Virus record (IMG/VR): IMGVR_UViG_3300025122_000009
Location: 23,795 to 87,794 of that record
Reading direction: 5' to 3' (one strand)
From: a virus
Length of the DNA: 64,000 bases
Both the position numbers and the translations under genes were made by a program. This document shows positions 1 through 64,000 of this stretch, piece by piece (position 1 is the first letter of the stretch; every line of letters begins with the position of its first letter). The notes under the pieces were generated by a model, which was not told where the DNA came from, searched no databases, and saw nothing but the letters and a program-made list of their open reading frames with translations.

Positions 1-1443
1 GACGAGACACAGGGGATTACAAACGTTATTGGATTACCGACTCCTGAAGTTGAGCGCCTGGAAGGAGAGGATAAAACTAATCCCAATTATGTTCAGTATC
101 AATGGAACTCCGGAGGGCTCACTTTCGAAAACTGGCAGATAGGCCATTTTAGGATCCTGGGCAACGATAAGTACGCTCCTTATGGTACATCGGTTCTGGA
201 GCCGGCGCGCCGGATTTGGCGCCAATTAACTCTTTTAGAAGATGCGATGATGGCCTATCGTATTGTTCGTTCTCCGGAACGTCGTGTATTTTATATTGAT
301 GTGGGCAACATCTCTCCTAATGATGTGGAGCAATATATGCAGCGAGTAATGACGCAAATGAAGCGTAATCAGGTTGTTGATCCGTCAACTGGAAGAGTGG
401 ACTTACGATATAATCCCATGAGTGTAGAAGAAGATTATTTTATTCCGGTGCGTGGGGGAGTTAGCTCTAAGATAGAATCTCTCGCTGGAGGGACCTACAC
501 CGGCGATATCGATGACGTTAAATATTTGAGAGATAAATTGTTTTCTGCGATTAAAATTCCTGCGGCTTATCTCACTTCTACCGAGGAAGCGGCAGAAGAA
601 AAGACCACACTAGCACAAAAAGACATTCGTTTTGCGCGAACAATTCAGCGTCTCCAGCGGTCTGTGGTGACCGAGTTAGAAAAAATTGGCATTATTCATT
701 TGTATACTGTTGGCTTCAGGCAAGAAGATTTAATTTCTTTCAAGCTTAAGTTAAACAACCCGTCCAGAATTGCCGAATTACAAGAGTTAGAGCACTGGAG
801 AACGAAGTTCGAGATCGCAGGGTCGGCAACGGAGGGATTCTTTAGCAAGCGATGGGTGGCTCATAATGTCTTTAACGTTCCTGACGAAGAATTCGTGCGC
901 ATTCAGCGGGAAATGTATCACGATAGAAAGTTTGAAGCACTCCTGGAAAAAGCTGCCGAAGCTGTTACTGCGGGAGGAGAGCCCGGTACCGGGGAAGAGA
1001 TGGGAGACGAGCTTGGTGGCGACTTAGGGGGAGACGAGCTTGGTGGCGACTTAGGGGGAGACGAGCTTGGTGGAGAAGAAATGGGAGGCGAAGAGGCCGG
1101 TGAGGATGAAGGAATGTTGCTCGCTGCACCACCCGCCAAACGAGATGATATTGGAAGAAAAATGTATACATCCCGTGGTGCAAAAGGGAAAGATTATAAA
1201 CCCGTAGTAAGCCGCAACCCAGCCGGGGACAGAAAGAAAAACCATAAAAGCAAGTACGCCGCCGAGATGGGGGGAGGCAACTTAAGAAATATATATAAAG
1301 GTTTTGAGCTATCAAAAGGAATTTATGAAGCGAAAGAACCTAATTATAAAGAAGATGAAAAAAAGATGTTTGAAGTTAATCGGGAAGTGAAAAAATTAAT
1401 AAAAGAATTGGAGTCACGAGATAATGAAGCTAAAGCACAATAA
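1..1443 (+). CDS. Portal vertex protein, T4 gp20-like (5'-truncated)
   Basis: Frame 1 is open from base 1 (DETQGITNVIG...YGTSVLEPARRIWRQLTLLEDAMMAYRIVRSPERRVFYIDVGN). gp20 motifs include EDYFIPVRG, IESLAGG, DDVKYLRDKLFSAIKIP and DIRFARTIQRLQ. Acidic Gly-rich C-terminal tail. Confidence 0.93.
   Translation, partial: DETQGITNVIGLPTPEVERLEGEDKTNPNYVQYQWNSGGLTFENWQIGHFRILGNDKYAPYGTSVLEPARRIWRQLTLLEDAMMAYRIVRSPERRVFYIDVGNISPNDVEQYMQRVMTQMKRNQVVDPSTGRVDLRYNPMSVEEDYFIPVRGGVSSKIESLAGGTYTGDIDDVKYLRDKLFSAIKIPAAYLTSTEEAAEEKTTLAQKDIRFARTIQRLQRSVVTELEKIGIIHLYTVGFRQEDLISFKLKLNNPSRIAELQELEHWRTKFEIAGSATEGFFSKRWVAHNVFNVPDEEFVRIQREMYHDRKFEALLEKAAEAVTAGGEPGTGEEMGDELGGDLGGDELGGDLGGDELGGEEMGGEEAGEDEGMLLAAPPAKRDDIGRKMYTSRGAKGKDYKPVVSRNPAGDRKKNHKSKYAAEMGGGNLRNIYKGFELSKGIYEAKEPNYKEDEKKMFEVNREVKKLIKELESRDNEAKAQ
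1003..1073 (+). repeat. 27-bp in-frame tandem repeat (~2.6 copies) encoding GDELGGDLG in the portal tail
   Basis: Unit GGAGACGAGCTTGGTGGCGACTTAGGG at 1003 and 1030, partial copy at 1057. Confidence 0.9.
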
Positions 1444-2245
1444 GAAGAGGAATACCGTTTTTTTATTTGAAACGTTAGTGCGGGAACTTACTAAATCTAT
1501 TATAAGAAAAGACCCCCGTTACAAAGAACAACTAGTTTCTATTATTAAAGAAACTTTTAACAAAGAGAAGATTCTTGGGAAAGAATTGACGTTATATAAA
1601 TCTCTACTTCAAAGACAGAATCTAAAAATCCATTTAGCTGAAAAATTAATTTTTGAGGCACGCAGCCAATATAGGAAACTTGATAAAGATAAGATTTTTG
1701 TAGAGCAAAGTAAATTAATCAAAGAGATTAATCAAAGTTTATCTAAAAAAGTCTTTGCGAACTATATCCCCAATTATAAAAGTATCGCTACCGTTTATCA
1801 AATATTTAATGATGAATTGCTTCCTAGAAAAAGAGTTCTTTTAGAAGATACCGTGGTGGGGTGGCTCACCGGCGTCCCCCACACCGAGGGGAGCAATCTA
1901 CCAAAAGTAGATAATTTAGTAATAAGAAAATTTGTTGACAATTTTAATAGTAGATATGGCGCTGCCATGCTAAGGGAGCAAAAAGAATTATTACAAAAAT
2001 ACATTTTCTCCTTTAGGGATAACGGTGTCGAATTCAAATTATTTTTGAATGAAGAGTTGGGACGCTTAAAGACAGTCATTAAAAATGGGCTCAAGATAGA
2101 AGAAATCGAAAAGGATAGCGTGTTGCAGCGCAAAAGCAAAGAGGTTCTAACTCTCATGGAAACATTTAAAGAGGAACCGCTTTCTAGTGCGATGGTAGAA
2201 AAAATCGTCAAGATTCAACATTTAGCCAGCGAGATAAAAAGCTAA
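1424..2245 (+). CDS. Hypothetical phage protein (head module)
   Basis: 273-aa ORF overlapping the portal stop; helical; no recognisable motif. Confidence 0.75.
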   Translation: MKLKHNKKRNTVFLFETLVRELTKSIIRKDPRYKEQLVSIIKETFNKEKILGKELTLYKSLLQRQNLKIHLAEKLIFEARSQYRKLDKDKIFVEQSKLIKEINQSLSKKVFANYIPNYKSIATVYQIFNDELLPRKRVLLEDTVVGWLTGVPHTEGSNLPKVDNLVIRKFVDNFNSRYGAAMLREQKELLQKYIFSFRDNGVEFKLFLNEELGRLKTVIKNGLKIEEIEKDSVLQRKSKEVLTLMETFKEEPLSSAMVEKIVKIQHLASEIKS

Positions 2246-2799
2246 TGCCGATTACCGTTAATATAGGGAAAGAAGCTGTCGAAGCTTCCGAAGCAGAACA
2301 GAGACCTGTTCAAAGTCGGATAGCTCTAAATGCTCGAAGAAGTTTGGATGGCAATTATATGATTTTTAACCACCCTGAGATTGATATTATTGTAATGCCA
2401 GAGAAAAATAAAGTTGTCTCCTTTTCTAAGGAAAAGGCGAGCAAGAATGTGTATGACGCCCAGGATAGGCTATTCCAGTATTTAATTAGGCGTGGTACGA
2501 TTGAGTTTGATTCTGTACAAGGGGGAAATATTTATAACTCTTTGGAGGCTTCAATTTTAGAATCTAAAATTGAAGGGGTTAATTCCGTTCAGAGCGTGCT
2601 GTATAATATTGGTAAATTTTTAATGGAGGAAAAACCTTACTACGCCTTTCTTAAAAGTTATTTTGAGGAAGAAGAAGATTGGCTTTTGGATCCGGATGCC
2701 AAGCACTCTACCGAACTCGGGGAAGTGCCCCAGGAAGAAATTAAAGGTGATATCCGCCCTGGAATGTTGCCTTATGGCCTATATTACGAGTATTATTAA
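2245..2799 (+). CDS. Hypothetical phage protein
   Basis: 184-aa ORF, TAATG coupling to the upstream gene. Confidence 0.75.
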   Translation: MPITVNIGKEAVEASEAEQRPVQSRIALNARRSLDGNYMIFNHPEIDIIVMPEKNKVVSFSKEKASKNVYDAQDRLFQYLIRRGTIEFDSVQGGNIYNSLEASILESKIEGVNSVQSVLYNIGKFLMEEKPYYAFLKSYFEEEEDWLLDPDAKHSTELGEVPQEEIKGDIRPGMLPYGLYYEYY

Positions 2800-2810
2800 C
2801 GGAGGAATAA

Positions 2811-3107
2811 TTGGATCTTTTATATTTTGTTTTAACAGCTTATGGATTAACTCAGCTTTTAGTTTTCGCCTCTATATTCCGCCCCATCCGCCCCCAGCAT
2901 CATTTTTTCCATTGTGCAATGTGCATGGGCTTTTGGGTCGGCGCGTTTTTGTTCGGCATTAATGAGTTTACAGAACTATTTACATTTGACTATAACGTCG
3001 CCAATTTTTTTATTTTGAGTTGGCTTAGTTCTGGAACTTCATATTTTGTTAATATGTTATTAAAGGATGAGGGTATAAGGTATGAACACAAAATCACCAA
3101 AGAATAA
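2811..3107 (+). CDS. Small membrane protein with CxxC (HCAMCMGFW), DUF1360-like
   Basis: GGAGG RBS then TTG start; about 3 hydrophobic segments; C-x2-C-x2-FW motif. Confidence 0.6.
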   Translation: MDLLYFVLTAYGLTQLLVFASIFRPIRPQHHFFHCAMCMGFWVGAFLFGINEFTELFTFDYNVANFFILSWLSSGTSYFVNMLLKDEGIRYEHKITKE

Positions 3108-3153
3108 AAAATGGCAACTTCAACGAGTTCGACGGTGTTGTAGTGGCTCTTAG
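3082..3153 (+). CDS. Putative 23-aa peptide MNTKSPKNKKWQLQRVRRCCSGS
   Basis: ATG at 3082 after GAGGGT/AAGG; fills the gap before the protease gene; too short for the ORF track. Confidence 0.4.
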   Translation: MNTKSPKNKKWQLQRVRRCCSGS

Positions 3154-3189
3154 CTCACGCGGGTAGTGCCCGCATGAAGGAAAAATAGT

Positions 3190-3789
3190 ATGCCTAAACA
3201 ACTTCTCAGAGAATACTATGAATTGTGTGAGGGTGGAATTTGCCAAGATTTGTTAACAGAGGAAGAAAAGCGCTTTGTTAAAAATGGCGGCATGATTTTG
3301 TCTGGAAAACTTCAAGAAGCCGAGGCTCAAAATGGAAATGGCCGCGTTTATCCGATTGCCACACTTCAGAGAGAAATGAAAAATTACCAAAAAGTAATAG
3401 ACGACCGCCGCGCCCTAGGCGAGTTAGATCATCCGGATGATTCAGTTATTAATTTAAAGAACGCTTCTCACTTGGTCACTGAAGCGTGGTGGGATGGAAA
3501 TAGCGTGATGGGCAAAGTACGAATTTTGGACACTCCTTCTGGGGGTGTGTTAAAATCTCTAGTTAATTCAGGAGTTTCTCTCGGCATTTCCTCCCGAGGC
3601 TTAGGTTCTGTGACCGAAGCTAACGGGCGCACACTGGTGGAAGATGATTTTCAATTGATATGTTTTGATTTTGTTTCAGAACCTTCCACCACCGGCGCTT
3701 ACATGGCTCTTCAAGAGGGGGCTGCTAAACAGATTTTTTCGAAGACAGATAGAATTAATAGGGCGCTCAACAGCGTACTGGAGAAATAG
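3190..3789 (+). CDS. Prohead core protease, T4 gp21-like
   Basis: NGNGRVYP, ALGELDHP, ASH and GISSRGLGS (His/Ser catalytic motifs), FDFVSEPST. Confidence 0.92.
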   Translation: MPKQLLREYYELCEGGICQDLLTEEEKRFVKNGGMILSGKLQEAEAQNGNGRVYPIATLQREMKNYQKVIDDRRALGELDHPDDSVINLKNASHLVTEAWWDGNSVMGKVRILDTPSGGVLKSLVNSGVSLGISSRGLGSVTEANGRTLVEDDFQLICFDFVSEPSTTGAYMALQEGAAKQIFSKTDRINRALNSVLEK

Positions 3790-4221
3790 ATGAAGAAGTC
3801 GGACCTTAAAAGACTTATTAAACCCATTGTGCAAGAGTGCATACAAGAATCACTTTTGGAAGATGGGGTTTTGTCTCGGGTCATATCTGAAGTAATGATG
3901 GGGCTAGCTCCCCAGGCGCAATTAGTTAGCGAAGACAGGGAAAGGGCGCCCACTCACCAGGCCAAGCCGAGGGGTGAAAGCGAAGTACTGCAGCAACTTA
4001 AACAACAAAGACACCAGATGTTAGATAGCATTGGTACCACGTCCTACAACGGGGTCAATCTGTTTGAAGGTACTGACCCTCTAAGCAGCGCTGGCACACC
4101 TGGAGAGGCGGCATCACCCACGTCACCCCTGTCGGGTATCGACGCACGAGATCCCGGTGTAGATATTTCGTCGTTGGCTGGCGTCTTTGGGAACACATGG
4201 AAGGCAATTGGGAATGGCTAA
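3790..4221 (+). CDS. Hypothetical phage protein (head module)
   Basis: 143-aa ORF abutting the protease gene. Confidence 0.7.
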   Translation: MKKSDLKRLIKPIVQECIQESLLEDGVLSRVISEVMMGLAPQAQLVSEDRERAPTHQAKPRGESEVLQQLKQQRHQMLDSIGTTSYNGVNLFEGTDPLSSAGTPGEAASPTSPLSGIDARDPGVDISSLAGVFGNTWKAIGNG

Positions 4222-4444
4222 GAACGTGAATGTAAGTGTAGAGAGAAGAGAAGGGGAGACTGTAGAGAGGCTCCTTAGACGGTTTGTGAAGAGAGTGAAA
4301 AAAGAAGGTATTTTAGAAGAATATCGCGAGAGGCAGTATTATGAGAAGCCTTCTGACAAAAAGAGAAGAATTAAAAGTGGACAAAAACGCATCGCCCAGC
4401 GAAAACAAGAAGAACAAAAAAAAGATTTAGAGAGGAAAAATTAA
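4214..4444 (+). CDS. rpsU: Ribosomal protein bS21
   Basis: MAKNVNVSVERREGETVERLLRRFVKRVKKEGILEEYRERQYYEKPSDKKRR matches the S21 pattern (E..E..LRRF.....K.G...E.R.R.YYEKPS..RR). ATG at 4214 is preferred over the track start at 4187. Confidence 0.9.
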   Translation: MAKNVNVSVERREGETVERLLRRFVKRVKKEGILEEYRERQYYEKPSDKKRRIKSGQKRIAQRKQEEQKKDLERKN

Positions 4445-4882
4445 ATGGCTTATTACCAACAAAAGAAGGGGCTAGGAAATGTGGGTTCATACCAAATATC
4501 AAGCATCCCGTATGCCACGTCCTCGATTACGGTTCCCCACTTGTCCGAAGGCACTCCACTAAGAGTTGATTTTCCGATGGTGTCGAAATTTGTAACTGTT
4601 GTCAACTCAGGATCGACTAGCGGCGATGGGCGCATGCGAGTGGGATTTTCGTCTTTAGGAGTGACGGGATCAGAAGTGTCTGTTGGGGGTATTTCGGGTC
4701 AGAATTATTATTTTACTTTAGAGGAAGGAAATTCCTATACGGCCGATTGGCGCGTAGAGAGTCTATATTTGATGATGGATAACGTACACCACGGGGGGAC
4801 AGCCAGTGTTATTGCCGGCCTTACAGGAATTTCAAGCGGCTCAATTTCCGCCAATTGGTCGGGCACCATAGGGGTTGGGTGA
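4445..4882 (+). CDS. Hypothetical Gly/Ser/Thr-rich beta protein, probable virion component
   Basis: 145 aa; structural-protein composition; head module location. Confidence 0.6.
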   Translation: MAYYQQKKGLGNVGSYQISSIPYATSSITVPHLSEGTPLRVDFPMVSKFVTVVNSGSTSGDGRMRVGFSSLGVTGSEVSVGGISGQNYYFTLEEGNSYTADWRVESLYLMMDNVHHGGTASVIAGLTGISSGSISANWSGTIGVG

Positions 4883-4965
4883 TACGACCGCTGTCCCTTA
4901 TATTTAGCAAGCCTTTAGCCTTATAGCTTCTTAAGTTAAAAAACAGTCATTTAACTATTTTAAAC

Positions 4966-4975
4966 ACTATTTATA
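4966..4975 (+). promoter_or_regulatory. Putative late promoter motif ACTATTTATA
   Basis: Recurring intergenic motif, here upstream of scaffold/MCP. Confidence 0.65.
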
Positions 4976-5021
4976 AACGATGTAAATTAATTTAGTTTTG
5001 CCAAGTCGAAGGAGCACTAAA

Positions 5022-6044
5022 ATGTCAACAATGTTAGAGCAAGCGATTCTGGATGCGGAAGCCCTTAAAGAGGCTGCTGTCAAGAATGCTGAACAGATTG
5101 TGATCGAAAAATACCAAACGGAAATAAAAGAAGCAGTTGAGACCCTTCTAGAGCAACCTGAAGATGATCCTTTCGGGGACCCCCTCGATCCCCTAGGGGG
5201 GGAAGAAGCAGTCCCGGAAACAGATGAAGAGTTGGCACAGCAGATTCCCCTGGCCTCTACGGAAGGAGAAAAATTATGCCCGTGCCCTGGAGAGGAAGAA
5301 GAAATTGAAATCGATTTCGATCAATTGGCTGCGCAAATGAAAGCCGAAGACGAGGAAGGGGAAGAAGATACGGACGCCGCGCTAGAGATAGGCTCTCCGC
5401 TGATGGAAGGCGAAGAAGAAGTAGAACTTAACGAAGACGAACTTATAGACATTTTAGAAGAATTAACTTTGGACATGGAAGCTACTCAATCCGGATGGAT
5501 GAACCGGCCTACCTATGAAATTGAGCATGAGGTAGACAAATTACAAGCCAAAACGCCTGTAGAACTGGATATCGAGGTGGATGAAGAAGAGGTGGCTAAG
5601 TCTACTACATATTTGAGCGAGTCTTTAGAAGAGGCAAAAAAACAAATTAATAAATTAAAAAATAATATTATGGAACGTACAGAAGAAAACGTGAAATATA
5701 AACAAATACTTTTGCAAATGCGAGATACTTTAAATGAAGTTAATCTTCAAAATGCAAAGTTGCTCTATACAAACCAAGCTTTGGGTGACGACTCCCTGAA
5801 TGAGCGGCAACGTAAAACTATTGCCGAGGCCATCTCAAAAGCCGGTTCTGTAGCAGAGGCTAAGACAATTTTCGAAGCACTTCAGAGCACGGTGGGTAAA
5901 GCTTCCGTTTCAAGGCGAAGAGCGCCAAAATCACTAGGCGAGGCTGTTGAGAGAAGGTCTATAACACTTCCCCATAACAGGGGACAAAAAGCCAAGGCCG
6001 ATCATTTTTCTGATCGGTTGAAGCTTTTAGCTGGTATTAAATAA
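5022..6044 (+). CDS. Prohead scaffolding/core protein, gp22-like
   Basis: Acidic coiled-coil protein directly upstream of MCP; GGAG RBS before ATG 5022; ends RLKLLAGIK. Confidence 0.75.
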   Translation: MSTMLEQAILDAEALKEAAVKNAEQIVIEKYQTEIKEAVETLLEQPEDDPFGDPLDPLGGEEAVPETDEELAQQIPLASTEGEKLCPCPGEEEEIEIDFDQLAAQMKAEDEEGEEDTDAALEIGSPLMEGEEEVELNEDELIDILEELTLDMEATQSGWMNRPTYEIEHEVDKLQAKTPVELDIEVDEEEVAKSTTYLSESLEEAKKQINKLKNNIMERTEENVKYKQILLQMRDTLNEVNLQNAKLLYTNQALGDDSLNERQRKTIAEAISKAGSVAEAKTIFEALQSTVGKASVSRRRAPKSLGEAVERRSITLPHNRGQKAKADHFSDRLKLLAGIK

Positions 6045-6065
6045 CTTAATGGAGGATTAAACAAA

Positions 6066-8012
6066 ATGTCAGTATTAGATAGATTAACAGAAGGTGTTGT
6101 TAATCGCAATCTCCAGAAAGAAGGTGCCGCTTTGCTTAATAAGTGGGAAAAGACTGGACTTCTTGAAGGGATGGGCGATGAGAACGCCAAATCGGGTATG
6201 GCCCGACTGCTTGAAAACCAAGCAAAAGAGCTTCTTCGTGAAGCTAGTTCCATGGCAGCGGGCGATGTTCAAGGATTCGCCGCAGTTGCTTTTCCAATCG
6301 TGCGCCGAGTTTTTGGCTCTTTGATTGCAAATGATCTCGTGTCGGTTCAACCAATGAGCTTGCCATCGGGCCTCATTTTCTTCCTTGATTTTACTTTTGC
6401 GAATCGCAAGCTTGATCAGGGTTTGAACACCTCGCTGTATGGCGGTGGCCGTGTGGCTTCCCAAATTACGGGCGGTGTTGTTCTTACCGACCAGAATGCT
6501 GAAAGGAGCTTTTATGCGCTCAATCAGGGCTATTCGTCTCCAACTGGGGCGGGGCGGCAGGATATGGTTCTCATCGCTTCTGGCGTTGTTGGAAGTAATT
6601 TCCGCGACGATGCGCCTATCTCAGCGAGCGGTCCTGTGACAGCCGCCTCTTATGGTGGCGGCAATATTGCTACGAACTTGTCTAAGTTGTGTCAGTATGA
6701 TCCTGACTTGGAAGGTAAATCAGTTGTTGTTTACACGATGCCATCGAACTTAACTGCTGTTGGCAGCGACGGCGACGGCCAATCCGCTACTTTCGCTCAA
6801 TTTAATCGTAATGATATGATCACAATTGACTTTAACGATGGTGGCAATCCTTGGTGTACTGCCGATGGTCAAAACACTGGTGAGGGCGTCGTTTGTCGTC
6901 ATGTCCGACGCTTGACAGATCTCGTGGGAGCGAGTGCAGCAGACGCCGGCTTGGCATTGAATGCGTTGCCTATCAATAGTGCTGCCAGCAACTTGGTTCT
7001 TGTTTTCGAGAGCACCTCTAGTGTCGGCAGCGAAATTATTACAGCAGACATGACGCAATCTATTAATCGTGGCGGCGCCCGTTCTGGCCCCCATAGGCGG
7101 ACTAATTTCGCGACCTGTAGTTTTGCCATTACTGACCAATTTAACAACGTTGGTGCAGGTGCTATTGGTGCTGTCGTGGGTGCGAACGCCTGGGGTTTGG
7201 AAGAACCCAAGCCGTCAACCGGACTGTCCGGTTCCGGCGATGCCAAAAACGTAATTCCTGAGATTGATATCAAAGTGGATAGTGTTGCGGTGACGGCGAT
7301 TACTAAAAAGCTCAAAGCTAAGTGGTCTCCAGAGCTTGGACAGGATCTGCAAGCATATCACAACCTTGATGCCGAAGTCGAACTTACGAGTATTCTTTCT
7401 GAGCAAATTGCTTTGGAAATTGATCGTGAGATTTTGGAAGATCTTATCAAAGGTGCTACTGCTGAAACTTATTATTGGAGTCGGCGTCCCGGTTTATTCG
7501 TAAATCGCAACACCGGAGCGGACACTAGTAATGGGGCCAATCCTCCCGACTTTACGGGTACTGTGTCTGAGTGGTATGAGACACTTCTGGAAACAGTCAA
7601 TGACGTTTCCGCTCAGATTCACCGTAAGACGCTTCGTGGTGGGGCAAACTTCTTGGTTTGCAGCCCCGAAGTGGCGAATCTCCTTGAGTTTACCACCGGT
7701 TTCCGCGCAAGCGTGACCGCTGATACCCCCAAGGGCACAGCCGGGGCAATTAAGGTGGGTCAAATTAGCAAGAAGTGGGACATTTATGTTGATCCGTACT
7801 TCGTGCGTAATGTGATTCTAGTTGGTCGTAAGGGCGGTAGCTTCCTCGAAAGTGGATATGTTTACTCACCCTACGTTCCACTCCAGGTCACTCCCACTAT
7901 CTTTGGTACGGAAGATTTCGTACCGCGTAAAGGGGTTATGACTCGTTACGCTAAGAAGATGGTCCGACCCGATATGTATGGCTTGGTTATTATTCAAAAT
8001 CTTCTTGGCTAA
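6066..8012 (+). CDS. Major capsid protein, T4 gp23-like, with large internal insertion
   Basis: LLENQ, FPIVRRVFGSLIANDLVSVQPMSLPSGLIF, KLKAKWSPELGQDLQAYHNLDAEVELTSILSEQIALEIDREIL, GYVYSPYVPL, GVMTRYA. Confidence 0.95.
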   Translation: MSVLDRLTEGVVNRNLQKEGAALLNKWEKTGLLEGMGDENAKSGMARLLENQAKELLREASSMAAGDVQGFAAVAFPIVRRVFGSLIANDLVSVQPMSLPSGLIFFLDFTFANRKLDQGLNTSLYGGGRVASQITGGVVLTDQNAERSFYALNQGYSSPTGAGRQDMVLIASGVVGSNFRDDAPISASGPVTAASYGGGNIATNLSKLCQYDPDLEGKSVVVYTMPSNLTAVGSDGDGQSATFAQFNRNDMITIDFNDGGNPWCTADGQNTGEGVVCRHVRRLTDLVGASAADAGLALNALPINSAASNLVLVFESTSSVGSEIITADMTQSINRGGARSGPHRRTNFATCSFAITDQFNNVGAGAIGAVVGANAWGLEEPKPSTGLSGSGDAKNVIPEIDIKVDSVAVTAITKKLKAKWSPELGQDLQAYHNLDAEVELTSILSEQIALEIDREILEDLIKGATAETYYWSRRPGLFVNRNTGADTSNGANPPDFTGTVSEWYETLLETVNDVSAQIHRKTLRGGANFLVCSPEVANLLEFTTGFRASVTADTPKGTAGAIKVGQISKKWDIYVDPYFVRNVILVGRKGGSFLESGYVYSPYVPLQVTPTIFGTEDFVPRKGVMTRYAKKMVRPDMYGLVIIQNLLG

Positions 8013-8042
8013 GATTAAGTAATAACTGAGAGTCGTATCTCG

Positions 8043-8075
8043 CCCCACTTTCGCTTGTCGAAAGTGGGGTTTTTT
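8043..8075 (+). terminator. Rho-independent terminator after MCP
   Basis: CCCCACTTTCG-cttgt-CGAAAGTGGGG followed by TTTTTT. Confidence 0.85.
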
Positions 8076-8124
8076 ATTTCTATTAATAAAAGCCAAATCT
8101 ATTTACTAGCGGAGGATTATATTT

Positions 8125-9414
8125 ATGGCAGTCCCAACTTTGACACCAGCTAGCGTAGTGAGTGCTGTTGTGTTGCCGGTCACAGGCACATATACCAACG
8201 TTAATTCACCCACCAACCCACTTCCTTTCGGGATTTATTGCCAAAGTGAATTGGAAAGTAGTACTCTGGCGTTTGTTTCGGGCGCCGTAGACCAAGTGGC
8301 ATACGTGTATAAAAAGTTGGGTGGTGATGTATTAGATTTAGAGATAACAGAATATCAAGTTTATGCTGCTTACGAAGAATCTGTTTTAGAATACTCCTAT
8401 ATTATTAATTCGCATCAAGCTAAAAATGTTTTATCCGACGTTTTAGGCAATACTACGGCTTCTTTTAACGAGGACGGCCAGATCATGCCCGGGGATGAAT
8501 TATCAGGCTCCCAGGTGGAACTAAAATATCCTAAGTTCACTTATACCTATTCACGTAGAATTGCTGATGGTATTTCTACAGAGGCCAATATCGGAGGGTC
8601 AGAAAACATTTACTCGGCATCTTTTTTTATGACGGGCGGCATTCAGGATTATGATTTACAGACAATAATTTCAAGTAGTGCAAACAATACTGCACGACCT
8701 TACTACAATTTGGTTAAAAATAATAAAATTACTGTAAGAAAAGTTTATTATAGAACTCCTCGCTCGATGTGGCGATTTTATGGGTATTATGGGGGGATGA
8801 ATGTTGTTGGCAACATGTCCACTTACGGGCAATTTGCCGATGATTCTACTTTTCAGATAGTGCCCGTTTGGCAGAACAAGGCCCAGGCCATGGCCTACGA
8901 AGATGCTATTTATACTCGTGTTTCACATTGGTCCTATGAAATTAAAAATAATAATTTAAGGTTGTTTCCCATTCCTACGAGCAATTACTCCCCGGAGAAA
9001 TTTTGGATTGAATTTACAGTCCAAACAGATGCCTGGGTTGACGACGCAGATTCTAAAACGGGGACTGATGGCATAAACAACATGAATACGATGCCTTTTG
9101 AGAATATTCCATATGTTAACATTAATAGTATCGGGAAACAGTGGATACGTAGATTTGCTTTGGCGTTATCAAAAGAGATGCTAGGACAAGTGAGGAGCAA
9201 ATTTGCTACCATCCCTATCCCTAATGAGTCGGTGACTTTAAATGGGGATGCTTTGGTTACACAAGGAAAAGAAGAGCAAGAGAAATTACGAGAAGAATTA
9301 AAAACATTATTAGATGAACTTACTTACAATAAATTAGCGGAACAAGATGCTGCTTTGGTAGATTCTTCAAATAAAGTAATGCAGCAAATTCCTTTTGGGG
9401 TCTTTGTGGGGTAA
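8125..9414 (+). CDS. Neck protein, T4 gp13-like head-tail adaptor
   Basis: YKKLGGDVLDLEITEYQV, WIRRFALALSKEMLGQVRSKF, VTLNGDAL...GKEEQEKLREEL; position after MCP. Confidence 0.8.
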   Translation: MAVPTLTPASVVSAVVLPVTGTYTNVNSPTNPLPFGIYCQSELESSTLAFVSGAVDQVAYVYKKLGGDVLDLEITEYQVYAAYEESVLEYSYIINSHQAKNVLSDVLGNTTASFNEDGQIMPGDELSGSQVELKYPKFTYTYSRRIADGISTEANIGGSENIYSASFFMTGGIQDYDLQTIISSSANNTARPYYNLVKNNKITVRKVYYRTPRSMWRFYGYYGGMNVVGNMSTYGQFADDSTFQIVPVWQNKAQAMAYEDAIYTRVSHWSYEIKNNNLRLFPIPTSNYSPEKFWIEFTVQTDAWVDDADSKTGTDGINNMNTMPFENIPYVNINSIGKQWIRRFALALSKEMLGQVRSKFATIPIPNESVTLNGDALVTQGKEEQEKLREELKTLLDELTYNKLAEQDAALVDSSNKVMQQIPFGVFVG

Positions 9415-9419
9415 TATGA

Positions 9420-9938
9420 ATGACACAAAACAAATGGAGCCAGCCCGACCAGCCGCCACCGCCCTTGTTTATGGGGCAAAAGGAACGCAATCTTGTTAAG
9501 CAAGTCAACGATGAACTCATTGAAAGAGTTATCGGGCAACAAGTTTTATATTATCCCATTAGTATAGATCACACGGACTTTCACGATATTTATGGGGAAG
9601 CGATAAGAAAAACATTTCTTCCTCCAATCCGAGTATACGCCCTTGTAGAGTGGAATGGGTATGAAACTGAGAATACTCACATGGGGGTTCACAGGCGCCC
9701 GTCTGTGGTGATCCATTTTCATCATCGAAGACTAACACAAGACCAAGATCTATATGTGCGAGAAGGAGATTTTGTTTTATATGGACAGTCATATTACGAA
9801 ATCGTATCAACGGATGAACCAAAAGAATTATTTGGGCAAAATGCTCACAAGGTGGAAATAAGCGCGCAATGTATTAAAGCCCGTCAAAGTTTGTTTGATG
9901 CTGGTGGAATAATAGGAAACCCCAACTCTTATCCTTAA
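9420..9938 (+). CDS. Neck/head-closure protein, gp14-like
   Basis: GQQVLYYP, IYGE, EGDFVLYG..YYEI; synteny. Confidence 0.65.
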   Translation: MTQNKWSQPDQPPPPLFMGQKERNLVKQVNDELIERVIGQQVLYYPISIDHTDFHDIYGEAIRKTFLPPIRVYALVEWNGYETENTHMGVHRRPSVVIHFHHRRLTQDQDLYVREGDFVLYGQSYYEIVSTDEPKELFGQNAHKVEISAQCIKARQSLFDAGGIIGNPNSYP

Positions 9939-9953
9939 AGGAAAAAAGTAGAG

Positions 9954-10895
9954 ATGACAAAAACAGTAGAAAATCTCCCCTATCATGTCTCCACAATCGA
10001 GACGATTGATGGTGCTTTCTGGGACCACATTCAAGATATGAATATTCATGTCATTGGGAACCAAGGGTGGAAAAAAATGCCGGTGATATGGGCTTCCGCC
10101 GAACGGGCTTATCAGATCAAGCATAACCAGGACCTTAGAGATCCGGATGGGAGTCTTATCCTTCCTATTTTGACCATCGAGCGAACGGCTGTTGAAAAGA
10201 GCCTGTCTAAAAAAGGGAGCTTCTTTGGCTATGTGCCGTACCTTTATCCTGACGGCAAGCGTGACGGAGTTACGGTCGCTCGACAAATGAACCAAGCTAA
10301 GACGGGCGATTTTGAAAACGCTTTATCCAAATATCATACTACTAAAAGTAATTCTCCTCGCCCTCCGACCAAGACGGTTTACAAATATGCGTCGGTACCG
10401 ATGCCCGTCTATTTATATATCACTTATGCAGTCACAATACGGACTCAATACCAGCAGCAGATGAATCAGGCCATGGCTCCTTTCTGGACGGACACCGGAG
10501 GAATTAATTATTTTACTATTTTTAAAGATGGTCATAATTTTGAAGCCTTCATAGCCGAAAGCTTTGGCCAAGAGAACAATTTTTCTAATATGGGAACTGA
10601 TGAGCGAACCATTGAAACAAAATTCGATATTAATGTTTTGGGATATGTGATTGGAGCAGATGCAAACCAGGAGACCCCCAAGGTGGTAGTGAGAGAAAGC
10701 GTGGTGGACGTTAAATATACTAATGAAAGAGCTATATTTGGGCAAATCCCGCAAGGCATAAGCCAAGCTGAGTGGGGTGCCTATTGTGGGGTTCCAAATC
10801 ACAGATCTGAGAGAGTTAATAATCCGGGAACCGGCAAGAATCCTGGTGCCCCGGGCTTCCCCCTTCCTTGTGAGGATTTTTTGGACGAGGGTTAA
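9954..10895 (+). CDS. Tail terminator/sheath stabiliser, gp15-like
   Basis: PVIWASAER, LPILTIER, PMPVYLYITYAVTIRT..QQQMNQ; lies between neck and sheath genes. Confidence 0.6.
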   Translation: MTKTVENLPYHVSTIETIDGAFWDHIQDMNIHVIGNQGWKKMPVIWASAERAYQIKHNQDLRDPDGSLILPILTIERTAVEKSLSKKGSFFGYVPYLYPDGKRDGVTVARQMNQAKTGDFENALSKYHTTKSNSPRPPTKTVYKYASVPMPVYLYITYAVTIRTQYQQQMNQAMAPFWTDTGGINYFTIFKDGHNFEAFIAESFGQENNFSNMGTDERTIETKFDINVLGYVIGADANQETPKVVVRESVVDVKYTNERAIFGQIPQGISQAEWGAYCGVPNHRSERVNNPGTGKNPGAPGFPLPCEDFLDEG

Positions 10896-10937
10896 TATAA
10901 AAAACATATTTGTTTAGAGTTTTTGGTCAAGTAAGGA

Positions 10938-10947
10938 ACTAATTATA
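10938..10947 (+). promoter_or_regulatory. Putative late promoter motif ACTAATTATA
   Basis: Variant of the recurring motif upstream of the sheath gene. Confidence 0.6.
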
Positions 10948-11002
10948 AGGAGAAATTATTGTAAATAAAGCTATTAGTTGCAGTTAAAAGGAGAACAACA
11001 AG

Positions 11003-13966
11003 ATGTCAATTAAGCAATTTAAATTTGTATCCCCGGGTGTTTTTGTCAACGAGATTGACAATTCTTTTCTTCCGGAGATCCCAGACAAGGTTGGCCCTGT
11101 CGTCATCGGCAGAACAGAGCGCGGCCCTGCGATGGAGCCTTATAAGGTTAATTCTTTTGCGGAATTTGTAAATGTTTTCGGCAATCCTATTCCCGGCGGC
11201 TCGGGCAAGGATGTATGGAGATACGGAAACTACACTTCTCCCACCTATGCAGCTTATGCTGCTCAAGCTTATTTGCGAAATAGCGCTCCTGTTACTGTTG
11301 TTCGCCTATTGGGCGATGCCAATCCCGGCGCCACCGCCGCATCCGGAAAAGCTGGGTGGAAAACCAATCACGCATATAATAGCTTCGTCGGCGGCGGCGC
11401 ATTTGGTCTGTGGATAGCCCCCTCGTCTTCCCTCCAAGACAACATTACCGGCACTTTAGCCGCTGTTTGGTATATGGACAGAGGGTCGATCTACTTGAGT
11501 GGCACTAGAGCAGATGAGGGCGATGGCGCCGCAGGCGCCGCCCACGGACAGGGGGTGGCTGTAAAGAGCAGCAATTCCCCCTATGGGTTTAAAGCGATGG
11601 TTTATCAAGGCCCTGCCGGCGTGCACTCGGCCAACGCCGACCTGGCGACCGAGTTTAATTTTAACCCCAATAGCAGCAAGTTCATTCGTAAGGTTTTTAA
11701 CACTAATCCTACTTTGACAAATACTAATATTGGGCCATCGACTACAACAACCGCATCTTATTGGCTTGGCCCGACGTATGAGAACTGGCTTGGTAATCCC
11801 TACGCGGGTCACAACGTCACCTCCTCTGTCGGTTCTTATTGGGGAGTTATTTTACCCTTGAGAAACGCCGCTGAGAGCGTAGACGAATCGGATAACCAAG
11901 TGCAAATGACCACAGCCCAAACTGATTGGGTTTTCTCGCAGGATTTGGGGCAAGGTCCGAGCGCGACTGGTTCATATACATATGGCCAGATGCAAAATTT
12001 ATTTAAATTTTATGCGTTGAATAGCGGGTTGTGGGAAGGACAGCGGTTTAAGATCGCGATTCAAGATATTAAAGCTTCGACTAATAGTGCCTATCCTTAC
12101 GGATCGTTTTCGGTTGTTGTTCGGAACGCGAAAGACAGCGATTCTGCGATTGAATATATAGAAAGATTTTCTCAATGTAGTTTAGATCCCCAATCCCCCA
12201 ATTATATAGCTAGAAAAATTGGGGATGTTTATAAGGTATGGAACTACGAAGAAGGAAGATACAGGGAGTACGGAAACTACAAGAATCGTTCAAAATATAT
12301 CCGAGTTGGAATGAACGAGCAAGTAGATGGCGCCTTTACAAACGAAATGTTTTTGCCTTGGGGATACCGGGGGCCAACCAAATATGGGCCCTGGTTCTTT
12401 TTGAGTGGTGGGGTGGATGCATTTACAACTGCGGGGGGTAGTACCGCAACGACGGTACCTGTCACGGGCGGCCAGACCGTTGCGGGCGAAGCTGAAGGTT
12501 GGACTGGTATCGATGGTCAGTTAATCTCGTATACCCCCCGCGTTGCCGCCGGGGCACAATCAATCATGTTTGTGACTCCTTCGATCTTGGCTCGAACTTC
12601 TAGCTTGACAGCACCGAATCCTTCTAAGGCATATTGGGGTGCCACGGCTCAAGTTCATGGCAAGCCAGCAGAATTTGATTATAATTGGTACGACTATGTG
12701 CGCGCCCTGAACGCGAATGTTGTGGGAGCACAACATTCGGAAACCCATGCGATGTTTAGTGCGCTGACAAGATCATTTATATTTAGTTTGGATGACTTAT
12801 CTGCTTCGGTTAATTATGCCGGAGGTCCCGGACAATCAACCACTTCTCAAGTAAATGATATGGGATGGCAACAAGGTGCTCGTGCGAAAGGAGTGTCCTA
12901 TCGCGGAACCGGATCGTATAGCGAACTTTTGAAGCGTGGATTCGACCAGTTTGTGATACCTCTTTACGGAGGTGCTAATGGGCTTGACATTCATGAAATG
13001 GATCCATTTAGAAACAGTAAGATGGGTGCCACGAGTGTTAACGAGACCACAAGCTATGAATATAATAGTATTAAAAGGGCCATTGAATCGGTGACCGATC
13101 CCGAAGTGGTAGATTGCAATATTATCACGATGCCGGGTCTTACACTTCCAGGGTTAAACCAGAGGTTGCTACGCGCCGCTGAATCCCGAGCGGATTCTTT
13201 GGCTGTTATCGATCTTCCTGGTGGCTATCAGCCAAAAACTGAAGCAGTTGGTAGCGAGCAAGATAGAATGGGCAGTATAGATGGCGTAATCCAGGGACTC
13301 GAAGACATGCAAGAAAATACGAGTTACGGATGTGCGTATTACCCATGGGTTCAGATAAGAGACCCACAAAATAATGCTATGTTTTGGGCACCACCATCTA
13401 TTGCTGCGTTGGGAGTTATGGCCAATACCGAAAAGAAAGCGGAATTGTGGTTTGCTCCTGCGGGCTTTAACCGAGGAGGATTAACAATTGGCGCAGCGGG
13501 CATTCCCATTACCAATGCACGCACAAAGCTTTCTTCAAAGGAGAGAGATAAGCTGTATGAGGCCAATATTAATCCTATTGCGTCTTTCCCAAGTGAAGGT
13601 CTTGTGGTCTTTGGCCAGAAAACTTTACAGGTTCAGACGTCAGCATTAGATAGAATTAATGTGCGTCGTCTCATGAACTTCATTAAGAAAGAAGTATCAC
13701 GCATGGCGGCCACTGTGTTGTTTGACCAAAATGTGCCGGCTACTTGGAATCGCTTCTTAAGCAAAGTTAATCCATTCTTGAGATCTGTTAAAGCTCGTTT
13801 TGGGTTGCAAGATTTTAAAGTTGTTTTGGATAGCACTACTACAACTCCGGAGTTGATTGATAGAAATATTATGTATGCTAAGATTTTCTTGAAACCAACA
13901 CGAGCTATTGAGTTTATTGCTATTGACTTTAATATCTCAAATAGCGGAGCGGCGTTTGCCGATTAA
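11003..13966 (+). CDS. Contractile tail sheath protein, gp18-like
   Basis: FVSPGVFVNEID, AYYPWV, WFAPAGFNRG, LYEANINPI, VFGQKTLQ..SALDRINVRRL, IFLKPTRAIEFI. Confidence 0.95.
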   Translation: MSIKQFKFVSPGVFVNEIDNSFLPEIPDKVGPVVIGRTERGPAMEPYKVNSFAEFVNVFGNPIPGGSGKDVWRYGNYTSPTYAAYAAQAYLRNSAPVTVVRLLGDANPGATAASGKAGWKTNHAYNSFVGGGAFGLWIAPSSSLQDNITGTLAAVWYMDRGSIYLSGTRADEGDGAAGAAHGQGVAVKSSNSPYGFKAMVYQGPAGVHSANADLATEFNFNPNSSKFIRKVFNTNPTLTNTNIGPSTTTTASYWLGPTYENWLGNPYAGHNVTSSVGSYWGVILPLRNAAESVDESDNQVQMTTAQTDWVFSQDLGQGPSATGSYTYGQMQNLFKFYALNSGLWEGQRFKIAIQDIKASTNSAYPYGSFSVVVRNAKDSDSAIEYIERFSQCSLDPQSPNYIARKIGDVYKVWNYEEGRYREYGNYKNRSKYIRVGMNEQVDGAFTNEMFLPWGYRGPTKYGPWFFLSGGVDAFTTAGGSTATTVPVTGGQTVAGEAEGWTGIDGQLISYTPRVAAGAQSIMFVTPSILARTSSLTAPNPSKAYWGATAQVHGKPAEFDYNWYDYVRALNANVVGAQHSETHAMFSALTRSFIFSLDDLSASVNYAGGPGQSTTSQVNDMGWQQGARAKGVSYRGTGSYSELLKRGFDQFVIPLYGGANGLDIHEMDPFRNSKMGATSVNETTSYEYNSIKRAIESVTDPEVVDCNIITMPGLTLPGLNQRLLRAAESRADSLAVIDLPGGYQPKTEAVGSEQDRMGSIDGVIQGLEDMQENTSYGCAYYPWVQIRDPQNNAMFWAPPSIAALGVMANTEKKAELWFAPAGFNRGGLTIGAAGIPITNARTKLSSKERDKLYEANINPIASFPSEGLVVFGQKTLQVQTSALDRINVRRLMNFIKKEVSRMAATVLFDQNVPATWNRFLSKVNPFLRSVKARFGLQDFKVVLDSTTTTPELIDRNIMYAKIFLKPTRAIEFIAIDFNISNSGAAFAD

Positions 13967-13977
13967 TTAAAAAAATG

Positions 13978-14013
13978 AATAGTGGAGTGGATATTTTAAT
14001 CCACTCCACTATT
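13978..14013. repeat. Perfect 15-bp inverted repeat between the sheath and tube genes
   Basis: AATAGTGGAGTGGAT-atttta-ATCCACTCCACTATT; the right arm overlaps the ACTATTTATA motif at 14008-14017. Confidence 0.85.
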
Positions 14014-14045
14014 TATAATACACTTCAGTAAGGAGACATAATGAA

Positions 14046-14642
14046 ATGGCAGGTTTTTGGACAGACATAAATATTGAACCAAAAAGAGCGTATAGATGGT
14101 TGGCGTACATCGGAGGAATGGACCCCTTTCTTTGTAAGAAATTTACAAAGCCGAAGGTAACAATTAGTGAAACTTCACACAAGTTTCTTAATCATACTTT
14201 TTGGTATCCCGGTCGAGCGGAATGGGATACGGTCTCCTTTACACTTGCTGACCCCGTTAATCCCGATGCTGCTGCCATTATGTTTGGCAAACTGATGATG
14301 TCTGGGTACAAATATCCAGACAACTTTAGCAATAGCGTGTCCACCATTTCCAAAGCCAAGTCCACAGCAGGACTTGGTGAAGTGAGAGTGGTCCAGTTGG
14401 GTTCTCAGGCATCTAGTGCTGATAATGCCAACCCCATTGAACAATGGACGTTGGTTAATGCCTGGATCAAAGACATCGGGTTTGGCGAACTGGATTATGA
14501 ATCTGAAGATATGGTTAACATTGAAGTGACTTTGCGGTATGATTATGCTGTGTTGGATCCATTTGATCCGGAAACCGCCGCCAAGGACCAAGATGGGGCT
14601 CCGGCTCCGACACCCCAACAGTTAGCTGATACTTTGGGTTAA
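14046..14642 (+). CDS. Tail tube protein, gp19-like
   Basis: EPKRAYRW, WYPGRAEWDTVSFTLADP, EQWTLVNAW..I.FGELDY, VTLRYDYA; follows sheath. Confidence 0.9.
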   Translation: MAGFWTDINIEPKRAYRWLAYIGGMDPFLCKKFTKPKVTISETSHKFLNHTFWYPGRAEWDTVSFTLADPVNPDAAAIMFGKLMMSGYKYPDNFSNSVSTISKAKSTAGLGEVRVVQLGSQASSADNANPIEQWTLVNAWIKDIGFGELDYESEDMVNIEVTLRYDYAVLDPFDPETAAKDQDGAPAPTPQQLADTLG

Positions 14643-14673
14643 CAGAATTTTAGGAGAAACAAATAGGTGATAT

Positions 14674-15552
14674 ATGGCGATTCGAAACAACGAAGAAAGA
14701 ATGGGAGCCCGACAGCGAAATAGTGGCGACCCACCCCCCCTCCAAGTAGAAGACCAAAAAGTAGAAAACACAAAGGAGGCACCCCCGCCTCCCATCGCTT
14801 TTTCAACCCCAACAGAATTTGTAGACCTACCTTCAAAGGGAATGTTCTATGCCGAGGGTCACCCACTCCATGGGAAGGATTCAATTGAAATTCGTTACAT
14901 GACAGCGAGGGACGAGGATATTCTAACCTCTAAATCCCTTTTGAAAAAGGGAATAGCTATTGACAGGCTATTGCAAAATGTTATTGTTGATAAGAATGTT
15001 GAAGTTGAACAGTTATTGATTGGCGACAAAAATGCCTTAGTGATTGCTGCAAGGATTACGGGGTATGGTGCGGATTACAGCACGAAGCTTATGTGCCCTG
15101 CTTGCGGCACCCATACCCAGACATCTATTGATCTGGGAGAAGTACCCCATGCAGAGGTAGAGTTCCCAGAAGAGGTGGATCGCACAGCAAACGGGACATT
15201 TATAATTATTCCTCCTCGTACCGAAGCACAGGTGGAAGTAAAATTGTTAACAGGGGTAGATGAGAAAAAGTTGGCTAAAACAATCGCGTTTAAAAAGAAG
15301 AAGAACCTTCCCGAGTCTACTCTAACAGATCAACTTAGATTGAGCATCGTATCAGTAAACGGAACAAAAGAACCTAATATGATTAATCTTTTTATTGGTG
15401 CGTTGCCCGCTTCAGACGCTCGTTATATTCGCGATCTTTATTCAAAAATCATGCCGAATGTAGATATGAAACATGAATTCGAATGTCCTGCCTGTGGTTA
15501 TGAACAGGAAGCGGAGGTGCCGTTCACAACGGACTTTTTTTGGCCTAAGTGA
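14674..15552 (+). CDS. Baseplate hub assembly/tail assembly chaperone (T4 gp26-like, two CxxC)
   Basis: VDLPSKG, IRYMTARDEDIL, ARITGYG, CPACG twice, C-terminal DFFWP. Confidence 0.75.
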   Translation: MAIRNNEERMGARQRNSGDPPPLQVEDQKVENTKEAPPPPIAFSTPTEFVDLPSKGMFYAEGHPLHGKDSIEIRYMTARDEDILTSKSLLKKGIAIDRLLQNVIVDKNVEVEQLLIGDKNALVIAARITGYGADYSTKLMCPACGTHTQTSIDLGEVPHAEVEFPEEVDRTANGTFIIIPPRTEAQVEVKLLTGVDEKKLAKTIAFKKKKNLPESTLTDQLRLSIVSVNGTKEPNMINLFIGALPASDARYIRDLYSKIMPNVDMKHEFECPACGYEQEAEVPFTTDFFWPK

Positions 15553-15763
15553 TAAGTACATCGAACATGTTTATGAACAATTTTTTGTCCTCAAATACCA
15601 CGGAGGATGGAGTTTCTTTGAGGCATACAATCTTCCGGTGAAGTTGCGTAGCTGGTTTTTACTTCGTTTGCAGAAGCAGTTGGAACAGGAAAAGCAGCAA
15701 ATGGATGAGGCATCCAGAAAAGCTAAGAGCAAAGGTGGCTCTCGTTCCCTCCCGCGCCGATGA
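15536..15763 (+). CDS. Probable frameshifted C-terminal extension of the tail chaperone
   Basis: +1-frame ORF (FFGLSDKYIEHVYEQFFVLKYHGGWSFFEAYNLPVKLRSWFL...) with no convincing own start; entered at the T7 run 15535-15541. Confidence 0.6.
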   Translation, partial: FFGLSDKYIEHVYEQFFVLKYHGGWSFFEAYNLPVKLRSWFLLRLQKQLEQEKQQMDEASRKAKSKGGSRSLPRR

Positions 15764-15798
15764 TAAATTAAACATTCCTTCCTTATTTTAATACAATA

Positions 15799-15808
15799 AC
15801 TAATTATA
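15799..15808 (+). promoter_or_regulatory. Putative late promoter motif ACTAATTATA
   Basis: Recurring motif upstream of the 15840 ORF and tape measure. Confidence 0.6.
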
Positions 15809-15839
15809 ATGAACCACTATATCCGTTGGAGGAGAAATA

Positions 15840-16205
15840 ATGGACAGTAAGATGCCTGATGAAACCCCTATTGTTATTGACTTGAGCGCAGCTAATAAAG
15901 TTGAGGTTAGTGAACGCCTCAACTATTTACAGAAGTTGGCTATTTCATCCCCCGAATTTTTGGGCAGTTGGATAGGCAGTATTATGCATCGTATGTTCGG
16001 GGGCCCTGCGATTCCCGTTACCGTGCGCGGCACTCGTTCCCAGATTAAAACTTTCGCCAATACCCTCCAAAAAGAAAAGCGTTATATTGAGAATTATAAT
16101 AAATATGGTTTAAATGATCCCAATACTTATAAATCCAAGGCTAAACTCCAAAATGCTGTCTCTAAATTTGAGCGAGCAACGGGTATAAGGTGGCCCTTCA
16201 AATAG
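15840..16205 (+). CDS. Hypothetical phage protein (tail module)
   Basis: 121-aa ORF with strong GGAGGAG RBS. Confidence 0.75.
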   Translation: MDSKMPDETPIVIDLSAANKVEVSERLNYLQKLAISSPEFLGSWIGSIMHRMFGGPAIPVTVRGTRSQIKTFANTLQKEKRYIENYNKYGLNDPNTYKSKAKLQNAVSKFERATGIRWPFK

Positions 16206-16219
16206 AGAGGAATCTATAG

Positions 16220-19200
16220 GTGACGAACGGACCACAAGACGAAGCTGCTGCTCAAAGAGCCGCCGATTTAGCCGCCCTTAATTTGGAACGCGCTAAGGCG
16301 CTATCTAAAATAAACGCAGAAAATCTTACCTTAGCGGAAGCCGCACAGAAAGCCAACGAAGGCACTATTAGAGCGCTCGAAAGACAGACTATGCACATGG
16401 AGCGTGAACTAGAACTGGCCATAGAGAAGGGCGACAAAGACCAAGACGAACTTGACGCCCTCCTAAAAAAAATCGATGCCAACAAAAGACTTGTGGGTCT
16501 GGCCCAGGATAATTTAGACCTTGCCAATAGGCGCGTTGAAGCACAAGGCAAACTACGCGATATAGGTGGGGACATTTTACGCTCTAGTATGGGTATTAAT
16601 ACTGCCTGGAAAGATAGTACAATGTTGGGCACCCTGGTATCCGCCGCCGAGTCTGGAGAAGACTTTGCTGATAACTTAAATCTAATTGCTGATGGCTTCG
16701 AAGATATGATACAGCCTCTCAACGTTGCGGGGATGGCTATTACCAAATTATTTGACACAACCAAACAGATGGTGTTGAGCCTCGACGGCGCTTTCGCTTC
16801 TTTCAACGCAGCAACTGGCCAAGCCGGAAAATATAATGAAACAATTGTTGCAACAGCCGATGCGGCAGCGAAGTTTGGCATAGATGCCGCCGGTGCTGGC
16901 GAAGCCGCACAAGCGCTTTTCGTAAACATGTCGAGCTATACAGATCTTGCCCCCGACGTAGCAGCCCAATTGGGCACAACGGCTGCCGGCTTGGAGAAAA
17001 TGGGGTTTGGGGCAGCCAACGCCGGCAAAATAATGGATCACGCCATGAAGGGGTGGGGCATGAGCGTTGGTGAGGCCGAACAAATGACAATGGACTTAGC
17101 AGCATCGGCCCAAGCCCTGGGCATGGATATAACACAATATGGAGCCCAATTTCAGACCGCCATGAAAGAGCTGGGCAAATATGGGCCTGAAGCCGTAGAC
17201 ATATTTAAGGATTTGGCCGCTGTTTCGAAAACGGCGGGTGTTGAAATGGATACGCTAATGGGAATAGCTGATCAGTTTGACACCATCGATAAAGCGGCAG
17301 AGGCATCCTCCAAACTTAATATGATTATGGGAGGAAATTTATTTAACAGCATGGAACTGTTGAATTTAAAAGAGCATGAAAGAATAAAGGTAGTCCAAAA
17401 GCGTATTGCTCAATCGGGTCGTTCGTGGTCAGCGATGGATCAACATGAAAGACAGGCTCTGGCGGCCACTCTTCAAATTAGCGATATGGCGGAAGCCAAT
17501 AGACTCTTCGGCATGAGCGCTTCGGCTTATGAAGAAAACGCCAAGAAATCGGCAGAAGCTACAATGCATCAAGAACAATTGGCAGAAGCTACTAAAGCCT
17601 CTACGTCCATGGGAGAGAAGTTTGCCCTTATTATGGAACGAATGGCTATTGGAGCGTCGTTTATTGTCGAGGGAATTAATTGGATTCTAGATGGGCTCTT
17701 AGAGTTGGGCGACGCGGCAGGATGGATACTATTTGGCGTATTGATTCTCGGGCTCTGGGCGCTCTCGGCTGTAATAAGAATTGTCGCAAAGAAAATGGGC
17801 CAATATATAGGGGAAGGGATGGGCGAAGCCATTCGGGGTGTAATGGACGCCACCGGTGAGGGAGCAGAGCAGCTAGGGGAGAGTATTCAAAAAATGGGAC
17901 AATCTATTCGAGCCGTCTGGCCTTCCATTTTGGCCATCGGCGCAGCTTTCTTGATGATGGGGCTCGCTCTCTTTTTGGTTGTATATGGTATTGTGCTCTT
18001 GGCCCGGGCCATAGGTGAATTATCGGGTGGTCAAATGTTCTTATTGGCAGGGATACTTATTGGAATTGGGGTGGGGCTATATTTTGCCATTCCCGCGTTA
18101 CTTTCATTTGCCGCAGCGTCTGCGGCATCCGCCGTCCCCATTCTTATGCTAGGAGCCGCTTTTGCCCTCTTCGGCCTCGCTGTATTATTGGCCGGTGTGG
18201 GATTATGGATTGTAGCTAATGCTATTCTAATGTTGGTACCCCATGTCGCTTCCGTTTTCCTTCTGGTGGTTGCTTTGGGACTTTTAGCAGCCGTATTGTG
18301 GGGCCTTTCTCTAGTTGCCTTTCCTATTTTCTTGGGCATGATCCTCATCTCTAGTGCTTTGGTGATACTAGGGGTGGGTATTGCAGCTGTCGCCATACCC
18401 ATGATGCTTTTCTCGTTGGCTGTTACCATGTTGGCGGCTGGTATAAAGGCCATGGCCGCCGGGATGTGGGCCTTTGCGGACGCTCTCTTCGCAATTGTTC
18501 CTCTGATCCCACAGGTAATGTTACTCGCAGGCTCGATGATGCTTCTGGGAATGTCTGCCATGCTATTGACTGTGTTTGGACCTTTAGCTGGAATTGGACT
18601 CGGAATTATGGCGCTTGGTGTAGGGTATCTGGCCGCTGCTTTGTTGCTGATTAAGACCAAAGATCTTATAGCATTGGGAGTAATAATGACAGGCTTTGCT
18701 GCAGCTGCCAAAAATATGGATAAGGTAAAGTCGGCTGCGGGTTATATTGATGATATGAACGACTCTCTACTAGATGGTCTCCCCGTTTATGAAGACGCGA
18801 TTCCTCTCCTAGCCATGCTTGGAACTTCTTTCGTTACTTTTGGTGGGGATGTATTAATGGGGGTGGCGGCTCTAGAATTATTTGGTGGTGTGTTATCATT
18901 TCTTACCCCAATAATGGAACTTTTCACGCAAACTTTTGACCATTTGGCTTTCGCAGTACTGCCACAATTTTTTAGCATGACTCCGATGTGGCTTGAGTTG
19001 GCTGCGGTATGGCTTACTTTCATGCCTATTGCTATGATGTTGGCCGCCGTTATACGAGAATTCGCGCTGTGGAGTATGATTGCTGCGTATGGCATGATGT
19101 CGCTGGGGGCCTCACTATTTTGGGCCGGGGCAGCTATCAATAGTATTCAGGCGGAGACCCTCAACGCGCTAGCGGAATTTTTCAAGGCCCTCGTTTTAGC

Positions 19201-19621
19201 TCTTCAAGGCGGTATTGCAGGGATGATGGACGACATTAGTTGGTCGTTGTGGCAAGTTAGCTGGGCGACCAATTTGCTTGATGAATCCGCGACGGCTAGT
19301 TTGGGGCACATGTTTCATGGATTGGCAGTCGCGTTCCCGGAAATTGCTAAACCAGAGGCCCCGGAGCAGTTGGAAAAAGTAGTTCAAGCGCTAAATTCGG
19401 TAGAAACTTCATGGATGGATAAAATTGGCGACGTGCTTGATCCCTTCGGTATTTACGGAGGCATTTTTGATGCGATGACTGGTGGGGGTGGTAAAAAAGA
19501 AGCTGCTGCAGGAACCGCCGGCGCCGGTAACCAGACCATTATATTAAAGGTGGATGGCCGAGAATTGGGTAGGGCCGTAACTAAGTCACTAAACCAAGTG
19601 AACAACTTGCAGCTAGGGTAA
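16220..19621 (+). CDS. Tape measure protein
   Basis: 1133 aa; Ala/Gly-rich helical, with a long hydrophobic central region; C-terminal ILKVDGRELG; position after tube and chaperone. Confidence 0.85.
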   Translation: MTNGPQDEAAAQRAADLAALNLERAKALSKINAENLTLAEAAQKANEGTIRALERQTMHMERELELAIEKGDKDQDELDALLKKIDANKRLVGLAQDNLDLANRRVEAQGKLRDIGGDILRSSMGINTAWKDSTMLGTLVSAAESGEDFADNLNLIADGFEDMIQPLNVAGMAITKLFDTTKQMVLSLDGAFASFNAATGQAGKYNETIVATADAAAKFGIDAAGAGEAAQALFVNMSSYTDLAPDVAAQLGTTAAGLEKMGFGAANAGKIMDHAMKGWGMSVGEAEQMTMDLAASAQALGMDITQYGAQFQTAMKELGKYGPEAVDIFKDLAAVSKTAGVEMDTLMGIADQFDTIDKAAEASSKLNMIMGGNLFNSMELLNLKEHERIKVVQKRIAQSGRSWSAMDQHERQALAATLQISDMAEANRLFGMSASAYEENAKKSAEATMHQEQLAEATKASTSMGEKFALIMERMAIGASFIVEGINWILDGLLELGDAAGWILFGVLILGLWALSAVIRIVAKKMGQYIGEGMGEAIRGVMDATGEGAEQLGESIQKMGQSIRAVWPSILAIGAAFLMMGLALFLVVYGIVLLARAIGELSGGQMFLLAGILIGIGVGLYFAIPALLSFAAASAASAVPILMLGAAFALFGLAVLLAGVGLWIVANAILMLVPHVASVFLLVVALGLLAAVLWGLSLVAFPIFLGMILISSALVILGVGIAAVAIPMMLFSLAVTMLAAGIKAMAAGMWAFADALFAIVPLIPQVMLLAGSMMLLGMSAMLLTVFGPLAGIGLGIMALGVGYLAAALLLIKTKDLIALGVIMTGFAAAAKNMDKVKSAAGYIDDMNDSLLDGLPVYEDAIPLLAMLGTSFVTFGGDVLMGVAALELFGGVLSFLTPIMELFTQTFDHLAFAVLPQFFSMTPMWLELAAVWLTFMPIAMMLAAVIREFALWSMIAAYGMMSLGASLFWAGAAINSIQAETLNALAEFFKALVLALQGGIAGMMDDISWSLWQVSWATNLLDESATASLGHMFHGLAVAFPEIAKPEAPEQLEKVVQALNSVETSWMDKIGDVLDPFGIYGGIFDAMTGGGGKKEAAAGTAGAGNQTIILKVDGRELGRAVTKSLNQVNNLQLG

Positions 19622-19641
19622 ATAAAGGAGGGTAGTGAAAA

Positions 19642-20499
19642 ATGGCGTTTGAGTGGTGGAACATGAAGTTGGGTCCGAAGCCGGAAAGTCGGAGCGTGGC
19701 ATATGATGATGAGAGTTCCGCTTACGCCAATTATCGCAACTTATATATTAATTTTTTAGGAGTGGGGACAGGCCGCGCCGTTCGTTTTAAAGCATTCTTA
19801 ACGGACTTTTCTGATGACTTCTCTTCAAATTGGAACGAAGAAGAAGTATATGGAAGGATGGACCCTATTCTTACTTTCCAATCAACAAAGCGTGCTTTGA
19901 CTTTTGCTTTTGATGTCCCTTCCGCTAACTATGCTGAAGCGGTTGCTAATTTTCGACGCCTTTCGCTACTGATCGGCCTGTTATATCCCGGGTATTCCGG
20001 AGGGGGTGCTAACGCACTTTCCACCGCACCGCTGTTCAAAGTTTCCTTTACCAATTGGGTGAACACAGGTACTGGAGGAGCGGTCCAGGAGAGCGGACTC
20101 GTGGGAGGCATCAAAGGATTCAATTTTACGCCGGATTTAGAAGCGGGAGTGTGGGACGATCCGGGCTTTGTTACGCCCAAAATATTTAGTGTTAGTTGTG
20201 ACATGACTGTGTTACATACTGAAGCTTTGGGGTGGTCAGGCAGTAGCTGGAGAGGCCGAGGACCCGGGACGCAGTTCCCTTATGGTGCACCCTTTATGGA
20301 ACAGCCGGAGGGAATGGAATTGCCGGATAAAGAGGTCACGCAACAGAACGATGCGGGGTCATCGGGAACGGATGAAATGGTGGAGGCGGCTGAAGAGATT
20401 ATTTTGGAGGGTGGAATGTCAATGGACCCGAACCAAGCCGGCGCACCGATGACCTCGGCAGACGAAACCGCTGACTACACTGTTAACACTTTAGACTAG
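19642..20499 (+). CDS. Baseplate/tail-tube initiator protein (gp48/gp54-like)
   Basis: FKAFLTDFSDDFSSNWNEEEVYGRMDPI.TFQSTKR; follows TMP. Confidence 0.65.
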   Translation: MAFEWWNMKLGPKPESRSVAYDDESSAYANYRNLYINFLGVGTGRAVRFKAFLTDFSDDFSSNWNEEEVYGRMDPILTFQSTKRALTFAFDVPSANYAEAVANFRRLSLLIGLLYPGYSGGGANALSTAPLFKVSFTNWVNTGTGGAVQESGLVGGIKGFNFTPDLEAGVWDDPGFVTPKIFSVSCDMTVLHTEALGWSGSSWRGRGPGTQFPYGAPFMEQPEGMELPDKEVTQQNDAGSSGTDEMVEAAEEIILEGGMSMDPNQAGAPMTSADETADYTVNTLD

Positions 20500-20515
20500 G
20501 AAGGTATATAATAAA

Positions 20516-20854
20516 ATGGCATCAAGATATATAAATCGTAAAATTACGAGAAACGATAATAAACTTTACAAATCGGTGTTTGAGGATAGAAATGTTAAGT
20601 ATATTAGACAGTTTCGTTCACCGGTTCTGGCTTATCCTACAGCAGATCAGATGCGTCTCGTTCAAAAGGTTGGCCATATTTGGACACTGGGTGACAGATA
20701 TTATAAATTAGCGCATAAACATTACGGAGAATCTCAGTATTGGTGGGTAATTGCTTGGTTTAATAAAAAGCCCACGGAAGCACACGTCGCGCTGGGTGAT
20801 ACCATTTATGTGCCGCTTCCTTTACACGCAATTTTAGGCATGCTACAGGTATAA
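20516..20854 (+). CDS. LysM-like baseplate wedge protein (gp53/tail-X-like)
   Basis: GDRYYKLAHKHYGESQYWWVIAWFN...GDTIYVP. Confidence 0.75.
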   Translation: MASRYINRKITRNDNKLYKSVFEDRNVKYIRQFRSPVLAYPTADQMRLVQKVGHIWTLGDRYYKLAHKHYGESQYWWVIAWFNKKPTEAHVALGDTIYVPLPLHAILGMLQV

Positions 20855-20858
20855 AAGA

Positions 20859-23465
20859 ATGAGTACTGAGCCCACAGTCACTACCGATGCGGATCAAAAT
20901 CCAGCCGGTCAACCAAGATTTGCAGAACAGTGTTACTTATTATGGAATTGGTCAACCTTCCATAAACAAAATTTGAGTCAGACCTATAGTAATTTTACTG
21001 TTTTAATGGGTGAACCCTCGATGATTATTAACCGCCTTCTGTCTAAAAAAGGAATAGAGAGGCTCTTTGAACTGAAGCCTGTTGAAGTATCTGCTCTGGT
21101 CCCTAAAATTCGCATCTTCAAATCTCGTCCCGGAGGAGGGGCAGATCAAGAATTAATATTTCAGGACCATACCTCCCGCTCTTCGATTGAAAACATTATG
21201 AAAAGTGGTTATGGCCGTGGCGACGGTATTGGCATTAAAGGTTTTGATTATGAACTAGAGGGGGGTGCACCAAAGGGCGGCGCCGCGATGGTCCAAAAGG
21301 GATCTACCAAGCTTAATTTTAAATTTTTATTTCAAAATTTGGAAATGTTAGTTCACCGAAGCGAAGGTCACCCCGCTTTAATTGATTTACTTACATTACC
21401 TCCCGCAAGCGATCAGCCGCCCCTCAATTGCCCCGAAGGGGGCGCTGTAAATATTTCTCATTTATGGGATACAAAAGAGTTTGTCATGAAGGTGGTGTAT
21501 GGGTGGGCGGTCCCCAACGGGTCTTTGATTAGTAATGACCTCAAGGCCGCGATTCGCGGCGCTGCTACCACTTTGATGGTAAACACTACCGGGCACGATC
21601 TAGATTTTCAACTAGACGGAAGCGTTCAGTTGAGTGTGGATGCCACGGGATATGCCGATGCCGTCCTGCGTGATCCGCTTTCTGATGTTTTGTGGCTCGA
21701 CAAGAAACGATCTAAAAATCAGGATATGAAAAAAACGGAGATAGAGGACACTAAAAAAGAGTTGGATGAGGCCAAAAAATTAAAGGAAGAGGGTGAAAAA
21801 GAAGAGGCGACAGCAGAGAAGGAGCAGAGTGGTTGGCAAGACCTCGGTGACATGGTTGGTCTGGGCAGCGATGCAAACCAAGACGCCGAGAAAAAAATTG
21901 AGGATGCGGAAGCGGTCATAGATAAAAAAGAAGAGGAGGTGAAGGCCGCAGCGAAAGCTTATGATAAAGATGCGGCGGCCAATAAAGTGTTTGTATATCA
22001 GAGATTATTGAATGCCCTTAACACGTCGGGGCGAATACTTTATTTCGATTTAACACCGGAACAAATTACCGCTTATGAGGCCGATGTGGCCGCCACTCTT
22101 AAGGCGCGTTCTGGAGCCGGCGCCAAAGCTCCAGCCCCGGCCTCTCCAGAAGCATCAGATACCAAAGGGCCCGAAGAGAAGGAGAAGGAGATAGCCGAAG
22201 CCAAACCAGCAGAGCAGGAGGAGTTAGAAAAGAAGGATGTAGAGGGAAACGAGTCCACCCAGCCTGAAATAAAGCCTCAGACCGCTGACCCTGGAGAGAC
22301 ACCTGTTGGAGATAATAACACTGCCGTGGAAAAGGCTGTTGAAAAAACCGTCGAAGACCCCGAAGGGGCCAAAAAGGACTTGGAGAAGCATATAGAAACA
22401 AATTTAGTCCAAACAGGCGGCCAGTCTCCCATTAACAGAGTCTTTTATTTCTACTATGGCGACCTTTTGGACGTAGTATTTGGAGTGTTAAATGACAACC
22501 CCGCTGCTATAAATATAAGATCAATGTTAGGGCCGATTTCTTTTACTGATGCCAAAACTAACGTTAAAACGATTTGTAATTTGGCTGACATTCCTATTTC
22601 GTTAAATAAGTTTTTAGAGTGGTTTAACCGTAACGTGGTGGGGGAAGGGGTGACGGAATATCTTTTAGAAAAGTTTGTGAAGGATACTATTAAAGGGCTA
22701 TTGATGTCGGCACTAGGGGATGATTGCTGGGAAAGTCAAGGTGCCCCCACACCGTCGCCCACTGTGGCCATGATTCCCTTGATTGTGCCGGGGACAGGCG
22801 AGGGCGGCCAGGAAGCTAGAATCCCGAAAGGGGGGCGCCTCAACGTAGGGGACATATCGTCTGTGAACATTAAAGAATTGGTTCCTGGCACCGAAGACCG
22901 CAGCGCCACTGGCCTTCATACTTATATTTACATATACTCATATGCATGGTCGGCGGGAGATTTAAACGGGGATCCTGCAGCCGATTATGACAAAGGCATC
23001 TATCATCTTAATATTGGAGGAGACCGAGGGCTTGTTAAAAGTATGAAGTTCAGTAAAATAAGCATGCCCCACATAGAGGCTTCCCGGGCGCTCAAACAAA
23101 GTTGTGATTTGAGACACCTACAACAAGCGTATAAAATTGTAGTAGAGATGATTGGCAATTCGATATTTAAGCCCGGGCAAATGGTCTATATTAATCCCTC
23201 CACTATGGGCAGCGGAGATCCTCAGTCGCGTCGTCTTATCACAGAGAAACTGGGCTTGGGTGGGTATTACACGATACAGAAAGTGTCTGGCGATATTACT
23301 GCGGCGGGATTTCGCACTACCATAGAGGGTGTGCGCGAGCACGGAAGCGAGAATAGTGATCCTAAAACCCAACCTCCTACTGATGGCGCCGCTGCAACGG
23401 AACCACCTGTGGATGCCATACCTGACAATATGACTCTTCCGAAGGGCATAACCCCGGACCAATAA
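20859..23465 (+). CDS. Baseplate hub protein (gp27/late control D-like) with charged insertion
   Basis: C-terminal VEMIGNSIFKPGQMVYI...GGYYTIQKV...FRTTIEG; baseplate synteny. Confidence 0.6.
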   Translation: MSTEPTVTTDADQNPAGQPRFAEQCYLLWNWSTFHKQNLSQTYSNFTVLMGEPSMIINRLLSKKGIERLFELKPVEVSALVPKIRIFKSRPGGGADQELIFQDHTSRSSIENIMKSGYGRGDGIGIKGFDYELEGGAPKGGAAMVQKGSTKLNFKFLFQNLEMLVHRSEGHPALIDLLTLPPASDQPPLNCPEGGAVNISHLWDTKEFVMKVVYGWAVPNGSLISNDLKAAIRGAATTLMVNTTGHDLDFQLDGSVQLSVDATGYADAVLRDPLSDVLWLDKKRSKNQDMKKTEIEDTKKELDEAKKLKEEGEKEEATAEKEQSGWQDLGDMVGLGSDANQDAEKKIEDAEAVIDKKEEEVKAAAKAYDKDAAANKVFVYQRLLNALNTSGRILYFDLTPEQITAYEADVAATLKARSGAGAKAPAPASPEASDTKGPEEKEKEIAEAKPAEQEELEKKDVEGNESTQPEIKPQTADPGETPVGDNNTAVEKAVEKTVEDPEGAKKDLEKHIETNLVQTGGQSPINRVFYFYYGDLLDVVFGVLNDNPAAINIRSMLGPISFTDAKTNVKTICNLADIPISLNKFLEWFNRNVVGEGVTEYLLEKFVKDTIKGLLMSALGDDCWESQGAPTPSPTVAMIPLIVPGTGEGGQEARIPKGGRLNVGDISSVNIKELVPGTEDRSATGLHTYIYIYSYAWSAGDLNGDPAADYDKGIYHLNIGGDRGLVKSMKFSKISMPHIEASRALKQSCDLRHLQQAYKIVVEMIGNSIFKPGQMVYINPSTMGSGDPQSRRLITEKLGLGGYYTIQKVSGDITAAGFRTTIEGVREHGSENSDPKTQPPTDGAAATEPPVDAIPDNMTLPKGITPDQ

Positions 23466-23480
23466 TGAGGGAAAAAATAT

Positions 23481-24893
23481 ATGAAAGATAGAAAACCTCT
23501 TAACAATAAAATTTTCACCCCTCAAGGGAAAAATGGCCTTAATGCGATTGCGTCCTATAAATTCCGGAAGTTTTACAAGGATAAGTATCTTCAAATGCAC
23601 AAGCCATTTGAAAAAGCTTTAATAGATTTGTGGTACGATAAACCCTTGTTTGGAAAAGTTAGTGCGGAGGGAGACGCCATTTTTCTTTCGGAAACAAATT
23701 TGAAGCAGCTTAGGGTGGAGGGAGACAAAACTCTTTTTGCGGTTGATTTTGTAGCCGATGCGTTTAGCGATCTGCAAACACACTTTGTGGAAGCTGCTTT
23801 TCAGAGAAGAATAAAAACAGAAGACACCCCCTATGTTTCCCTAGATCCTCAGATAGCATGGGCTCCAATTGGCAATATGTACCACAATTATTTGACCTCT
23901 ATTTATAAGAGTTTCGTGTCCAATTATATAACGTCCCGAGGCGCCGAAAGAAAAATAGGAAATTTTGACGCCTTTGTACAATTGTTTATTATGTTCTTGC
24001 GTGATGTAGGAGTAGATTTTCCCTTTACTCGAACAGGTTTTATATTATCTAACCGATGTCCCAATACGGTGTCTGGGTTGATGATTGATCTAGCGGGAGC
24101 AGCCCATGGCGCCGACTTAAAAAAGGTAAATAGTTTTATAAAAGATCGCAATTTTAGATTTTTTCGTGATTCCGCTAAAAATTTTGGTTTTATGGTAGAT
24201 CGGAACGCCCCTTGGCGTTTGGTAGCAGATCTATCATCGCCCAAGATGCAGGAGTACATAGCACGCTATGGCTTGTGGGATAGTAGCAGCGATATGATAG
24301 ATAAATATTATTATAAGTCTCATCGCTTGGATATAGAGACGATGAAGGCGTATTTGGTTGAGTTTTACAACTCTTTTGCCCTCGAACTCCCCTATACGGA
24401 TTGCCCCACTCAGATTGTATCTTGGGATACGCCCGGGACAACCGGGAACAAAGAAAGAATTTCTCGAAGGAGAATTTTTAGACAAAAGGTGACACGACAG
24501 CAAGTAGATGCGGCTTACGGGCCTACATTTTGGCTGAAAACATATTTATTAATACGCATGTATGAAAGTGGCGCCGCAGTTACTTGGAGCCGGGATCGTT
24601 TTAAAAATAAAACAAAGCAAGTGTTTGAATATTACAAAGTGTTTGACTTTGAGACCGCAATAGGGTATATTAATGATTGGGCGAAGAAAGAGATGAAACT
24701 CAATCTTGCTAAAATGCTAGCTACGGATAAGTCTTTAGGAGTATCGGCATCCGACATACAAAAAGCACAGGATCAATATCCACAGACAGGACCAAGCGTA
24801 AATGACATTATTTCAGGTTATCAAGAGCCAAAAGAGAAGCCAAAAGAAACCAACATCGGCAAATCTACTGTATTTGACCCCCCACTTGACTAA
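23481..24893 (+). CDS. Hypothetical phage protein
   Basis: 470-aa ORF with GAGG RBS; contains FGFMVDRNAPWRLVADL. Confidence 0.75.
   Translation: MKDRKPLNNKIFTPQGKNGLNAIASYKFRKFYKDKYLQMHKPFEKALIDLWYDKPLFGKVSAEGDAIFLSETNLKQLRVEGDKTLFAVDFVADAFSDLQTHFVEAAFQRRIKTEDTPYVSLDPQIAWAPIGNMYHNYLTSIYKSFVSNYITSRGAERKIGNFDAFVQLFIMFLRDVGVDFPFTRTGFILSNRCPNTVSGLMIDLAGAAHGADLKKVNSFIKDRNFRFFRDSAKNFGFMVDRNAPWRLVADLSSPKMQEYIARYGLWDSSSDMIDKYYYKSHRLDIETMKAYLVEFYNSFALELPYTDCPTQIVSWDTPGTTGNKERISRRRIFRQKVTRQQVDAAYGPTFWLKTYLLIRMYESGAAVTWSRDRFKNKTKQVFEYYKVFDFETAIGYINDWAKKEMKLNLAKMLATDKSLGVSASDIQKAQDQYPQTGPSVNDIISGYQEPKEKPKETNIGKSTVFDPPLD
24643..24671 (+). promoter_or_regulatory. Sigma70-like promoter, internal to the upstream gene, ahead of the polA-like gene
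   Basis: TTGACT-N17-TATATT. Confidence 0.5.
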
Positions 24894-26010
24894 TACGGTA
24901 CCTACTAGCGGTCGGACTTGGCGACATCACCCTTGTTTGGAGGAGGGCTCTTATGAATACGCTAACCTTTATTGCGAGGGCAAGACTTTAGATGAAGTGT
25001 GCCCTGCAGCGCTGCGTGACAAGTGGGAAATTCAAACTAAACGCTTGAAGGCTTTTTATCGCGCTTTTAGGGAGGCTAAGGTTGATCTGACAGAACATTG
25101 TTTTTATGAGCAACTCCCTCCTGGTTTGTTAAAAGAATATTTGGAGTTGAAAAACCAGATTACTACTCACGTCTTTGATACTTATCCAAAACCTGCGAAT
25201 TATGATTTTTTGTTTGAGTTAACAAAAGTAGTAGAAGAAATAAAAGAAAGAAAAATAAATGTTGATCCTTCTATTTTAAAGAAGCGCTTTGCAGAATATA
25301 AAGTGCGCCAATTTTATAAAAAAATCTCCCACACCTATCCTTCCATTTCTTATAATATTTTTGGAACAAAAACAGGACGCCTTACTACCACCAAGGGTAG
25401 TTTTCCCATCTTAACGATAGATAAAAGTTATCGTTCTATAATCAGACCACAAAATGATTTTTTTGTCGAATTGGATTTCAACGCAGCGGAATTGAGGACG
25501 CTGCTTGCATTGGGAGAACACGAACAGCCGGTGGAGGATTTACACGACTGGAATGCGGAACATGTTTATCGGGGATTGTTATCCCGAGAGGAATCAAAGA
25601 AGAGAATTTTTTCTTGGCTCTATAATCCTTCATCGAAAGATTATTTGTCGGCCCGGGCCTATGACAGAAAGAAAGTGCTTGAAAAATACTGGGATGGTAA
25701 AGTTGTAAGAACTCCTCTTGGGAGAGAGATCGATGCTGACCAGCACCACGCTCTCAACTATATTATTCAAAGTACCACGAGTGATTTATTTTTGGATAGA
25801 ATGATAGCGGTACATAAATTTTTGGCAGACAGAAAATCCTTTATTTCTTTTTCAATACATGATAGCCTAGTAATTGATTTTGCTGAAAGCGAGCGCAACT
25901 TGATTTCCGACATTGCTCAAATTTTTTCGCAGACAATTTTTTCAGATTTTTTGACTAATGTTCGAGAAGGTCAAAATTATGGAGATATGGACGTAAGATG
26001 CAAACTGTAA
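24802..26010 (+). CDS. Compact family A DNA polymerase-like protein (polymerase domain only)
   Basis: KTGRLTT, motif A ELDFNAAELR, motif B REESKKRIF...Y, NYIIQST, motif C SIHDSLVID; no exonuclease domain recognisable. Confidence 0.75.
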   Translation: MTLFQVIKSQKRSQKKPTSANLLYLTPHLTNTVPTSGRTWRHHPCLEEGSYEYANLYCEGKTLDEVCPAALRDKWEIQTKRLKAFYRAFREAKVDLTEHCFYEQLPPGLLKEYLELKNQITTHVFDTYPKPANYDFLFELTKVVEEIKERKINVDPSILKKRFAEYKVRQFYKKISHTYPSISYNIFGTKTGRLTTTKGSFPILTIDKSYRSIIRPQNDFFVELDFNAAELRTLLALGEHEQPVEDLHDWNAEHVYRGLLSREESKKRIFSWLYNPSSKDYLSARAYDRKKVLEKYWDGKVVRTPLGREIDADQHHALNYIIQSTTSDLFLDRMIAVHKFLADRKSFISFSIHDSLVIDFAESERNLISDIAQIFSQTIFSDFLTNVREGQNYGDMDVRCKL

Positions 26011-26864
26011 TTGGATTGGGCCAAGCCGGTTTTAATATCGCGACGGGTTTCGCGAAATACCCTCAGTATAATGTTTATACGCTGGATTCCGAGGCGCAGC
26101 ACACTCCTAACCACTTTCTTCTTCCCAAGTGTGCGAACCATGAGGAGTACGAGTCGCGTACTCCAGATTTGTCAGGATACTTTAAAGAAATCCCAGAGGG
26201 GGAAGAGGTATTATTTATTATTGGGGGCGGAGGAACTGTAAGTGGTGCTTCTCTTGCGATTTTGCAGCAACTTCAAAAGTGCAAAATTCACCTCCTTTAT
26301 ATTAAGCCCGATATCTCTCTAGTGAGTGAACAAAGGATGAAGCAGGAACGTGTGGTCTTCAATATTCTCCAAGAATATGCGCGATCTAGTGTTTTTGAAC
26401 GCATTATTTTAATTGACAATATGGAACTAGATAGAATAGCGGGAGGGGCTCCGGTAATAGGATATTATAAGGAATTGAATAAAATTTTAATTTCTGCTCT
26501 TCACATGATAAACGTCTTTACCCACTCTGAAGCTGTTATGAACACAATCGCCAAACCGCTTGAAATGACGCGCATTACAACGGTTGGCGTTCTAGATGTG
26601 GAAAAAAACGAAGAGAAGTTGTTTTTTCCCTTGACAGCGACTAGGGAAAAGAGTTATTATTATGCAGTGAACAACGAAACGTTAAAAACGGATCGCGAGC
26701 TATTTAAAACTATTACTGGACAACTGAAAGAAAAAATTATTGAGGATAAACTGAAAATCTCATACGGAATTTATTCAACTCAGTATAAAAAGAATTATGG
26801 TTTTTTAATCGCTCGAAGTTCTATGGTGCAAGGCATTATCTTAGAAAAAACCGAGGAGGAATAA
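25998..26864 (+). CDS. Tubulin/FtsZ-family protein (PhuZ/TubZ-like)
   Basis: N-terminal IGLGQAGFNIA, signature-like GGGGTVSG, ILIDN, YKELN. Confidence 0.7.
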   Translation: MQTVIGLGQAGFNIATGFAKYPQYNVYTLDSEAQHTPNHFLLPKCANHEEYESRTPDLSGYFKEIPEGEEVLFIIGGGGTVSGASLAILQQLQKCKIHLLYIKPDISLVSEQRMKQERVVFNILQEYARSSVFERIILIDNMELDRIAGGAPVIGYYKELNKILISALHMINVFTHSEAVMNTIAKPLEMTRITTVGVLDVEKNEEKLFFPLTATREKSYYYAVNNETLKTDRELFKTITGQLKEKIIEDKLKISYGIYSTQYKKNYGFLIARSSMVQGIILEKTEEE

Positions 26865-26865
26865 T

Positions 26866-27129
26866 ATGTCTATTCGTATACGTGCGTATGTGGGAACATT
26901 TGAGAAAAAAAATGGCCAAGAGCGAGCTATGAAATTTGCTCGGCTGGAGGATTTACCAGAGGGGTTTGTGGAACAAAAAACTAAAGGGACTAACAAAACT
27001 CGCAAACTCGTGGAGGGCAATGAATTGGTGTGGGATCTTGATGAGAAGAGTTTCCGCGTTTTTAATTGGAATACCGCGAAGGGGGATGTTTCACAAATCG
27101 AAAATTTTTCTCTTGACAGCCTAGACTAG
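26866..27129 (+). CDS. Small SH3/Sm-like beta-barrel protein (WYL_2/DUF2693-like)
   Basis: FEKKNGQERAM...VWDLDEKSFRVFNW pattern. Confidence 0.55.
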   Translation: MSIRIRAYVGTFEKKNGQERAMKFARLEDLPEGFVEQKTKGTNKTRKLVEGNELVWDLDEKSFRVFNWNTAKGDVSQIENFSLDSLD

Positions 27130-27141
27130 GTATGTTAATAT
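27113..27141 (+). promoter_or_regulatory. Sigma70-like promoter for the SSB-recA block
   Basis: TTGACA-N17-TAATAT with extended -10 TG. Confidence 0.7.
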
Positions 27142-27198
27142 TAGTGTCAGATGTTCAGAAAATTTGCTGGGCATACTCTAACTATAAGGAAAAAAATA

Positions 27199-27939
27199 AT
27201 GGGTATTGATCTTAAGAAAATTAAAGCAAGAAAAATGGCGTTGGACAACAGAGGAGGTAACAGTAACTTTTGGCGTCCTCAAGATGGCGACCAAACCATT
27301 CGTATTGTACCAACTCCAGATGGAGATCCCTTCAAGGATTTCTTTTTTCATTATAACGTAGGCAAAAATTCGGGTTTTGTGTGCCCCAAAAAGAATTTTG
27401 GTGATGACTGTCCTGTATGCGGATTTGCTACAAAGCTTTATAATGAAGGGACTGACGACAGCATCAAGATGGCAAAGTCTCTCTTTGCTCGTCAACGCTT
27501 CTTCTCTCCCGTAGTTGTGCGTGGTGAAGAGGCGGATGGGGTGCGCATTTGGGGTTATGGGAAGATGGCGTATGAGTCACTTCTTAACTTGGTGTTGAAT
27601 CCTGAGTATGGCGATATCACCGATGCTGAAGAAGGCACCGATCTTATTCTTACGTATGGGAAGCCTCCCGGTGCTACCTTCCCACAGACAAAGCTCCAAC
27701 CTCGGAGACAATCATCTCCGCTTTGTCAGGACGGTCCAGAAAAGTGTGCTGAAATGATGGAAAGCATTCCAGAATTTGAGGGGCTTTTTGAGCGCAAAAC
27801 TACAGAACAAGTGGGCGCGATGTTAGACGAGTTTTTGGCTGACGAAGATAGTGCTGAAGACAGTTCTGTAGAAACTTCTAAGTATAACGCCAAGGAAACA
27901 TCATCAGTTGATGATGCTTTCAGCGAATTGCTTAGTTAG
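27199..27939 (+). CDS. Single-stranded DNA-binding protein, T4 gp32-like
   Basis: FWRP, IRIVP, His/Cys Zn site (FHY...CP...DCPVC), acidic tail DDAFSELLS; AGGA RBS before ATG 27199. Confidence 0.85.
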   Translation: MGIDLKKIKARKMALDNRGGNSNFWRPQDGDQTIRIVPTPDGDPFKDFFFHYNVGKNSGFVCPKKNFGDDCPVCGFATKLYNEGTDDSIKMAKSLFARQRFFSPVVVRGEEADGVRIWGYGKMAYESLLNLVLNPEYGDITDAEEGTDLILTYGKPPGATFPQTKLQPRRQSSPLCQDGPEKCAEMMESIPEFEGLFERKTTEQVGAMLDEFLADEDSAEDSSVETSKYNAKETSSVDDAFSELLS

Positions 27940-28007
27940 TAAATGCCCGCAGGGAGGCATGGGGTTACAGATGTCTCAACTTACATTAATCAATACGAGG
28001 AAGAAGA

Positions 28008-29117
28008 ATGGCAAAAGCAAAAAAAGCTGGCAAGCTTTCGATTGCGGACATGCGTAGTTTAATTAACCGAAAAGCCGGCATGCCGGTGGCTCACAATTTA
28101 AGCGAAGAAAATCCCACCCAAGTTGCCGATTGGATTCCAACAGGTTCGCGGTGGCTCGATTCTATTGTTTGTCGAGGTAAGCTGGCAGGAATTCCGGTGG
28201 GGAAAGTCTCCGAGATCGCTGGCCTCGAATCTACTGGGAAATCATACATGGCAGCTCAAGTCGCAGCAAATGCCCAGAAAATGGGTATCGATGTGATTTA
28301 TTTTGATTCCGAATCAGCGATTGATCCGAGCTTCTTGGAGCGCGCCGGTTGTGATTTGGATACTCTTCTTTATGTTCAGGCGCAATCTGTTGAATTTGTG
28401 CTAGAGACTATTGAGGATCTGCTGGGCTCCAATGAAAACAGAATGCTGTTTATTTGGGATTCGTTGGCCTTAACCCCAGCTATTTCTGATATCGAGGGAG
28501 ATTTTAATCCTCTTTCATCAATGGCGGTCAAGGCTAGGATTTTGGCCAAGGGAATGTCTAAGTTGACCGTTCCTATTGCCAATACTCAATCAACTTTTTT
28601 GGTTCTCAACCAATTGAAAACCAACATCACCCGCAGCCCTTCTGAGGCAATGACCACACCTTATATGACTCCTGGTGGTAAGGCGATGATTTATTCTTAT
28701 TCGCTGCGCGTGTGGCTGACAGGGCGTAAAGCCAAAGCGTCATATATCATCGATGATAAGGGATATCGCATCGGTTCCGAAGTGAAGGTTCGGTTGGAAA
28801 AGAGCCGATTTGGTACACAGGGAAGACAATGTAATTTTAAAATTTTGTGGGGTGAGGAAATTGGTGTTCAAGACGAGGAGAGTTGGTTTGAGGCCGTTAA
28901 AGGTTCTAAGCATTTGGCCTCATCGGGAGCGTGGTATACTCTTGCACATGCGGACGGCACCGAAGAAAAATTTCAACCTTCTAAGTGGCCTGAAAAAATT
29001 CAAGATGAGAAGTTTAGGACCAGAATTTTAGAAATCATGGATGAAGAAGTGATTTTAAAATTTGACAAGCGGGAGGTAGACGCCGACCAGTTCTACAATT
29101 CTGAAGAAGCGGTCTAG
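28008..29117 (+). CDS. recA: RecA/UvsX recombinase
   Basis: IPTGS, Walker A GLESTGKS, YFDSE, IWDSLA, TPGGKA. Confidence 0.92.
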   Translation: MAKAKKAGKLSIADMRSLINRKAGMPVAHNLSEENPTQVADWIPTGSRWLDSIVCRGKLAGIPVGKVSEIAGLESTGKSYMAAQVAANAQKMGIDVIYFDSESAIDPSFLERAGCDLDTLLYVQAQSVEFVLETIEDLLGSNENRMLFIWDSLALTPAISDIEGDFNPLSSMAVKARILAKGMSKLTVPIANTQSTFLVLNQLKTNITRSPSEAMTTPYMTPGGKAMIYSYSLRVWLTGRKAKASYIIDDKGYRIGSEVKVRLEKSRFGTQGRQCNFKILWGEEIGVQDEESWFEAVKGSKHLASSGAWYTLAHADGTEEKFQPSKWPEKIQDEKFRTRILEIMDEEVILKFDKREVDADQFYNSEEAV

Positions 29118-29136
29118 TTACTTATAAGGAGATAGA

Positions 29137-29886
29137 ATGAGTCCACAATTTAGAAAGTATTATGCTATAACGGTCATGATTATTCTGGCACTATTGATCG
29201 TAGAAGCATTATGTTGCCAATGTGCGAACGCGAAAGAAAAGCTCACTTACGACATTAATGTTTTAAGTGCGAATGTGGCAAAGGCTGTTATGGTTTATAA
29301 GCCGGATAAGCATGAGAACAAAGAAGTCCTAAAACTGTTTGGTACTTTGGAGACTAAAGAAAACTGGGCTAAGTTTTATTCTGTCCAACACAAGGTGGCA
29401 TCTATCGTGCTGGAGGATGATTTTCCTATTTTATCCGAGATGCATCTTAACAAAAACAACAACAAAAAGCGCTATACCTTACATTTTGGACCTGAAGGGA
29501 TTGCCGGCTCAAAGAAGGTAAAGGGTAAAAAAGAAAGAGCTATTATCCAACCCACCACTGTACCTACTCACGACTTATTAAGCTGGATAAATTATCTTAG
29601 GAATCATGATTTGGAAGTTGGTAAACCTTTTAGGTTTAAAATATTTAGTGGCAATCATTTTTATATGGTGGAATGCTTCCCCGGCAAAGTAGAAGATGTA
29701 TGGACTAAAATGGGAATCATCCCAGCACATAAAATAGATGCGTCTATCCAGGGCCTTGGAAGGAAGAAGAAGTTTAAGAAAGAGGTAAAGGCGTGGATTA
29801 GCGCAGATAGAAAAAAATTACCATTAAAAATGATTTTTGGCTTGACTTTTGGTGAGATTAGGGTTATTCTATCTAACGTAGACTGA
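29137..29886 (+). CDS. Exported beta-rich protein, DUF3108-like
   Basis: Signal peptide then EKLTYDI, HDLLSWINYLR, EDVWTKMGIIPA, WISADRKKLPLKM. Confidence 0.55.
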   Translation: MSPQFRKYYAITVMIILALLIVEALCCQCANAKEKLTYDINVLSANVAKAVMVYKPDKHENKEVLKLFGTLETKENWAKFYSVQHKVASIVLEDDFPILSEMHLNKNNNKKRYTLHFGPEGIAGSKKVKGKKERAIIQPTTVPTHDLLSWINYLRNHDLEVGKPFRFKIFSGNHFYMVECFPGKVEDVWTKMGIIPAHKIDASIQGLGRKKKFKKEVKAWISADRKKLPLKMIFGLTFGEIRVILSNVD

Positions 29887-29911
29887 AATTTTTATTAAGG
29901 AGAGAGAGAAA

Positions 29912-31510
29912 ATGAAAAAAGCAATTATTACAATTTTGGGTCTGGCGATCCTCTTGGCTTTGGTAGCCACGATGCTCGATATCGCTAGCGCCGATGCATG
30001 CGAGCCTCAAAGCACTCAAGTGGCTCATTATGACCATGATGACTATGGGTATGATAATCATCACTATGACGATGATTACGGGGATAACAGCTATTACGAT
30101 GATGGCTATAGTTCTGGTGATTATGCGTACACCAATACCAACTATGCTCGAAACCAGTATGTGCCGGTAATCGTTTACGATCATGTTTATGACTATCGAC
30201 TTGGGCGATGGACGTGGGTTAACAGCCACACCAACATGATGAGTTGCCACCGCGCCGGAAAGATCGTATTGTCGGCTTATAACCGGGGCTTAAACGTCCA
30301 CTATGAAGGGTATCGCGGATGCCCCACCCGTGTTACTTATAACACGTATCATCGGGCCACTCAGACATACTTGACCTATCCCGCATTTCATGTTTATTGG
30401 GGAACCACCTTCAATTGGATGCATACTGCTTTTCACCACCATGGATCGCTGTATGCCCATCACTACAACCCGCACCAGATCTACCAGCAACCTTATACGA
30501 TGAGACACCACCATCACTCACAGTATGCGCACTACACTAACAATCAGCACCATACGTGGAAAACGAAACAGTGGCACACAGGACACTGGAAGAAGAATAG
30601 TTATAACAAGAAAGTGGTGGTTAACAAGATTGTCAATAACAATAACGTGACTGTTAACGTGAGCAAGCATTACCGATCTAGTGATTGGAAGAAAAATAAG
30701 AAGTCTTCTAAGAAAAACTGGAAGAAGAAGGGTGGCAAGAAGGGCCAACATTCTGATTTGAGAAAGAACGGTAAAATGGGATCTCAACATTATCGACAAC
30801 AGGAGAATCGCAAAAAGCGTGAGAACCAGTCGGCTTCTTCCCCTCGCGTCAATAATAATAAGAAGCGCTCTAACAACAAGGGTGTTAATAAGAACAAGAA
30901 GCGCCAGAACAATAATGGACAGGCCCATCGCGGCAACCATAGCGCCCACAACAACAAGCGCCATCACCGTCAAGGAAAAAACGTGCCGAAGCGAAGTGAT
31001 TTCCGAAATGGTGCGAACAAGCGTAAAAGCATGCCTAAGCGTGGTAATGTTCAAAGGCGTGGGAACCAACGACCACAAAAGGCAAACGCCCAGCGTCCCT
31101 TTCAGCGGTCCCCGAAGCGTTCTGCCCGAGCCCCCCAGCGCAACCATCAAAAGCGGCAGGTTCAGCAGCAGCGCCCTCGTCAGAACAAGCGCGTGACACG
31201 TCCTTCTCAAAGGCAGACACAGCGCCCCCGCGTTTCTCAAAGGCAGACACAGCGCCCCCGCGTTTCTCAAAGGCAGACACAGCGCCCCCGCGTGACCCAA
31301 CGGCGCACCGCTCCGCAAAACCGGCAGGTTCAGCAGCAGCGCCGTACCCCTCGTCGCTCCAACGTGCATCAGGGTCGCACCGCTCCTCAAAAGCGACAAG
31401 TTGCCCCGTCTAAGAGAGGAAACTCTAAGCGACACGCCAGTGCGAGTCGTCCCCACAACTCCCGACGTAGTGCGCCCGCACGCCCTCAGAATCGTCGGTC
31501 TACTCGTTAA
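29912..31510 (+). CDS. Exported low-complexity protein: Tyr/His/Asp-rich N-half, Arg/Lys/Asn/Gln-rich disordered C-half
   Basis: Signal peptide MKKAIITILGLAILLALVA; strong AGGAG RBS; internal repeats. Confidence 0.75.
   Translation: MKKAIITILGLAILLALVATMLDIASADACEPQSTQVAHYDHDDYGYDNHHYDDDYGDNSYYDDGYSSGDYAYTNTNYARNQYVPVIVYDHVYDYRLGRWTWVNSHTNMMSCHRAGKIVLSAYNRGLNVHYEGYRGCPTRVTYNTYHRATQTYLTYPAFHVYWGTTFNWMHTAFHHHGSLYAHHYNPHQIYQQPYTMRHHHHSQYAHYTNNQHHTWKTKQWHTGHWKKNSYNKKVVVNKIVNNNNVTVNVSKHYRSSDWKKNKKSSKKNWKKKGGKKGQHSDLRKNGKMGSQHYRQQENRKKRENQSASSPRVNNNKKRSNNKGVNKNKKRQNNNGQAHRGNHSAHNNKRHHRQGKNVPKRSDFRNGANKRKSMPKRGNVQRRGNQRPQKANAQRPFQRSPKRSARAPQRNHQKRQVQQQRPRQNKRVTRPSQRQTQRPRVSQRQTQRPRVSQRQTQRPRVTQRRTAPQNRQVQQQRRTPRRSNVHQGRTAPQKRQVAPSKRGNSKRHASASRPHNSRRSAPARPQNRRSTR
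31204..31293 (+). repeat. 30-bp tandem repeat, 3 copies (SQRQTQRPRV)
   Basis: TTCTCAAAGGCAGACACAGCGCCCCCGCGT at 31204, 31234 and 31264. Confidence 0.92.
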
Positions 31511-31526
31511 CTAATAAAATTTACTG

Positions 31527-31555
31527 TTGACTTTCCAACCCTCCTCGGTTATACT
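31527..31555 (+). promoter_or_regulatory. Sigma70-like promoter for exonuclease-helicase-RNR
   Basis: TTGACT-N17-TATACT. Confidence 0.7.
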
Positions 31556-31569
31556 GGGGAGGGTTTTTT
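31537..31569 (+). terminator. Rho-independent terminator overlapping that promoter
   Basis: AACCCTCCTCGGT-tat-ACTGGGGAGGGTT running into a T tract. Confidence 0.75.
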
Positions 31570-31582
31570 ACGTAGAGGAATT

Positions 31583-32542
31583 ATGAAAAGAGTAGTATTG
31601 ATTGATGCCCTAAACATGCTTTACAGGGCGTATATTGTGGACCCAAGCCTTTCTACCAACGGTTATCCAATCGGAGGAATTAAAGGCTTTCTTAAGATTT
31701 TACAGAAAATGGTGAGGGAAATGAAGCCAGACCGCGTTATTATCGCGTGGGATGGCATCGGTGGCTCAAAACGACGGAAATTGGTTCAAAAGGATTATAA
31801 AGCGGGAAGGAAGCCGATCCGGCTGAATCGGGACATTAGGAATATGTCCGAGAATGAAGAAATAGAGAATAAAATTTGGCAACAAACTCGTCTGACACAA
31901 TATTTAAATGAGTTGCCTGTTATCCAAACCATGGTACCTCACATCGAGGCTGATGACATCATCGCGTATGCGGTTCAGATGAATTGTTTTAAGGGTTGGC
32001 AAAAGATTATTATCTCTAGCGATAAGGACTTTATTCAGCTTTGTGATGACGAAACAGTGTTGTATAGGCCGATACAGAAGGTCTTTCTCAACAGCAAAAG
32101 GGTGGTGGAAGAGTACGGCATCCATCCGGCTAATTTCGCCCTCGCACGCGCCATTTCTGGTGATAAGAGTGATAATCTCAAGGGTGTTGGAGGCGTTGGG
32201 ATGAAGACAGTAGCCAAGAGATTCCCTTTTTTAAGCGAAGAAAAGACCCATTATATAAGCAGTCTTATCGACCATTGTGGGGAGATGAAAGAAGAAAAGG
32301 CAAAGGTTTATCAGACTATTCAGGAGAACGTGGACGTTATCGAACAGAATTATAAACTAATGCAGCTGTATTCCCCCAATATCCCAATTAACGGGAAACA
32401 AACTGTGCGGCATGCTATTGAAGATTTTGTGCCTGAATTTAATAAGACAGGCACGGTTAAGATGATGACTGAGGATGGCTTTGGAGCTTTTGACTGGTCA
32501 TCCCTGTTCCAAAACATGAAACGTATCACGACGGAGAAATAA
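31583..32542 (+). CDS. 5'-3' exonuclease/flap endonuclease (T4 RNase H / PolI N-terminal-like)
   Basis: LIDALN, WDG, YKAGR, EADDIIA, SSDKDFIQL, GDKSDNLKGVGGVGMKT. Confidence 0.92.
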   Translation: MKRVVLIDALNMLYRAYIVDPSLSTNGYPIGGIKGFLKILQKMVREMKPDRVIIAWDGIGGSKRRKLVQKDYKAGRKPIRLNRDIRNMSENEEIENKIWQQTRLTQYLNELPVIQTMVPHIEADDIIAYAVQMNCFKGWQKIIISSDKDFIQLCDDETVLYRPIQKVFLNSKRVVEEYGIHPANFALARAISGDKSDNLKGVGGVGMKTVAKRFPFLSEEKTHYISSLIDHCGEMKEEKAKVYQTIQENVDVIEQNYKLMQLYSPNIPINGKQTVRHAIEDFVPEFNKTGTVKMMTEDGFGAFDWSSLFQNMKRITTEK

Positions 32543-33903
32543 TGGAAAAAGTTGATTTTTCTAAATATGGGAAAGCTTTCCAAGAGGACCTGGCACAATT
32601 AATCCTGGAGGATAGATCCTTTTCAGATCAAATGCAAGAGGTTTTGAAGCTCGAATTCTTTGAATTTAGATATCTTCAAGTATTTATTGAAAAGATATTT
32701 GATTATCGCAACAAGTATGGCGTTCATCCCACCAGCAAGATAATGATTACTCTCCTCCGCGCTTCTTTAGATGAGGAGAATGACGCGGTTAAGAAACAGG
32801 TTAGGGATTATTTTGCGCGTATCCATAAAGCAGGATTCGGCGTCGATGGCGATGAATATATTAAGGAGACTTCGCTTGATTTTTGTCGAAAACAAAAGCT
32901 CAAGGAGGCAATGCTTGAATCGGTTAAGCTTTTAAAAAGTTCGTCTTTTGACGAGATTAGCGAAGTTATTAATCAGGCTCTAAAGCTGGGGAGTGATAAT
33001 AAGTTTGGATACGATTATAAAGTAGACTTTGAAAAGCGATTTGAAATTAAAGCTCGCAATGCCGTCAGTACTGGGTGGAAAGAAGTTGATGACTTATGTA
33101 AGGGGGGCTTGGGAGAGGGAGAACTGGGAGTGGTTATTGCTCCTACCGGAGCGGGAAAATCAATGGCTTTGGTACACTTGGGGGCCGAGGCTGTAAAAGA
33201 AGGTAAAACTGTCATACACTATACTTTGGAATTGGGATCTACTATAATTGCATCGAGGTATGATAGTTGTATTACAGGCGTTCACTTGAAAGACCTCTTT
33301 TCTTTTAAAGAACAAATATTTGAAACTGTCCAAGAGTTGGAAGGAAATTTAATTATTAAGGAATACCCAACAAAATCAGCTTCGCCCACCACAATCAAGA
33401 CTCATTTGGAGAAGCTTCGCCACCGGGGCATACCCATTGATATGATTATTGTTGATTATGGAGATTTATTGCGACCAAATGTGATAAGAAAAGAGAAAAG
33501 GCACGAACTGGAAACTATTTACGAAGATTTGAGAGCCCTCGCTCAAGAATTTAAGTGTCCTTGTTATACGGCTAGTCAAACTAACAGGAGCGGCTTGAAC
33601 GCGGAAGTAATTACAATGGAATCTATTTCAGAAGCTTTTAATAAATGCTTTGTAGCAGATTTTATCTTCTCCTTATCGCGCACCATCCAAGATAAAAACA
33701 CCAACAGTGGGCGCCTTTTTATAGCTAAAAATAGAAATGGCCCGGACGGATTAATTTATCCTATATTTATGGACACGAGCAATGTGAAGATAAAGGTGCT
33801 TCCTTCGACTGGAGAAACGATGGATAGCGTTGTATCTAAAACGTCCAAAGAGCAGGGAGAACTTCTCAAAGAAAAATATAAGCAATTTAAAAAAGGTAAA
33901 TAA
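32542..33903 (+). CDS. dnaB: Replicative helicase, DnaB/gp41-like
   Basis: Walker A APTGAGKS, YTLE, IIVDYGDL, TASQTNRSG, KNRNG. Confidence 0.9.
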   Translation: MEKVDFSKYGKAFQEDLAQLILEDRSFSDQMQEVLKLEFFEFRYLQVFIEKIFDYRNKYGVHPTSKIMITLLRASLDEENDAVKKQVRDYFARIHKAGFGVDGDEYIKETSLDFCRKQKLKEAMLESVKLLKSSSFDEISEVINQALKLGSDNKFGYDYKVDFEKRFEIKARNAVSTGWKEVDDLCKGGLGEGELGVVIAPTGAGKSMALVHLGAEAVKEGKTVIHYTLELGSTIIASRYDSCITGVHLKDLFSFKEQIFETVQELEGNLIIKEYPTKSASPTTIKTHLEKLRHRGIPIDMIIVDYGDLLRPNVIRKEKRHELETIYEDLRALAQEFKCPCYTASQTNRSGLNAEVITMESISEAFNKCFVADFIFSLSRTIQDKNTNSGRLFIAKNRNGPDGLIYPIFMDTSNVKIKVLPSTGETMDSVVSKTSKEQGELLKEKYKQFKKGK

Positions 33904-33906
33904 AGG

Positions 33907-36324
33907 ATGTATAACGAAGAGGAAGTTGGGAGTGCCACTCTAGAATATTTTAGGGGGGACGAATTAGCAAAAAATGTTTTTATGACCAAATATTGTCTTA
34001 AAGACAAGAAAGGCGCCTTGTTGGAGAAAACGCCTGATGACATGCACCGCCGGCTGGCTAAAGAATTTGCTCGGATAGAAAAAAAGTTCGGAGGCAAAAG
34101 GGCTCTCTCTGAAAAAGAAGTTTATAGTTTTCTTAAAGACTTTAAATATATTGTACCTCAAGGTTCTCCGATGATGGGCATCGGAAATGATCATGTAAAC
34201 GTTTCTTTGTCTAATTGTGTTGTGGTGGACTCTCCTGCCGATACTATTTCATCGATTATGGATGCGGGAAAAGACTTGGCTAACCTTTTTAAGAGGAGAT
34301 GTGGCGTAGGGTTAGACATCTCCGAATTGCGTCCGGAAAACGCTATTGTTAATAATGCGGCTGGCACCACCACAGGAGCATGGAGCTTTGCTGATTTTTA
34401 CTCATATGTGTGTCGGATGGTGGGACAAAATGGGAGACGCGGCGCACTCATGATTTCTATGGATGTGCGGCATCCCGACATAGAACAATTCGTTGAAATG
34501 AAACACGATTTAGCTAAAGTTACCGGTGCAAATGTCTCTGTAAAGATAAATAATTCTTTTGCAAAAGCTGTCGAAAATAAAGAGTCATTTACTTTACAGT
34601 TTCCTGTGGGATCCTCCAACCCCACTCACACAAAAGAAATTCAAGCGGAGGAGCTTTGGAATAAAATTGTAGAATCAGCAACCAAAACAGCAGAGCCCGG
34701 GCTCTTAATGTGGGATAACATAATTAATAATCTCCCAGCTCATTGTTATAAAGAGGATGGGTTTGAAACGCTCACCACCAACCCCTGTGGGGAAATACCC
34801 CTTTCAGCTTATGATTCATGTCGGTTGATCTCTATTAACTTAAAGCATCTGGTAAAAAGTTCTTTCACCTCTCACGCCTATTTTGACTTTGAAGAATTTG
34901 AGAGAGTAGTTTCAGTAGCGATGCGACTTTCTGATGATTTGATTGAGCTTGAGATAGAAAAACTAGAAAATATTATTGCTGTTTGTGACACGGCTGATGA
35001 GAAAGTGTTATGGGAAAAATTGTTGAAAGCGTGTAGGGAGGGCCGACGCACCGGACTCGGGACTCATGGTTTGGCAGATGCAATTGCTCGTCTTCAAACC
35101 TCATATGATTCTGAACCGGCTTACAAAGTGATACACGGTATTTACGAAACTTTGCGTGATGCTGCGTACTCCGAAAGCGTACAATTGGCGCAAGAACGCG
35201 GAGCTTTTCCGATATTTAAATGGGAGAAAGAAGCGACTAACGAATTTATAGGGAGGCTTCCCGAGCAGCTGCGAGAGGCCATTAAAAAATTTGGTCGAAG
35301 AAATATTTCCATCTTAACTAACGCGCCTACCGGGAGTGTTTCCATCATGTCACAAACTAGCTCGGGCCTGGAGCCAGTTTTTCGCAACTCTTATACACGA
35401 CGAAGAAAATTAAGCCACAACGAACAGCATTTGGTACCCGATTTTGTGGACGATCTGGGAGACAAGTGGATAGAATATGAGGTTTTTCACCACAACGTGC
35501 AAGAATGGCTGGAGGCGAATAGGGGAAAAGAAGTGCCTGATTTTTTTACCACCTCCGATCAGATCGATTGGAAGAGGCGCGTGGAGATTCAAGCCGTTAT
35601 CCAACAAAGTATCGACCATTCTATCAGTTCTACCATTAATCTCCCCAAGGGGACCGACCCTTCGGTCGTGGGAGAATTATATTTGTTGGGATGGAGTTTG
35701 GGTCTTAAAGGTATAACGGTTTATGTAGACGGGTCACGCTCGGGAGTGCTGCTTACCAAAAAAGAAGAGGGTAATTTCCCTCAGAACGGGGCCCCCAAGC
35801 GCCCCAATGAACTACCTTGCGCCATTCATCACACTACCATTCAGGGAGAAAAGTGGGTCGTGCTGGTGGGCCTCCTACAGGGTAAGCCTTATGAGGTAAT
35901 GGGGGGTCTATCTAATTTGGTGGAAATCCCAAAAAAGTACAGTGACGGAGCTTTAATTAAAAATAGTTTTAAAACTAAAGACAGTCGCTATGATTTAAAA
36001 TTTGGCGATAACGGAGACGAAGTGGTAATTCGTGATATTGTAAAAGTATTTGATAATGCAAACAATTCTGCTTTTACGCGAATGATTTCTTTGGCCCTTC
36101 GTCATGGAGCAAAGCCGAGCTTTTTGGTTGAACAGCTTTATAAAGATCGGGATAGTGACATGTTCTCGTTTTCTAAATGTATTGCCCGTATCTTAAAGAA
36201 CTATATTCAGGATGGGGAGAGGGCGAACGGGGACAAGACATGTGTAGAGTGTGGTGAAGAAGGAATGATATACCAAGATGGTTGTGTTACATGCCAAAAA
36301 TGTGGTTTTGCAAAATGTGGTTAA
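33907..36324 (+). CDS. nrdJ: Class II (adenosylcobalamin-dependent) ribonucleotide reductase with C-terminal Zn ribbon
   Basis: LSNCVV, RRGALM, TNPCGEIPL, APTGSVS, SSGLEP, GITVYVDGSR; C-terminal CVEC...CQKC; no adjacent nrdB. Confidence 0.85.
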   Translation: MYNEEEVGSATLEYFRGDELAKNVFMTKYCLKDKKGALLEKTPDDMHRRLAKEFARIEKKFGGKRALSEKEVYSFLKDFKYIVPQGSPMMGIGNDHVNVSLSNCVVVDSPADTISSIMDAGKDLANLFKRRCGVGLDISELRPENAIVNNAAGTTTGAWSFADFYSYVCRMVGQNGRRGALMISMDVRHPDIEQFVEMKHDLAKVTGANVSVKINNSFAKAVENKESFTLQFPVGSSNPTHTKEIQAEELWNKIVESATKTAEPGLLMWDNIINNLPAHCYKEDGFETLTTNPCGEIPLSAYDSCRLISINLKHLVKSSFTSHAYFDFEEFERVVSVAMRLSDDLIELEIEKLENIIAVCDTADEKVLWEKLLKACREGRRTGLGTHGLADAIARLQTSYDSEPAYKVIHGIYETLRDAAYSESVQLAQERGAFPIFKWEKEATNEFIGRLPEQLREAIKKFGRRNISILTNAPTGSVSIMSQTSSGLEPVFRNSYTRRRKLSHNEQHLVPDFVDDLGDKWIEYEVFHHNVQEWLEANRGKEVPDFFTTSDQIDWKRRVEIQAVIQQSIDHSISSTINLPKGTDPSVVGELYLLGWSLGLKGITVYVDGSRSGVLLTKKEEGNFPQNGAPKRPNELPCAIHHTTIQGEKWVVLVGLLQGKPYEVMGGLSNLVEIPKKYSDGALIKNSFKTKDSRYDLKFGDNGDEVVIRDIVKVFDNANNSAFTRMISLALRHGAKPSFLVEQLYKDRDSDMFSFSKCIARILKNYIQDGERANGDKTCVECGEEGMIYQDGCVTCQKCGFAKCG

Positions 36325-36331
36325 ATTTTAC

Positions 36332-36360
36332 TTGACAACTATGTTTAGGTATGATAGCAT
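36332..36360 (+). promoter_or_regulatory. Sigma70-like promoter upstream of the groES-aceB-aceA-thyX-metK block
   Basis: TTGACA-N17-TAGCAT with extended -10 TG. Confidence 0.7.
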
Positions 36361-36384
36361 GTGGGTTGTTAAGGAAAAAGGGTT

Positions 36385-36621
36385 ATGGATTTAACACATT
36401 TAGTCTCGGGGCCAAATCGAAAATCTGTATGTAATGCTAGTGTCACCCACTATTGGGTGACAATAGGAGAAGCACAGGCTAGTGCTGGCAACAATATTAC
36501 AGTTCAACTTGAATGTAAGCATTGTAAAAAGAGAATATATGAATTTTTAACCAGAGAAGAATATTTTTTATGTGAAAATCAACTTAAAAGGAGTCAAAAT
36601 GAAACCAGTTCCCGTAATTGA
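36385..36621 (+). CDS. Small putative Zn-binding protein
   Basis: 78 aa; C...H...CKHC. Confidence 0.6.
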   Translation: MDLTHLVSGPNRKSVCNASVTHYWVTIGEAQASAGNNITVQLECKHCKKRIYEFLTREEYFLCENQLKRSQNETSSRN

Positions 36622-36889
36622 GGTTGTCATGGAGCAAAAACAAACGGACATTCAAAAAAAAGAAGAGCACATTACCAACTATATTAAATCGCTAGCTACT
36701 GTCGAAGAAGAGATGGAACCCTTTAAAGAACATAAGCGAGATTTGAAAAAGAGCTATGTAGAAAATGGGTGGCTCTCCAAAGAGGAAATCAGCATGGCGG
36801 TGAAGGCATATCGCCTCATGAAAGACGATGTTGATGTAGAACAATTGATGGATTTTTATGACCGTGTTTCTAAAACTGTGAGCAAATGA
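36599..36889 (+). CDS. GapR/T4 DsbA-like double-stranded DNA-binding protein
   Basis: ITNYIKSLATVEEEMEPFKEHKRDLKKSYVENG..SKEEISMAVKAYRLMKDD resembles the DUF2312/GapR helix pattern; AGGAG RBS before ATG 36599. Confidence 0.5.
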   Translation: MKPVPVIEVVMEQKQTDIQKKEEHITNYIKSLATVEEEMEPFKEHKRDLKKSYVENGWLSKEEISMAVKAYRLMKDDVDVEQLMDFYDRVSKTVSK

Positions 36890-36896
36890 GGTTGAA

Positions 36897-37214
36897 ATGA
36901 ACTTTTATCCCTGTAGCAGATATCTGCTGGTAAAGACTATCCGCGAAGAGAGTGTTGAAGAAGAGCAGCGTGTATTGTTGCCGGAAGGCTACACTCCCTC
37001 GAAGAAGGAATTCGGGGCTTATATGGTTGTATCAGCAGCCCCCGAAGTAGCACTTAGTGTATTTCCTGGCGAGGTGGTTGTGGTAGAAGAAAGCATGGTG
37101 AGAGAAATTAATTTTCAGGGGGAGACCCACCTTATTGTATTAGAAAATTATGTATGTGGAGTTCTTTCGCCGGATGGGAAGGAAGAGTTCTGGGAAGACT
37201 GTGAAACGGTATAG
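36897..37214 (+). CDS. groES: Divergent GroES-like co-chaperonin
   Basis: P..RYLLVK, VLLPEG loop, V.PGEVVVV, INFQGETHLIVLENYVCGVL. Confidence 0.65.
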   Translation: MNFYPCSRYLLVKTIREESVEEEQRVLLPEGYTPSKKEFGAYMVVSAAPEVALSVFPGEVVVVEESMVREINFQGETHLIVLENYVCGVLSPDGKEEFWEDCETV

Positions 37215-37240
37215 CTGATTATAATTAAAAAAGGAGTAGG

Positions 37241-38773
37241 ATGCTAAAAGTAAGAGATCGTGAAAAATATAAAAACATTTTAACCAATGAGGCATTATCT
37301 TTTGTGGAAGATCTGTCTCATCTGTTTGATGCCCGAATACATTCTGTATTAGAGTCTAGGGAATATACTCAGTTTTATTTTGATGCGGGTGAGAAACCTA
37401 ATTTTTTATCTGAAACCCGAGAGATCCGCGAGAGCGATTGGATGGTGGGGGAAATCCCTGCCGAGATTATGGACAGGCGTGTTGAAATCACCGGTCCAGT
37501 TAACCGCAAAATGGTTATTAACGCCCTCAACTCAGGCGCCCGAGTTTTTATGGCCGATTTCGAAGATTCCAATTCCCCTACGTGGGAGAATTGTGTGGAA
37601 GGGCAGAACAATTTGTATGATGCTATTCGCGGGACTATTGACTATAGGGATCCCAAGACTGGCAAACACTACGCCCTTAATGACAACCCTGCGGTTTTGT
37701 TCGTGCGCCCGAGAGGACTTCATCTGGAAGAAAAAAATATATTGTGGAATGACAAGCCTATGCGTGCCAGTTTGTTTGATTTTGGCATGTATGTTTTCCA
37801 TAATGCGCGCCACTTGGTAGAAAACGGTTCACGTCCTTATTTTTATCTACCGAAATTGGAGCACTATGCGGAAGCTAAAATTTGGGCTGATATTTTCCGT
37901 CATACCGAGAATTATTTTGGTATTCCAGAGGGGACGATTAAAGCCACAGTTCTCATAGAAACCCTCCCTGCTGCTTTTCAAATGGATGAAATTTTGTTTG
38001 CTCTTAAAGATCATTCTGCTGGACTGAATTGTGGACGATGGGACTATATTTTTAGCTTTATAAAGACTTGCAAGAACGACCCTCAGAGCGTGATGCCTGA
38101 TAGAGATCAAGTAACAATGACCCAGCATTTTATGAGAAGCTATACCCAACTTCTTATTTCTACCTGCCACCGCCGTGGTGCACATGCGATGGGAGGTATG
38201 GCGGCTCAAATTCCAATTAAAAATGATCCTGAAGCGAATGCGTCTGCCTTGGCGAAGGTCCGAGAGGATAAAATGCGGGAGGTGTGCGATGGACATGACG
38301 GGACGTGGGTGGCTCACCCGGGCCTGATCCCCATCGCTATGGAAGTTTTTGATACTCACATGAAAGAGTCTAATCAAATTCATAAACATTTGGATAATCT
38401 TAATGGACCAATTGAAGCGCAGGATCTTTTGTGTGTCCCCAAAGGAACATGCACAGAGGCGGCTTTAAGAAAAAATATTAAAATTGGATTTGAGTATTTG
38501 AAGGCGTGGGTGAACGGTAACGGATGCGTGCCCCTTAATAATTTGATGGAGGATGCGGCTACTGCTGAAATTTCCCGCGCTCAAATTTGGCAATGGAGGA
38601 GGCATAATGTTCAACTAGATAATGGACATAAAGTAACCTCTTCTTATTTGCGCCAGGTTTTAAAGGAGGAGTTGTCTGACGAAGAGGGTCAAGCTCGCAA
38701 CTTGTTTGAGTCGCTTTGCCTTTCAGAAAAGTTGAGCGATTTTTTAACCCTAGAGGCGTATAAGGAGCTTTAA
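37241..38773 (+). CDS. aceB: Malate synthase A
   Basis: [17 protein letters not shown], catalytic [51 protein letters not shown], catalytic [18 protein letters not shown]. Confidence 0.97.
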
Positions 38774-38775
38774 AA

Positions 38776-39996
38776 ATGATTAAACGACCATATACTGAAG
38801 AAGATGTATCACTTTTGCGGGGCTCTTTAAGAGAGGAGCATACTTTGGCTAAAAGGGCAGCTAAGACTTTGAGGCGCCTGTTGAAAGAGGAAGACTATGT
38901 TCATGCTATGGGGGCATTAACAGGGGGTCAAGCAATGCAGATGGTTAAAGCGGGCACCAAAGCAATTTATTGTTCGGGATGGCAAGTGGCCGCTGACGCC
39001 AACGATTCTCATGAAATGTACCCTGATCAGAGTTTGTACGCGGTACACAGTGTTCCCATGTTAGTCCAGAAGATTAACAATACGCTTCGCCGTGCCGACC
39101 AAGTTGAGTGGAGTGAAAACGACCGCATCCCCACACGGGATTGGTTTGCCCCTATTGTGGCTGATGCCGAAGCTGGCTTCGGAGGATCTTTGAACGCTTT
39201 TGAATTAATGAAGGCTATGATCCGCGCCGGCGCAGCCGGCGTTCATTTTGAAGATCAGCTGTCTTCCGCGAAGAAGTGTGGCCATCTGGGTGGAAAGGTG
39301 CTGGTGCCAGCTTCCGAGTTTATTAAGAAGCTTGTTGCTGCGCGGCTAGCTGCTGACGTGATGGGCACTCCTACGGTTATCATCGCTCGCACGGATGCTG
39401 ATAGTGCTCGTTTGTTGACGTCTGATATCGATGAAGTTGATAAGCCTTTTATTGAGAGCAGAAATCGAACTTCAGAAGGATTTCATAGGATCACGGGCGG
39501 AATTGATATGGCTATTGCGAGGGGTCTTCAATATGCTCCGTATGCTGACTTGTTGTGGTGCGAAACCAGCACTCCAGACTTGGAAGAGGCTAAAAAATTC
39601 GCTGATGCGATCCACAAAAAATTTCCTGGTAAAATGCTAGCATACAATTGCTCTCCATCCTTTAATTGGCGCAAAAATTTAGACGATAAAACTATCGCCA
39701 AATTTCAGCGTGAGTTAGGAAAAATGGGATATAAATTTCAATTCATTACTTTGGCCGGTTTCCACAATCTCAACCATCACATGTTCCAGCTTGCGCTAGA
39801 TTATAACAAGCGCGATATGTTGGCTTATGCTGATTTGCAGGATGCGGAATTTGCCGCGCAGGAAATGGGCTATACGGCTCACAAGCACCAGAGGGAGGTG
39901 GGAACGGGATATTTTGACGCTGTTTCGCAGGTTATTTCATCCGGGGACCCCTCCACTCTAGCGTTGAAGAACTCTACCGAAGAGGATCAGTTTTAG
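38776..39996 (+). CDS. aceA: Isocitrate lyase
   Basis: [35 protein letters not shown], catalytic [44 protein letters not shown]. Confidence 0.97.
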
Positions 39997-40012
39997 GAGT
40001 CTTTGATGATCT

Positions 40013-40267
40013 TTGAAGCCTTTGACGCGGATTGCCGCCCTCTTGTTTGTATTGGGGAAAATATTTTGTTTTTTTACTATATTTTCTGTCTTTATAAACA
40101 GGGGGGCGGCAGAGGTTTGCCTCTTTATTTATATTGCATGTATAATTGGAGCCATTGTTTTATCTCTTGTAGATATGAGCCGAATTAAAAGAGAAGAACA
40201 AACTCCTCCGGTTGAAGAAGTAAAGAGATGGGCCCGTGAGCATGGCCTAAAATTGGGTGATGAGTGA
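40013..40267 (+). CDS. Small two-TM membrane protein
   Basis: 84 aa; two hydrophobic helices; overlaps the thyX start; exact start uncertain. Confidence 0.55.
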   Translation: MKPLTRIAALLFVLGKIFCFFTIFSVFINRGAAEVCLFIYIACIIGAIVLSLVDMSRIKREEQTPPVEEVKRWAREHGLKLGDE

Positions 40268-40974
40268 AAAAGAAAATAGATTTATATGGAGATGATATCG
40301 GGTTTGTACAACTGGTTGATAGTCTTGGCGATGATCTTTCCGTGGTCAATAGCGCTCGTGTTTCTTTTGGCAAGCATAAGGCGCAACTGGAAGAACAAGA
40401 TAAAAAATTAATTAGTTATCTTATTGCACATCGCCACACCAGCACATTAGAACATTGTGTTATGACGCTTCGATTCAAGGTACCATTATTTATTTCCAAG
40501 CAGCACATGCGTCACCGAACGTGGAGCTACAATGAAATTAGTAGAAGGTACACCAATTTTAATATAGAATTTTATGAACCTCAAGCTTTCCGGGCTCAAC
40601 ACGAATCAAACCGACAAGCGAGCACGAGCGCACTAGTGGACCCCAAAGTGATTTATCATTCTGTTCCTAATGGGGCATCGAGCACGGCGAGCCAGTTGGT
40701 GAAAAATCACAATGGGGCTAGTTTGCGCCTATATGAGGCGCTCTTGGATGCTGGGGTGTGCCGGGAACAAGCGCGAGGGGTTTTACCCCAAAATATTTAT
40801 ACTGAATATTATGGAACAGCTAATTTAAATAATATTCTTAAATTTATTGCGTTGCGCACCCATCCCGGTGCACAGTGGGAAATCCAGCAAGTAGCCAACG
40901 CTGTTTTGGATATTGCTAAAGATTTGTTTCCGGTTACAGTTAAGGCTTTTATAAAGGAGAAAAATGTGGTATAA
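40264..40974 (+). CDS. thyX: Flavin-dependent thymidylate synthase
   Basis: VNSARVS, HTSTLEH, RHRTWSYNEISRRY, EQARGVLP, LRTHPGAQWEI. Confidence 0.95.
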   Translation: MKKKIDLYGDDIGFVQLVDSLGDDLSVVNSARVSFGKHKAQLEEQDKKLISYLIAHRHTSTLEHCVMTLRFKVPLFISKQHMRHRTWSYNEISRRYTNFNIEFYEPQAFRAQHESNRQASTSALVDPKVIYHSVPNGASSTASQLVKNHNGASLRLYEALLDAGVCREQARGVLPQNIYTEYYGTANLNNILKFIALRTHPGAQWEIQQVANAVLDIAKDLFPVTVKAFIKEKNVV

Positions 40975-41143
40975 TATTCGAGCACGGTCCATTTCGCTGG
41001 ACCGAATGATAGAATTTTGGCTGTTTGCGGAAGACAGAGAAAAATTAGATGAAATTTTAAATAAAAAGGAATATGATAATATTGAATGGATTAAAGAAGC
41101 CACCCCCCCGTGGGAGCGAAAAACAAAAAGGAGTATACGATGA
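40964..41143 (+). CDS. Hypothetical 59-aa protein (MWYNIRARSISLDRMIEFWLFAEDREKL...)
   Basis: AAGGAG RBS before ATG 40964; its stop overlaps the metK start (ATGA); not in the ORF track. Confidence 0.6.
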   Translation: MWYNIRARSISLDRMIEFWLFAEDREKLDEILNKKEYDNIEWIKEATPPWERKTKRSIR

Positions 41144-42108
41144 TTAGAACAGCGGAGTGTATAACACCCAAACATCCCGATAAAATTTGCGACAGGATTT
41201 CAGATGCTATTTTAGATGAATGCCTACGACAGGACCCTTCTTCTCGCGTAGCGGTGGAAACTTGTGGAGGGCATGGAAAAATATATATTACAGGGGAGAT
41301 TACCACTAGCGCAACAGTTGACATTCCAGTCATCGCTAAAGAAGTTTACGGGAAGCCTATCGAGGTTGAAACTAATATTGTCCAGCAGAGTAATTTCATC
41401 GCTCAAGGTGTTGACACAGGAGGGGCTGGGGACCAAGGCATTATGGTGGGGTATGCGTGCAATGAAAATGACGCTTTAATTCCGCAAGAGTTGTTTTTGG
41501 CGCGTCAGCTTTGTCGATTACTATATGATAAATACCCTCATGACGGCAAGACACAGGTGACTTTGGAAGATGATCGGATTGTTGCCGTGGTGGCCAGCTT
41601 CCAAAATGCACCAGCGGAAGATCTTCATGCGATGGTAAAGGAGTGGCTCGGCCTTCCGTGGCTGGATGGGCGACGAGAGCCTGAAATTCATTGCAATCCA
41701 GCGGGGGATTGGGAGATGGGCGGCTTTGATGCCGATGCTGGTGTGACAGGTCGCAAGCTCGTGGTGGATAATTATGGCCCTCGCATCCCGATTGGAGGGG
41801 GCGCGTTTAGTGGTAAAGACGCATCCAAAGTGGACCGGAGCGCTGCATATATGGCACGCCGTATAGCAGTAGATATTTTGGGGGATCATCAAGCCGATGA
41901 AGTGTATGTCTATTTGGCGTATGCGATTGGACATGATCAGCCAGTTCAAGCCACAGCAATAGTTGATGGTGTTGAGGTCCAATTGGGCTTGCTAGGCAAA
42001 TATGACTTAACTCCCCGTGGCATTAAATCATATTTAAAATTAACAGAACCAGTCTTTGAACAGAGTGCCACATGGGGGCATTTTGGCAACGGCTTTGAAT
42101 GGAGGTAA
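41140..42108 (+). CDS. metK: S-adenosylmethionine synthetase (short form)
   Basis: HPDKICDRISDAILD, GAGDQGIMVGYA, DGKTQVT, DAGVTGRK, GGGAFSGKDASKVDRSAAYMAR, GHFG. Confidence 0.93.
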   Translation: MIRTAECITPKHPDKICDRISDAILDECLRQDPSSRVAVETCGGHGKIYITGEITTSATVDIPVIAKEVYGKPIEVETNIVQQSNFIAQGVDTGGAGDQGIMVGYACNENDALIPQELFLARQLCRLLYDKYPHDGKTQVTLEDDRIVAVVASFQNAPAEDLHAMVKEWLGLPWLDGRREPEIHCNPAGDWEMGGFDADAGVTGRKLVVDNYGPRIPIGGGAFSGKDASKVDRSAAYMARRIAVDILGDHQADEVYVYLAYAIGHDQPVQATAIVDGVEVQLGLLGKYDLTPRGIKSYLKLTEPVFEQSATWGHFGNGFEWR

Positions 42109-42110
42109 AG

Positions 42111-42683
42111 ATGATTAAAGTATTATTAACAGTTCTAGCACTACTCATGACGACTGCAGCATTCGCACAAGAAGCGCCGCAGCCGCCCAATAACATATAC
42201 GGCTTTATGGGCGCTTTTAAGGGCGCAGTACCGGGCTTTGCCAAGAAGCCTCGTTACTTTAATGCTAAACGAGCGGAAGAAAATTTACGCTTCCTTTACG
42301 ACAAAAAGGGGGTAAGGCTCGTGTTTAGTTTGGATCATTGTAACGATGTGAACAAAGTCATTAGAAAAATGAATGTTAATTTGGACCCTCCTATCGAACA
42401 TATCTGCAGAAAGATATATCGAAGCGGCAAGCATTATGGCAAAAATATCACCTTGTTTGAAGAAATCGCGTCTGCTATTGGAAGTGAGCCTTTTTATATT
42501 CATTGTCGATACGGAGCCCACCGCGCAGTAACTGCCCTAACCGGTGGGTGGATAGCACGACTACGATTAAGTTTTGAGGAAGCCTTTGAGAGGACAGGTG
42601 GCAAAAAACGAGCCTTCAGGAGCAAGGGTCAAAAAGAGCTTTTGAACCAGGCCAAGAAGTACGCTGCTGATAGAATCGAATGA
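42111..42683 (+). CDS. Exported protein-tyrosine/dual-specificity phosphatase-like protein
   Basis: Signal peptide ending AFA; GVRLVFSLD; CX5R P-loop YIHCRYGAHRA. Confidence 0.7.
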   Translation: MIKVLLTVLALLMTTAAFAQEAPQPPNNIYGFMGAFKGAVPGFAKKPRYFNAKRAEENLRFLYDKKGVRLVFSLDHCNDVNKVIRKMNVNLDPPIEHICRKIYRSGKHYGKNITLFEEIASAIGSEPFYIHCRYGAHRAVTALTGGWIARLRLSFEEAFERTGGKKRAFRSKGQKELLNQAKKYAADRIE

Positions 42684-43129
42684 TAGCCCAACTCTTATGC
42701 GCCACAGTCGTGGCCCTCTCTTTCCCTAGAGCAGATGTAGCTTGTAAATATATGCCAACCTTGGTAGAAGCCTCAGAGAAATATAATTTAGAGCCATCGC
42801 TGATGATTGCTATGATACGGGTAGAAAGCAATTGGAAGACGACTGCTGTGAGTCGTTCGCGTGCTTGTGGCTTGACACAGGTATTGGTTAAATATTCTAA
42901 ATATTCGTGCCGTACTTTAACTCGGAATCCTAAGATTTCAATCATGGAAGGAGCTAAGAAGCTTAACTATTGGATTTATAAATATGGGAAAGGCAATATA
43001 AAAGTGGGCCTATGTGGGTACAATGCTGGCTTTAGGTGTAAGGGAAAAAACAAAAACAAGCGTGGTTTTCGCTATGCTAAAAAAGTTTTAAAGTATCAAA
43101 AGTTAGTGGATGAGAAAAATAGTTCTTGA
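42680..43129 (+). CDS. Lytic transglycosylase (SLT domain) with N-terminal hydrophobic segment
   Basis: AMIRVESNW (catalytic E), ACGLTQV, GAKKL, GYNAG. Confidence 0.85.
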   Translation: MIAQLLCATVVALSFPRADVACKYMPTLVEASEKYNLEPSLMIAMIRVESNWKTTAVSRSRACGLTQVLVKYSKYSCRTLTRNPKISIMEGAKKLNYWIYKYGKGNIKVGLCGYNAGFRCKGKNKNKRGFRYAKKVLKYQKLVDEKNSS

Positions 43130-44021
43130 TAAGGTTGTTATTGGAACGCGCCTCGATGCTCTCATTTATGCCTTTTTAAATGACCTTCCTCTATTGTTAG
43201 CTGACATTAAAAAGCCATCTCAAGTAGAATATTTAGAAGAAACATCTCTGCCGGTTATTGGAGATTTCCCCTCTACTCAATTGAAAACCGCTACTGTCGT
43301 TAAAACAGTTGGGCCCAACAAGCTTGAAGTGTGGAACCGCTTGTCTTTTTTGCTGTCGATAAGAGGAAAGATTCCATTTGCAGATAAAATTTCCTTTATC
43401 AGAGTCGATGAGGAAAAAAAAGAATTAAAAATTGTGACTCACAATTCACGCTCAATAATAATTCATTGTAACCGAGTTGTAATTTTTGATGATAAAAATG
43501 TAAATGGTCTTCCGGCTGCTGTTAAGACGTGCGGGGATGATACAAAGCGCACGGTGTTGGATTGGATTGATGTAAGGTCAGGGATGGTACACCCCTACGA
43601 TGTCATCGAAGCCGAACTCCCATTCGTGAACTCGGTTCATTTTTATCCCTCTAACCGGATTGATGGGAATCATGACCGTAAGGATTTGGTAGCCGTCTCG
43701 TATTTGACTAGAGACCAATTAAATAATATAAATTATTCTGACTTGCTTGTTCGCTACAGGGTTTTAGAGATGATGAAGGAAGTGGGTATTCGGGGAAGAC
43801 GGAACGGCAAAGATAGCAACAATCCCGCAAAATATAAACATTATGCTATAAAACTAGAAATGAATAAAAGAGAGGTTGACTTGGAGGAAAAAAATTTGTA
43901 TAATAATACATCTTTTATTAAATTTAAGTACGACACCGCAGAGGAATTATTGAAAAATGCTGCCACTGTTTCTTCTCCCCTTTTTGAATTGTATTCTAGC
44001 TTGAAAGGGGCACCCCCATGA
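43110..44021 (+). CDS. Hypothetical protein, possible degenerate Rossmann/FAD-binding N-terminus
   Basis: KVVIGTRLDALIYA at the N-terminus; coupled to the next gene. Confidence 0.6.
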   Translation: MRKIVLDKVVIGTRLDALIYAFLNDLPLLLADIKKPSQVEYLEETSLPVIGDFPSTQLKTATVVKTVGPNKLEVWNRLSFLLSIRGKIPFADKISFIRVDEEKKELKIVTHNSRSIIIHCNRVVIFDDKNVNGLPAAVKTCGDDTKRTVLDWIDVRSGMVHPYDVIEAELPFVNSVHFYPSNRIDGNHDRKDLVAVSYLTRDQLNNINYSDLLVRYRVLEMMKEVGIRGRRNGKDSNNPAKYKHYAIKLEMNKREVDLEEKNLYNNTSFIKFKYDTAEELLKNAATVSSPLFELYSSLKGAPP

Positions 44022-44890
44022 GCGCTTTTCATTTGGCCGGTATCGTGCCCGTGGCGGGTCAAAAATTAGATTTTAATTTTCCGTGGCATGACGCCCTTCA
44101 GCCTATTGGCAAAGACTATTTAGCAGTAGAAAGAGCAGTTGTGGAATGCGCGTATGCGGGGTGCGAAACAATATGGGTGGTATGTAACGATGATATGCAG
44201 CCTCTGATTCGCTATAGGTTGGGAGAGTATGTTCAAGATCCAATATTTTTAAACAGAAGACATCACTTCGGTGCAACTCAAGTGCATAAACAAATACCGA
44301 TTTACTACGTTCCCATTCACGTTAAAGACTTGGGTAAAAGAGATTGTCTTGCATGGAGTGTCTTGTATGGAGCCCTCACCTCCTATCATATAAGTAAGAA
44401 AATAAGTAAGTGGGTGGTTCCCTCTAAATATTATGCAGCTTTCCCATATGGGATATATGAGCCGGCAAGTGTGCGCGAGCATCGCAAAGAGATTTCAAGC
44501 CATAAAAGGTTTTATGTTACTTATCGGGGAAAAACAGTACGAGATAACGAATATCTAGGTTTTACATTTGACGAAGAAGACTATAAAGAATATGTGCGCG
44601 TTATCAGACGAGAAGGAACTGGCTTAAGAAGGCCCGGACAAACGATAGGAAATTCTATGGAAAACCTGCCCATTCAAGAAAGGTGGAGCGGAAGGCATTT
44701 TCCACTTGACAAAGTTTTTGGGGGTGCTATACTGGATGGTGCCAAGGTGGTGGAAGTCCCGTGGTACCAAAAGGTTGACAGTTGGGAGGGATTGAGGTAT
44801 TATTTGTCCGGTGATAAGCAAGTGGAGCGACCCACTAAAGACCTGTTTTCGTATAAAGAATGGAATCCAATAGGAGAGGATAACGAATGA
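44018..44890 (+). CDS. Nucleotidyltransferase-like protein (sugar-1-phosphate NTP transferase fold)
   Basis: AGIVPVAG...PWHDALQPIG..LAVERAVVECAYAGCETIWVV resembles the N-terminus of RmlA/GalU-type enzymes. Confidence 0.55.
   Translation: MSAFHLAGIVPVAGQKLDFNFPWHDALQPIGKDYLAVERAVVECAYAGCETIWVVCNDDMQPLIRYRLGEYVQDPIFLNRRHHFGATQVHKQIPIYYVPIHVKDLGKRDCLAWSVLYGALTSYHISKKISKWVVPSKYYAAFPYGIYEPASVREHRKEISSHKRFYVTYRGKTVRDNEYLGFTFDEEDYKEYVRVIRREGTGLRRPGQTIGNSMENLPIQERWSGRHFPLDKVFGGAILDGAKVVEVPWYQKVDSWEGLRYYLSGDKQVERPTKDLFSYKEWNPIGEDNE
44706..44733 (+). promoter_or_regulatory. Sigma70-like promoter upstream of dnaE
   Basis: TTGACA-N16-TATACT with extended -10 TG. Confidence 0.55.
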
Positions 44891-47800
44891 AAAAATCTAG
44901 CATACCTTTTGTGGGCCTCCACGCGCATAGCGTTGCGGGCTCTATATTTGATGGTCTCGGGTATCCTCAAGAACATATGGACTATGCTTTCGAAAATGGA
45001 AGCGAAGCACTGGCGCTTACTGACCATGGAAACATGAACGGATTAAGTTATCAGATTATGCACGCTCGCACGATGCGAGAAGACGGGAAAAACTTTAAGC
45101 CTATTTTTGGTGTAGAAGCGTATTTTTTACCCTCGGTAAAAAAGTGGAAACAGGAATACGAGGCTGTCAAAGCGGATAAAAAACGCCAAAAGGAGATTGA
45201 AAAGAGTAGCGGACTTGTTATTGAAAACGAAGGAGCTTCCAAGGCCCGTGCTAAAAATATCCTCAATAGACGACGCCACTTGATTTTACTGGCTCAAAAT
45301 CAGGAGGGTTTGAATAATATTTTTCGTATGATATCCACCTCATATCAAGGGGATAATTTTTATCGATATCCTCGTCTTGACTACGCCGCTCTTAAACAAC
45401 GCAACACGGGGGTTATAGCCGCAAGTGCATGTTTGGGCGGCGTATATGCTGGAGATTATTGGGAAAATAGAGAACGTGGTAAAGATGCTATTGCGGATGC
45501 TATGCGTAACACCACACACAACATGCTGGATATTTTTGGAGATCGCTGGTACGGGGAACTCCAATGGAATAATATTCCAGAACAACACGAATTGAATCAA
45601 TTTATTATTCAGATGCATCACGAGTTTGGTATTGAATTAATTTCAACAGCCGACAGTCATTACCCCAACCCTGATGCATGGAAGGATAGAGAACTTTATA
45701 AACGCCTCGGGTGGCTTGGGAAGTCTCGACCCGACTACCTTTCAGCCGACTTGCCAGCAGATGTAGATGAGATTGGTTATGAACTTTATCCAAAAAACGG
45801 CGATCAAATGTGGGAAGCATACAAGACATATTCCCAAAAAGTGGGGGCGTCTTATAATGATAATATGATTGCCGATTCAATTATGCGAACTCATGATATC
45901 GCTATGAATAGGATAGGCAGCTTTATGCCTGACAACAAGGTGCGGCTGCCGGATTTTGTAGTTCCCACGGGGATGACAGCAGACGCTGCGCTGGCCAAAT
46001 TAGGTATGGGAGGTCTGCAGGAGCGAGGGCTTTTGGATAATGAATATCTTGAACGTCTTCGATACGAAACCGATGTTATTAGTGAACGAGGATTCGCCAA
46101 GTATTTTCTCACTATGAAAAGTGTAGCCGACACTGCGACTGACAGTCAATTGGTGGGTTCGGGACGCGGAAGCGCCGCCGGGTCGTTGTTGGCATACGCG
46201 CTGGGAATTACGCAAGTAGACCCCATTAGGTATAATCTTCAGTTTGAGAGATTTATGCGCAAGGAGCAGAAAGATTATCCCGATATTGATTATGATGTTT
46301 CCGATCCGATGGAGTTAAAAGAAGAGTTGATGGAGGAGTGGGGCCAGACTACAGTAGTGCCCATCTCTAATTTTAATACTCTTCAATTGCGCTCGCTTAT
46401 TAAGGACGTTTCTAAATTTTATGGAGTGCCGTTCACCGAAGTGAATCCAGTTACCTCCAAGATGATTAGAGAAGCAACTCCAATCGCGAAGAAAAAACAT
46501 GGCATCAAAGCGGGGGTGTACGCTCCCACCTTTGAAGAATTAATGGAATATTCAGAATCCTTGAAGACCTTTCTAGCCAAATATCCTCATATCGCGGACC
46601 ATATTAACGTCCTTTTCGGGCAGTCGCGATCCGTTAGTAGGCACGCGGGGGGTGTTGTTGTTGGGGAGGATTTAGATAAGCACATGCCCCTTATCAATAG
46701 CGGTGGAGTGGTTCAAACGCCGTGGAGCGAGGGTCAAAATGTCAGGCACTTAGAGCCTATGGGTTTCATTAAATTTGATATCCTGGGGCTGGCGTCACTC
46801 CGTATGATGGAGGGCGCAATCCGGCACATCTTAAAGCGTCATCACGGGGTTGACGAGCCGCGCTTTGAGGACGTAAAACAATTTTACGATGAAAATTTGC
46901 ATCCTGATAAGATTAATTTTGACGATCAGAAGGTTTATAAGAATATCTTTCACAAGGGAAAGTGGGCCGGCATATTCCAGTTCACGGAGAAGGGAGCGCA
47001 AGACTTTTGCAAGAAAGCAAAGCCGCGCAGCATCATCGATATCGCAGCCATTACAAGTATTTACCGACCAGGACCACTGAGTGCTGGGGTGGATAAGATG
47101 TATGTCAAGGCAAAGAGTACCCCTGCAGATATCGAATACCCTCATCGCCTTTTTAGGGAAGCAACGGAAGAGACGTATGGGTTCTTGATCTTCCAGGAGC
47201 AAATCGCCATGCTTGCCCACAAGCTTGGAAAGGACATCACTCTAGACGAGGGGAATGCTCTAAGAAAGCTGTTGGTTAAAAAAGGGACAGGCAAAAAGGA
47301 TGACAAGAAAGAGGACATTAAAAGGCGCTTTGTTGAAGGGTGTAAGCTTAATGGGCTTACGCGAGGAGACGCCGAAGAAATGTGGGCGAAGTTTGAATAC
47401 TTCTCAGGCTATGGCTTCAATAAGTCGCATGCAGTTAGTTATAGCATACTTAGTTATCAGTGCGGTTGGCTTTACAACTATTATCCTGCTGAGTGGATGG
47501 CTGCTTTCTTAGACAAAGAGCCCGAGGGAAGAAAAGAAAAGGCTATTGGTATTGCCAAGCAGTTTGGATTTAAAATCAAGCCACTTAACATCAACCAATC
47601 TGGGAAGGTGTGGGAGATATCAGAGGACGGCAAGACTTTGATCCAGCCTCTCACATCGATCAAGGGACTTGGGGACGCAGCCATGCAACAGATCATGGAG
47701 CATCGACCTTTCAACAATATAGAGGAGTTCTTGTTTCACGAAGAGATTGTATATGGCAAACTCAACAAGCGCGCCCTTGATGTGTTGGTTCGAAGTGAGG

Positions 47801-48306
47801 CTTTGGAGTGCTTGATGGATAAACGCTTTAGTGGTGGAAAACATTTCTGGAGCGCGGTTGCTGTGGACCGCCCGCGCAAGGAGAAAAATCTGTTGGAGAA
47901 TATTGATTCATATGTGGAAGAGGGAGATTTCACAAACGAAGAAAAGATTGAGCACCTCTCTTCTTTGACAGGGGTATTCCCCATGGACCTTGTGATGGAT
48001 GAGCATATTTTGAGACGGTTGAACGAGAACCACATCCCGCCTATTTCAGAGTATGACCCCGACCTTTTGGTTACGTGGTTTATACCCAGGAAAACCACGC
48101 TGCGGAAAACTAAAAATGGGAAGGACTATTATATTGTTGAAGTGATTGACAACAACAGTGTCCAAACATCTATCAAGTGCTGGGGGGTTGACCCGACGCG
48201 AGATAGAATATATAATAATAGACCTTACATGGCAAAGTTGAGTTACGATGAGCAGTGGGGTTTTAGTACAAGATCAGTTCGACACACATTTAAATTGCTA
48301 GCGTAG
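44887..48306 (+). CDS. dnaE: DNA polymerase III alpha subunit (family C)
   Basis: PHP domain (LHAHS, TDHG, GVEAY, ADSHY), GRGSAAGSL, PDIDYD, HAGGVV, KFDILGL, FQEQ, YGFNKSHA. Confidence 0.95.
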   Translation: MKKSSIPFVGLHAHSVAGSIFDGLGYPQEHMDYAFENGSEALALTDHGNMNGLSYQIMHARTMREDGKNFKPIFGVEAYFLPSVKKWKQEYEAVKADKKRQKEIEKSSGLVIENEGASKARAKNILNRRRHLILLAQNQEGLNNIFRMISTSYQGDNFYRYPRLDYAALKQRNTGVIAASACLGGVYAGDYWENRERGKDAIADAMRNTTHNMLDIFGDRWYGELQWNNIPEQHELNQFIIQMHHEFGIELISTADSHYPNPDAWKDRELYKRLGWLGKSRPDYLSADLPADVDEIGYELYPKNGDQMWEAYKTYSQKVGASYNDNMIADSIMRTHDIAMNRIGSFMPDNKVRLPDFVVPTGMTADAALAKLGMGGLQERGLLDNEYLERLRYETDVISERGFAKYFLTMKSVADTATDSQLVGSGRGSAAGSLLAYALGITQVDPIRYNLQFERFMRKEQKDYPDIDYDVSDPMELKEELMEEWGQTTVVPISNFNTLQLRSLIKDVSKFYGVPFTEVNPVTSKMIREATPIAKKKHGIKAGVYAPTFEELMEYSESLKTFLAKYPHIADHINVLFGQSRSVSRHAGGVVVGEDLDKHMPLINSGGVVQTPWSEGQNVRHLEPMGFIKFDILGLASLRMMEGAIRHILKRHHGVDEPRFEDVKQFYDENLHPDKINFDDQKVYKNIFHKGKWAGIFQFTEKGAQDFCKKAKPRSIIDIAAITSIYRPGPLSAGVDKMYVKAKSTPADIEYPHRLFREATEETYGFLIFQEQIAMLAHKLGKDITLDEGNALRKLLVKKGTGKKDDKKEDIKRRFVEGCKLNGLTRGDAEEMWAKFEYFSGYGFNKSHAVSYSILSYQCGWLYNYYPAEWMAAFLDKEPEGRKEKAIGIAKQFGFKIKPLNINQSGKVWEISEDGKTLIQPLTSIKGLGDAAMQQIMEHRPFNNIEEFLFHEEIVYGKLNKRALDVLVRSEALECLMDKRFSGGKHFWSAVAVDRPRKEKNLLENIDSYVEEGDFTNEEKIEHLSSLTGVFPMDLVMDEHILRRLNENHIPPISEYDPDLLVTWFIPRKTTLRKTKNGKDYYIVEVIDNNSVQTSIKCWGVDPTRDRIYNNRPYMAKLSYDEQWGFSTRSVRHTFKLLA

Positions 48307-48313
48307 AAAGTTC

Positions 48314-48342
48314 TTGACTTTTTGTGTGTAATCCCTTATTAT
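48314..48342 (+). promoter_or_regulatory. Sigma70-like promoter for the MTase block
   Basis: TTGACT-N17-TATTAT. Confidence 0.65.
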
Positions 48343-48382
48343 TGGAGTTGAGTTTGTGGCTTATTGTTTCAAAGGAAAAAAT

Positions 48383-49246
48383 ATGAAAATTGATTTGTTT
48401 GAAGGCGATTGCCTTGAGGTTATGAAAGAAATAAAAGACAACTCAGTTGATTTAATTTTAGCTGATTTACCATATGGAACAACTGATAGGGCCGGGAAAA
48501 AAGGATCTCGAATTTTTAAGTGGGATTCTGTTATCCCGCTGGACGAGCTTTGGGCTCAGTACAAAAGAATACTGCGAAGAAATGGAGCGGTGGTGTTAAC
48601 TGCTGATCAACCCTTTACTGCACAATTGGTGATGTCTAATTTGGAATGGTTCAAGTACGAATGGATTTGGAAGAAATCTCGAACTACAGGATTTTTTACA
48701 GCAAATTATCGACCCATGAAATCTACAGAGGACATTCTAGTTTTTTCAGAGGGAGGAGCCGCTGCAGCATCAGCTAACTCGAAAAAGGGTAATATGACTT
48801 ATAACCCTCAAGGTCTAATCGAAAAGCGTGTTAAAAAAAGAAATAGTAGAAAAAGACTTGGCAAGTTGTTGGGCGTCGAAGAGTTCGTAGGTAAAAACAA
48901 TAAAATGCTGGGTGATAGCGAATACGAACAAAAGTATACGAATTATCCTACAGAGATGTTAGAATTTAAGATAGAAAGCGATACGATACACCCTACTCAA
49001 AAACCAATACCATTAATGGAGTACTTAATAAATACTTATTCTAATGAGGGCGAAACCGTATTGGATAATGTGATGGGGTCTGGCACAACTGGCATCGCAG
49101 CCATCAAGACTAATAGAAATTTTATCGGGATAGAAAATGACGAACAATATTTTCAGCTAGCAACAGACAGGATTAAAGCGACATTGAATAATAATGAGGA
49201 GAGGGTCAGCAACAACCAATTGGAGATTTACTCAAATGAAAAATAA
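48383..49246 (+). CDS. DNA N4-cytosine/N6-adenine methyltransferase (beta class)
   Basis: GDCLEVM, DLPYG (motif IV), HPTQKP, VLDNVMGSGTT (motif I). Confidence 0.92.
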   Translation: MKIDLFEGDCLEVMKEIKDNSVDLILADLPYGTTDRAGKKGSRIFKWDSVIPLDELWAQYKRILRRNGAVVLTADQPFTAQLVMSNLEWFKYEWIWKKSRTTGFFTANYRPMKSTEDILVFSEGGAAAASANSKKGNMTYNPQGLIEKRVKKRNSRKRLGKLLGVEEFVGKNNKMLGDSEYEQKYTNYPTEMLEFKIESDTIHPTQKPIPLMEYLINTYSNEGETVLDNVMGSGTTGIAAIKTNRNFIGIENDEQYFQLATDRIKATLNNNEERVSNNQLEIYSNEK

Positions 49247-49859
49247 TAATTTATTGCAAGAGAAGTGTCTATCTGGTGTCAGGTCTTTTTATGATGAGGG
49301 TGTTGGTCTCCGCAGCAAGGAGTTGAAAAATTATACTTCTGGAGACGGCAAGAACAAGGGAATGGAGGAACTAGTAAAAGAGTTAGTCGATGCCGTGGCC
49401 GATCATTTGGGTTTGAGCGAACGGATCAAGATCGATCAAAAATATTTTAATCCCGAAGATACTGAAGAGTGGGATCCTCAACGAATGGATTTGCACGTAT
49501 GGGTGGATGACAAAGTGGCGCTAGTGATTGAAACCCGTGCATGGGTAGATAAGCCTTTTTATACTCTTAAACGGGCAGTAGTAAAAAACTTTATGGAACT
49601 CCCCTACGTCAGCGAGAAATTACATGAGGACGTAGAATTCATTCTGGTAGCGCTAGCTATCGACATCAAACCGAGACTGGTGCGGACTATGGACCGGGTA
49701 CTAGGGTATGGGGATATTATTCATACTTTTAAATTTTCCCCTCATAGAAGGGGCTACAAAGGTGGAAACTATTTTGATCATGGAGTCAGCGAGGCGGGGG
49801 TTGAAAAGTTTATTACCCTGTTGGTAACAAAGCTTTCTAAACATACTGAAAAGGAGTAA
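49236..49859 (+). CDS. Putative PD-(D/E)xK endonuclease, possible type II restriction enzyme
   Basis: Overlaps the MTase stop; GMEELV...RMDLHVW...LVIETRAW fits an E...D...ExR nuclease core; GGAG RBS. Confidence 0.45.
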   Translation: MKNNNLLQEKCLSGVRSFYDEGVGLRSKELKNYTSGDGKNKGMEELVKELVDAVADHLGLSERIKIDQKYFNPEDTEEWDPQRMDLHVWVDDKVALVIETRAWVDKPFYTLKRAVVKNFMELPYVSEKLHEDVEFILVALAIDIKPRLVRTMDRVLGYGDIIHTFKFSPHRRGYKGGNYFDHGVSEAGVEKFITLLVTKLSKHTEKE

Positions 49860-49862
49860 CAA

Positions 49863-50333
49863 ATGAATCTTAAGTTTATGAAAATTAGAGAAGATGCCAA
49901 ATTGCCCGTGCGGGCCCACCTCACTGACGCCGGTATGGACATTTTTTATTGCCCGGATCCGGAAGCCCCCGCGTTGGAGGAGAGAGGAGAATTTTGGATT
50001 CCTCCTCGCGAAACGTGCGTTTTAGCCACTGGGTTGAGAGGTGAAGTCCCTCCGGGCTATATGCTTGAAATCAAAAACAAATCGGGGATTGCTTCAAAGC
50101 GCCAACTTGTGGTGGGAGCTTGTGTGATTGACCCGGGTTATGATGGGGAGATATTTGTCAATCTTCACAATATTGGCAATCAAACACAGATTATTGAAGC
50201 AGGTGAAAAAATTGCTCAAGCCGTACTAGTCCCCGTGGTCCACTGTGGTGTGGAAGAAGTGTTTGCGGAGGGAGATTTGAACTCGGAGACTAAACGGGGC
50301 CCGGGGGGCTTTGGTTCTACAGGAAGGTTTTAA
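49863..50333 (+). CDS. dut: Trimeric dUTPase
   Basis: AGMDI, KSG, VIDPGYDGEI, KIAQ, RGPGGFGSTG. Confidence 0.95.
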   Translation: MNLKFMKIREDAKLPVRAHLTDAGMDIFYCPDPEAPALEERGEFWIPPRETCVLATGLRGEVPPGYMLEIKNKSGIASKRQLVVGACVIDPGYDGEIFVNLHNIGNQTQIIEAGEKIAQAVLVPVVHCGVEEVFAEGDLNSETKRGPGGFGSTGRF

Positions 50334-50611
50334 TGAGTATCAAAAGAAAAATAAAACGCCAAGCTGATAAAGAGGCCGACAAAGAATTCGAGGCAAAGGT
50401 TGCTTTATTCGGCCAATTAAAAGATAATTGCCTTGTATGTGATAAACCCTTTGATAAAAAAGACAAAGAAATGGTCATGTCATGGTATGTAACCGTGCGC
50501 AAAGAAGAGGATCTGGTTAATTTATATTGCCCTGAATGTTGGGAGCGGGGCATATCTTTGGTGCAAAAGTTTAAGGAGGAATTGAGTGAGCGAGCGAAAA
50601 AGCAAGACTAA
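50333..50611 (+). CDS. Small Zn-finger protein
   Basis: CLVC...YCPECW. Confidence 0.7.
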   Translation: MSIKRKIKRQADKEADKEFEAKVALFGQLKDNCLVCDKPFDKKDKEMVMSWYVTVRKEEDLVNLYCPECWERGISLVQKFKEELSERAKKQD

Positions 50612-50978
50612 GTTTAAAGAATTTTGTGAGAATAATAAGTTGCGTTACAAATTAAATGAAGTGGGAGAGCCTATCAGCCCTTCCCGCATTCGCAAGTTTG
50701 GCGATGACCATTTGTGGTGGACGGGCCTCGATGACGGCAGAATTGGAGTCTCGGTGAGGCGCCCTACAGAGACCACTTATAACAAGGTCAAGAAGAAACT
50801 TATTTCTATGGGATGTGCGTTGTCGCAAGATGGAGACACAGAGGGGAATTTTTTTGTAGCAGAAAAGGATGCTGTTAAGGTGGCTAAATTTCTTCACACC
50901 AATAAGCGCAAAGGCTCTTCTAAGCGCAGCCAACAAATGAAAGAATTTTGGGCCAAGCGCAAACAAGAGGTGGCTTGA
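50586..50978 (+). CDS. Hypothetical basic protein
   Basis: 130 aa; GGAGG RBS with GTG start. Confidence 0.65.
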   Translation: MSERKSKTKFKEFCENNKLRYKLNEVGEPISPSRIRKFGDDHLWWTGLDDGRIGVSVRRPTETTYNKVKKKLISMGCALSQDGDTEGNFFVAEKDAVKVAKFLHTNKRKGSSKRSQQMKEFWAKRKQEVA

Positions 50979-51994
50979 TGAAAGAAGCTTTAAGTTTTGA
51001 TGATGTGTTGTTGGTTCCCAAATGTTCCCATATTGAAAGCAGACGTCATATCGATATCGGCAACCATTTGGATGACAATATTGCTCTAAGTCTGCCGGTT
51101 ATTTCAAGCCCCATGGACACGGTGACACAATCAAAGATGGCAATCGCTATGCGCAAATCCGGTGGCCTAGGCATCATCCATAGATATAATTCTATTGAAA
51201 CACAGGTTAACCTTGTTTTGTCTGCTCAGTGGGACGGAGTGCCCACCGCTGGCGCTGCTATTGGCGCCACGGGAGATTTTGAAGAACGTGCATGCGCCCT
51301 TTACGACGCCGGCGCCCGCGTTATTTGTATTGACGTTGCTCACGGGCATCACGTTTCGGTAAAAAAAGCTCTAGAGACTTTGAGAGATGTCCTGGGAGAT
51401 GCTGTCCACATTATGGCGGGGAATGTTGCAACACTAGAAGGCTTTAATGATTTAGCAGATTGGGGAGCCGATAGCATTCGAGTGGGGATAGGAGGTGGAT
51501 CTATTTGTTCCACTCGTATCCAAACTGGGCATGGGGTACCCACTTTTCAGTCTATTTTAGATTGCGCCCACTCGGATCGAGATGCTAAACTGATTGCTGA
51601 TGGGGGAATAAAAAACAACGGTGATATTGTTAAAGCCCTCGCAGCGGGAGCAGATTTTGTGATGTTGGGCTCCATGTTGGCTGGCACCAGCGAATCACCA
51701 GGGGAAATATTTCATAGTAAGAGCAAAAAATATAAGGTATATCGCGGGATGGCCAGCAAGGCGGCTCAAGACGATTGGCGTGGCAAATCATCTGCGCCCG
51801 AAGGGGTTTCAACCACCATTCCTTTTAAAGGTGACGTTAAGAATATTCTTGTAGCTATGAAGGGGAATATCCAGAGCGGCTTTTCCTATACCGGCGCGAA
51901 GTGCATCGAGGAACTGTGGATGAAGGCTGATTTTATTCGCCAGACGGGAGCCGGTCAGGTGGAAAGTTCTACACATATCATGCGGGGCCAATAA
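50978..51994 (+). CDS. guaB: IMP dehydrogenase/GMP reductase family (no CBS domains)
   Basis: [31 protein letters not shown], catalytic [22 protein letters not shown]. Confidence 0.85.
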
Positions 51995-52323
51995 TGGTGA
52001 AGTACGGAAAGGGGGGAAAGAAAATTGTTTTTTATGATTCCGACAAGAGGCATGCGGATTTAAAAATTCGCCTCCACTATGATGGGCTTACTCAATCTGC
52101 GTTTTTTCGCGGGATGGTATCGGGCTATTTAAATCAAGACGAAGATCTCATGTTTTACATAAACAAGTTGAAAGATAATAACGAAAATCAGAGCGCGTCA
52201 AAGAAGCACAAAATGAAGAAAATGGCCGAAGGTCGTCAAGAAACAATAGATAAATTTGCTTTGAAGGGGGACGAGATTGAAAGCATATTTGATATACTAG
52301 AGGAGGAACATCCAGACTTATGA
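51994..52323 (+). CDS. Hypothetical protein, possible RHH-like DNA binder
   Basis: KIVFYDSDKRHADLKIRLHYDGLTQSAFFRGMV, a strand-helix-helix pattern. Confidence 0.55.
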   Translation: MVKYGKGGKKIVFYDSDKRHADLKIRLHYDGLTQSAFFRGMVSGYLNQDEDLMFYINKLKDNNENQSASKKHKMKKMAEGRQETIDKFALKGDEIESIFDILEEEHPDL

Positions 52324-52556
52324 AAAAATGTGCCGAGGAATGTAAGTTAAAACAGAAATGTTGTGCGCAGGAGGAGTGCCGTTATTGGATAAAGTACAAG
52401 GATGATTTTAATTGTTCGTTGTTGGCGATTCACAAAAATGGTAACATGACGTTGAGAGAAGTGGCGGATAGATTACATATTAGTTTTGTGAGGGTTAAAC
52501 AAATTGAAGATAAGGCCCTCAAAAAATTGACCAAAATAAAATCTATTGATTTTTAA
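52320..52556 (+). CDS. Stand-alone sigma70 region-4 HTH with Cys-rich N-terminus
   Basis: GNMTLREVADRLHISFVRVKQIEDKALKKL compared with sigma region 4 TLEEVG..F.VTRERIRQIEAKALRKL; six Cys in the N-half. Confidence 0.75.
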   Translation: MKKCAEECKLKQKCCAQEECRYWIKYKDDFNCSLLAIHKNGNMTLREVADRLHISFVRVKQIEDKALKKLTKIKSIDF

Positions 52557-52627
52557 TAGTACTTTTTATGCTTTGTTTAACTATTTAAAGTAAGTGAAAA
52601 AACTTTCTTTTTCAAAGGAGATAAACG

Positions 52628-53191
52628 ATGAGCAACGGTAAAAAGAAAACCCTACTTCAGGAAAACACTATTCGACGCTTTATGAAGCTTGCAAACATGG
52701 AGGCCCTCCAAGAAAATTATTTTGATCATTATGGGCTGGAAGAGCAAGAAGAAGAAGAGATGGAAATGGAAGACGAAGTGGAAATGGGTGATGAAGGCGA
52801 CGAAATGGAATTTGGCGCCGAAGAAGAAGTAGAAATGGGTGATGAAGAACTTGGCGATGAAGGAGGTGATGTAGACGAAGCCGCCATTAGAGATCTAGTT
52901 GATACAATTGCTACCGCGATTGAAGACAAGTACGATATTCCCATGTCCGTAGAGGGCGGTGAAGAAGAAGTAGAAATGGGCGCAGAAGAAGAAGAGGTTG
53001 GCTTAGGCGGCGAAGAAGAAGTAGAAATGGGCGGTGAAGAAGAAGAAGTAGAAATGGGCGGTGAAGAAGAACTCATGGAACTTTTAGATGATGCCGGTAT
53101 TGAGATAGTCGATAATGAGCCTATTGTACAAGAGGTATTGAAGCGCGTAGCCAAACGACTAATCCGCGAAAAGATGAATGTCTCTAAATAA
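52628..53191 (+). CDS. Highly acidic low-complexity protein, probable internal head/scaffold-like
   Basis: LLQENTIRRFMKLA N-terminus; repeated EEEVEMG; ACTATTTAAA motif upstream at 52580. Confidence 0.7.
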   Translation: MSNGKKKTLLQENTIRRFMKLANMEALQENYFDHYGLEEQEEEEMEMEDEVEMGDEGDEMEFGAEEEVEMGDEELGDEGGDVDEAAIRDLVDTIATAIEDKYDIPMSVEGGEEEVEMGAEEEEVGLGGEEEVEMGGEEEEVEMGGEEELMELLDDAGIEIVDNEPIVQEVLKRVAKRLIREKMNVSK

Positions 53192-53299
53192 TATGTTGCT
53201 CGCATTTGTTTTTATTTCCCTCCTGCCTTAGAAAACAATTCACATTTTACATTAAATATGCTATCCTATGGATAGCTTTATTTCATAGAGGAGAAAATT

Positions 53300-53689
53300 A
53301 TGGAAGCTTTGTTTACCCCTGAAGCATTATGGTTTTTTGTGGGAGTTATATCTCATAAAGTTATGAGCATGTTATTGGGATATGGTAGAGTTGCCCTGTT
53401 TGCACAAGACGTCGTAAGGTGCTCATTGCGACTGCTAGTATCCTTGGCCGAAGATGTTGCCCACCTACGAGAGTTAAAATATCTTCAAATGAAAAAGGGG
53501 GGCGCAACGACTGATGCCGTCCAACTCGCAAAAGAAATGGATGAAAGAACTTTTGACAATTGGAAGACATCCATTATTTATAAATTCCACAGCGCTTGGC
53601 CACGGCAGATGGGTGGAGTGGTCAAATTTCAAACATGGGCTGACGCACTTGAAGTACTTACAAAAGAAATGAAAAAAAGGAAATTTTGA
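53300..53689 (+). CDS. Hypothetical protein with N-terminal hydrophobic segment
   Basis: 129 aa; GAGGAG RBS. Confidence 0.7.
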   Translation: MEALFTPEALWFFVGVISHKVMSMLLGYGRVALFAQDVVRCSLRLLVSLAEDVAHLRELKYLQMKKGGATTDAVQLAKEMDERTFDNWKTSIIYKFHSAWPRQMGGVVKFQTWADALEVLTKEMKKRKF

Positions 53690-53719
53690 GAGTAATTACT
53701 AGGAGGGAAAAAGAAAGCC

Positions 53720-54022
53720 ATGTTAGAAATAGAAGAGATGAAAAGTTCGTTGAGAAAGATTGTTTTAGAGCGTGATGAAGAATATTATGAGGAGGGAAAC
53801 GTGGTTCATGCGAAAAATGCGTTTTTAATTAATTCCGTTCTAGCATGGTATTTTGACCAAGAGGCGGCTTTCAACATCAGCCACATTAGTTCTGTCCTAG
53901 ATTTATTAGACAAACACATTAACAAAGAAGTAGTGCTTTCCTGGGAAGAAGGGAGCCTCCAGATCTTAAGTCCAAAAACATCAATTAAAAAAGAGGAATC
54001 ATGGAAAGCCAAGAAAAAATAG
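53720..54022 (+). CDS. Hypothetical protein
   Basis: 100 aa; AGGAGG upstream. Confidence 0.65.
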   Translation: MLEIEEMKSSLRKIVLERDEEYYEEGNVVHAKNAFLINSVLAWYFDQEAAFNISHISSVLDLLDKHINKEVVLSWEEGSLQILSPKTSIKKEESWKAKKK

Positions 54023-54630
54023 AAAACGAAACAGTCGAACGTTCCCGTGAGGAGGGGCCACAAGCAGAATTATCTTTGTTGCTGAGTGCAGAACAAGCAG
54101 AAGATGATTTAAAACTCATAAGCCTCTATGGAGATGTGGATGAAGAAAAATGTTTAGAAGTAATTCAAGCGATGCGAATTTTAGCCGCCATGAAAGAGGA
54201 GGAGGAAGAAGAGAAACCAGAGTTCGAATTTTTAATTTCTACGATGGGGGGCTCGGCTTCTGATATGTTTGCTATTTATGATACGATGCGCATGGTAAAA
54301 AAGGACCGCCATATCACCACTCGTGGTCTAGGTAAAGTAATGTCAGCCGGCGTTTTATTGTTGGCGGCTGGCACCAAAGGGAGGCGCTTGATTGGAGAGA
54401 ATTGTCGCCTCATGCTTCACTCTGTCGTCTCTGGCCACATGGGGGAGCTTTATAATCTAGAGAATGAATTGGAGGAAGTTCAATGGACACAGAGTCAATA
54501 TATCAAGGCCCTGGCCGATGAAACTAACATGACACAAAAATATATTAAAAATTTATTAAATCGCAAAGTGAACGTATATTTGACAGCACAAGAGGCTGTA
54601 GAGTATGGAATCGCAGATGAGGTATTTTAA
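54001..54630 (+). CDS. clpP: ClpP-family serine protease
   Basis: STMGGS...AIYDTM, GKVMSAG (Ser), LMLHS (His), YLTAQEAVEYGIADEV. Confidence 0.85.
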   Translation: MESQEKIENETVERSREEGPQAELSLLLSAEQAEDDLKLISLYGDVDEEKCLEVIQAMRILAAMKEEEEEEKPEFEFLISTMGGSASDMFAIYDTMRMVKKDRHITTRGLGKVMSAGVLLLAAGTKGRRLIGENCRLMLHSVVSGHMGELYNLENELEEVQWTQSQYIKALADETNMTQKYIKNLLNRKVNVYLTAQEAVEYGIADEVF

Positions 54631-55526
54631 TGGATATAGAGGGCAAAATATTTTACAATCAAGGGAGCGCCGCCAAACTCGGTTGGAACCCTTCGTGGTT
54701 CGGTGTGGAAGATTTTGATGAAGAACTAATCGATCAAATTCAAGAATTCCAAACAGAGCACGATCTCGCTTCAGATGGGTTATGTGGTCCTCGAACTTAT
54801 CGGCGTCTTCGCACCGATAGGGAGGCCGCCTTTGAGATGAGCCGCCCTTCTGGGATTATTGCGAACGGGAAGGAGGTCCCTATTGAATGGCCCAAGACAG
54901 TTAATTTAACGGGTGATGACAACTTGGCTCTCCCCGACAACTGTTATCGTAACATAAAGAGAGAAAGAAATCCTACGATGGTTGTTACACACTGGGATGC
55001 CGCTTTATCTGCCAAGTCTTGCTACACTATCTTGAAAAAAAGGGGCATATCTAGTCATTTTGTTATTGATAATGACGGCACAATTTATCAGATGGTAGAC
55101 ACCCAGCACATTGCATGGCACGCAGGTAACAGAAAAGTTAATAACGTTTCTGTGGGAATCGACTTTAGTAACGCTTATTACCTCAAATATCAAGGGTATT
55201 ACCGTAAAAAGGGATTTGGCAATCGTCCTATTTTAAGCGATTCGAGAGTCCATGGCCATAAATTGAAACCTCACTTGGGTTATTACCCTGTGCAAATTGA
55301 AGCATACAAAGCGCTTTTGAAGTGCCTTGATGCTCATTACGGAATAGAGTTAAAATGCCCTCTAGAGGTGGGAGGTCAAATGCTGTGTGGCGTATCGGAG
55401 GAAGCTGCTGACGGAAAATTTAAAGGGGTGGTGAGCCATTACCATTTGACCACACGTAAAATTGATTGTGCTGGTTTGGAGATAGATGAAATTATACAAG
55501 AAATCAAAGAAGAAAAAAATGCGTAA
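54630..55526 (+). CDS. N-acetylmuramoyl-L-alanine amidase (Amidase_2) with peptidoglycan-binding domain; probable endolysin
   Basis: FQTEHDLASDGLCGPRT (PG-binding 1), VVTHW, SSHFVIDNDG, AWHAG..VN..SVGID, SHY...KIDC. Confidence 0.88.
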   Translation: MDIEGKIFYNQGSAAKLGWNPSWFGVEDFDEELIDQIQEFQTEHDLASDGLCGPRTYRRLRTDREAAFEMSRPSGIIANGKEVPIEWPKTVNLTGDDNLALPDNCYRNIKRERNPTMVVTHWDAALSAKSCYTILKKRGISSHFVIDNDGTIYQMVDTQHIAWHAGNRKVNNVSVGIDFSNAYYLKYQGYYRKKGFGNRPILSDSRVHGHKLKPHLGYYPVQIEAYKALLKCLDAHYGIELKCPLEVGGQMLCGVSEEAADGKFKGVVSHYHLTTRKIDCAGLEIDEIIQEIKEEKNA

Positions 55527-55839
55527 TATTTTTTTTGGGATTATTTTGATTGGTCTGCTGCCTCCGTCATTGATGGTGGCTAAAGAACCACCACCCATTT
55601 TTATGAAAAAGTGTAAGACATGTCATGGTACAAAGGGGGTGGCAACTAAGGTAGGGCTAAAGCGCGGGGCGCCCCCAGATCTTTTTAAGGCGGTCCACTC
55701 TCAAAGCATTGAAGAGATTAAAGATATTATTCTGAATGGGGTGTTTATGAGAGAGGGAAAAAAGAAAATGCCGGCATATAAAAATAAGTTGACTGTACAA
55801 GAAGTCGATGAAATTATTAAATATATCAAAGAGGGTTAA
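55519..55839 (+). CDS. Exported monoheme class I c-type cytochrome (c6/c553-like)
   Basis: Signal peptide MRNIFFGIILIGLLPPSLMVA; heme motif CKTCHG; APPDL; distal Met in KMPAY; LTVQEVDEIIKYI. Confidence 0.85.
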   Translation: MRNIFFGIILIGLLPPSLMVAKEPPPIFMKKCKTCHGTKGVATKVGLKRGAPPDLFKAVHSQSIEEIKDIILNGVFMREGKKKMPAYKNKLTVQEVDEIIKYIKEG

Positions 55840-55842
55840 ATT

Positions 55843-57171
55843 ATGAGCGTAAATTGGGATCTCTTAATAGAAAATCATTTTAAAGAAAAGGACAAAATAA
55901 ACTTTTGCGAGTTAATTGAGATAGTGTCAGAACAAATGGAGGCATCTCCTATTCTCAAAGAAGGTAAAAAAGGAAAAATGGCTTCTATAAAGTCCGAGCA
56001 GTTTCTTCTTTCACTCCCCAAGTTCACACCTTCTGAGGCATGGGGAAGGCCGAATTCTGAAGCCCGTACCGAAATAGAACGATTCTTTAAGAGAGTGGGG
56101 GGGAGAGGCTTAAAAGGGAAACTGGACTGGATAGCTCGAATTCAGCAACCGCCGGGGAAGAATCCTCCGCACGTCCAGCGGGTTATTACTACCCTCGTCA
56201 TCCTCGAAAGTTTGGCCTCCTGTGTTAATGATTTTTCAGAGCCCAGTGCAGGTTTTGTGTTTGAAGGGTTCTTAGCGGCCCTGTTGGGAGGTCGCCAAGT
56301 TGCTGATCCTGTAGGAGGAAATCTCCCCATTGAAGATATCATCGCGTTTGAATTAGAGGAAGGCGCCGGAGGCGGAGTACCCATGAGCTTAAAGCTGTTG
56401 CGAGGAGGTAAGAAAGGCAAAGGGGGTGCTGAAACGGGCGGCGGAGCAATCAAAGGAAGTTATACTAATTTGATTGACGCGATGAATAAATACCCCAGGA
56501 TGGTTTATGTTATTGCATATAAAAAAGGCGGCGGTGGTAAAACGGGTGCTCTAACAATTGGAGAGTTTGAAATAACACGAGAAAATATTGTAGAAATTGT
56601 TAATCATCGAAATTCAGATCTTTTAAAGGTGGAGACTGGCACCGACTATGAACTAACCCCCGATCTTCTGATCGGCATGGCGCGGGAAGGTCGGTGGGAA
56701 GAACTATACCCCATTCTCCAACGAACAGCCGGATATAGTCGTACACCCCAGGAAGCAGAGCTTGAGCCCGAAGAGGATCCGGAGATGATGCAAGAAGGTC
56801 TCTATCCCCTTGTTCATATTCCAGGGCCCTCTCTACTCACAGAGGGCAAAACGGACATTCAATGGCATTTAACCCAAGCTGACCTTACCAAAGGGGAGTG
56901 GGGCGCCTGGAAAGAATTGGCCGTGTTAGATATAGATCCGGAAAATCTGAAAGGAGTCGTGGAACAATATTCTGATGTTTTGAAAGATGAGATAATGACT
57001 TTGTTTGAGACAGTTAAGGACCTATCGGAAAATATAAATTCATATTATATTTATGAAAATCGAAAAGCCGGCATCCAGCGAGGTCAAGAAGCCGTTGGAA
57101 ATGCCGAGGATATTAAAACACAGACGAGCAAACAAGTGGCAGCAGAAGCATCAGATACAAATAGCCCTTGA
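55843..57171 (+). CDS. Hypothetical protein, possible virion-associated PD-(D/E)xK-fold protein
   Basis: 442 aa; SAGFVFEGFLAALLGG...IEDI...MSLKLL. Confidence 0.6.
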   Translation: MSVNWDLLIENHFKEKDKINFCELIEIVSEQMEASPILKEGKKGKMASIKSEQFLLSLPKFTPSEAWGRPNSEARTEIERFFKRVGGRGLKGKLDWIARIQQPPGKNPPHVQRVITTLVILESLASCVNDFSEPSAGFVFEGFLAALLGGRQVADPVGGNLPIEDIIAFELEEGAGGGVPMSLKLLRGGKKGKGGAETGGGAIKGSYTNLIDAMNKYPRMVYVIAYKKGGGGKTGALTIGEFEITRENIVEIVNHRNSDLLKVETGTDYELTPDLLIGMAREGRWEELYPILQRTAGYSRTPQEAELEPEEDPEMMQEGLYPLVHIPGPSLLTEGKTDIQWHLTQADLTKGEWGAWKELAVLDIDPENLKGVVEQYSDVLKDEIMTLFETVKDLSENINSYYIYENRKAGIQRGQEAVGNAEDIKTQTSKQVAAEASDTNSP

Positions 57172-57196
57172 CAAATACTGCAAAATAGATTATATT
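57168..57196 (+). promoter_or_regulatory. Sigma70-like promoter for groEL
   Basis: TTGACA-N17-TATATT. Confidence 0.65.
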
Positions 57197-57221
57197 ATCC
57201 ATACAACACTATGAGGTTTTA

Positions 57222-58793
57222 ATGCCAAGGCAATATGATTCTAATCACTCTCTACAACAAAAGATTCTTGAAGGAATAGACATCCTCGCAGATAACGTCG
57301 CCTCTACCATGGGTCCGCGAGGTAGAAACGTTATCCTCCACCAAAAAGGCACGAACCCTTTTATTACCAAAGACGGGGTGACAGTAGCTAAATTCGTTGA
57401 GTTGGAAGACCCAGTACAAAATGCGGGTGTACAGATTCTACGCCAAGCTGCCGAACGCACTAATAGTTCAGCTGGGGATGGCACCACTACAGCTACCGTG
57501 TTGGCCCGGGCCATCCTCAAACACGCACAGAAGTATATTATTGCAGGGAGTTCCCCCATCGAGCTTAAGCGAGGAATCGATAAGGCAGTACAGGATGTAC
57601 TGGTGTACCTCAAAACCAATTCACAGCCCATCACTTCGGAACAAGACATCTCGCATATCGCCACCATCTCTGCTAACAACGACCCCACTATCGGAGAAAT
57701 GGTGGGAACGGCTGTAGACCGCGTAGGCAAAGACGGCTCTATTACTATTGAGGAAGCGCGCTCGGTGGAAACTAGCCTAAGCGTGGTAGAGGGCTTTAGA
57801 TTTGATGCTGGGTATTTGTCGCCACAGTTTGTGACCGATGAGAGGCGCAATTTGGTGAAATATGAGGACTTACTTATTTTAGTCACCGATTCTAAAATAG
57901 AAATGGTTGATGATATTTTGCCCGTTCTCGAAGTGGTTGCGCGGGAAGGACGCCCTTTTTTAATTGTGGCCGAGGATATTGAAGGACAAGCATTGGCGGC
58001 CTTGATCATGAATGCCATGCGGGGCACAATGAGGATAGCTGCCGTTAAGGCCCCACGCTATGGGGAAGAGCGGCGCAATATCCTTAAAGATCTGGCGATC
58101 TCAGTTGGTGCGACTTTTGTCTCTAGAGAGTCGGGGACACGCTTGGCTGATGTTAAATTAAGCGATTTGGGCGTGGCTAAAAATGTAGAAGTTTCTAAAG
58201 GCATGACCACTATTGTGGATGGTGCCGGTGATTACGAGGAGGTAGAAAAACGCATAGAGGATCTAAAGCAGGAGATAGGACAAACCGAATCACTTCACGA
58301 TTGTGAGCGACTTCAAGAGCGTATTGTGCGCCTAGCTAGCGGGATTGCTATTATTTATGTCGGCGCGCCTACCGAGGTTGAGATGATAGAGAAGAAACAT
58401 CGCCTAGAAGATGCTCTGGAGGCGGTGCGGTCAGCCCAAGAAGAGGGTGTTATTGCCGGTGGTGGAACCGCCCTCGTACAGGCGAGTACTACTCTAGACT
58501 CCACCAACGCCGAAAACGCCGATCAACGCTTCGGGTACGAAATTATTAAAGAGGCCATTAAAGAGCCCTTTCGCCAGATGGCCATAAATTCGGGGATCTC
58601 TGCGGATATAATGTTGGATGAAATAGAAAACAGCGAAACGGGCGTAGGTTATAATTTTGTGTCTAAGGAGATAACAGACATGTATTGCGACGGGATTATT
58701 GATCCGGCGAAGGTGACGCGAGTGGCGCTCCAAAATGCTGCTTCGGTGGCCGCTGCGTTAATTTTAGCTAATTTTGCCATCGTAGAAACTTAA
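57222..58793 (+). CDS. groEL: Chaperonin GroEL
   Basis: TMGPRGRNV, ITKDGVTVAK, AGDGTTTATVLA, GYLSPQF, AVKAPRYG, AGGGTAL, GIIDPAKV; lacks the GGM tail. Confidence 0.96.
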   Translation: MPRQYDSNHSLQQKILEGIDILADNVASTMGPRGRNVILHQKGTNPFITKDGVTVAKFVELEDPVQNAGVQILRQAAERTNSSAGDGTTTATVLARAILKHAQKYIIAGSSPIELKRGIDKAVQDVLVYLKTNSQPITSEQDISHIATISANNDPTIGEMVGTAVDRVGKDGSITIEEARSVETSLSVVEGFRFDAGYLSPQFVTDERRNLVKYEDLLILVTDSKIEMVDDILPVLEVVAREGRPFLIVAEDIEGQALAALIMNAMRGTMRIAAVKAPRYGEERRNILKDLAISVGATFVSRESGTRLADVKLSDLGVAKNVEVSKGMTTIVDGAGDYEEVEKRIEDLKQEIGQTESLHDCERLQERIVRLASGIAIIYVGAPTEVEMIEKKHRLEDALEAVRSAQEEGVIAGGGTALVQASTTLDSTNAENADQRFGYEIIKEAIKEPFRQMAINSGISADIMLDEIENSETGVGYNFVSKEITDMYCDGIIDPAKVTRVALQNAASVAAALILANFAIVET

Positions 58794-58806
58794 TCGCCAG
58801 CGCCCC

Positions 58807-58816
58807 ACTATTTATA
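58807..58816 (+). promoter_or_regulatory. Putative late promoter motif ACTATTTATA
   Basis: Recurring motif upstream of the holin-like gene. Confidence 0.6.
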
Positions 58817-58838
58817 GAAAGCCTAAGAGGAATCTTTA

Positions 58839-59192
58839 ATGCCTACACACGATACTGATTTAGCAGTTGTGATCGCTGAACTGAATAATAAAATCGGCAC
58901 TTTGATTGAAAAACAAGAAGAAGTGGCTGAAAATATTTCTAAAATTAAAGAAGCCATTTATGACCCCCAGCAAGGTTTGTTCTCCAGAATACGAGAGGTG
59001 GAGATGTGGAGAACAAACTTTACTGAAAATATCCAGGAAAAAATCTCTTATCATACCATTAAAGACGGGGAACTGCGGATGACACAAATAGAAGAAATGA
59101 TCAAGGCTATTAAAAAAATTCAATGGCTTGTCATCGGCACCGCAGTCACCACAATCACCACTTTAATAATAAAACATTTTGTGTTAACATAA
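58839..59192 (+). CDS. Coiled-coil protein with C-terminal TM helix (XhlA/holin-like)
   Basis: Coiled coil then WLVIGTAVTTITTLII. Confidence 0.5.
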   Translation: MPTHDTDLAVVIAELNNKIGTLIEKQEEVAENISKIKEAIYDPQQGLFSRIREVEMWRTNFTENIQEKISYHTIKDGELRMTQIEEMIKAIKKIQWLVIGTAVTTITTLIIKHFVLT

Positions 59193-59201
59193 AAATATCT
59201 C

Positions 59202-59230
59202 TTGACAAATCTATATAAAACAGATAATAT
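59202..59230 (+). promoter_or_regulatory. Sigma70-like promoter
   Basis: TTGACA-N17-TAATAT. Confidence 0.6.
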
Positions 59231-59236
59231 AAGAAT

Positions 59237-59527
59237 ATGAGAGTAAAGATTAGTTATACAGTTGACCTAGAAGAAGTGCCCGAGAAGGTCCACACCCTTG
59301 TTGATCAGGCGGTGGAGGCTGCCATTTCGCGCTTAGAAGAAACCAATCACACATTTAAGGCCCACCTCCTGGAGAAAGGGAACCTACAGAGTTCAATTGA
59401 TACTTTAAATTCTTTGCGGGAATTCCTTTTTAAGGCTGACCAGCAATTATCTGATTGTGCGAACCTTCTTAGTAACTTACAACAAGCCTACATTACGATT
59501 AACCAAGATGAGGCTTCGGATGAATAA
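59237..59527 (+). CDS. Hypothetical protein
   Basis: 96-aa ORF (MRVKISYTVDLEEVPE...). Confidence 0.7.
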   Translation: MRVKISYTVDLEEVPEKVHTLVDQAVEAAISRLEETNHTFKAHLLEKGNLQSSIDTLNSLREFLFKADQQLSDCANLLSNLQQAYITINQDEASDE

Positions 59528-59732
59528 CGGTGATCTTGTTTGGCTCCCGGCATCGACTTCCCTCCTTCAGTTTGATGACGATGGGGCTGTTTGTCGGCAC
59601 AAGAATACGAAACGCCCTCTAAACGTGCTGGTGGTGGCTCGGCATGATTATGCATATTGGAAAATATTATATGAGGGTGAACAATGGTGTGTGCCGGATA
59701 ATTTATTATTTCCTGCGCTTAAAGAGGAGTAA
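59520..59732 (+). CDS. Hypothetical small beta protein (SH3-like)
   Basis: MNNGDLVWLP...; GAGG RBS before ATG 59520. Confidence 0.6.
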   Translation: MNNGDLVWLPASTSLLQFDDDGAVCRHKNTKRPLNVLVVARHDYAYWKILYEGEQWCVPDNLLFPALKEE

Positions 59733-59734
59733 AA

Positions 59735-64000: not shown

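Follow-up and report, generated by a model that had tools for sequence, protein, structure and literature searches.

Viruses that carry genes of the glyoxylate shunt have been in print for more than a decade, and three accounts describe the closest cases. The genes aceAB were reported from Pacific viromes in 2013 (PMC4053976). An aceBA operon was then described by Nishimura et al. in mSphere in 2017, in the complete 179-kb marine viral genome TARA_ERS478052_N000008 (PMC5332604). A 2025 bioRxiv preprint counts 98 genes for isocitrate lyase and 22 for malate synthase among 98 huge phages, the two lying side by side in 20 genomes, with the malate synthase carriers coming from marine, soil and plant-related habitats; that collection holds genomes of at least 200 kb, whereas the phage described here is estimated at ∼180 kb (10.1101/2025.02.27.640493). 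Among individual phage records, C48C1 (OQ984149.1, a complete deposited genome of 156 kb filed under Kyanoviridae) has in its replication region an isocitrate lyase homologue, with 57% identity over the full length, annotated as hypothetical; isocitrate lyase is all it has of the shunt, since tblastn finds no malate synthase. The bacterial point of reference is the E. coli-type aceBAK operon with IclR.

The gene pair considered here lies in a window of 64 kb (the whole stretch of DNA that was analysed) within an 87.8-kb contig, for which CheckV gives a completeness of ∼48% and a genome estimate of ∼180 kb. The carrier is an uncultured marine myovirus, a distant relative of T4. Its tailed-phage hallmarks are a terminase, portal, T4-like (gp23-like) major head protein, adaptor and tail sheath, and it also encodes UvsX, a gp32-like single-stranded DNA-binding protein, a primase and an SbcCD-like nuclease. 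All called genes are on the plus strand, and the 64-kb window has no tRNAs. A megablast search of positions 30000-48000 against 50,697 phage records returns zero matches, and a tblastn search with DnaE returns no close phage relative, all matches being below 30% identity.

Like TARA_ERS478052_N000008, the phage is uncultured and marine, with T4-like structural genes and adjacent aceB-aceA. The 179 kb of that genome also agrees with the ∼180 kb estimated here, in a comparison made by description, whether or not the two belong to the same lineage. Its authors stress LPS/capsule genes, a zeta-toxin gene and a lysogenic role (PMC5332604); in contrast, no LPS/capsule, zeta-toxin or integrase gene is found among the scanned proteins of the 87.8-kb contig. 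The first-pass annotation called the shunt a very unusual cargo for a tailed phage. That view fails against the precedents of 2013, 2017 and 2025 (PMC4053976, PMC5332604 and the bioRxiv preprint) and against 35 IMG/VR contigs that hold both genes. Phage aceBA cargo has been in print since 2013-2017, and the contig is a well-supported example, no discovery.

Malate synthase A is encoded by aceB at 37241-38773 on the plus strand (510 aa, ATG start; TIGR01344 and three Pfam domains), and isocitrate lyase by aceA at 38776-39996 on the same strand (406 aa, ATG start; NF011645). The aceB stop codon, TAA, occupies 38771-38773, and two bases separate it from the aceA ATG. Each gene has an AAGGAG ribosome site, at 37231-37236 just 5' of the aceB start and, for aceA, at 38761-38766 within the 3' end of aceB. 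Both genes appear full-length, as first described, with a short N-terminus in AceA, and both products pass equivalog cut-offs; the motifs that had been quoted are also present, namely VRPRG at residue 155 and a 10-residue stretch at residue 437 in AceB, and KKCGH at residue 166 in AceA. The pair is adjacent and co-directional on the same contig as the terminase, portal, major head and sheath genes, and forms an intact phage cargo within a replication/nucleotide module.

The match of AceB to the canonical enzyme is extensive. It scores 756.6 bits on TIGR01344 (malate_syn_A; cut-off 594.5), with residues 13-510 aligned to profile positions 1-510 of 511, whereas malate synthase G models give just 29.6-36.7 bits, far under their own cut-offs. 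Three Pfam domains are recognised, each above its cut-off: MS_N (37.8 bits), MS_TIM-barrel (363.5 bits) and MS_C (121.5 bits). End-to-end alignments to solved chains reach 635.6 bits with 3cux and 560.7 bits with malate synthase A 3cuz. Across 18 cellular homologues 134 columns are invariant, and AceB keeps 128 of them; the six departures (residues 33, 36, 214, 408, 415 and 424) are mostly conservative, and none falls in VRPRG at 155, LIETL at 238, GRWDY at 265 or the stretch at 437. We take these four stretches to be the active site, with the Arg in VRPRG, acidic Mg ligands in LIETL and GRWDY, and the catalytic Asp in the stretch at 437. AceB thus looks active and is predicted to make malate and CoA from glyoxylate and acetyl-CoA.

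AceA scores 727.8 bits on the isocitrate lyase model NF011645 (cut-off 562) and 559.1 bits on TIGR01346 (cut-off 275.9), and only 106.5 bits on the methylisocitrate lyase (prpB) model, for which the cut-off is 354.4. Against solved chains it reaches 614.6 bits with 6lrp, over residues 2-406, and 551 bits with isocitrate lyase 1igw. It keeps 166 of the 168 columns that are invariant (with at most one exception) across 79 cellular homologues; of the two that it lacks, one is residue 45, where L is conservatively replaced by M, and the other an Arg that would lie upstream of a shortened N-terminus. The KKCGH motif presumably holds the catalytic Cys. Cellular homologues carry a median of 24 extra N-terminal residues, including that otherwise invariant Arg, and the alignment of AceA opens at profile position 26 of 430 and, in the solved chains, at residues 22-40. 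Related phage copies are likewise short, with medians of 6-10 extra residues (a figure that includes over-generous start calls). AceA too looks active, being predicted to split isocitrate into succinate and glyoxylate. Judged by sequence, aceBA is very probably a genuine, intact and catalytically competent phage-encoded glyoxylate bypass, carried as an auxiliary metabolic module.

Compared with the E. coli-type aceBAK operon, the phage pair has the same order, aceB then aceA, and the same canonical enzymes; it differs in the AceA N-terminus, shorter by ∼24 residues, in its flanks, which are replication and nucleotide genes, and in the lack of aceK and iclR. The last point had been made at first pass for the contig and holds more widely: profiles PF06315 and PF01614 match none of five records (the contig and four relatives), in a search whose E. 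coli control is positive for both.

Upstream lies nrdJ, for an adenosylcobalamin-dependent ribonucleotide reductase (33907-36324, plus strand; TIGR02504 492.7 against a cut-off of 399.95; Pfam Ribonuc_red_lgC), and downstream thyX, for an FAD-dependent thymidylate synthase (40264-40974, plus strand; TIGR02170 177.8 against 87.9; Pfam Thy1), so that the phage flanks named in the first-pass annotation are borne out by two genes above NCBIfam cut-offs. Its metK flank holds in part: Pfam recognises MetK, but the protein stays under the NCBIfam cut-off (257.8 against 309.4). Three of its labels are not sustained. The gene called GapR-like corresponds to two small overlapping plus-strand ORFs with no family assignment, 36385-36621 (78 aa) and 36572-36889 (105 aa), which match no PHROG family and give only sub-threshold matches to unrelated Pfam families; relatives of the 105-aa ORF, 49-56% identical, occur in L006 and L009. 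The GroES label was placed on a 105-aa plus-strand ORF at 36897-37214, at best a possible GroES-like co-chaperonin: its Cpn10 match spans the full length (profile positions 2-92 of 93) with an E value of 0.0041, and its 17.5 bits fall below the cut-off of 21.1; NCBIfam and PHROG give no match. The supposed GuaB is a 348-aa IMPDH-family protein that passes no equivalog cut-off, neither for IMP dehydrogenase nor for GMP reductase. Further genes identified in the window encode DnaB, a 5'-3' exonuclease, DnaE, dUTPase and GroEL, the last at 57222-58793. A weak match to a c-type cytochrome is also present on the contig.

Signals that could delimit a transcription unit are found on both sides of the pair. 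A sigma-70-like promoter match at 36332-36360 on the plus strand (TTGACA, a 17-base spacer and TAGCAT, with TG before the second hexamer) sits in a 60-base gap 3' of nrdJ. The site is where it had been proposed, but its class is barely over chance, with 24 found against 16.5 ± 4.6 in shuffles; it may mark the start of the unit holding aceBA. On the other side, a consensus terminator-like match on the plus strand at 40100-40126, a hairpin of 10 pairs followed by a T-rich tail, lies ∼100 bases past the aceA stop and inside two doubtful ORFs (40003-40188 and 40013-40267). Terminator-like matches in the region number 14, against 6.9 ± 2.8 in shuffles, again little over chance, and this hairpin may mark the end of the aceBA unit. 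The T4 late promoter TATAAATA is absent before aceB. In the window as a whole it has 14 matches, of which 11 are on the minus strand, reading TATTTATA on the coding strand.

The same neighbourhood recurs in related phages, a check the first-pass annotation had proposed: 19 IMG/VR contigs show gp32-UvsX-Exo-DnaB-NrdJ and then aceB-aceA. Both shunt genes are present on 35 of 92 distinct related IMG/VR contigs, and the other 57 have isocitrate lyase with no malate synthase in the fetched flank; malate synthase is likewise the rarer gene in huge phages (22 against 98; 10.1101/2025.02.27.640493). Identity among the phages is 66-87% for AceA and 54-63% for AceB, which evolves much faster. For each of the 15 relatives compared with the window dS is saturated, yet AceA remains 79-87% identical. 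Where dS is unsaturated, which holds for both genes in 3 of 5 contig pairs (6 of 10 comparisons between phages), dN/dS is 0.036-0.113. By these substitution ratios, aceA and aceB are shown to be under strong purifying selection in phages.

In the trees, the AceA of the window falls in an all-viral clade of nine rows (SH-aLRT 100; bootstrap/aLRT 100/99 in the careful tree), and its AceB in a viral set of ten rows (100/99), separate from cellular rows. The AceA of phage C48C1 groups apart from it, in a basal clade made up of 11 viral rows. Cellular genomes in a GTDB scan reach at most 71% identity to AceA, whereas the top viral contig reaches 87%. The trees thus show aceA and aceB in virus-only clusters, common to dozens of IMG/VR contigs, as drawn against cellular rows that are the best 80 of more than 597 matches; wider sampling could break these clusters. 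Within this selection of the best 80, the cellular rows closest to AceA are MAGs of Gemmatimonadales, Myxococcota and Pseudobdellovibrio, on unstarred branches. As a clue to host or donor these rows were considered and rejected, since the branches are unstarred only. The myxobacterial sporulation link drawn at first pass lacks a footing here, as no host can be named for the phage.

The two genes do not always travel together. The relative with the nearest backbone, G001 (172 kb, 95% complete), encodes isocitrate lyase and lacks malate synthase, so that the full pair is dispensable in the lineage. A CitE/HpcH-type lyase that might stand in for malate synthase was sought in G001, and none was found; two sub-threshold CitE/HpcH matches lie within AceB itself of G000 and G002. 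Each gene comes in two virus-only types, apparently shuffled among divergent phage lineages. An AU test on AceB in which 14 S-backbone rows are held together, with unknown-backbone rows left out, gives p = 0.0008, an optimistic value in that the groups were named from the backbone tree after an earlier gene tree had been seen. There is about an even chance that, in marine T4-like phages, the genes of the shunt make up a long-lived pool confined to viruses, a shuffled cassette with two types of each gene variously combined, which sits on at least two very divergent backbones, repeatedly beside nrdJ, with malate synthase lost in some lineages. If the cassette is shuffled in this manner, selection would bear on the complete bypass and also on either enzyme by itself, and phages would have kept versions of a central-carbon pathway that are their own and exchanged them, independent of present-day hosts.

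Two explanations would remove the phage bypass altogether. One is that a mis-assembly joined host DNA to a phage contig, or that a cellular fragment was mislabelled viral. IMG/VR does include such cases: the two-gene contigs L054, L091 and L107 fall among the cellular rows of the AceB tree, L091 additionally groups with cellular AceA, and several matches in the phage record collection are plainly bacterial records. The locus here differs from these in clustering with viral rows in both trees, in having hallmark phage genes on both sides, and in sharing its gene pair with divergent phage contigs. Its composition is phage-typical (GC 0.434 for aceB and 0.473 for aceA, against a gene mean of 0.432 ± 0.038), as is its codon usage, in which the two genes rank 18 and 21 of 32 by distance. 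Contigs from other marine runs, X2 and X3, span both junctions and the aceB/aceA joint: 35864-38368 is covered by one X2 contig and 39090-40356 by a second, 37548-39124 and 39136-41612 by contigs of X3. In one X2 contig the fit begins only at 37264, the 255 letters before it being unlike, so that variants or relatives differing upstream of aceB co-occur. Phage-like composition, bridging contigs and recurrence in IMG/VR relatives together make mis-assembly extremely improbable. The other explanation is that these are paralogues that have diverged to a different activity, such as methylisocitrate lyase or another CoA-ester lyase. The shortened N-terminus of AceA and the faster evolution of AceB (54-63% against 66-87% identity among phages) would fit such a change, and a secondary activity as 2-methylisocitrate lyase is reported for one bacterial AceA (PMC11982470). 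Both proteins, on the other side, pass canonical equivalog cut-offs, with the methylisocitrate lyase and malate synthase G models far below, and both keep nearly all cell-invariant columns, which leaves an altered activity very unlikely.

The bypass would work in the infected cell as follows. The pair would be transcribed with the replication and nucleotide genes around it, nrdJ upstream and thyX downstream on one strand. AceA, free of AceK/IclR control, would cleave isocitrate of the host to succinate and glyoxylate, and AceB would form malate from that glyoxylate and acetyl-CoA. The cell would thereby skip the two CO2-releasing steps of the TCA cycle and retain C4 acids, which could pass to oxaloacetate and aspartate for pyrimidine and purine building, to PEP and gluconeogenesis for ribose, and also to respiration. 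C4 acids would thus be supplied during phage DNA synthesis in carbon-poor seawater. It is somewhat probable that aceBA serves, while the phage replicates lytically, to keep carbon in the form of C4 acids. The narrower proposal of the first-pass annotation, that the specific sink is sugar phosphates for dNTPs, is plausible from the neighbourhood and on balance rather unlikely; gluconeogenic, fatty-acid and pentose-phosphate genes are absent from the window proteins scanned with Pfam, PHROG and NCBIfam, a set that takes in part of the small ORFs, on a contig of about half a genome.

Two other roles can be considered for aceBA. In a non-lytic phase, lysogeny or pseudolysogeny, it could help the cell that carries it to grow or survive on C2 compounds; a lysogenic role is what Nishimura et al. 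propose for the closest known case (PMC5332604), and the related record G004 is classed as a provirus by IMG/VR. Speaking against this are the placement of the pair within the replication module, flanked by nrdJ and thyX and on the strand of all other genes, and the T4-like architecture of the phage (gp23-like head, sheath, gp32, UvsX), which is typical of virulent phages. A search for tyrosine integrases in six records, among them one that is 95% complete, found none, and a resolvase is likewise absent from the 87.8-kb contig, a weak argument for a contig that is ∼48% complete. Taken together, a role outside the lytic cycle appears improbable. The alternative of redox or energy management holds that bypassing the isocitrate and 2-oxoglutarate dehydrogenases lowers NADH and reactive oxygen and that succinate feeds respiration. 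An energy role of viral aceAB is argued by Hurwitz et al. (PMC4053976). The weak c-type cytochrome-like gene on the contig points the same way, and the many phages with isocitrate lyase alone (57 of 92 flanks; G001 at 172 kb) fit a role for succinate or glyoxylate themselves. Against this, two adjacent enzymes, both under selection, point to the complete bypass; sequence does not separate this role from carbon conservation, and we regard it as unlikely, if less so than a non-lytic one. Carbon conservation during lytic replication is retained here as a working proposal for aceBA.

What the locus contributes is a clean, verified example, a census (35 of 92 contigs with both genes, 19 of them syntenic after nrdJ), and evidence both for strong purifying selection and for gene exchange among lineages; the two virus-only types per gene and their apparent shuffling are a small addition to the known picture. 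Literature searches located no biochemical or genetic test of phage AceA or AceB, and the ORFs of the window are good candidates for such work. Shunt enzymes encoded by viruses imply that some marine phages rewire, in infected cells, the branch point at which carbon is either burned or conserved, and this would bear on the share of infected-cell carbon that is respired as opposed to turned into virus particles and lysate.

The window encodes two intact, selected and canonical enzymes side by side in its replication and nucleotide module. The aceB gene (37241-38773, +) specifies a malate synthase A of 510 aa with three malate-synthase domains, and aceA (38776-39996, +) an isocitrate lyase of 406 aa, in agreement with the first-pass annotation. 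Two bases separate the aceB stop from the aceA ATG, and AAGGAG lies upstream of each start. On NCBIfam equivalogs, AceB scores 756.6 bits for malate synthase A (cut-off 594.5) and AceA 727.8 bits for isocitrate lyase (cut-off 562); methylisocitrate lyase is rejected as an identity for AceA, at 106.5 bits versus a cut-off of 354.4. Both proteins align over approximately their full length with solved enzymes: AceA with 6lrp (614.6 bits), AceB with 3cux (635.6 bits) and 3cuz (560.7 bits).

Aligned with 79 cellular homologues, AceA keeps 166 of the 168 invariant columns, defined as those with at most one exception among the 79. The two misses are a conservative L to M change and an Arg located before the start of the phage protein, which begins ∼24 residues later than the cellular enzymes; the AceA of phage relatives is likewise short at its N-terminal end. 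Of 134 columns that are invariant in 18 cellular homologues, AceB retains 128, and its six differing columns all lie outside the signature stretches. KKCGH in AceA, and VRPRG and a stretch of ten residues in AceB, presumably have the catalytic roles attached to them. Synonymous divergence (dS) is saturated between the window's two genes and all 15 relatives compared, despite which protein identity is 79-87% for AceA and 58-63% for AceB. In six of ten phage-phage comparisons (three of five contig pairs, both genes) dN/dS is 0.036-0.113, the remaining four being saturated in dS. Both genes thus evolve inside phages under strong purifying selection.

The IMG/VR record of which the window forms bases 23795-87794 is linear, 87,794 bases long and ∼48% complete by CheckV, with every called gene on the + strand. 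A T4 gp23-like major head protein of 648 aa (window 6066-8012, +; phrog_138, E 1.9e-69) is accompanied by a head-tail adaptor, a UvsX-like recombinase and a tail sheath (phrog_23, E 2.5e-72). The window further carries a gp32-like SSB, 5'-3' exonuclease, DnaB, NrdJ, ThyX and a MetK-like protein and, farther along, an SLT lysozyme-like protein, DnaE, a DNA methylase, dUTPase, an IMPDH-family protein and GroEL, as well as ClpP and an amidase. The preceding 23.8 kb hold a primase, an SbcCD-like nuclease, the large terminase and the portal. The head protein matches 2,589 phage records, all at <60% identity, and the virus is therefore a T4-like myovirus, distant and lacking any close relative in culture; among the matches listed are an uncultured huge phage, Flavobacterium phage immuto, Microcystis phage Mel-JY01, Rhodothermus phage RM378 and T4-like cyanophages. 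Relatives of this protein match it in two pieces covering only 55-76%, suggestive of a gp23-like fold with a large insertion domain.

Several other products are of uncertain kind. The 348-aa IMPDH/GMP-reductase family protein at 50948-51994 has no CBS insert and falls below every NCBIfam equivalog cut-off (IMP dehydrogenase 295.8 versus 481.5, GMP reductase 219.9 versus 397), so that its previous label of GuaB is unsafe; it could be a GMP reductase. A 91-aa protein (62683-62958), with a 52%-identical relative in another IMG/VR locus (L010), gives a sub-threshold full-length match to CglF, a protein of adventurous gliding motility (40.3 bits versus 90). A small c-type cytochrome-like ORF (55486-55839) overlaps the end of the amidase gene and has weak NCBIfam matches, the best to cytochrome c6 (34.3 bits, cut-off 135). 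A 288-aa ORF (25998-26864), whose match to Tubulin/FtsZ is very weak (E 0.0064, 17.2 bits versus 33), adjoins a short ORF (24802-26010) with a DNA-polymerase-like PHROG match.

Mis-assembly of host DNA into the phage contig is an alternative to genuine linkage, and the first-pass annotation had singled out the junctions at ∼37.2 and ∼40.0 kb. Part of the stretch is present in seventeen public runs, and at least half of the sampled words in four, one of which may be the source run; the better-holding runs are all marine metagenomes and may come from one campaign, since several share one year. Logan contigs of four non-source runs were mapped onto 33000-43000. One contig of run X2 spans 35864-38368, from the end of nrdJ through small ORFs into aceB; a contig of run X3 (37548-39124) spans the aceB/aceA joint; and the passage from aceA to thyX is spanned by contigs of X2 (39090-40356) and X3 (39136-41612), the latter continuing into metK. 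Another X2 contig fits from 37264 onward only and has 255 unlike letters upstream; a variant or relative whose DNA ahead of aceB is different therefore co-occurs. Composition is phage-like: GC is 0.434 for aceB and 0.473 for aceA (gene mean 0.432 ± 0.038), their z-scores for GC3 are 0.24 and 1.37, and the genes rank 18 and 21 among 32 long genes in codon-usage distance. On all these points together, a chimeric assembly is very unlikely.

The pair had been read as functional cargo of a kind very unusual for phages; the first part of this interpretation stands, as real and probably functional, and the claim of rarity is wrong. An IMG/VR scan finds relatives of AceA at 79 loci and of AceB at 33, on 92 distinct contigs by contig name, of which 35 show both genes within the fetched flanks and two more end at aceB. 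The neighbourhood recurs in related phage genomes: in nineteen contigs, gp32-UvsX-exonuclease-DnaB-NrdJ precedes aceB-aceA, with identities to the window of 26-50% for backbone proteins, 54-63% for AceB and 66-80% for AceA. Among 50,697 deposited phage records, the only convincing phage-borne isocitrate lyase is that of phage C48C1 (57% identity to the window's AceA, annotated hypothetical), which lacks malate synthase; the other matches are bacterial or fragmentary records. Published cases also exist. Hurwitz et al. (2013) place aceAB in Pacific viromes (PMC4053976), and Nishimura et al. (2017) describe an aceBA operon, which they call the first such case, in a marine viral genome that is complete at 179 kb and carries T4-like structural genes (PMC5332604). 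A 2025 preprint counts 98 genes for isocitrate lyase and 22 for malate synthase among 98 huge phages, adjacent in 20 genomes (bioRxiv 10.1101/2025.02.27.640493), and papers on Antarctic sub-ice-shelf and permafrost viruses mention viral isocitrate lyase. The literature searched yielded no biochemical or genetic test of phage AceA or AceB.

A GTDB genome scan finds >597 cellular AceA relatives, the best 80 of which share 67-71% identity with the window's AceA and come from Bacillota, Burkholderiales, Gemmatimonadota, Myxococcota and others; the best viral contig reaches 87%. In a tree of 149 rows from 189 sequences (fragments <350 aa, frames >520 aa and identical duplicates dropped), the window's AceA falls in a 9-row all-viral clade (SH-aLRT 100). 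Most syntenic contigs fall in another viral clade, of 14 rows (support 99), and a basal one of 11 rows includes C48C1. Neither the 9-row nor the 14-row clade nests inside a cellular clade in this tree, and the nearest cellular rows join the viral clades on unstarred branches. AceB trees likewise give two viral types, both apart from cellular rows; three IMG/VR contigs (L054, L091, L107) are placed among cellular AceB and could be host DNA or have been acquired recently. An 18-row viral clade with isocitrate lyase only (L023, L029-L052, L062, L079 and others) nests among Burkholderiaceae AceA, some members being on 200-315 kb contigs. Large phages infecting Burkholderiales-type hosts seem to have gained this version separately and more recently, or the clade may be host DNA.

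The trees of the two enzymes do not follow that of the phages. Concatenated UvsX, exonuclease, DnaB and NrdJ give two backbone groups, separated by ∼5 changes per column: the window with contig L018 (100), and the 19 syntenic contigs. L018, whose record (IMGVR_UViG_3300030329_005813) is 172 kb and 95% complete by CheckV, is the window's nearest backbone relative, at 64% identity over the four replication proteins. Its isocitrate lyase sits between UvsX and exonuclease and is of the other viral type, grouping with that of a contig from the other backbone (96/97), and neither malate synthase nor a CitE/HpcH lyase was found anywhere in the 172-kb record. Conversely, AceA of L005, L007 and L008 and AceB of L008 and L087 (100/99), all from the syntenic group, fall with the window's type; L087 pairs window-type AceB with the other AceA, and L005 and L007 the reverse. 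An AceA clade of window and L018 is rejected (AU test, p = 8.5e-6), as is monophyly of AceB in the syntenic backbone (p = 0.0008, rows of unknown backbone left out), these p-values being optimistic because the groups were named after the first tree was seen. That caveat notwithstanding, three analyses agree in showing a pattern of exchange within a viral gene pool, and the apparent shuffling of aceA and aceB among phages is a small new point.

It is likely that aceBA is transcribed together with neighbouring genes, in a unit that may begin at a promoter-like site (36332-36360) and end at a hairpin (40100-40126), both consensus matches of classes only modestly enriched over shuffles. The absence of aceK and iclR, reported previously, extends to the relatives, no AceK or IclR domain being found in the window's contig or four relatives (0 of 5 records). 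Left unregulated, isocitrate lyase would draw host isocitrate off into succinate and glyoxylate, and the glyoxylate would be joined to acetyl-CoA by malate synthase to give malate. Carbon would be retained in this way in C4 acids, for use in making aspartate and nucleotides, in gluconeogenesis or in respiration. The window proteins scanned include no recognised gluconeogenic or lipid-catabolic gene. A role for aceBA in the lysogenic phase has been proposed (PMC5332604) but has little support here: a tyrosine integrase was found in none of six records and a resolvase was not found in the window's contig, a weak argument given that the contig is incomplete.

The 270-base stretch between aceA and thyX may be coding or regulatory. 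It holds two overlapping small ORFs (40003-40267; 61 and 84 aa), one matching a holin-like Pfam entry below threshold (E 0.0096), and they enclose a terminator-like hairpin as well as a TATTTATA motif. The motif (C/T)ACTATTTATA is found at four intergenic sites (window 4968, 14010, 58809 and 61178, +), 14-36 bases upstream of gene starts. TATAAATA and its complement number 14 versus 4.0 ± 2.0 expected, mostly reading TATTTATA on the coding strand. This may be a phage promoter class; there is none in front of aceB.

The aceBA pair of the window is thus a further example of an already known phage cargo. What gives it interest is how good an example it is, together with the census of syntenic contigs and the signs that the genes are exchanged like cassettes.
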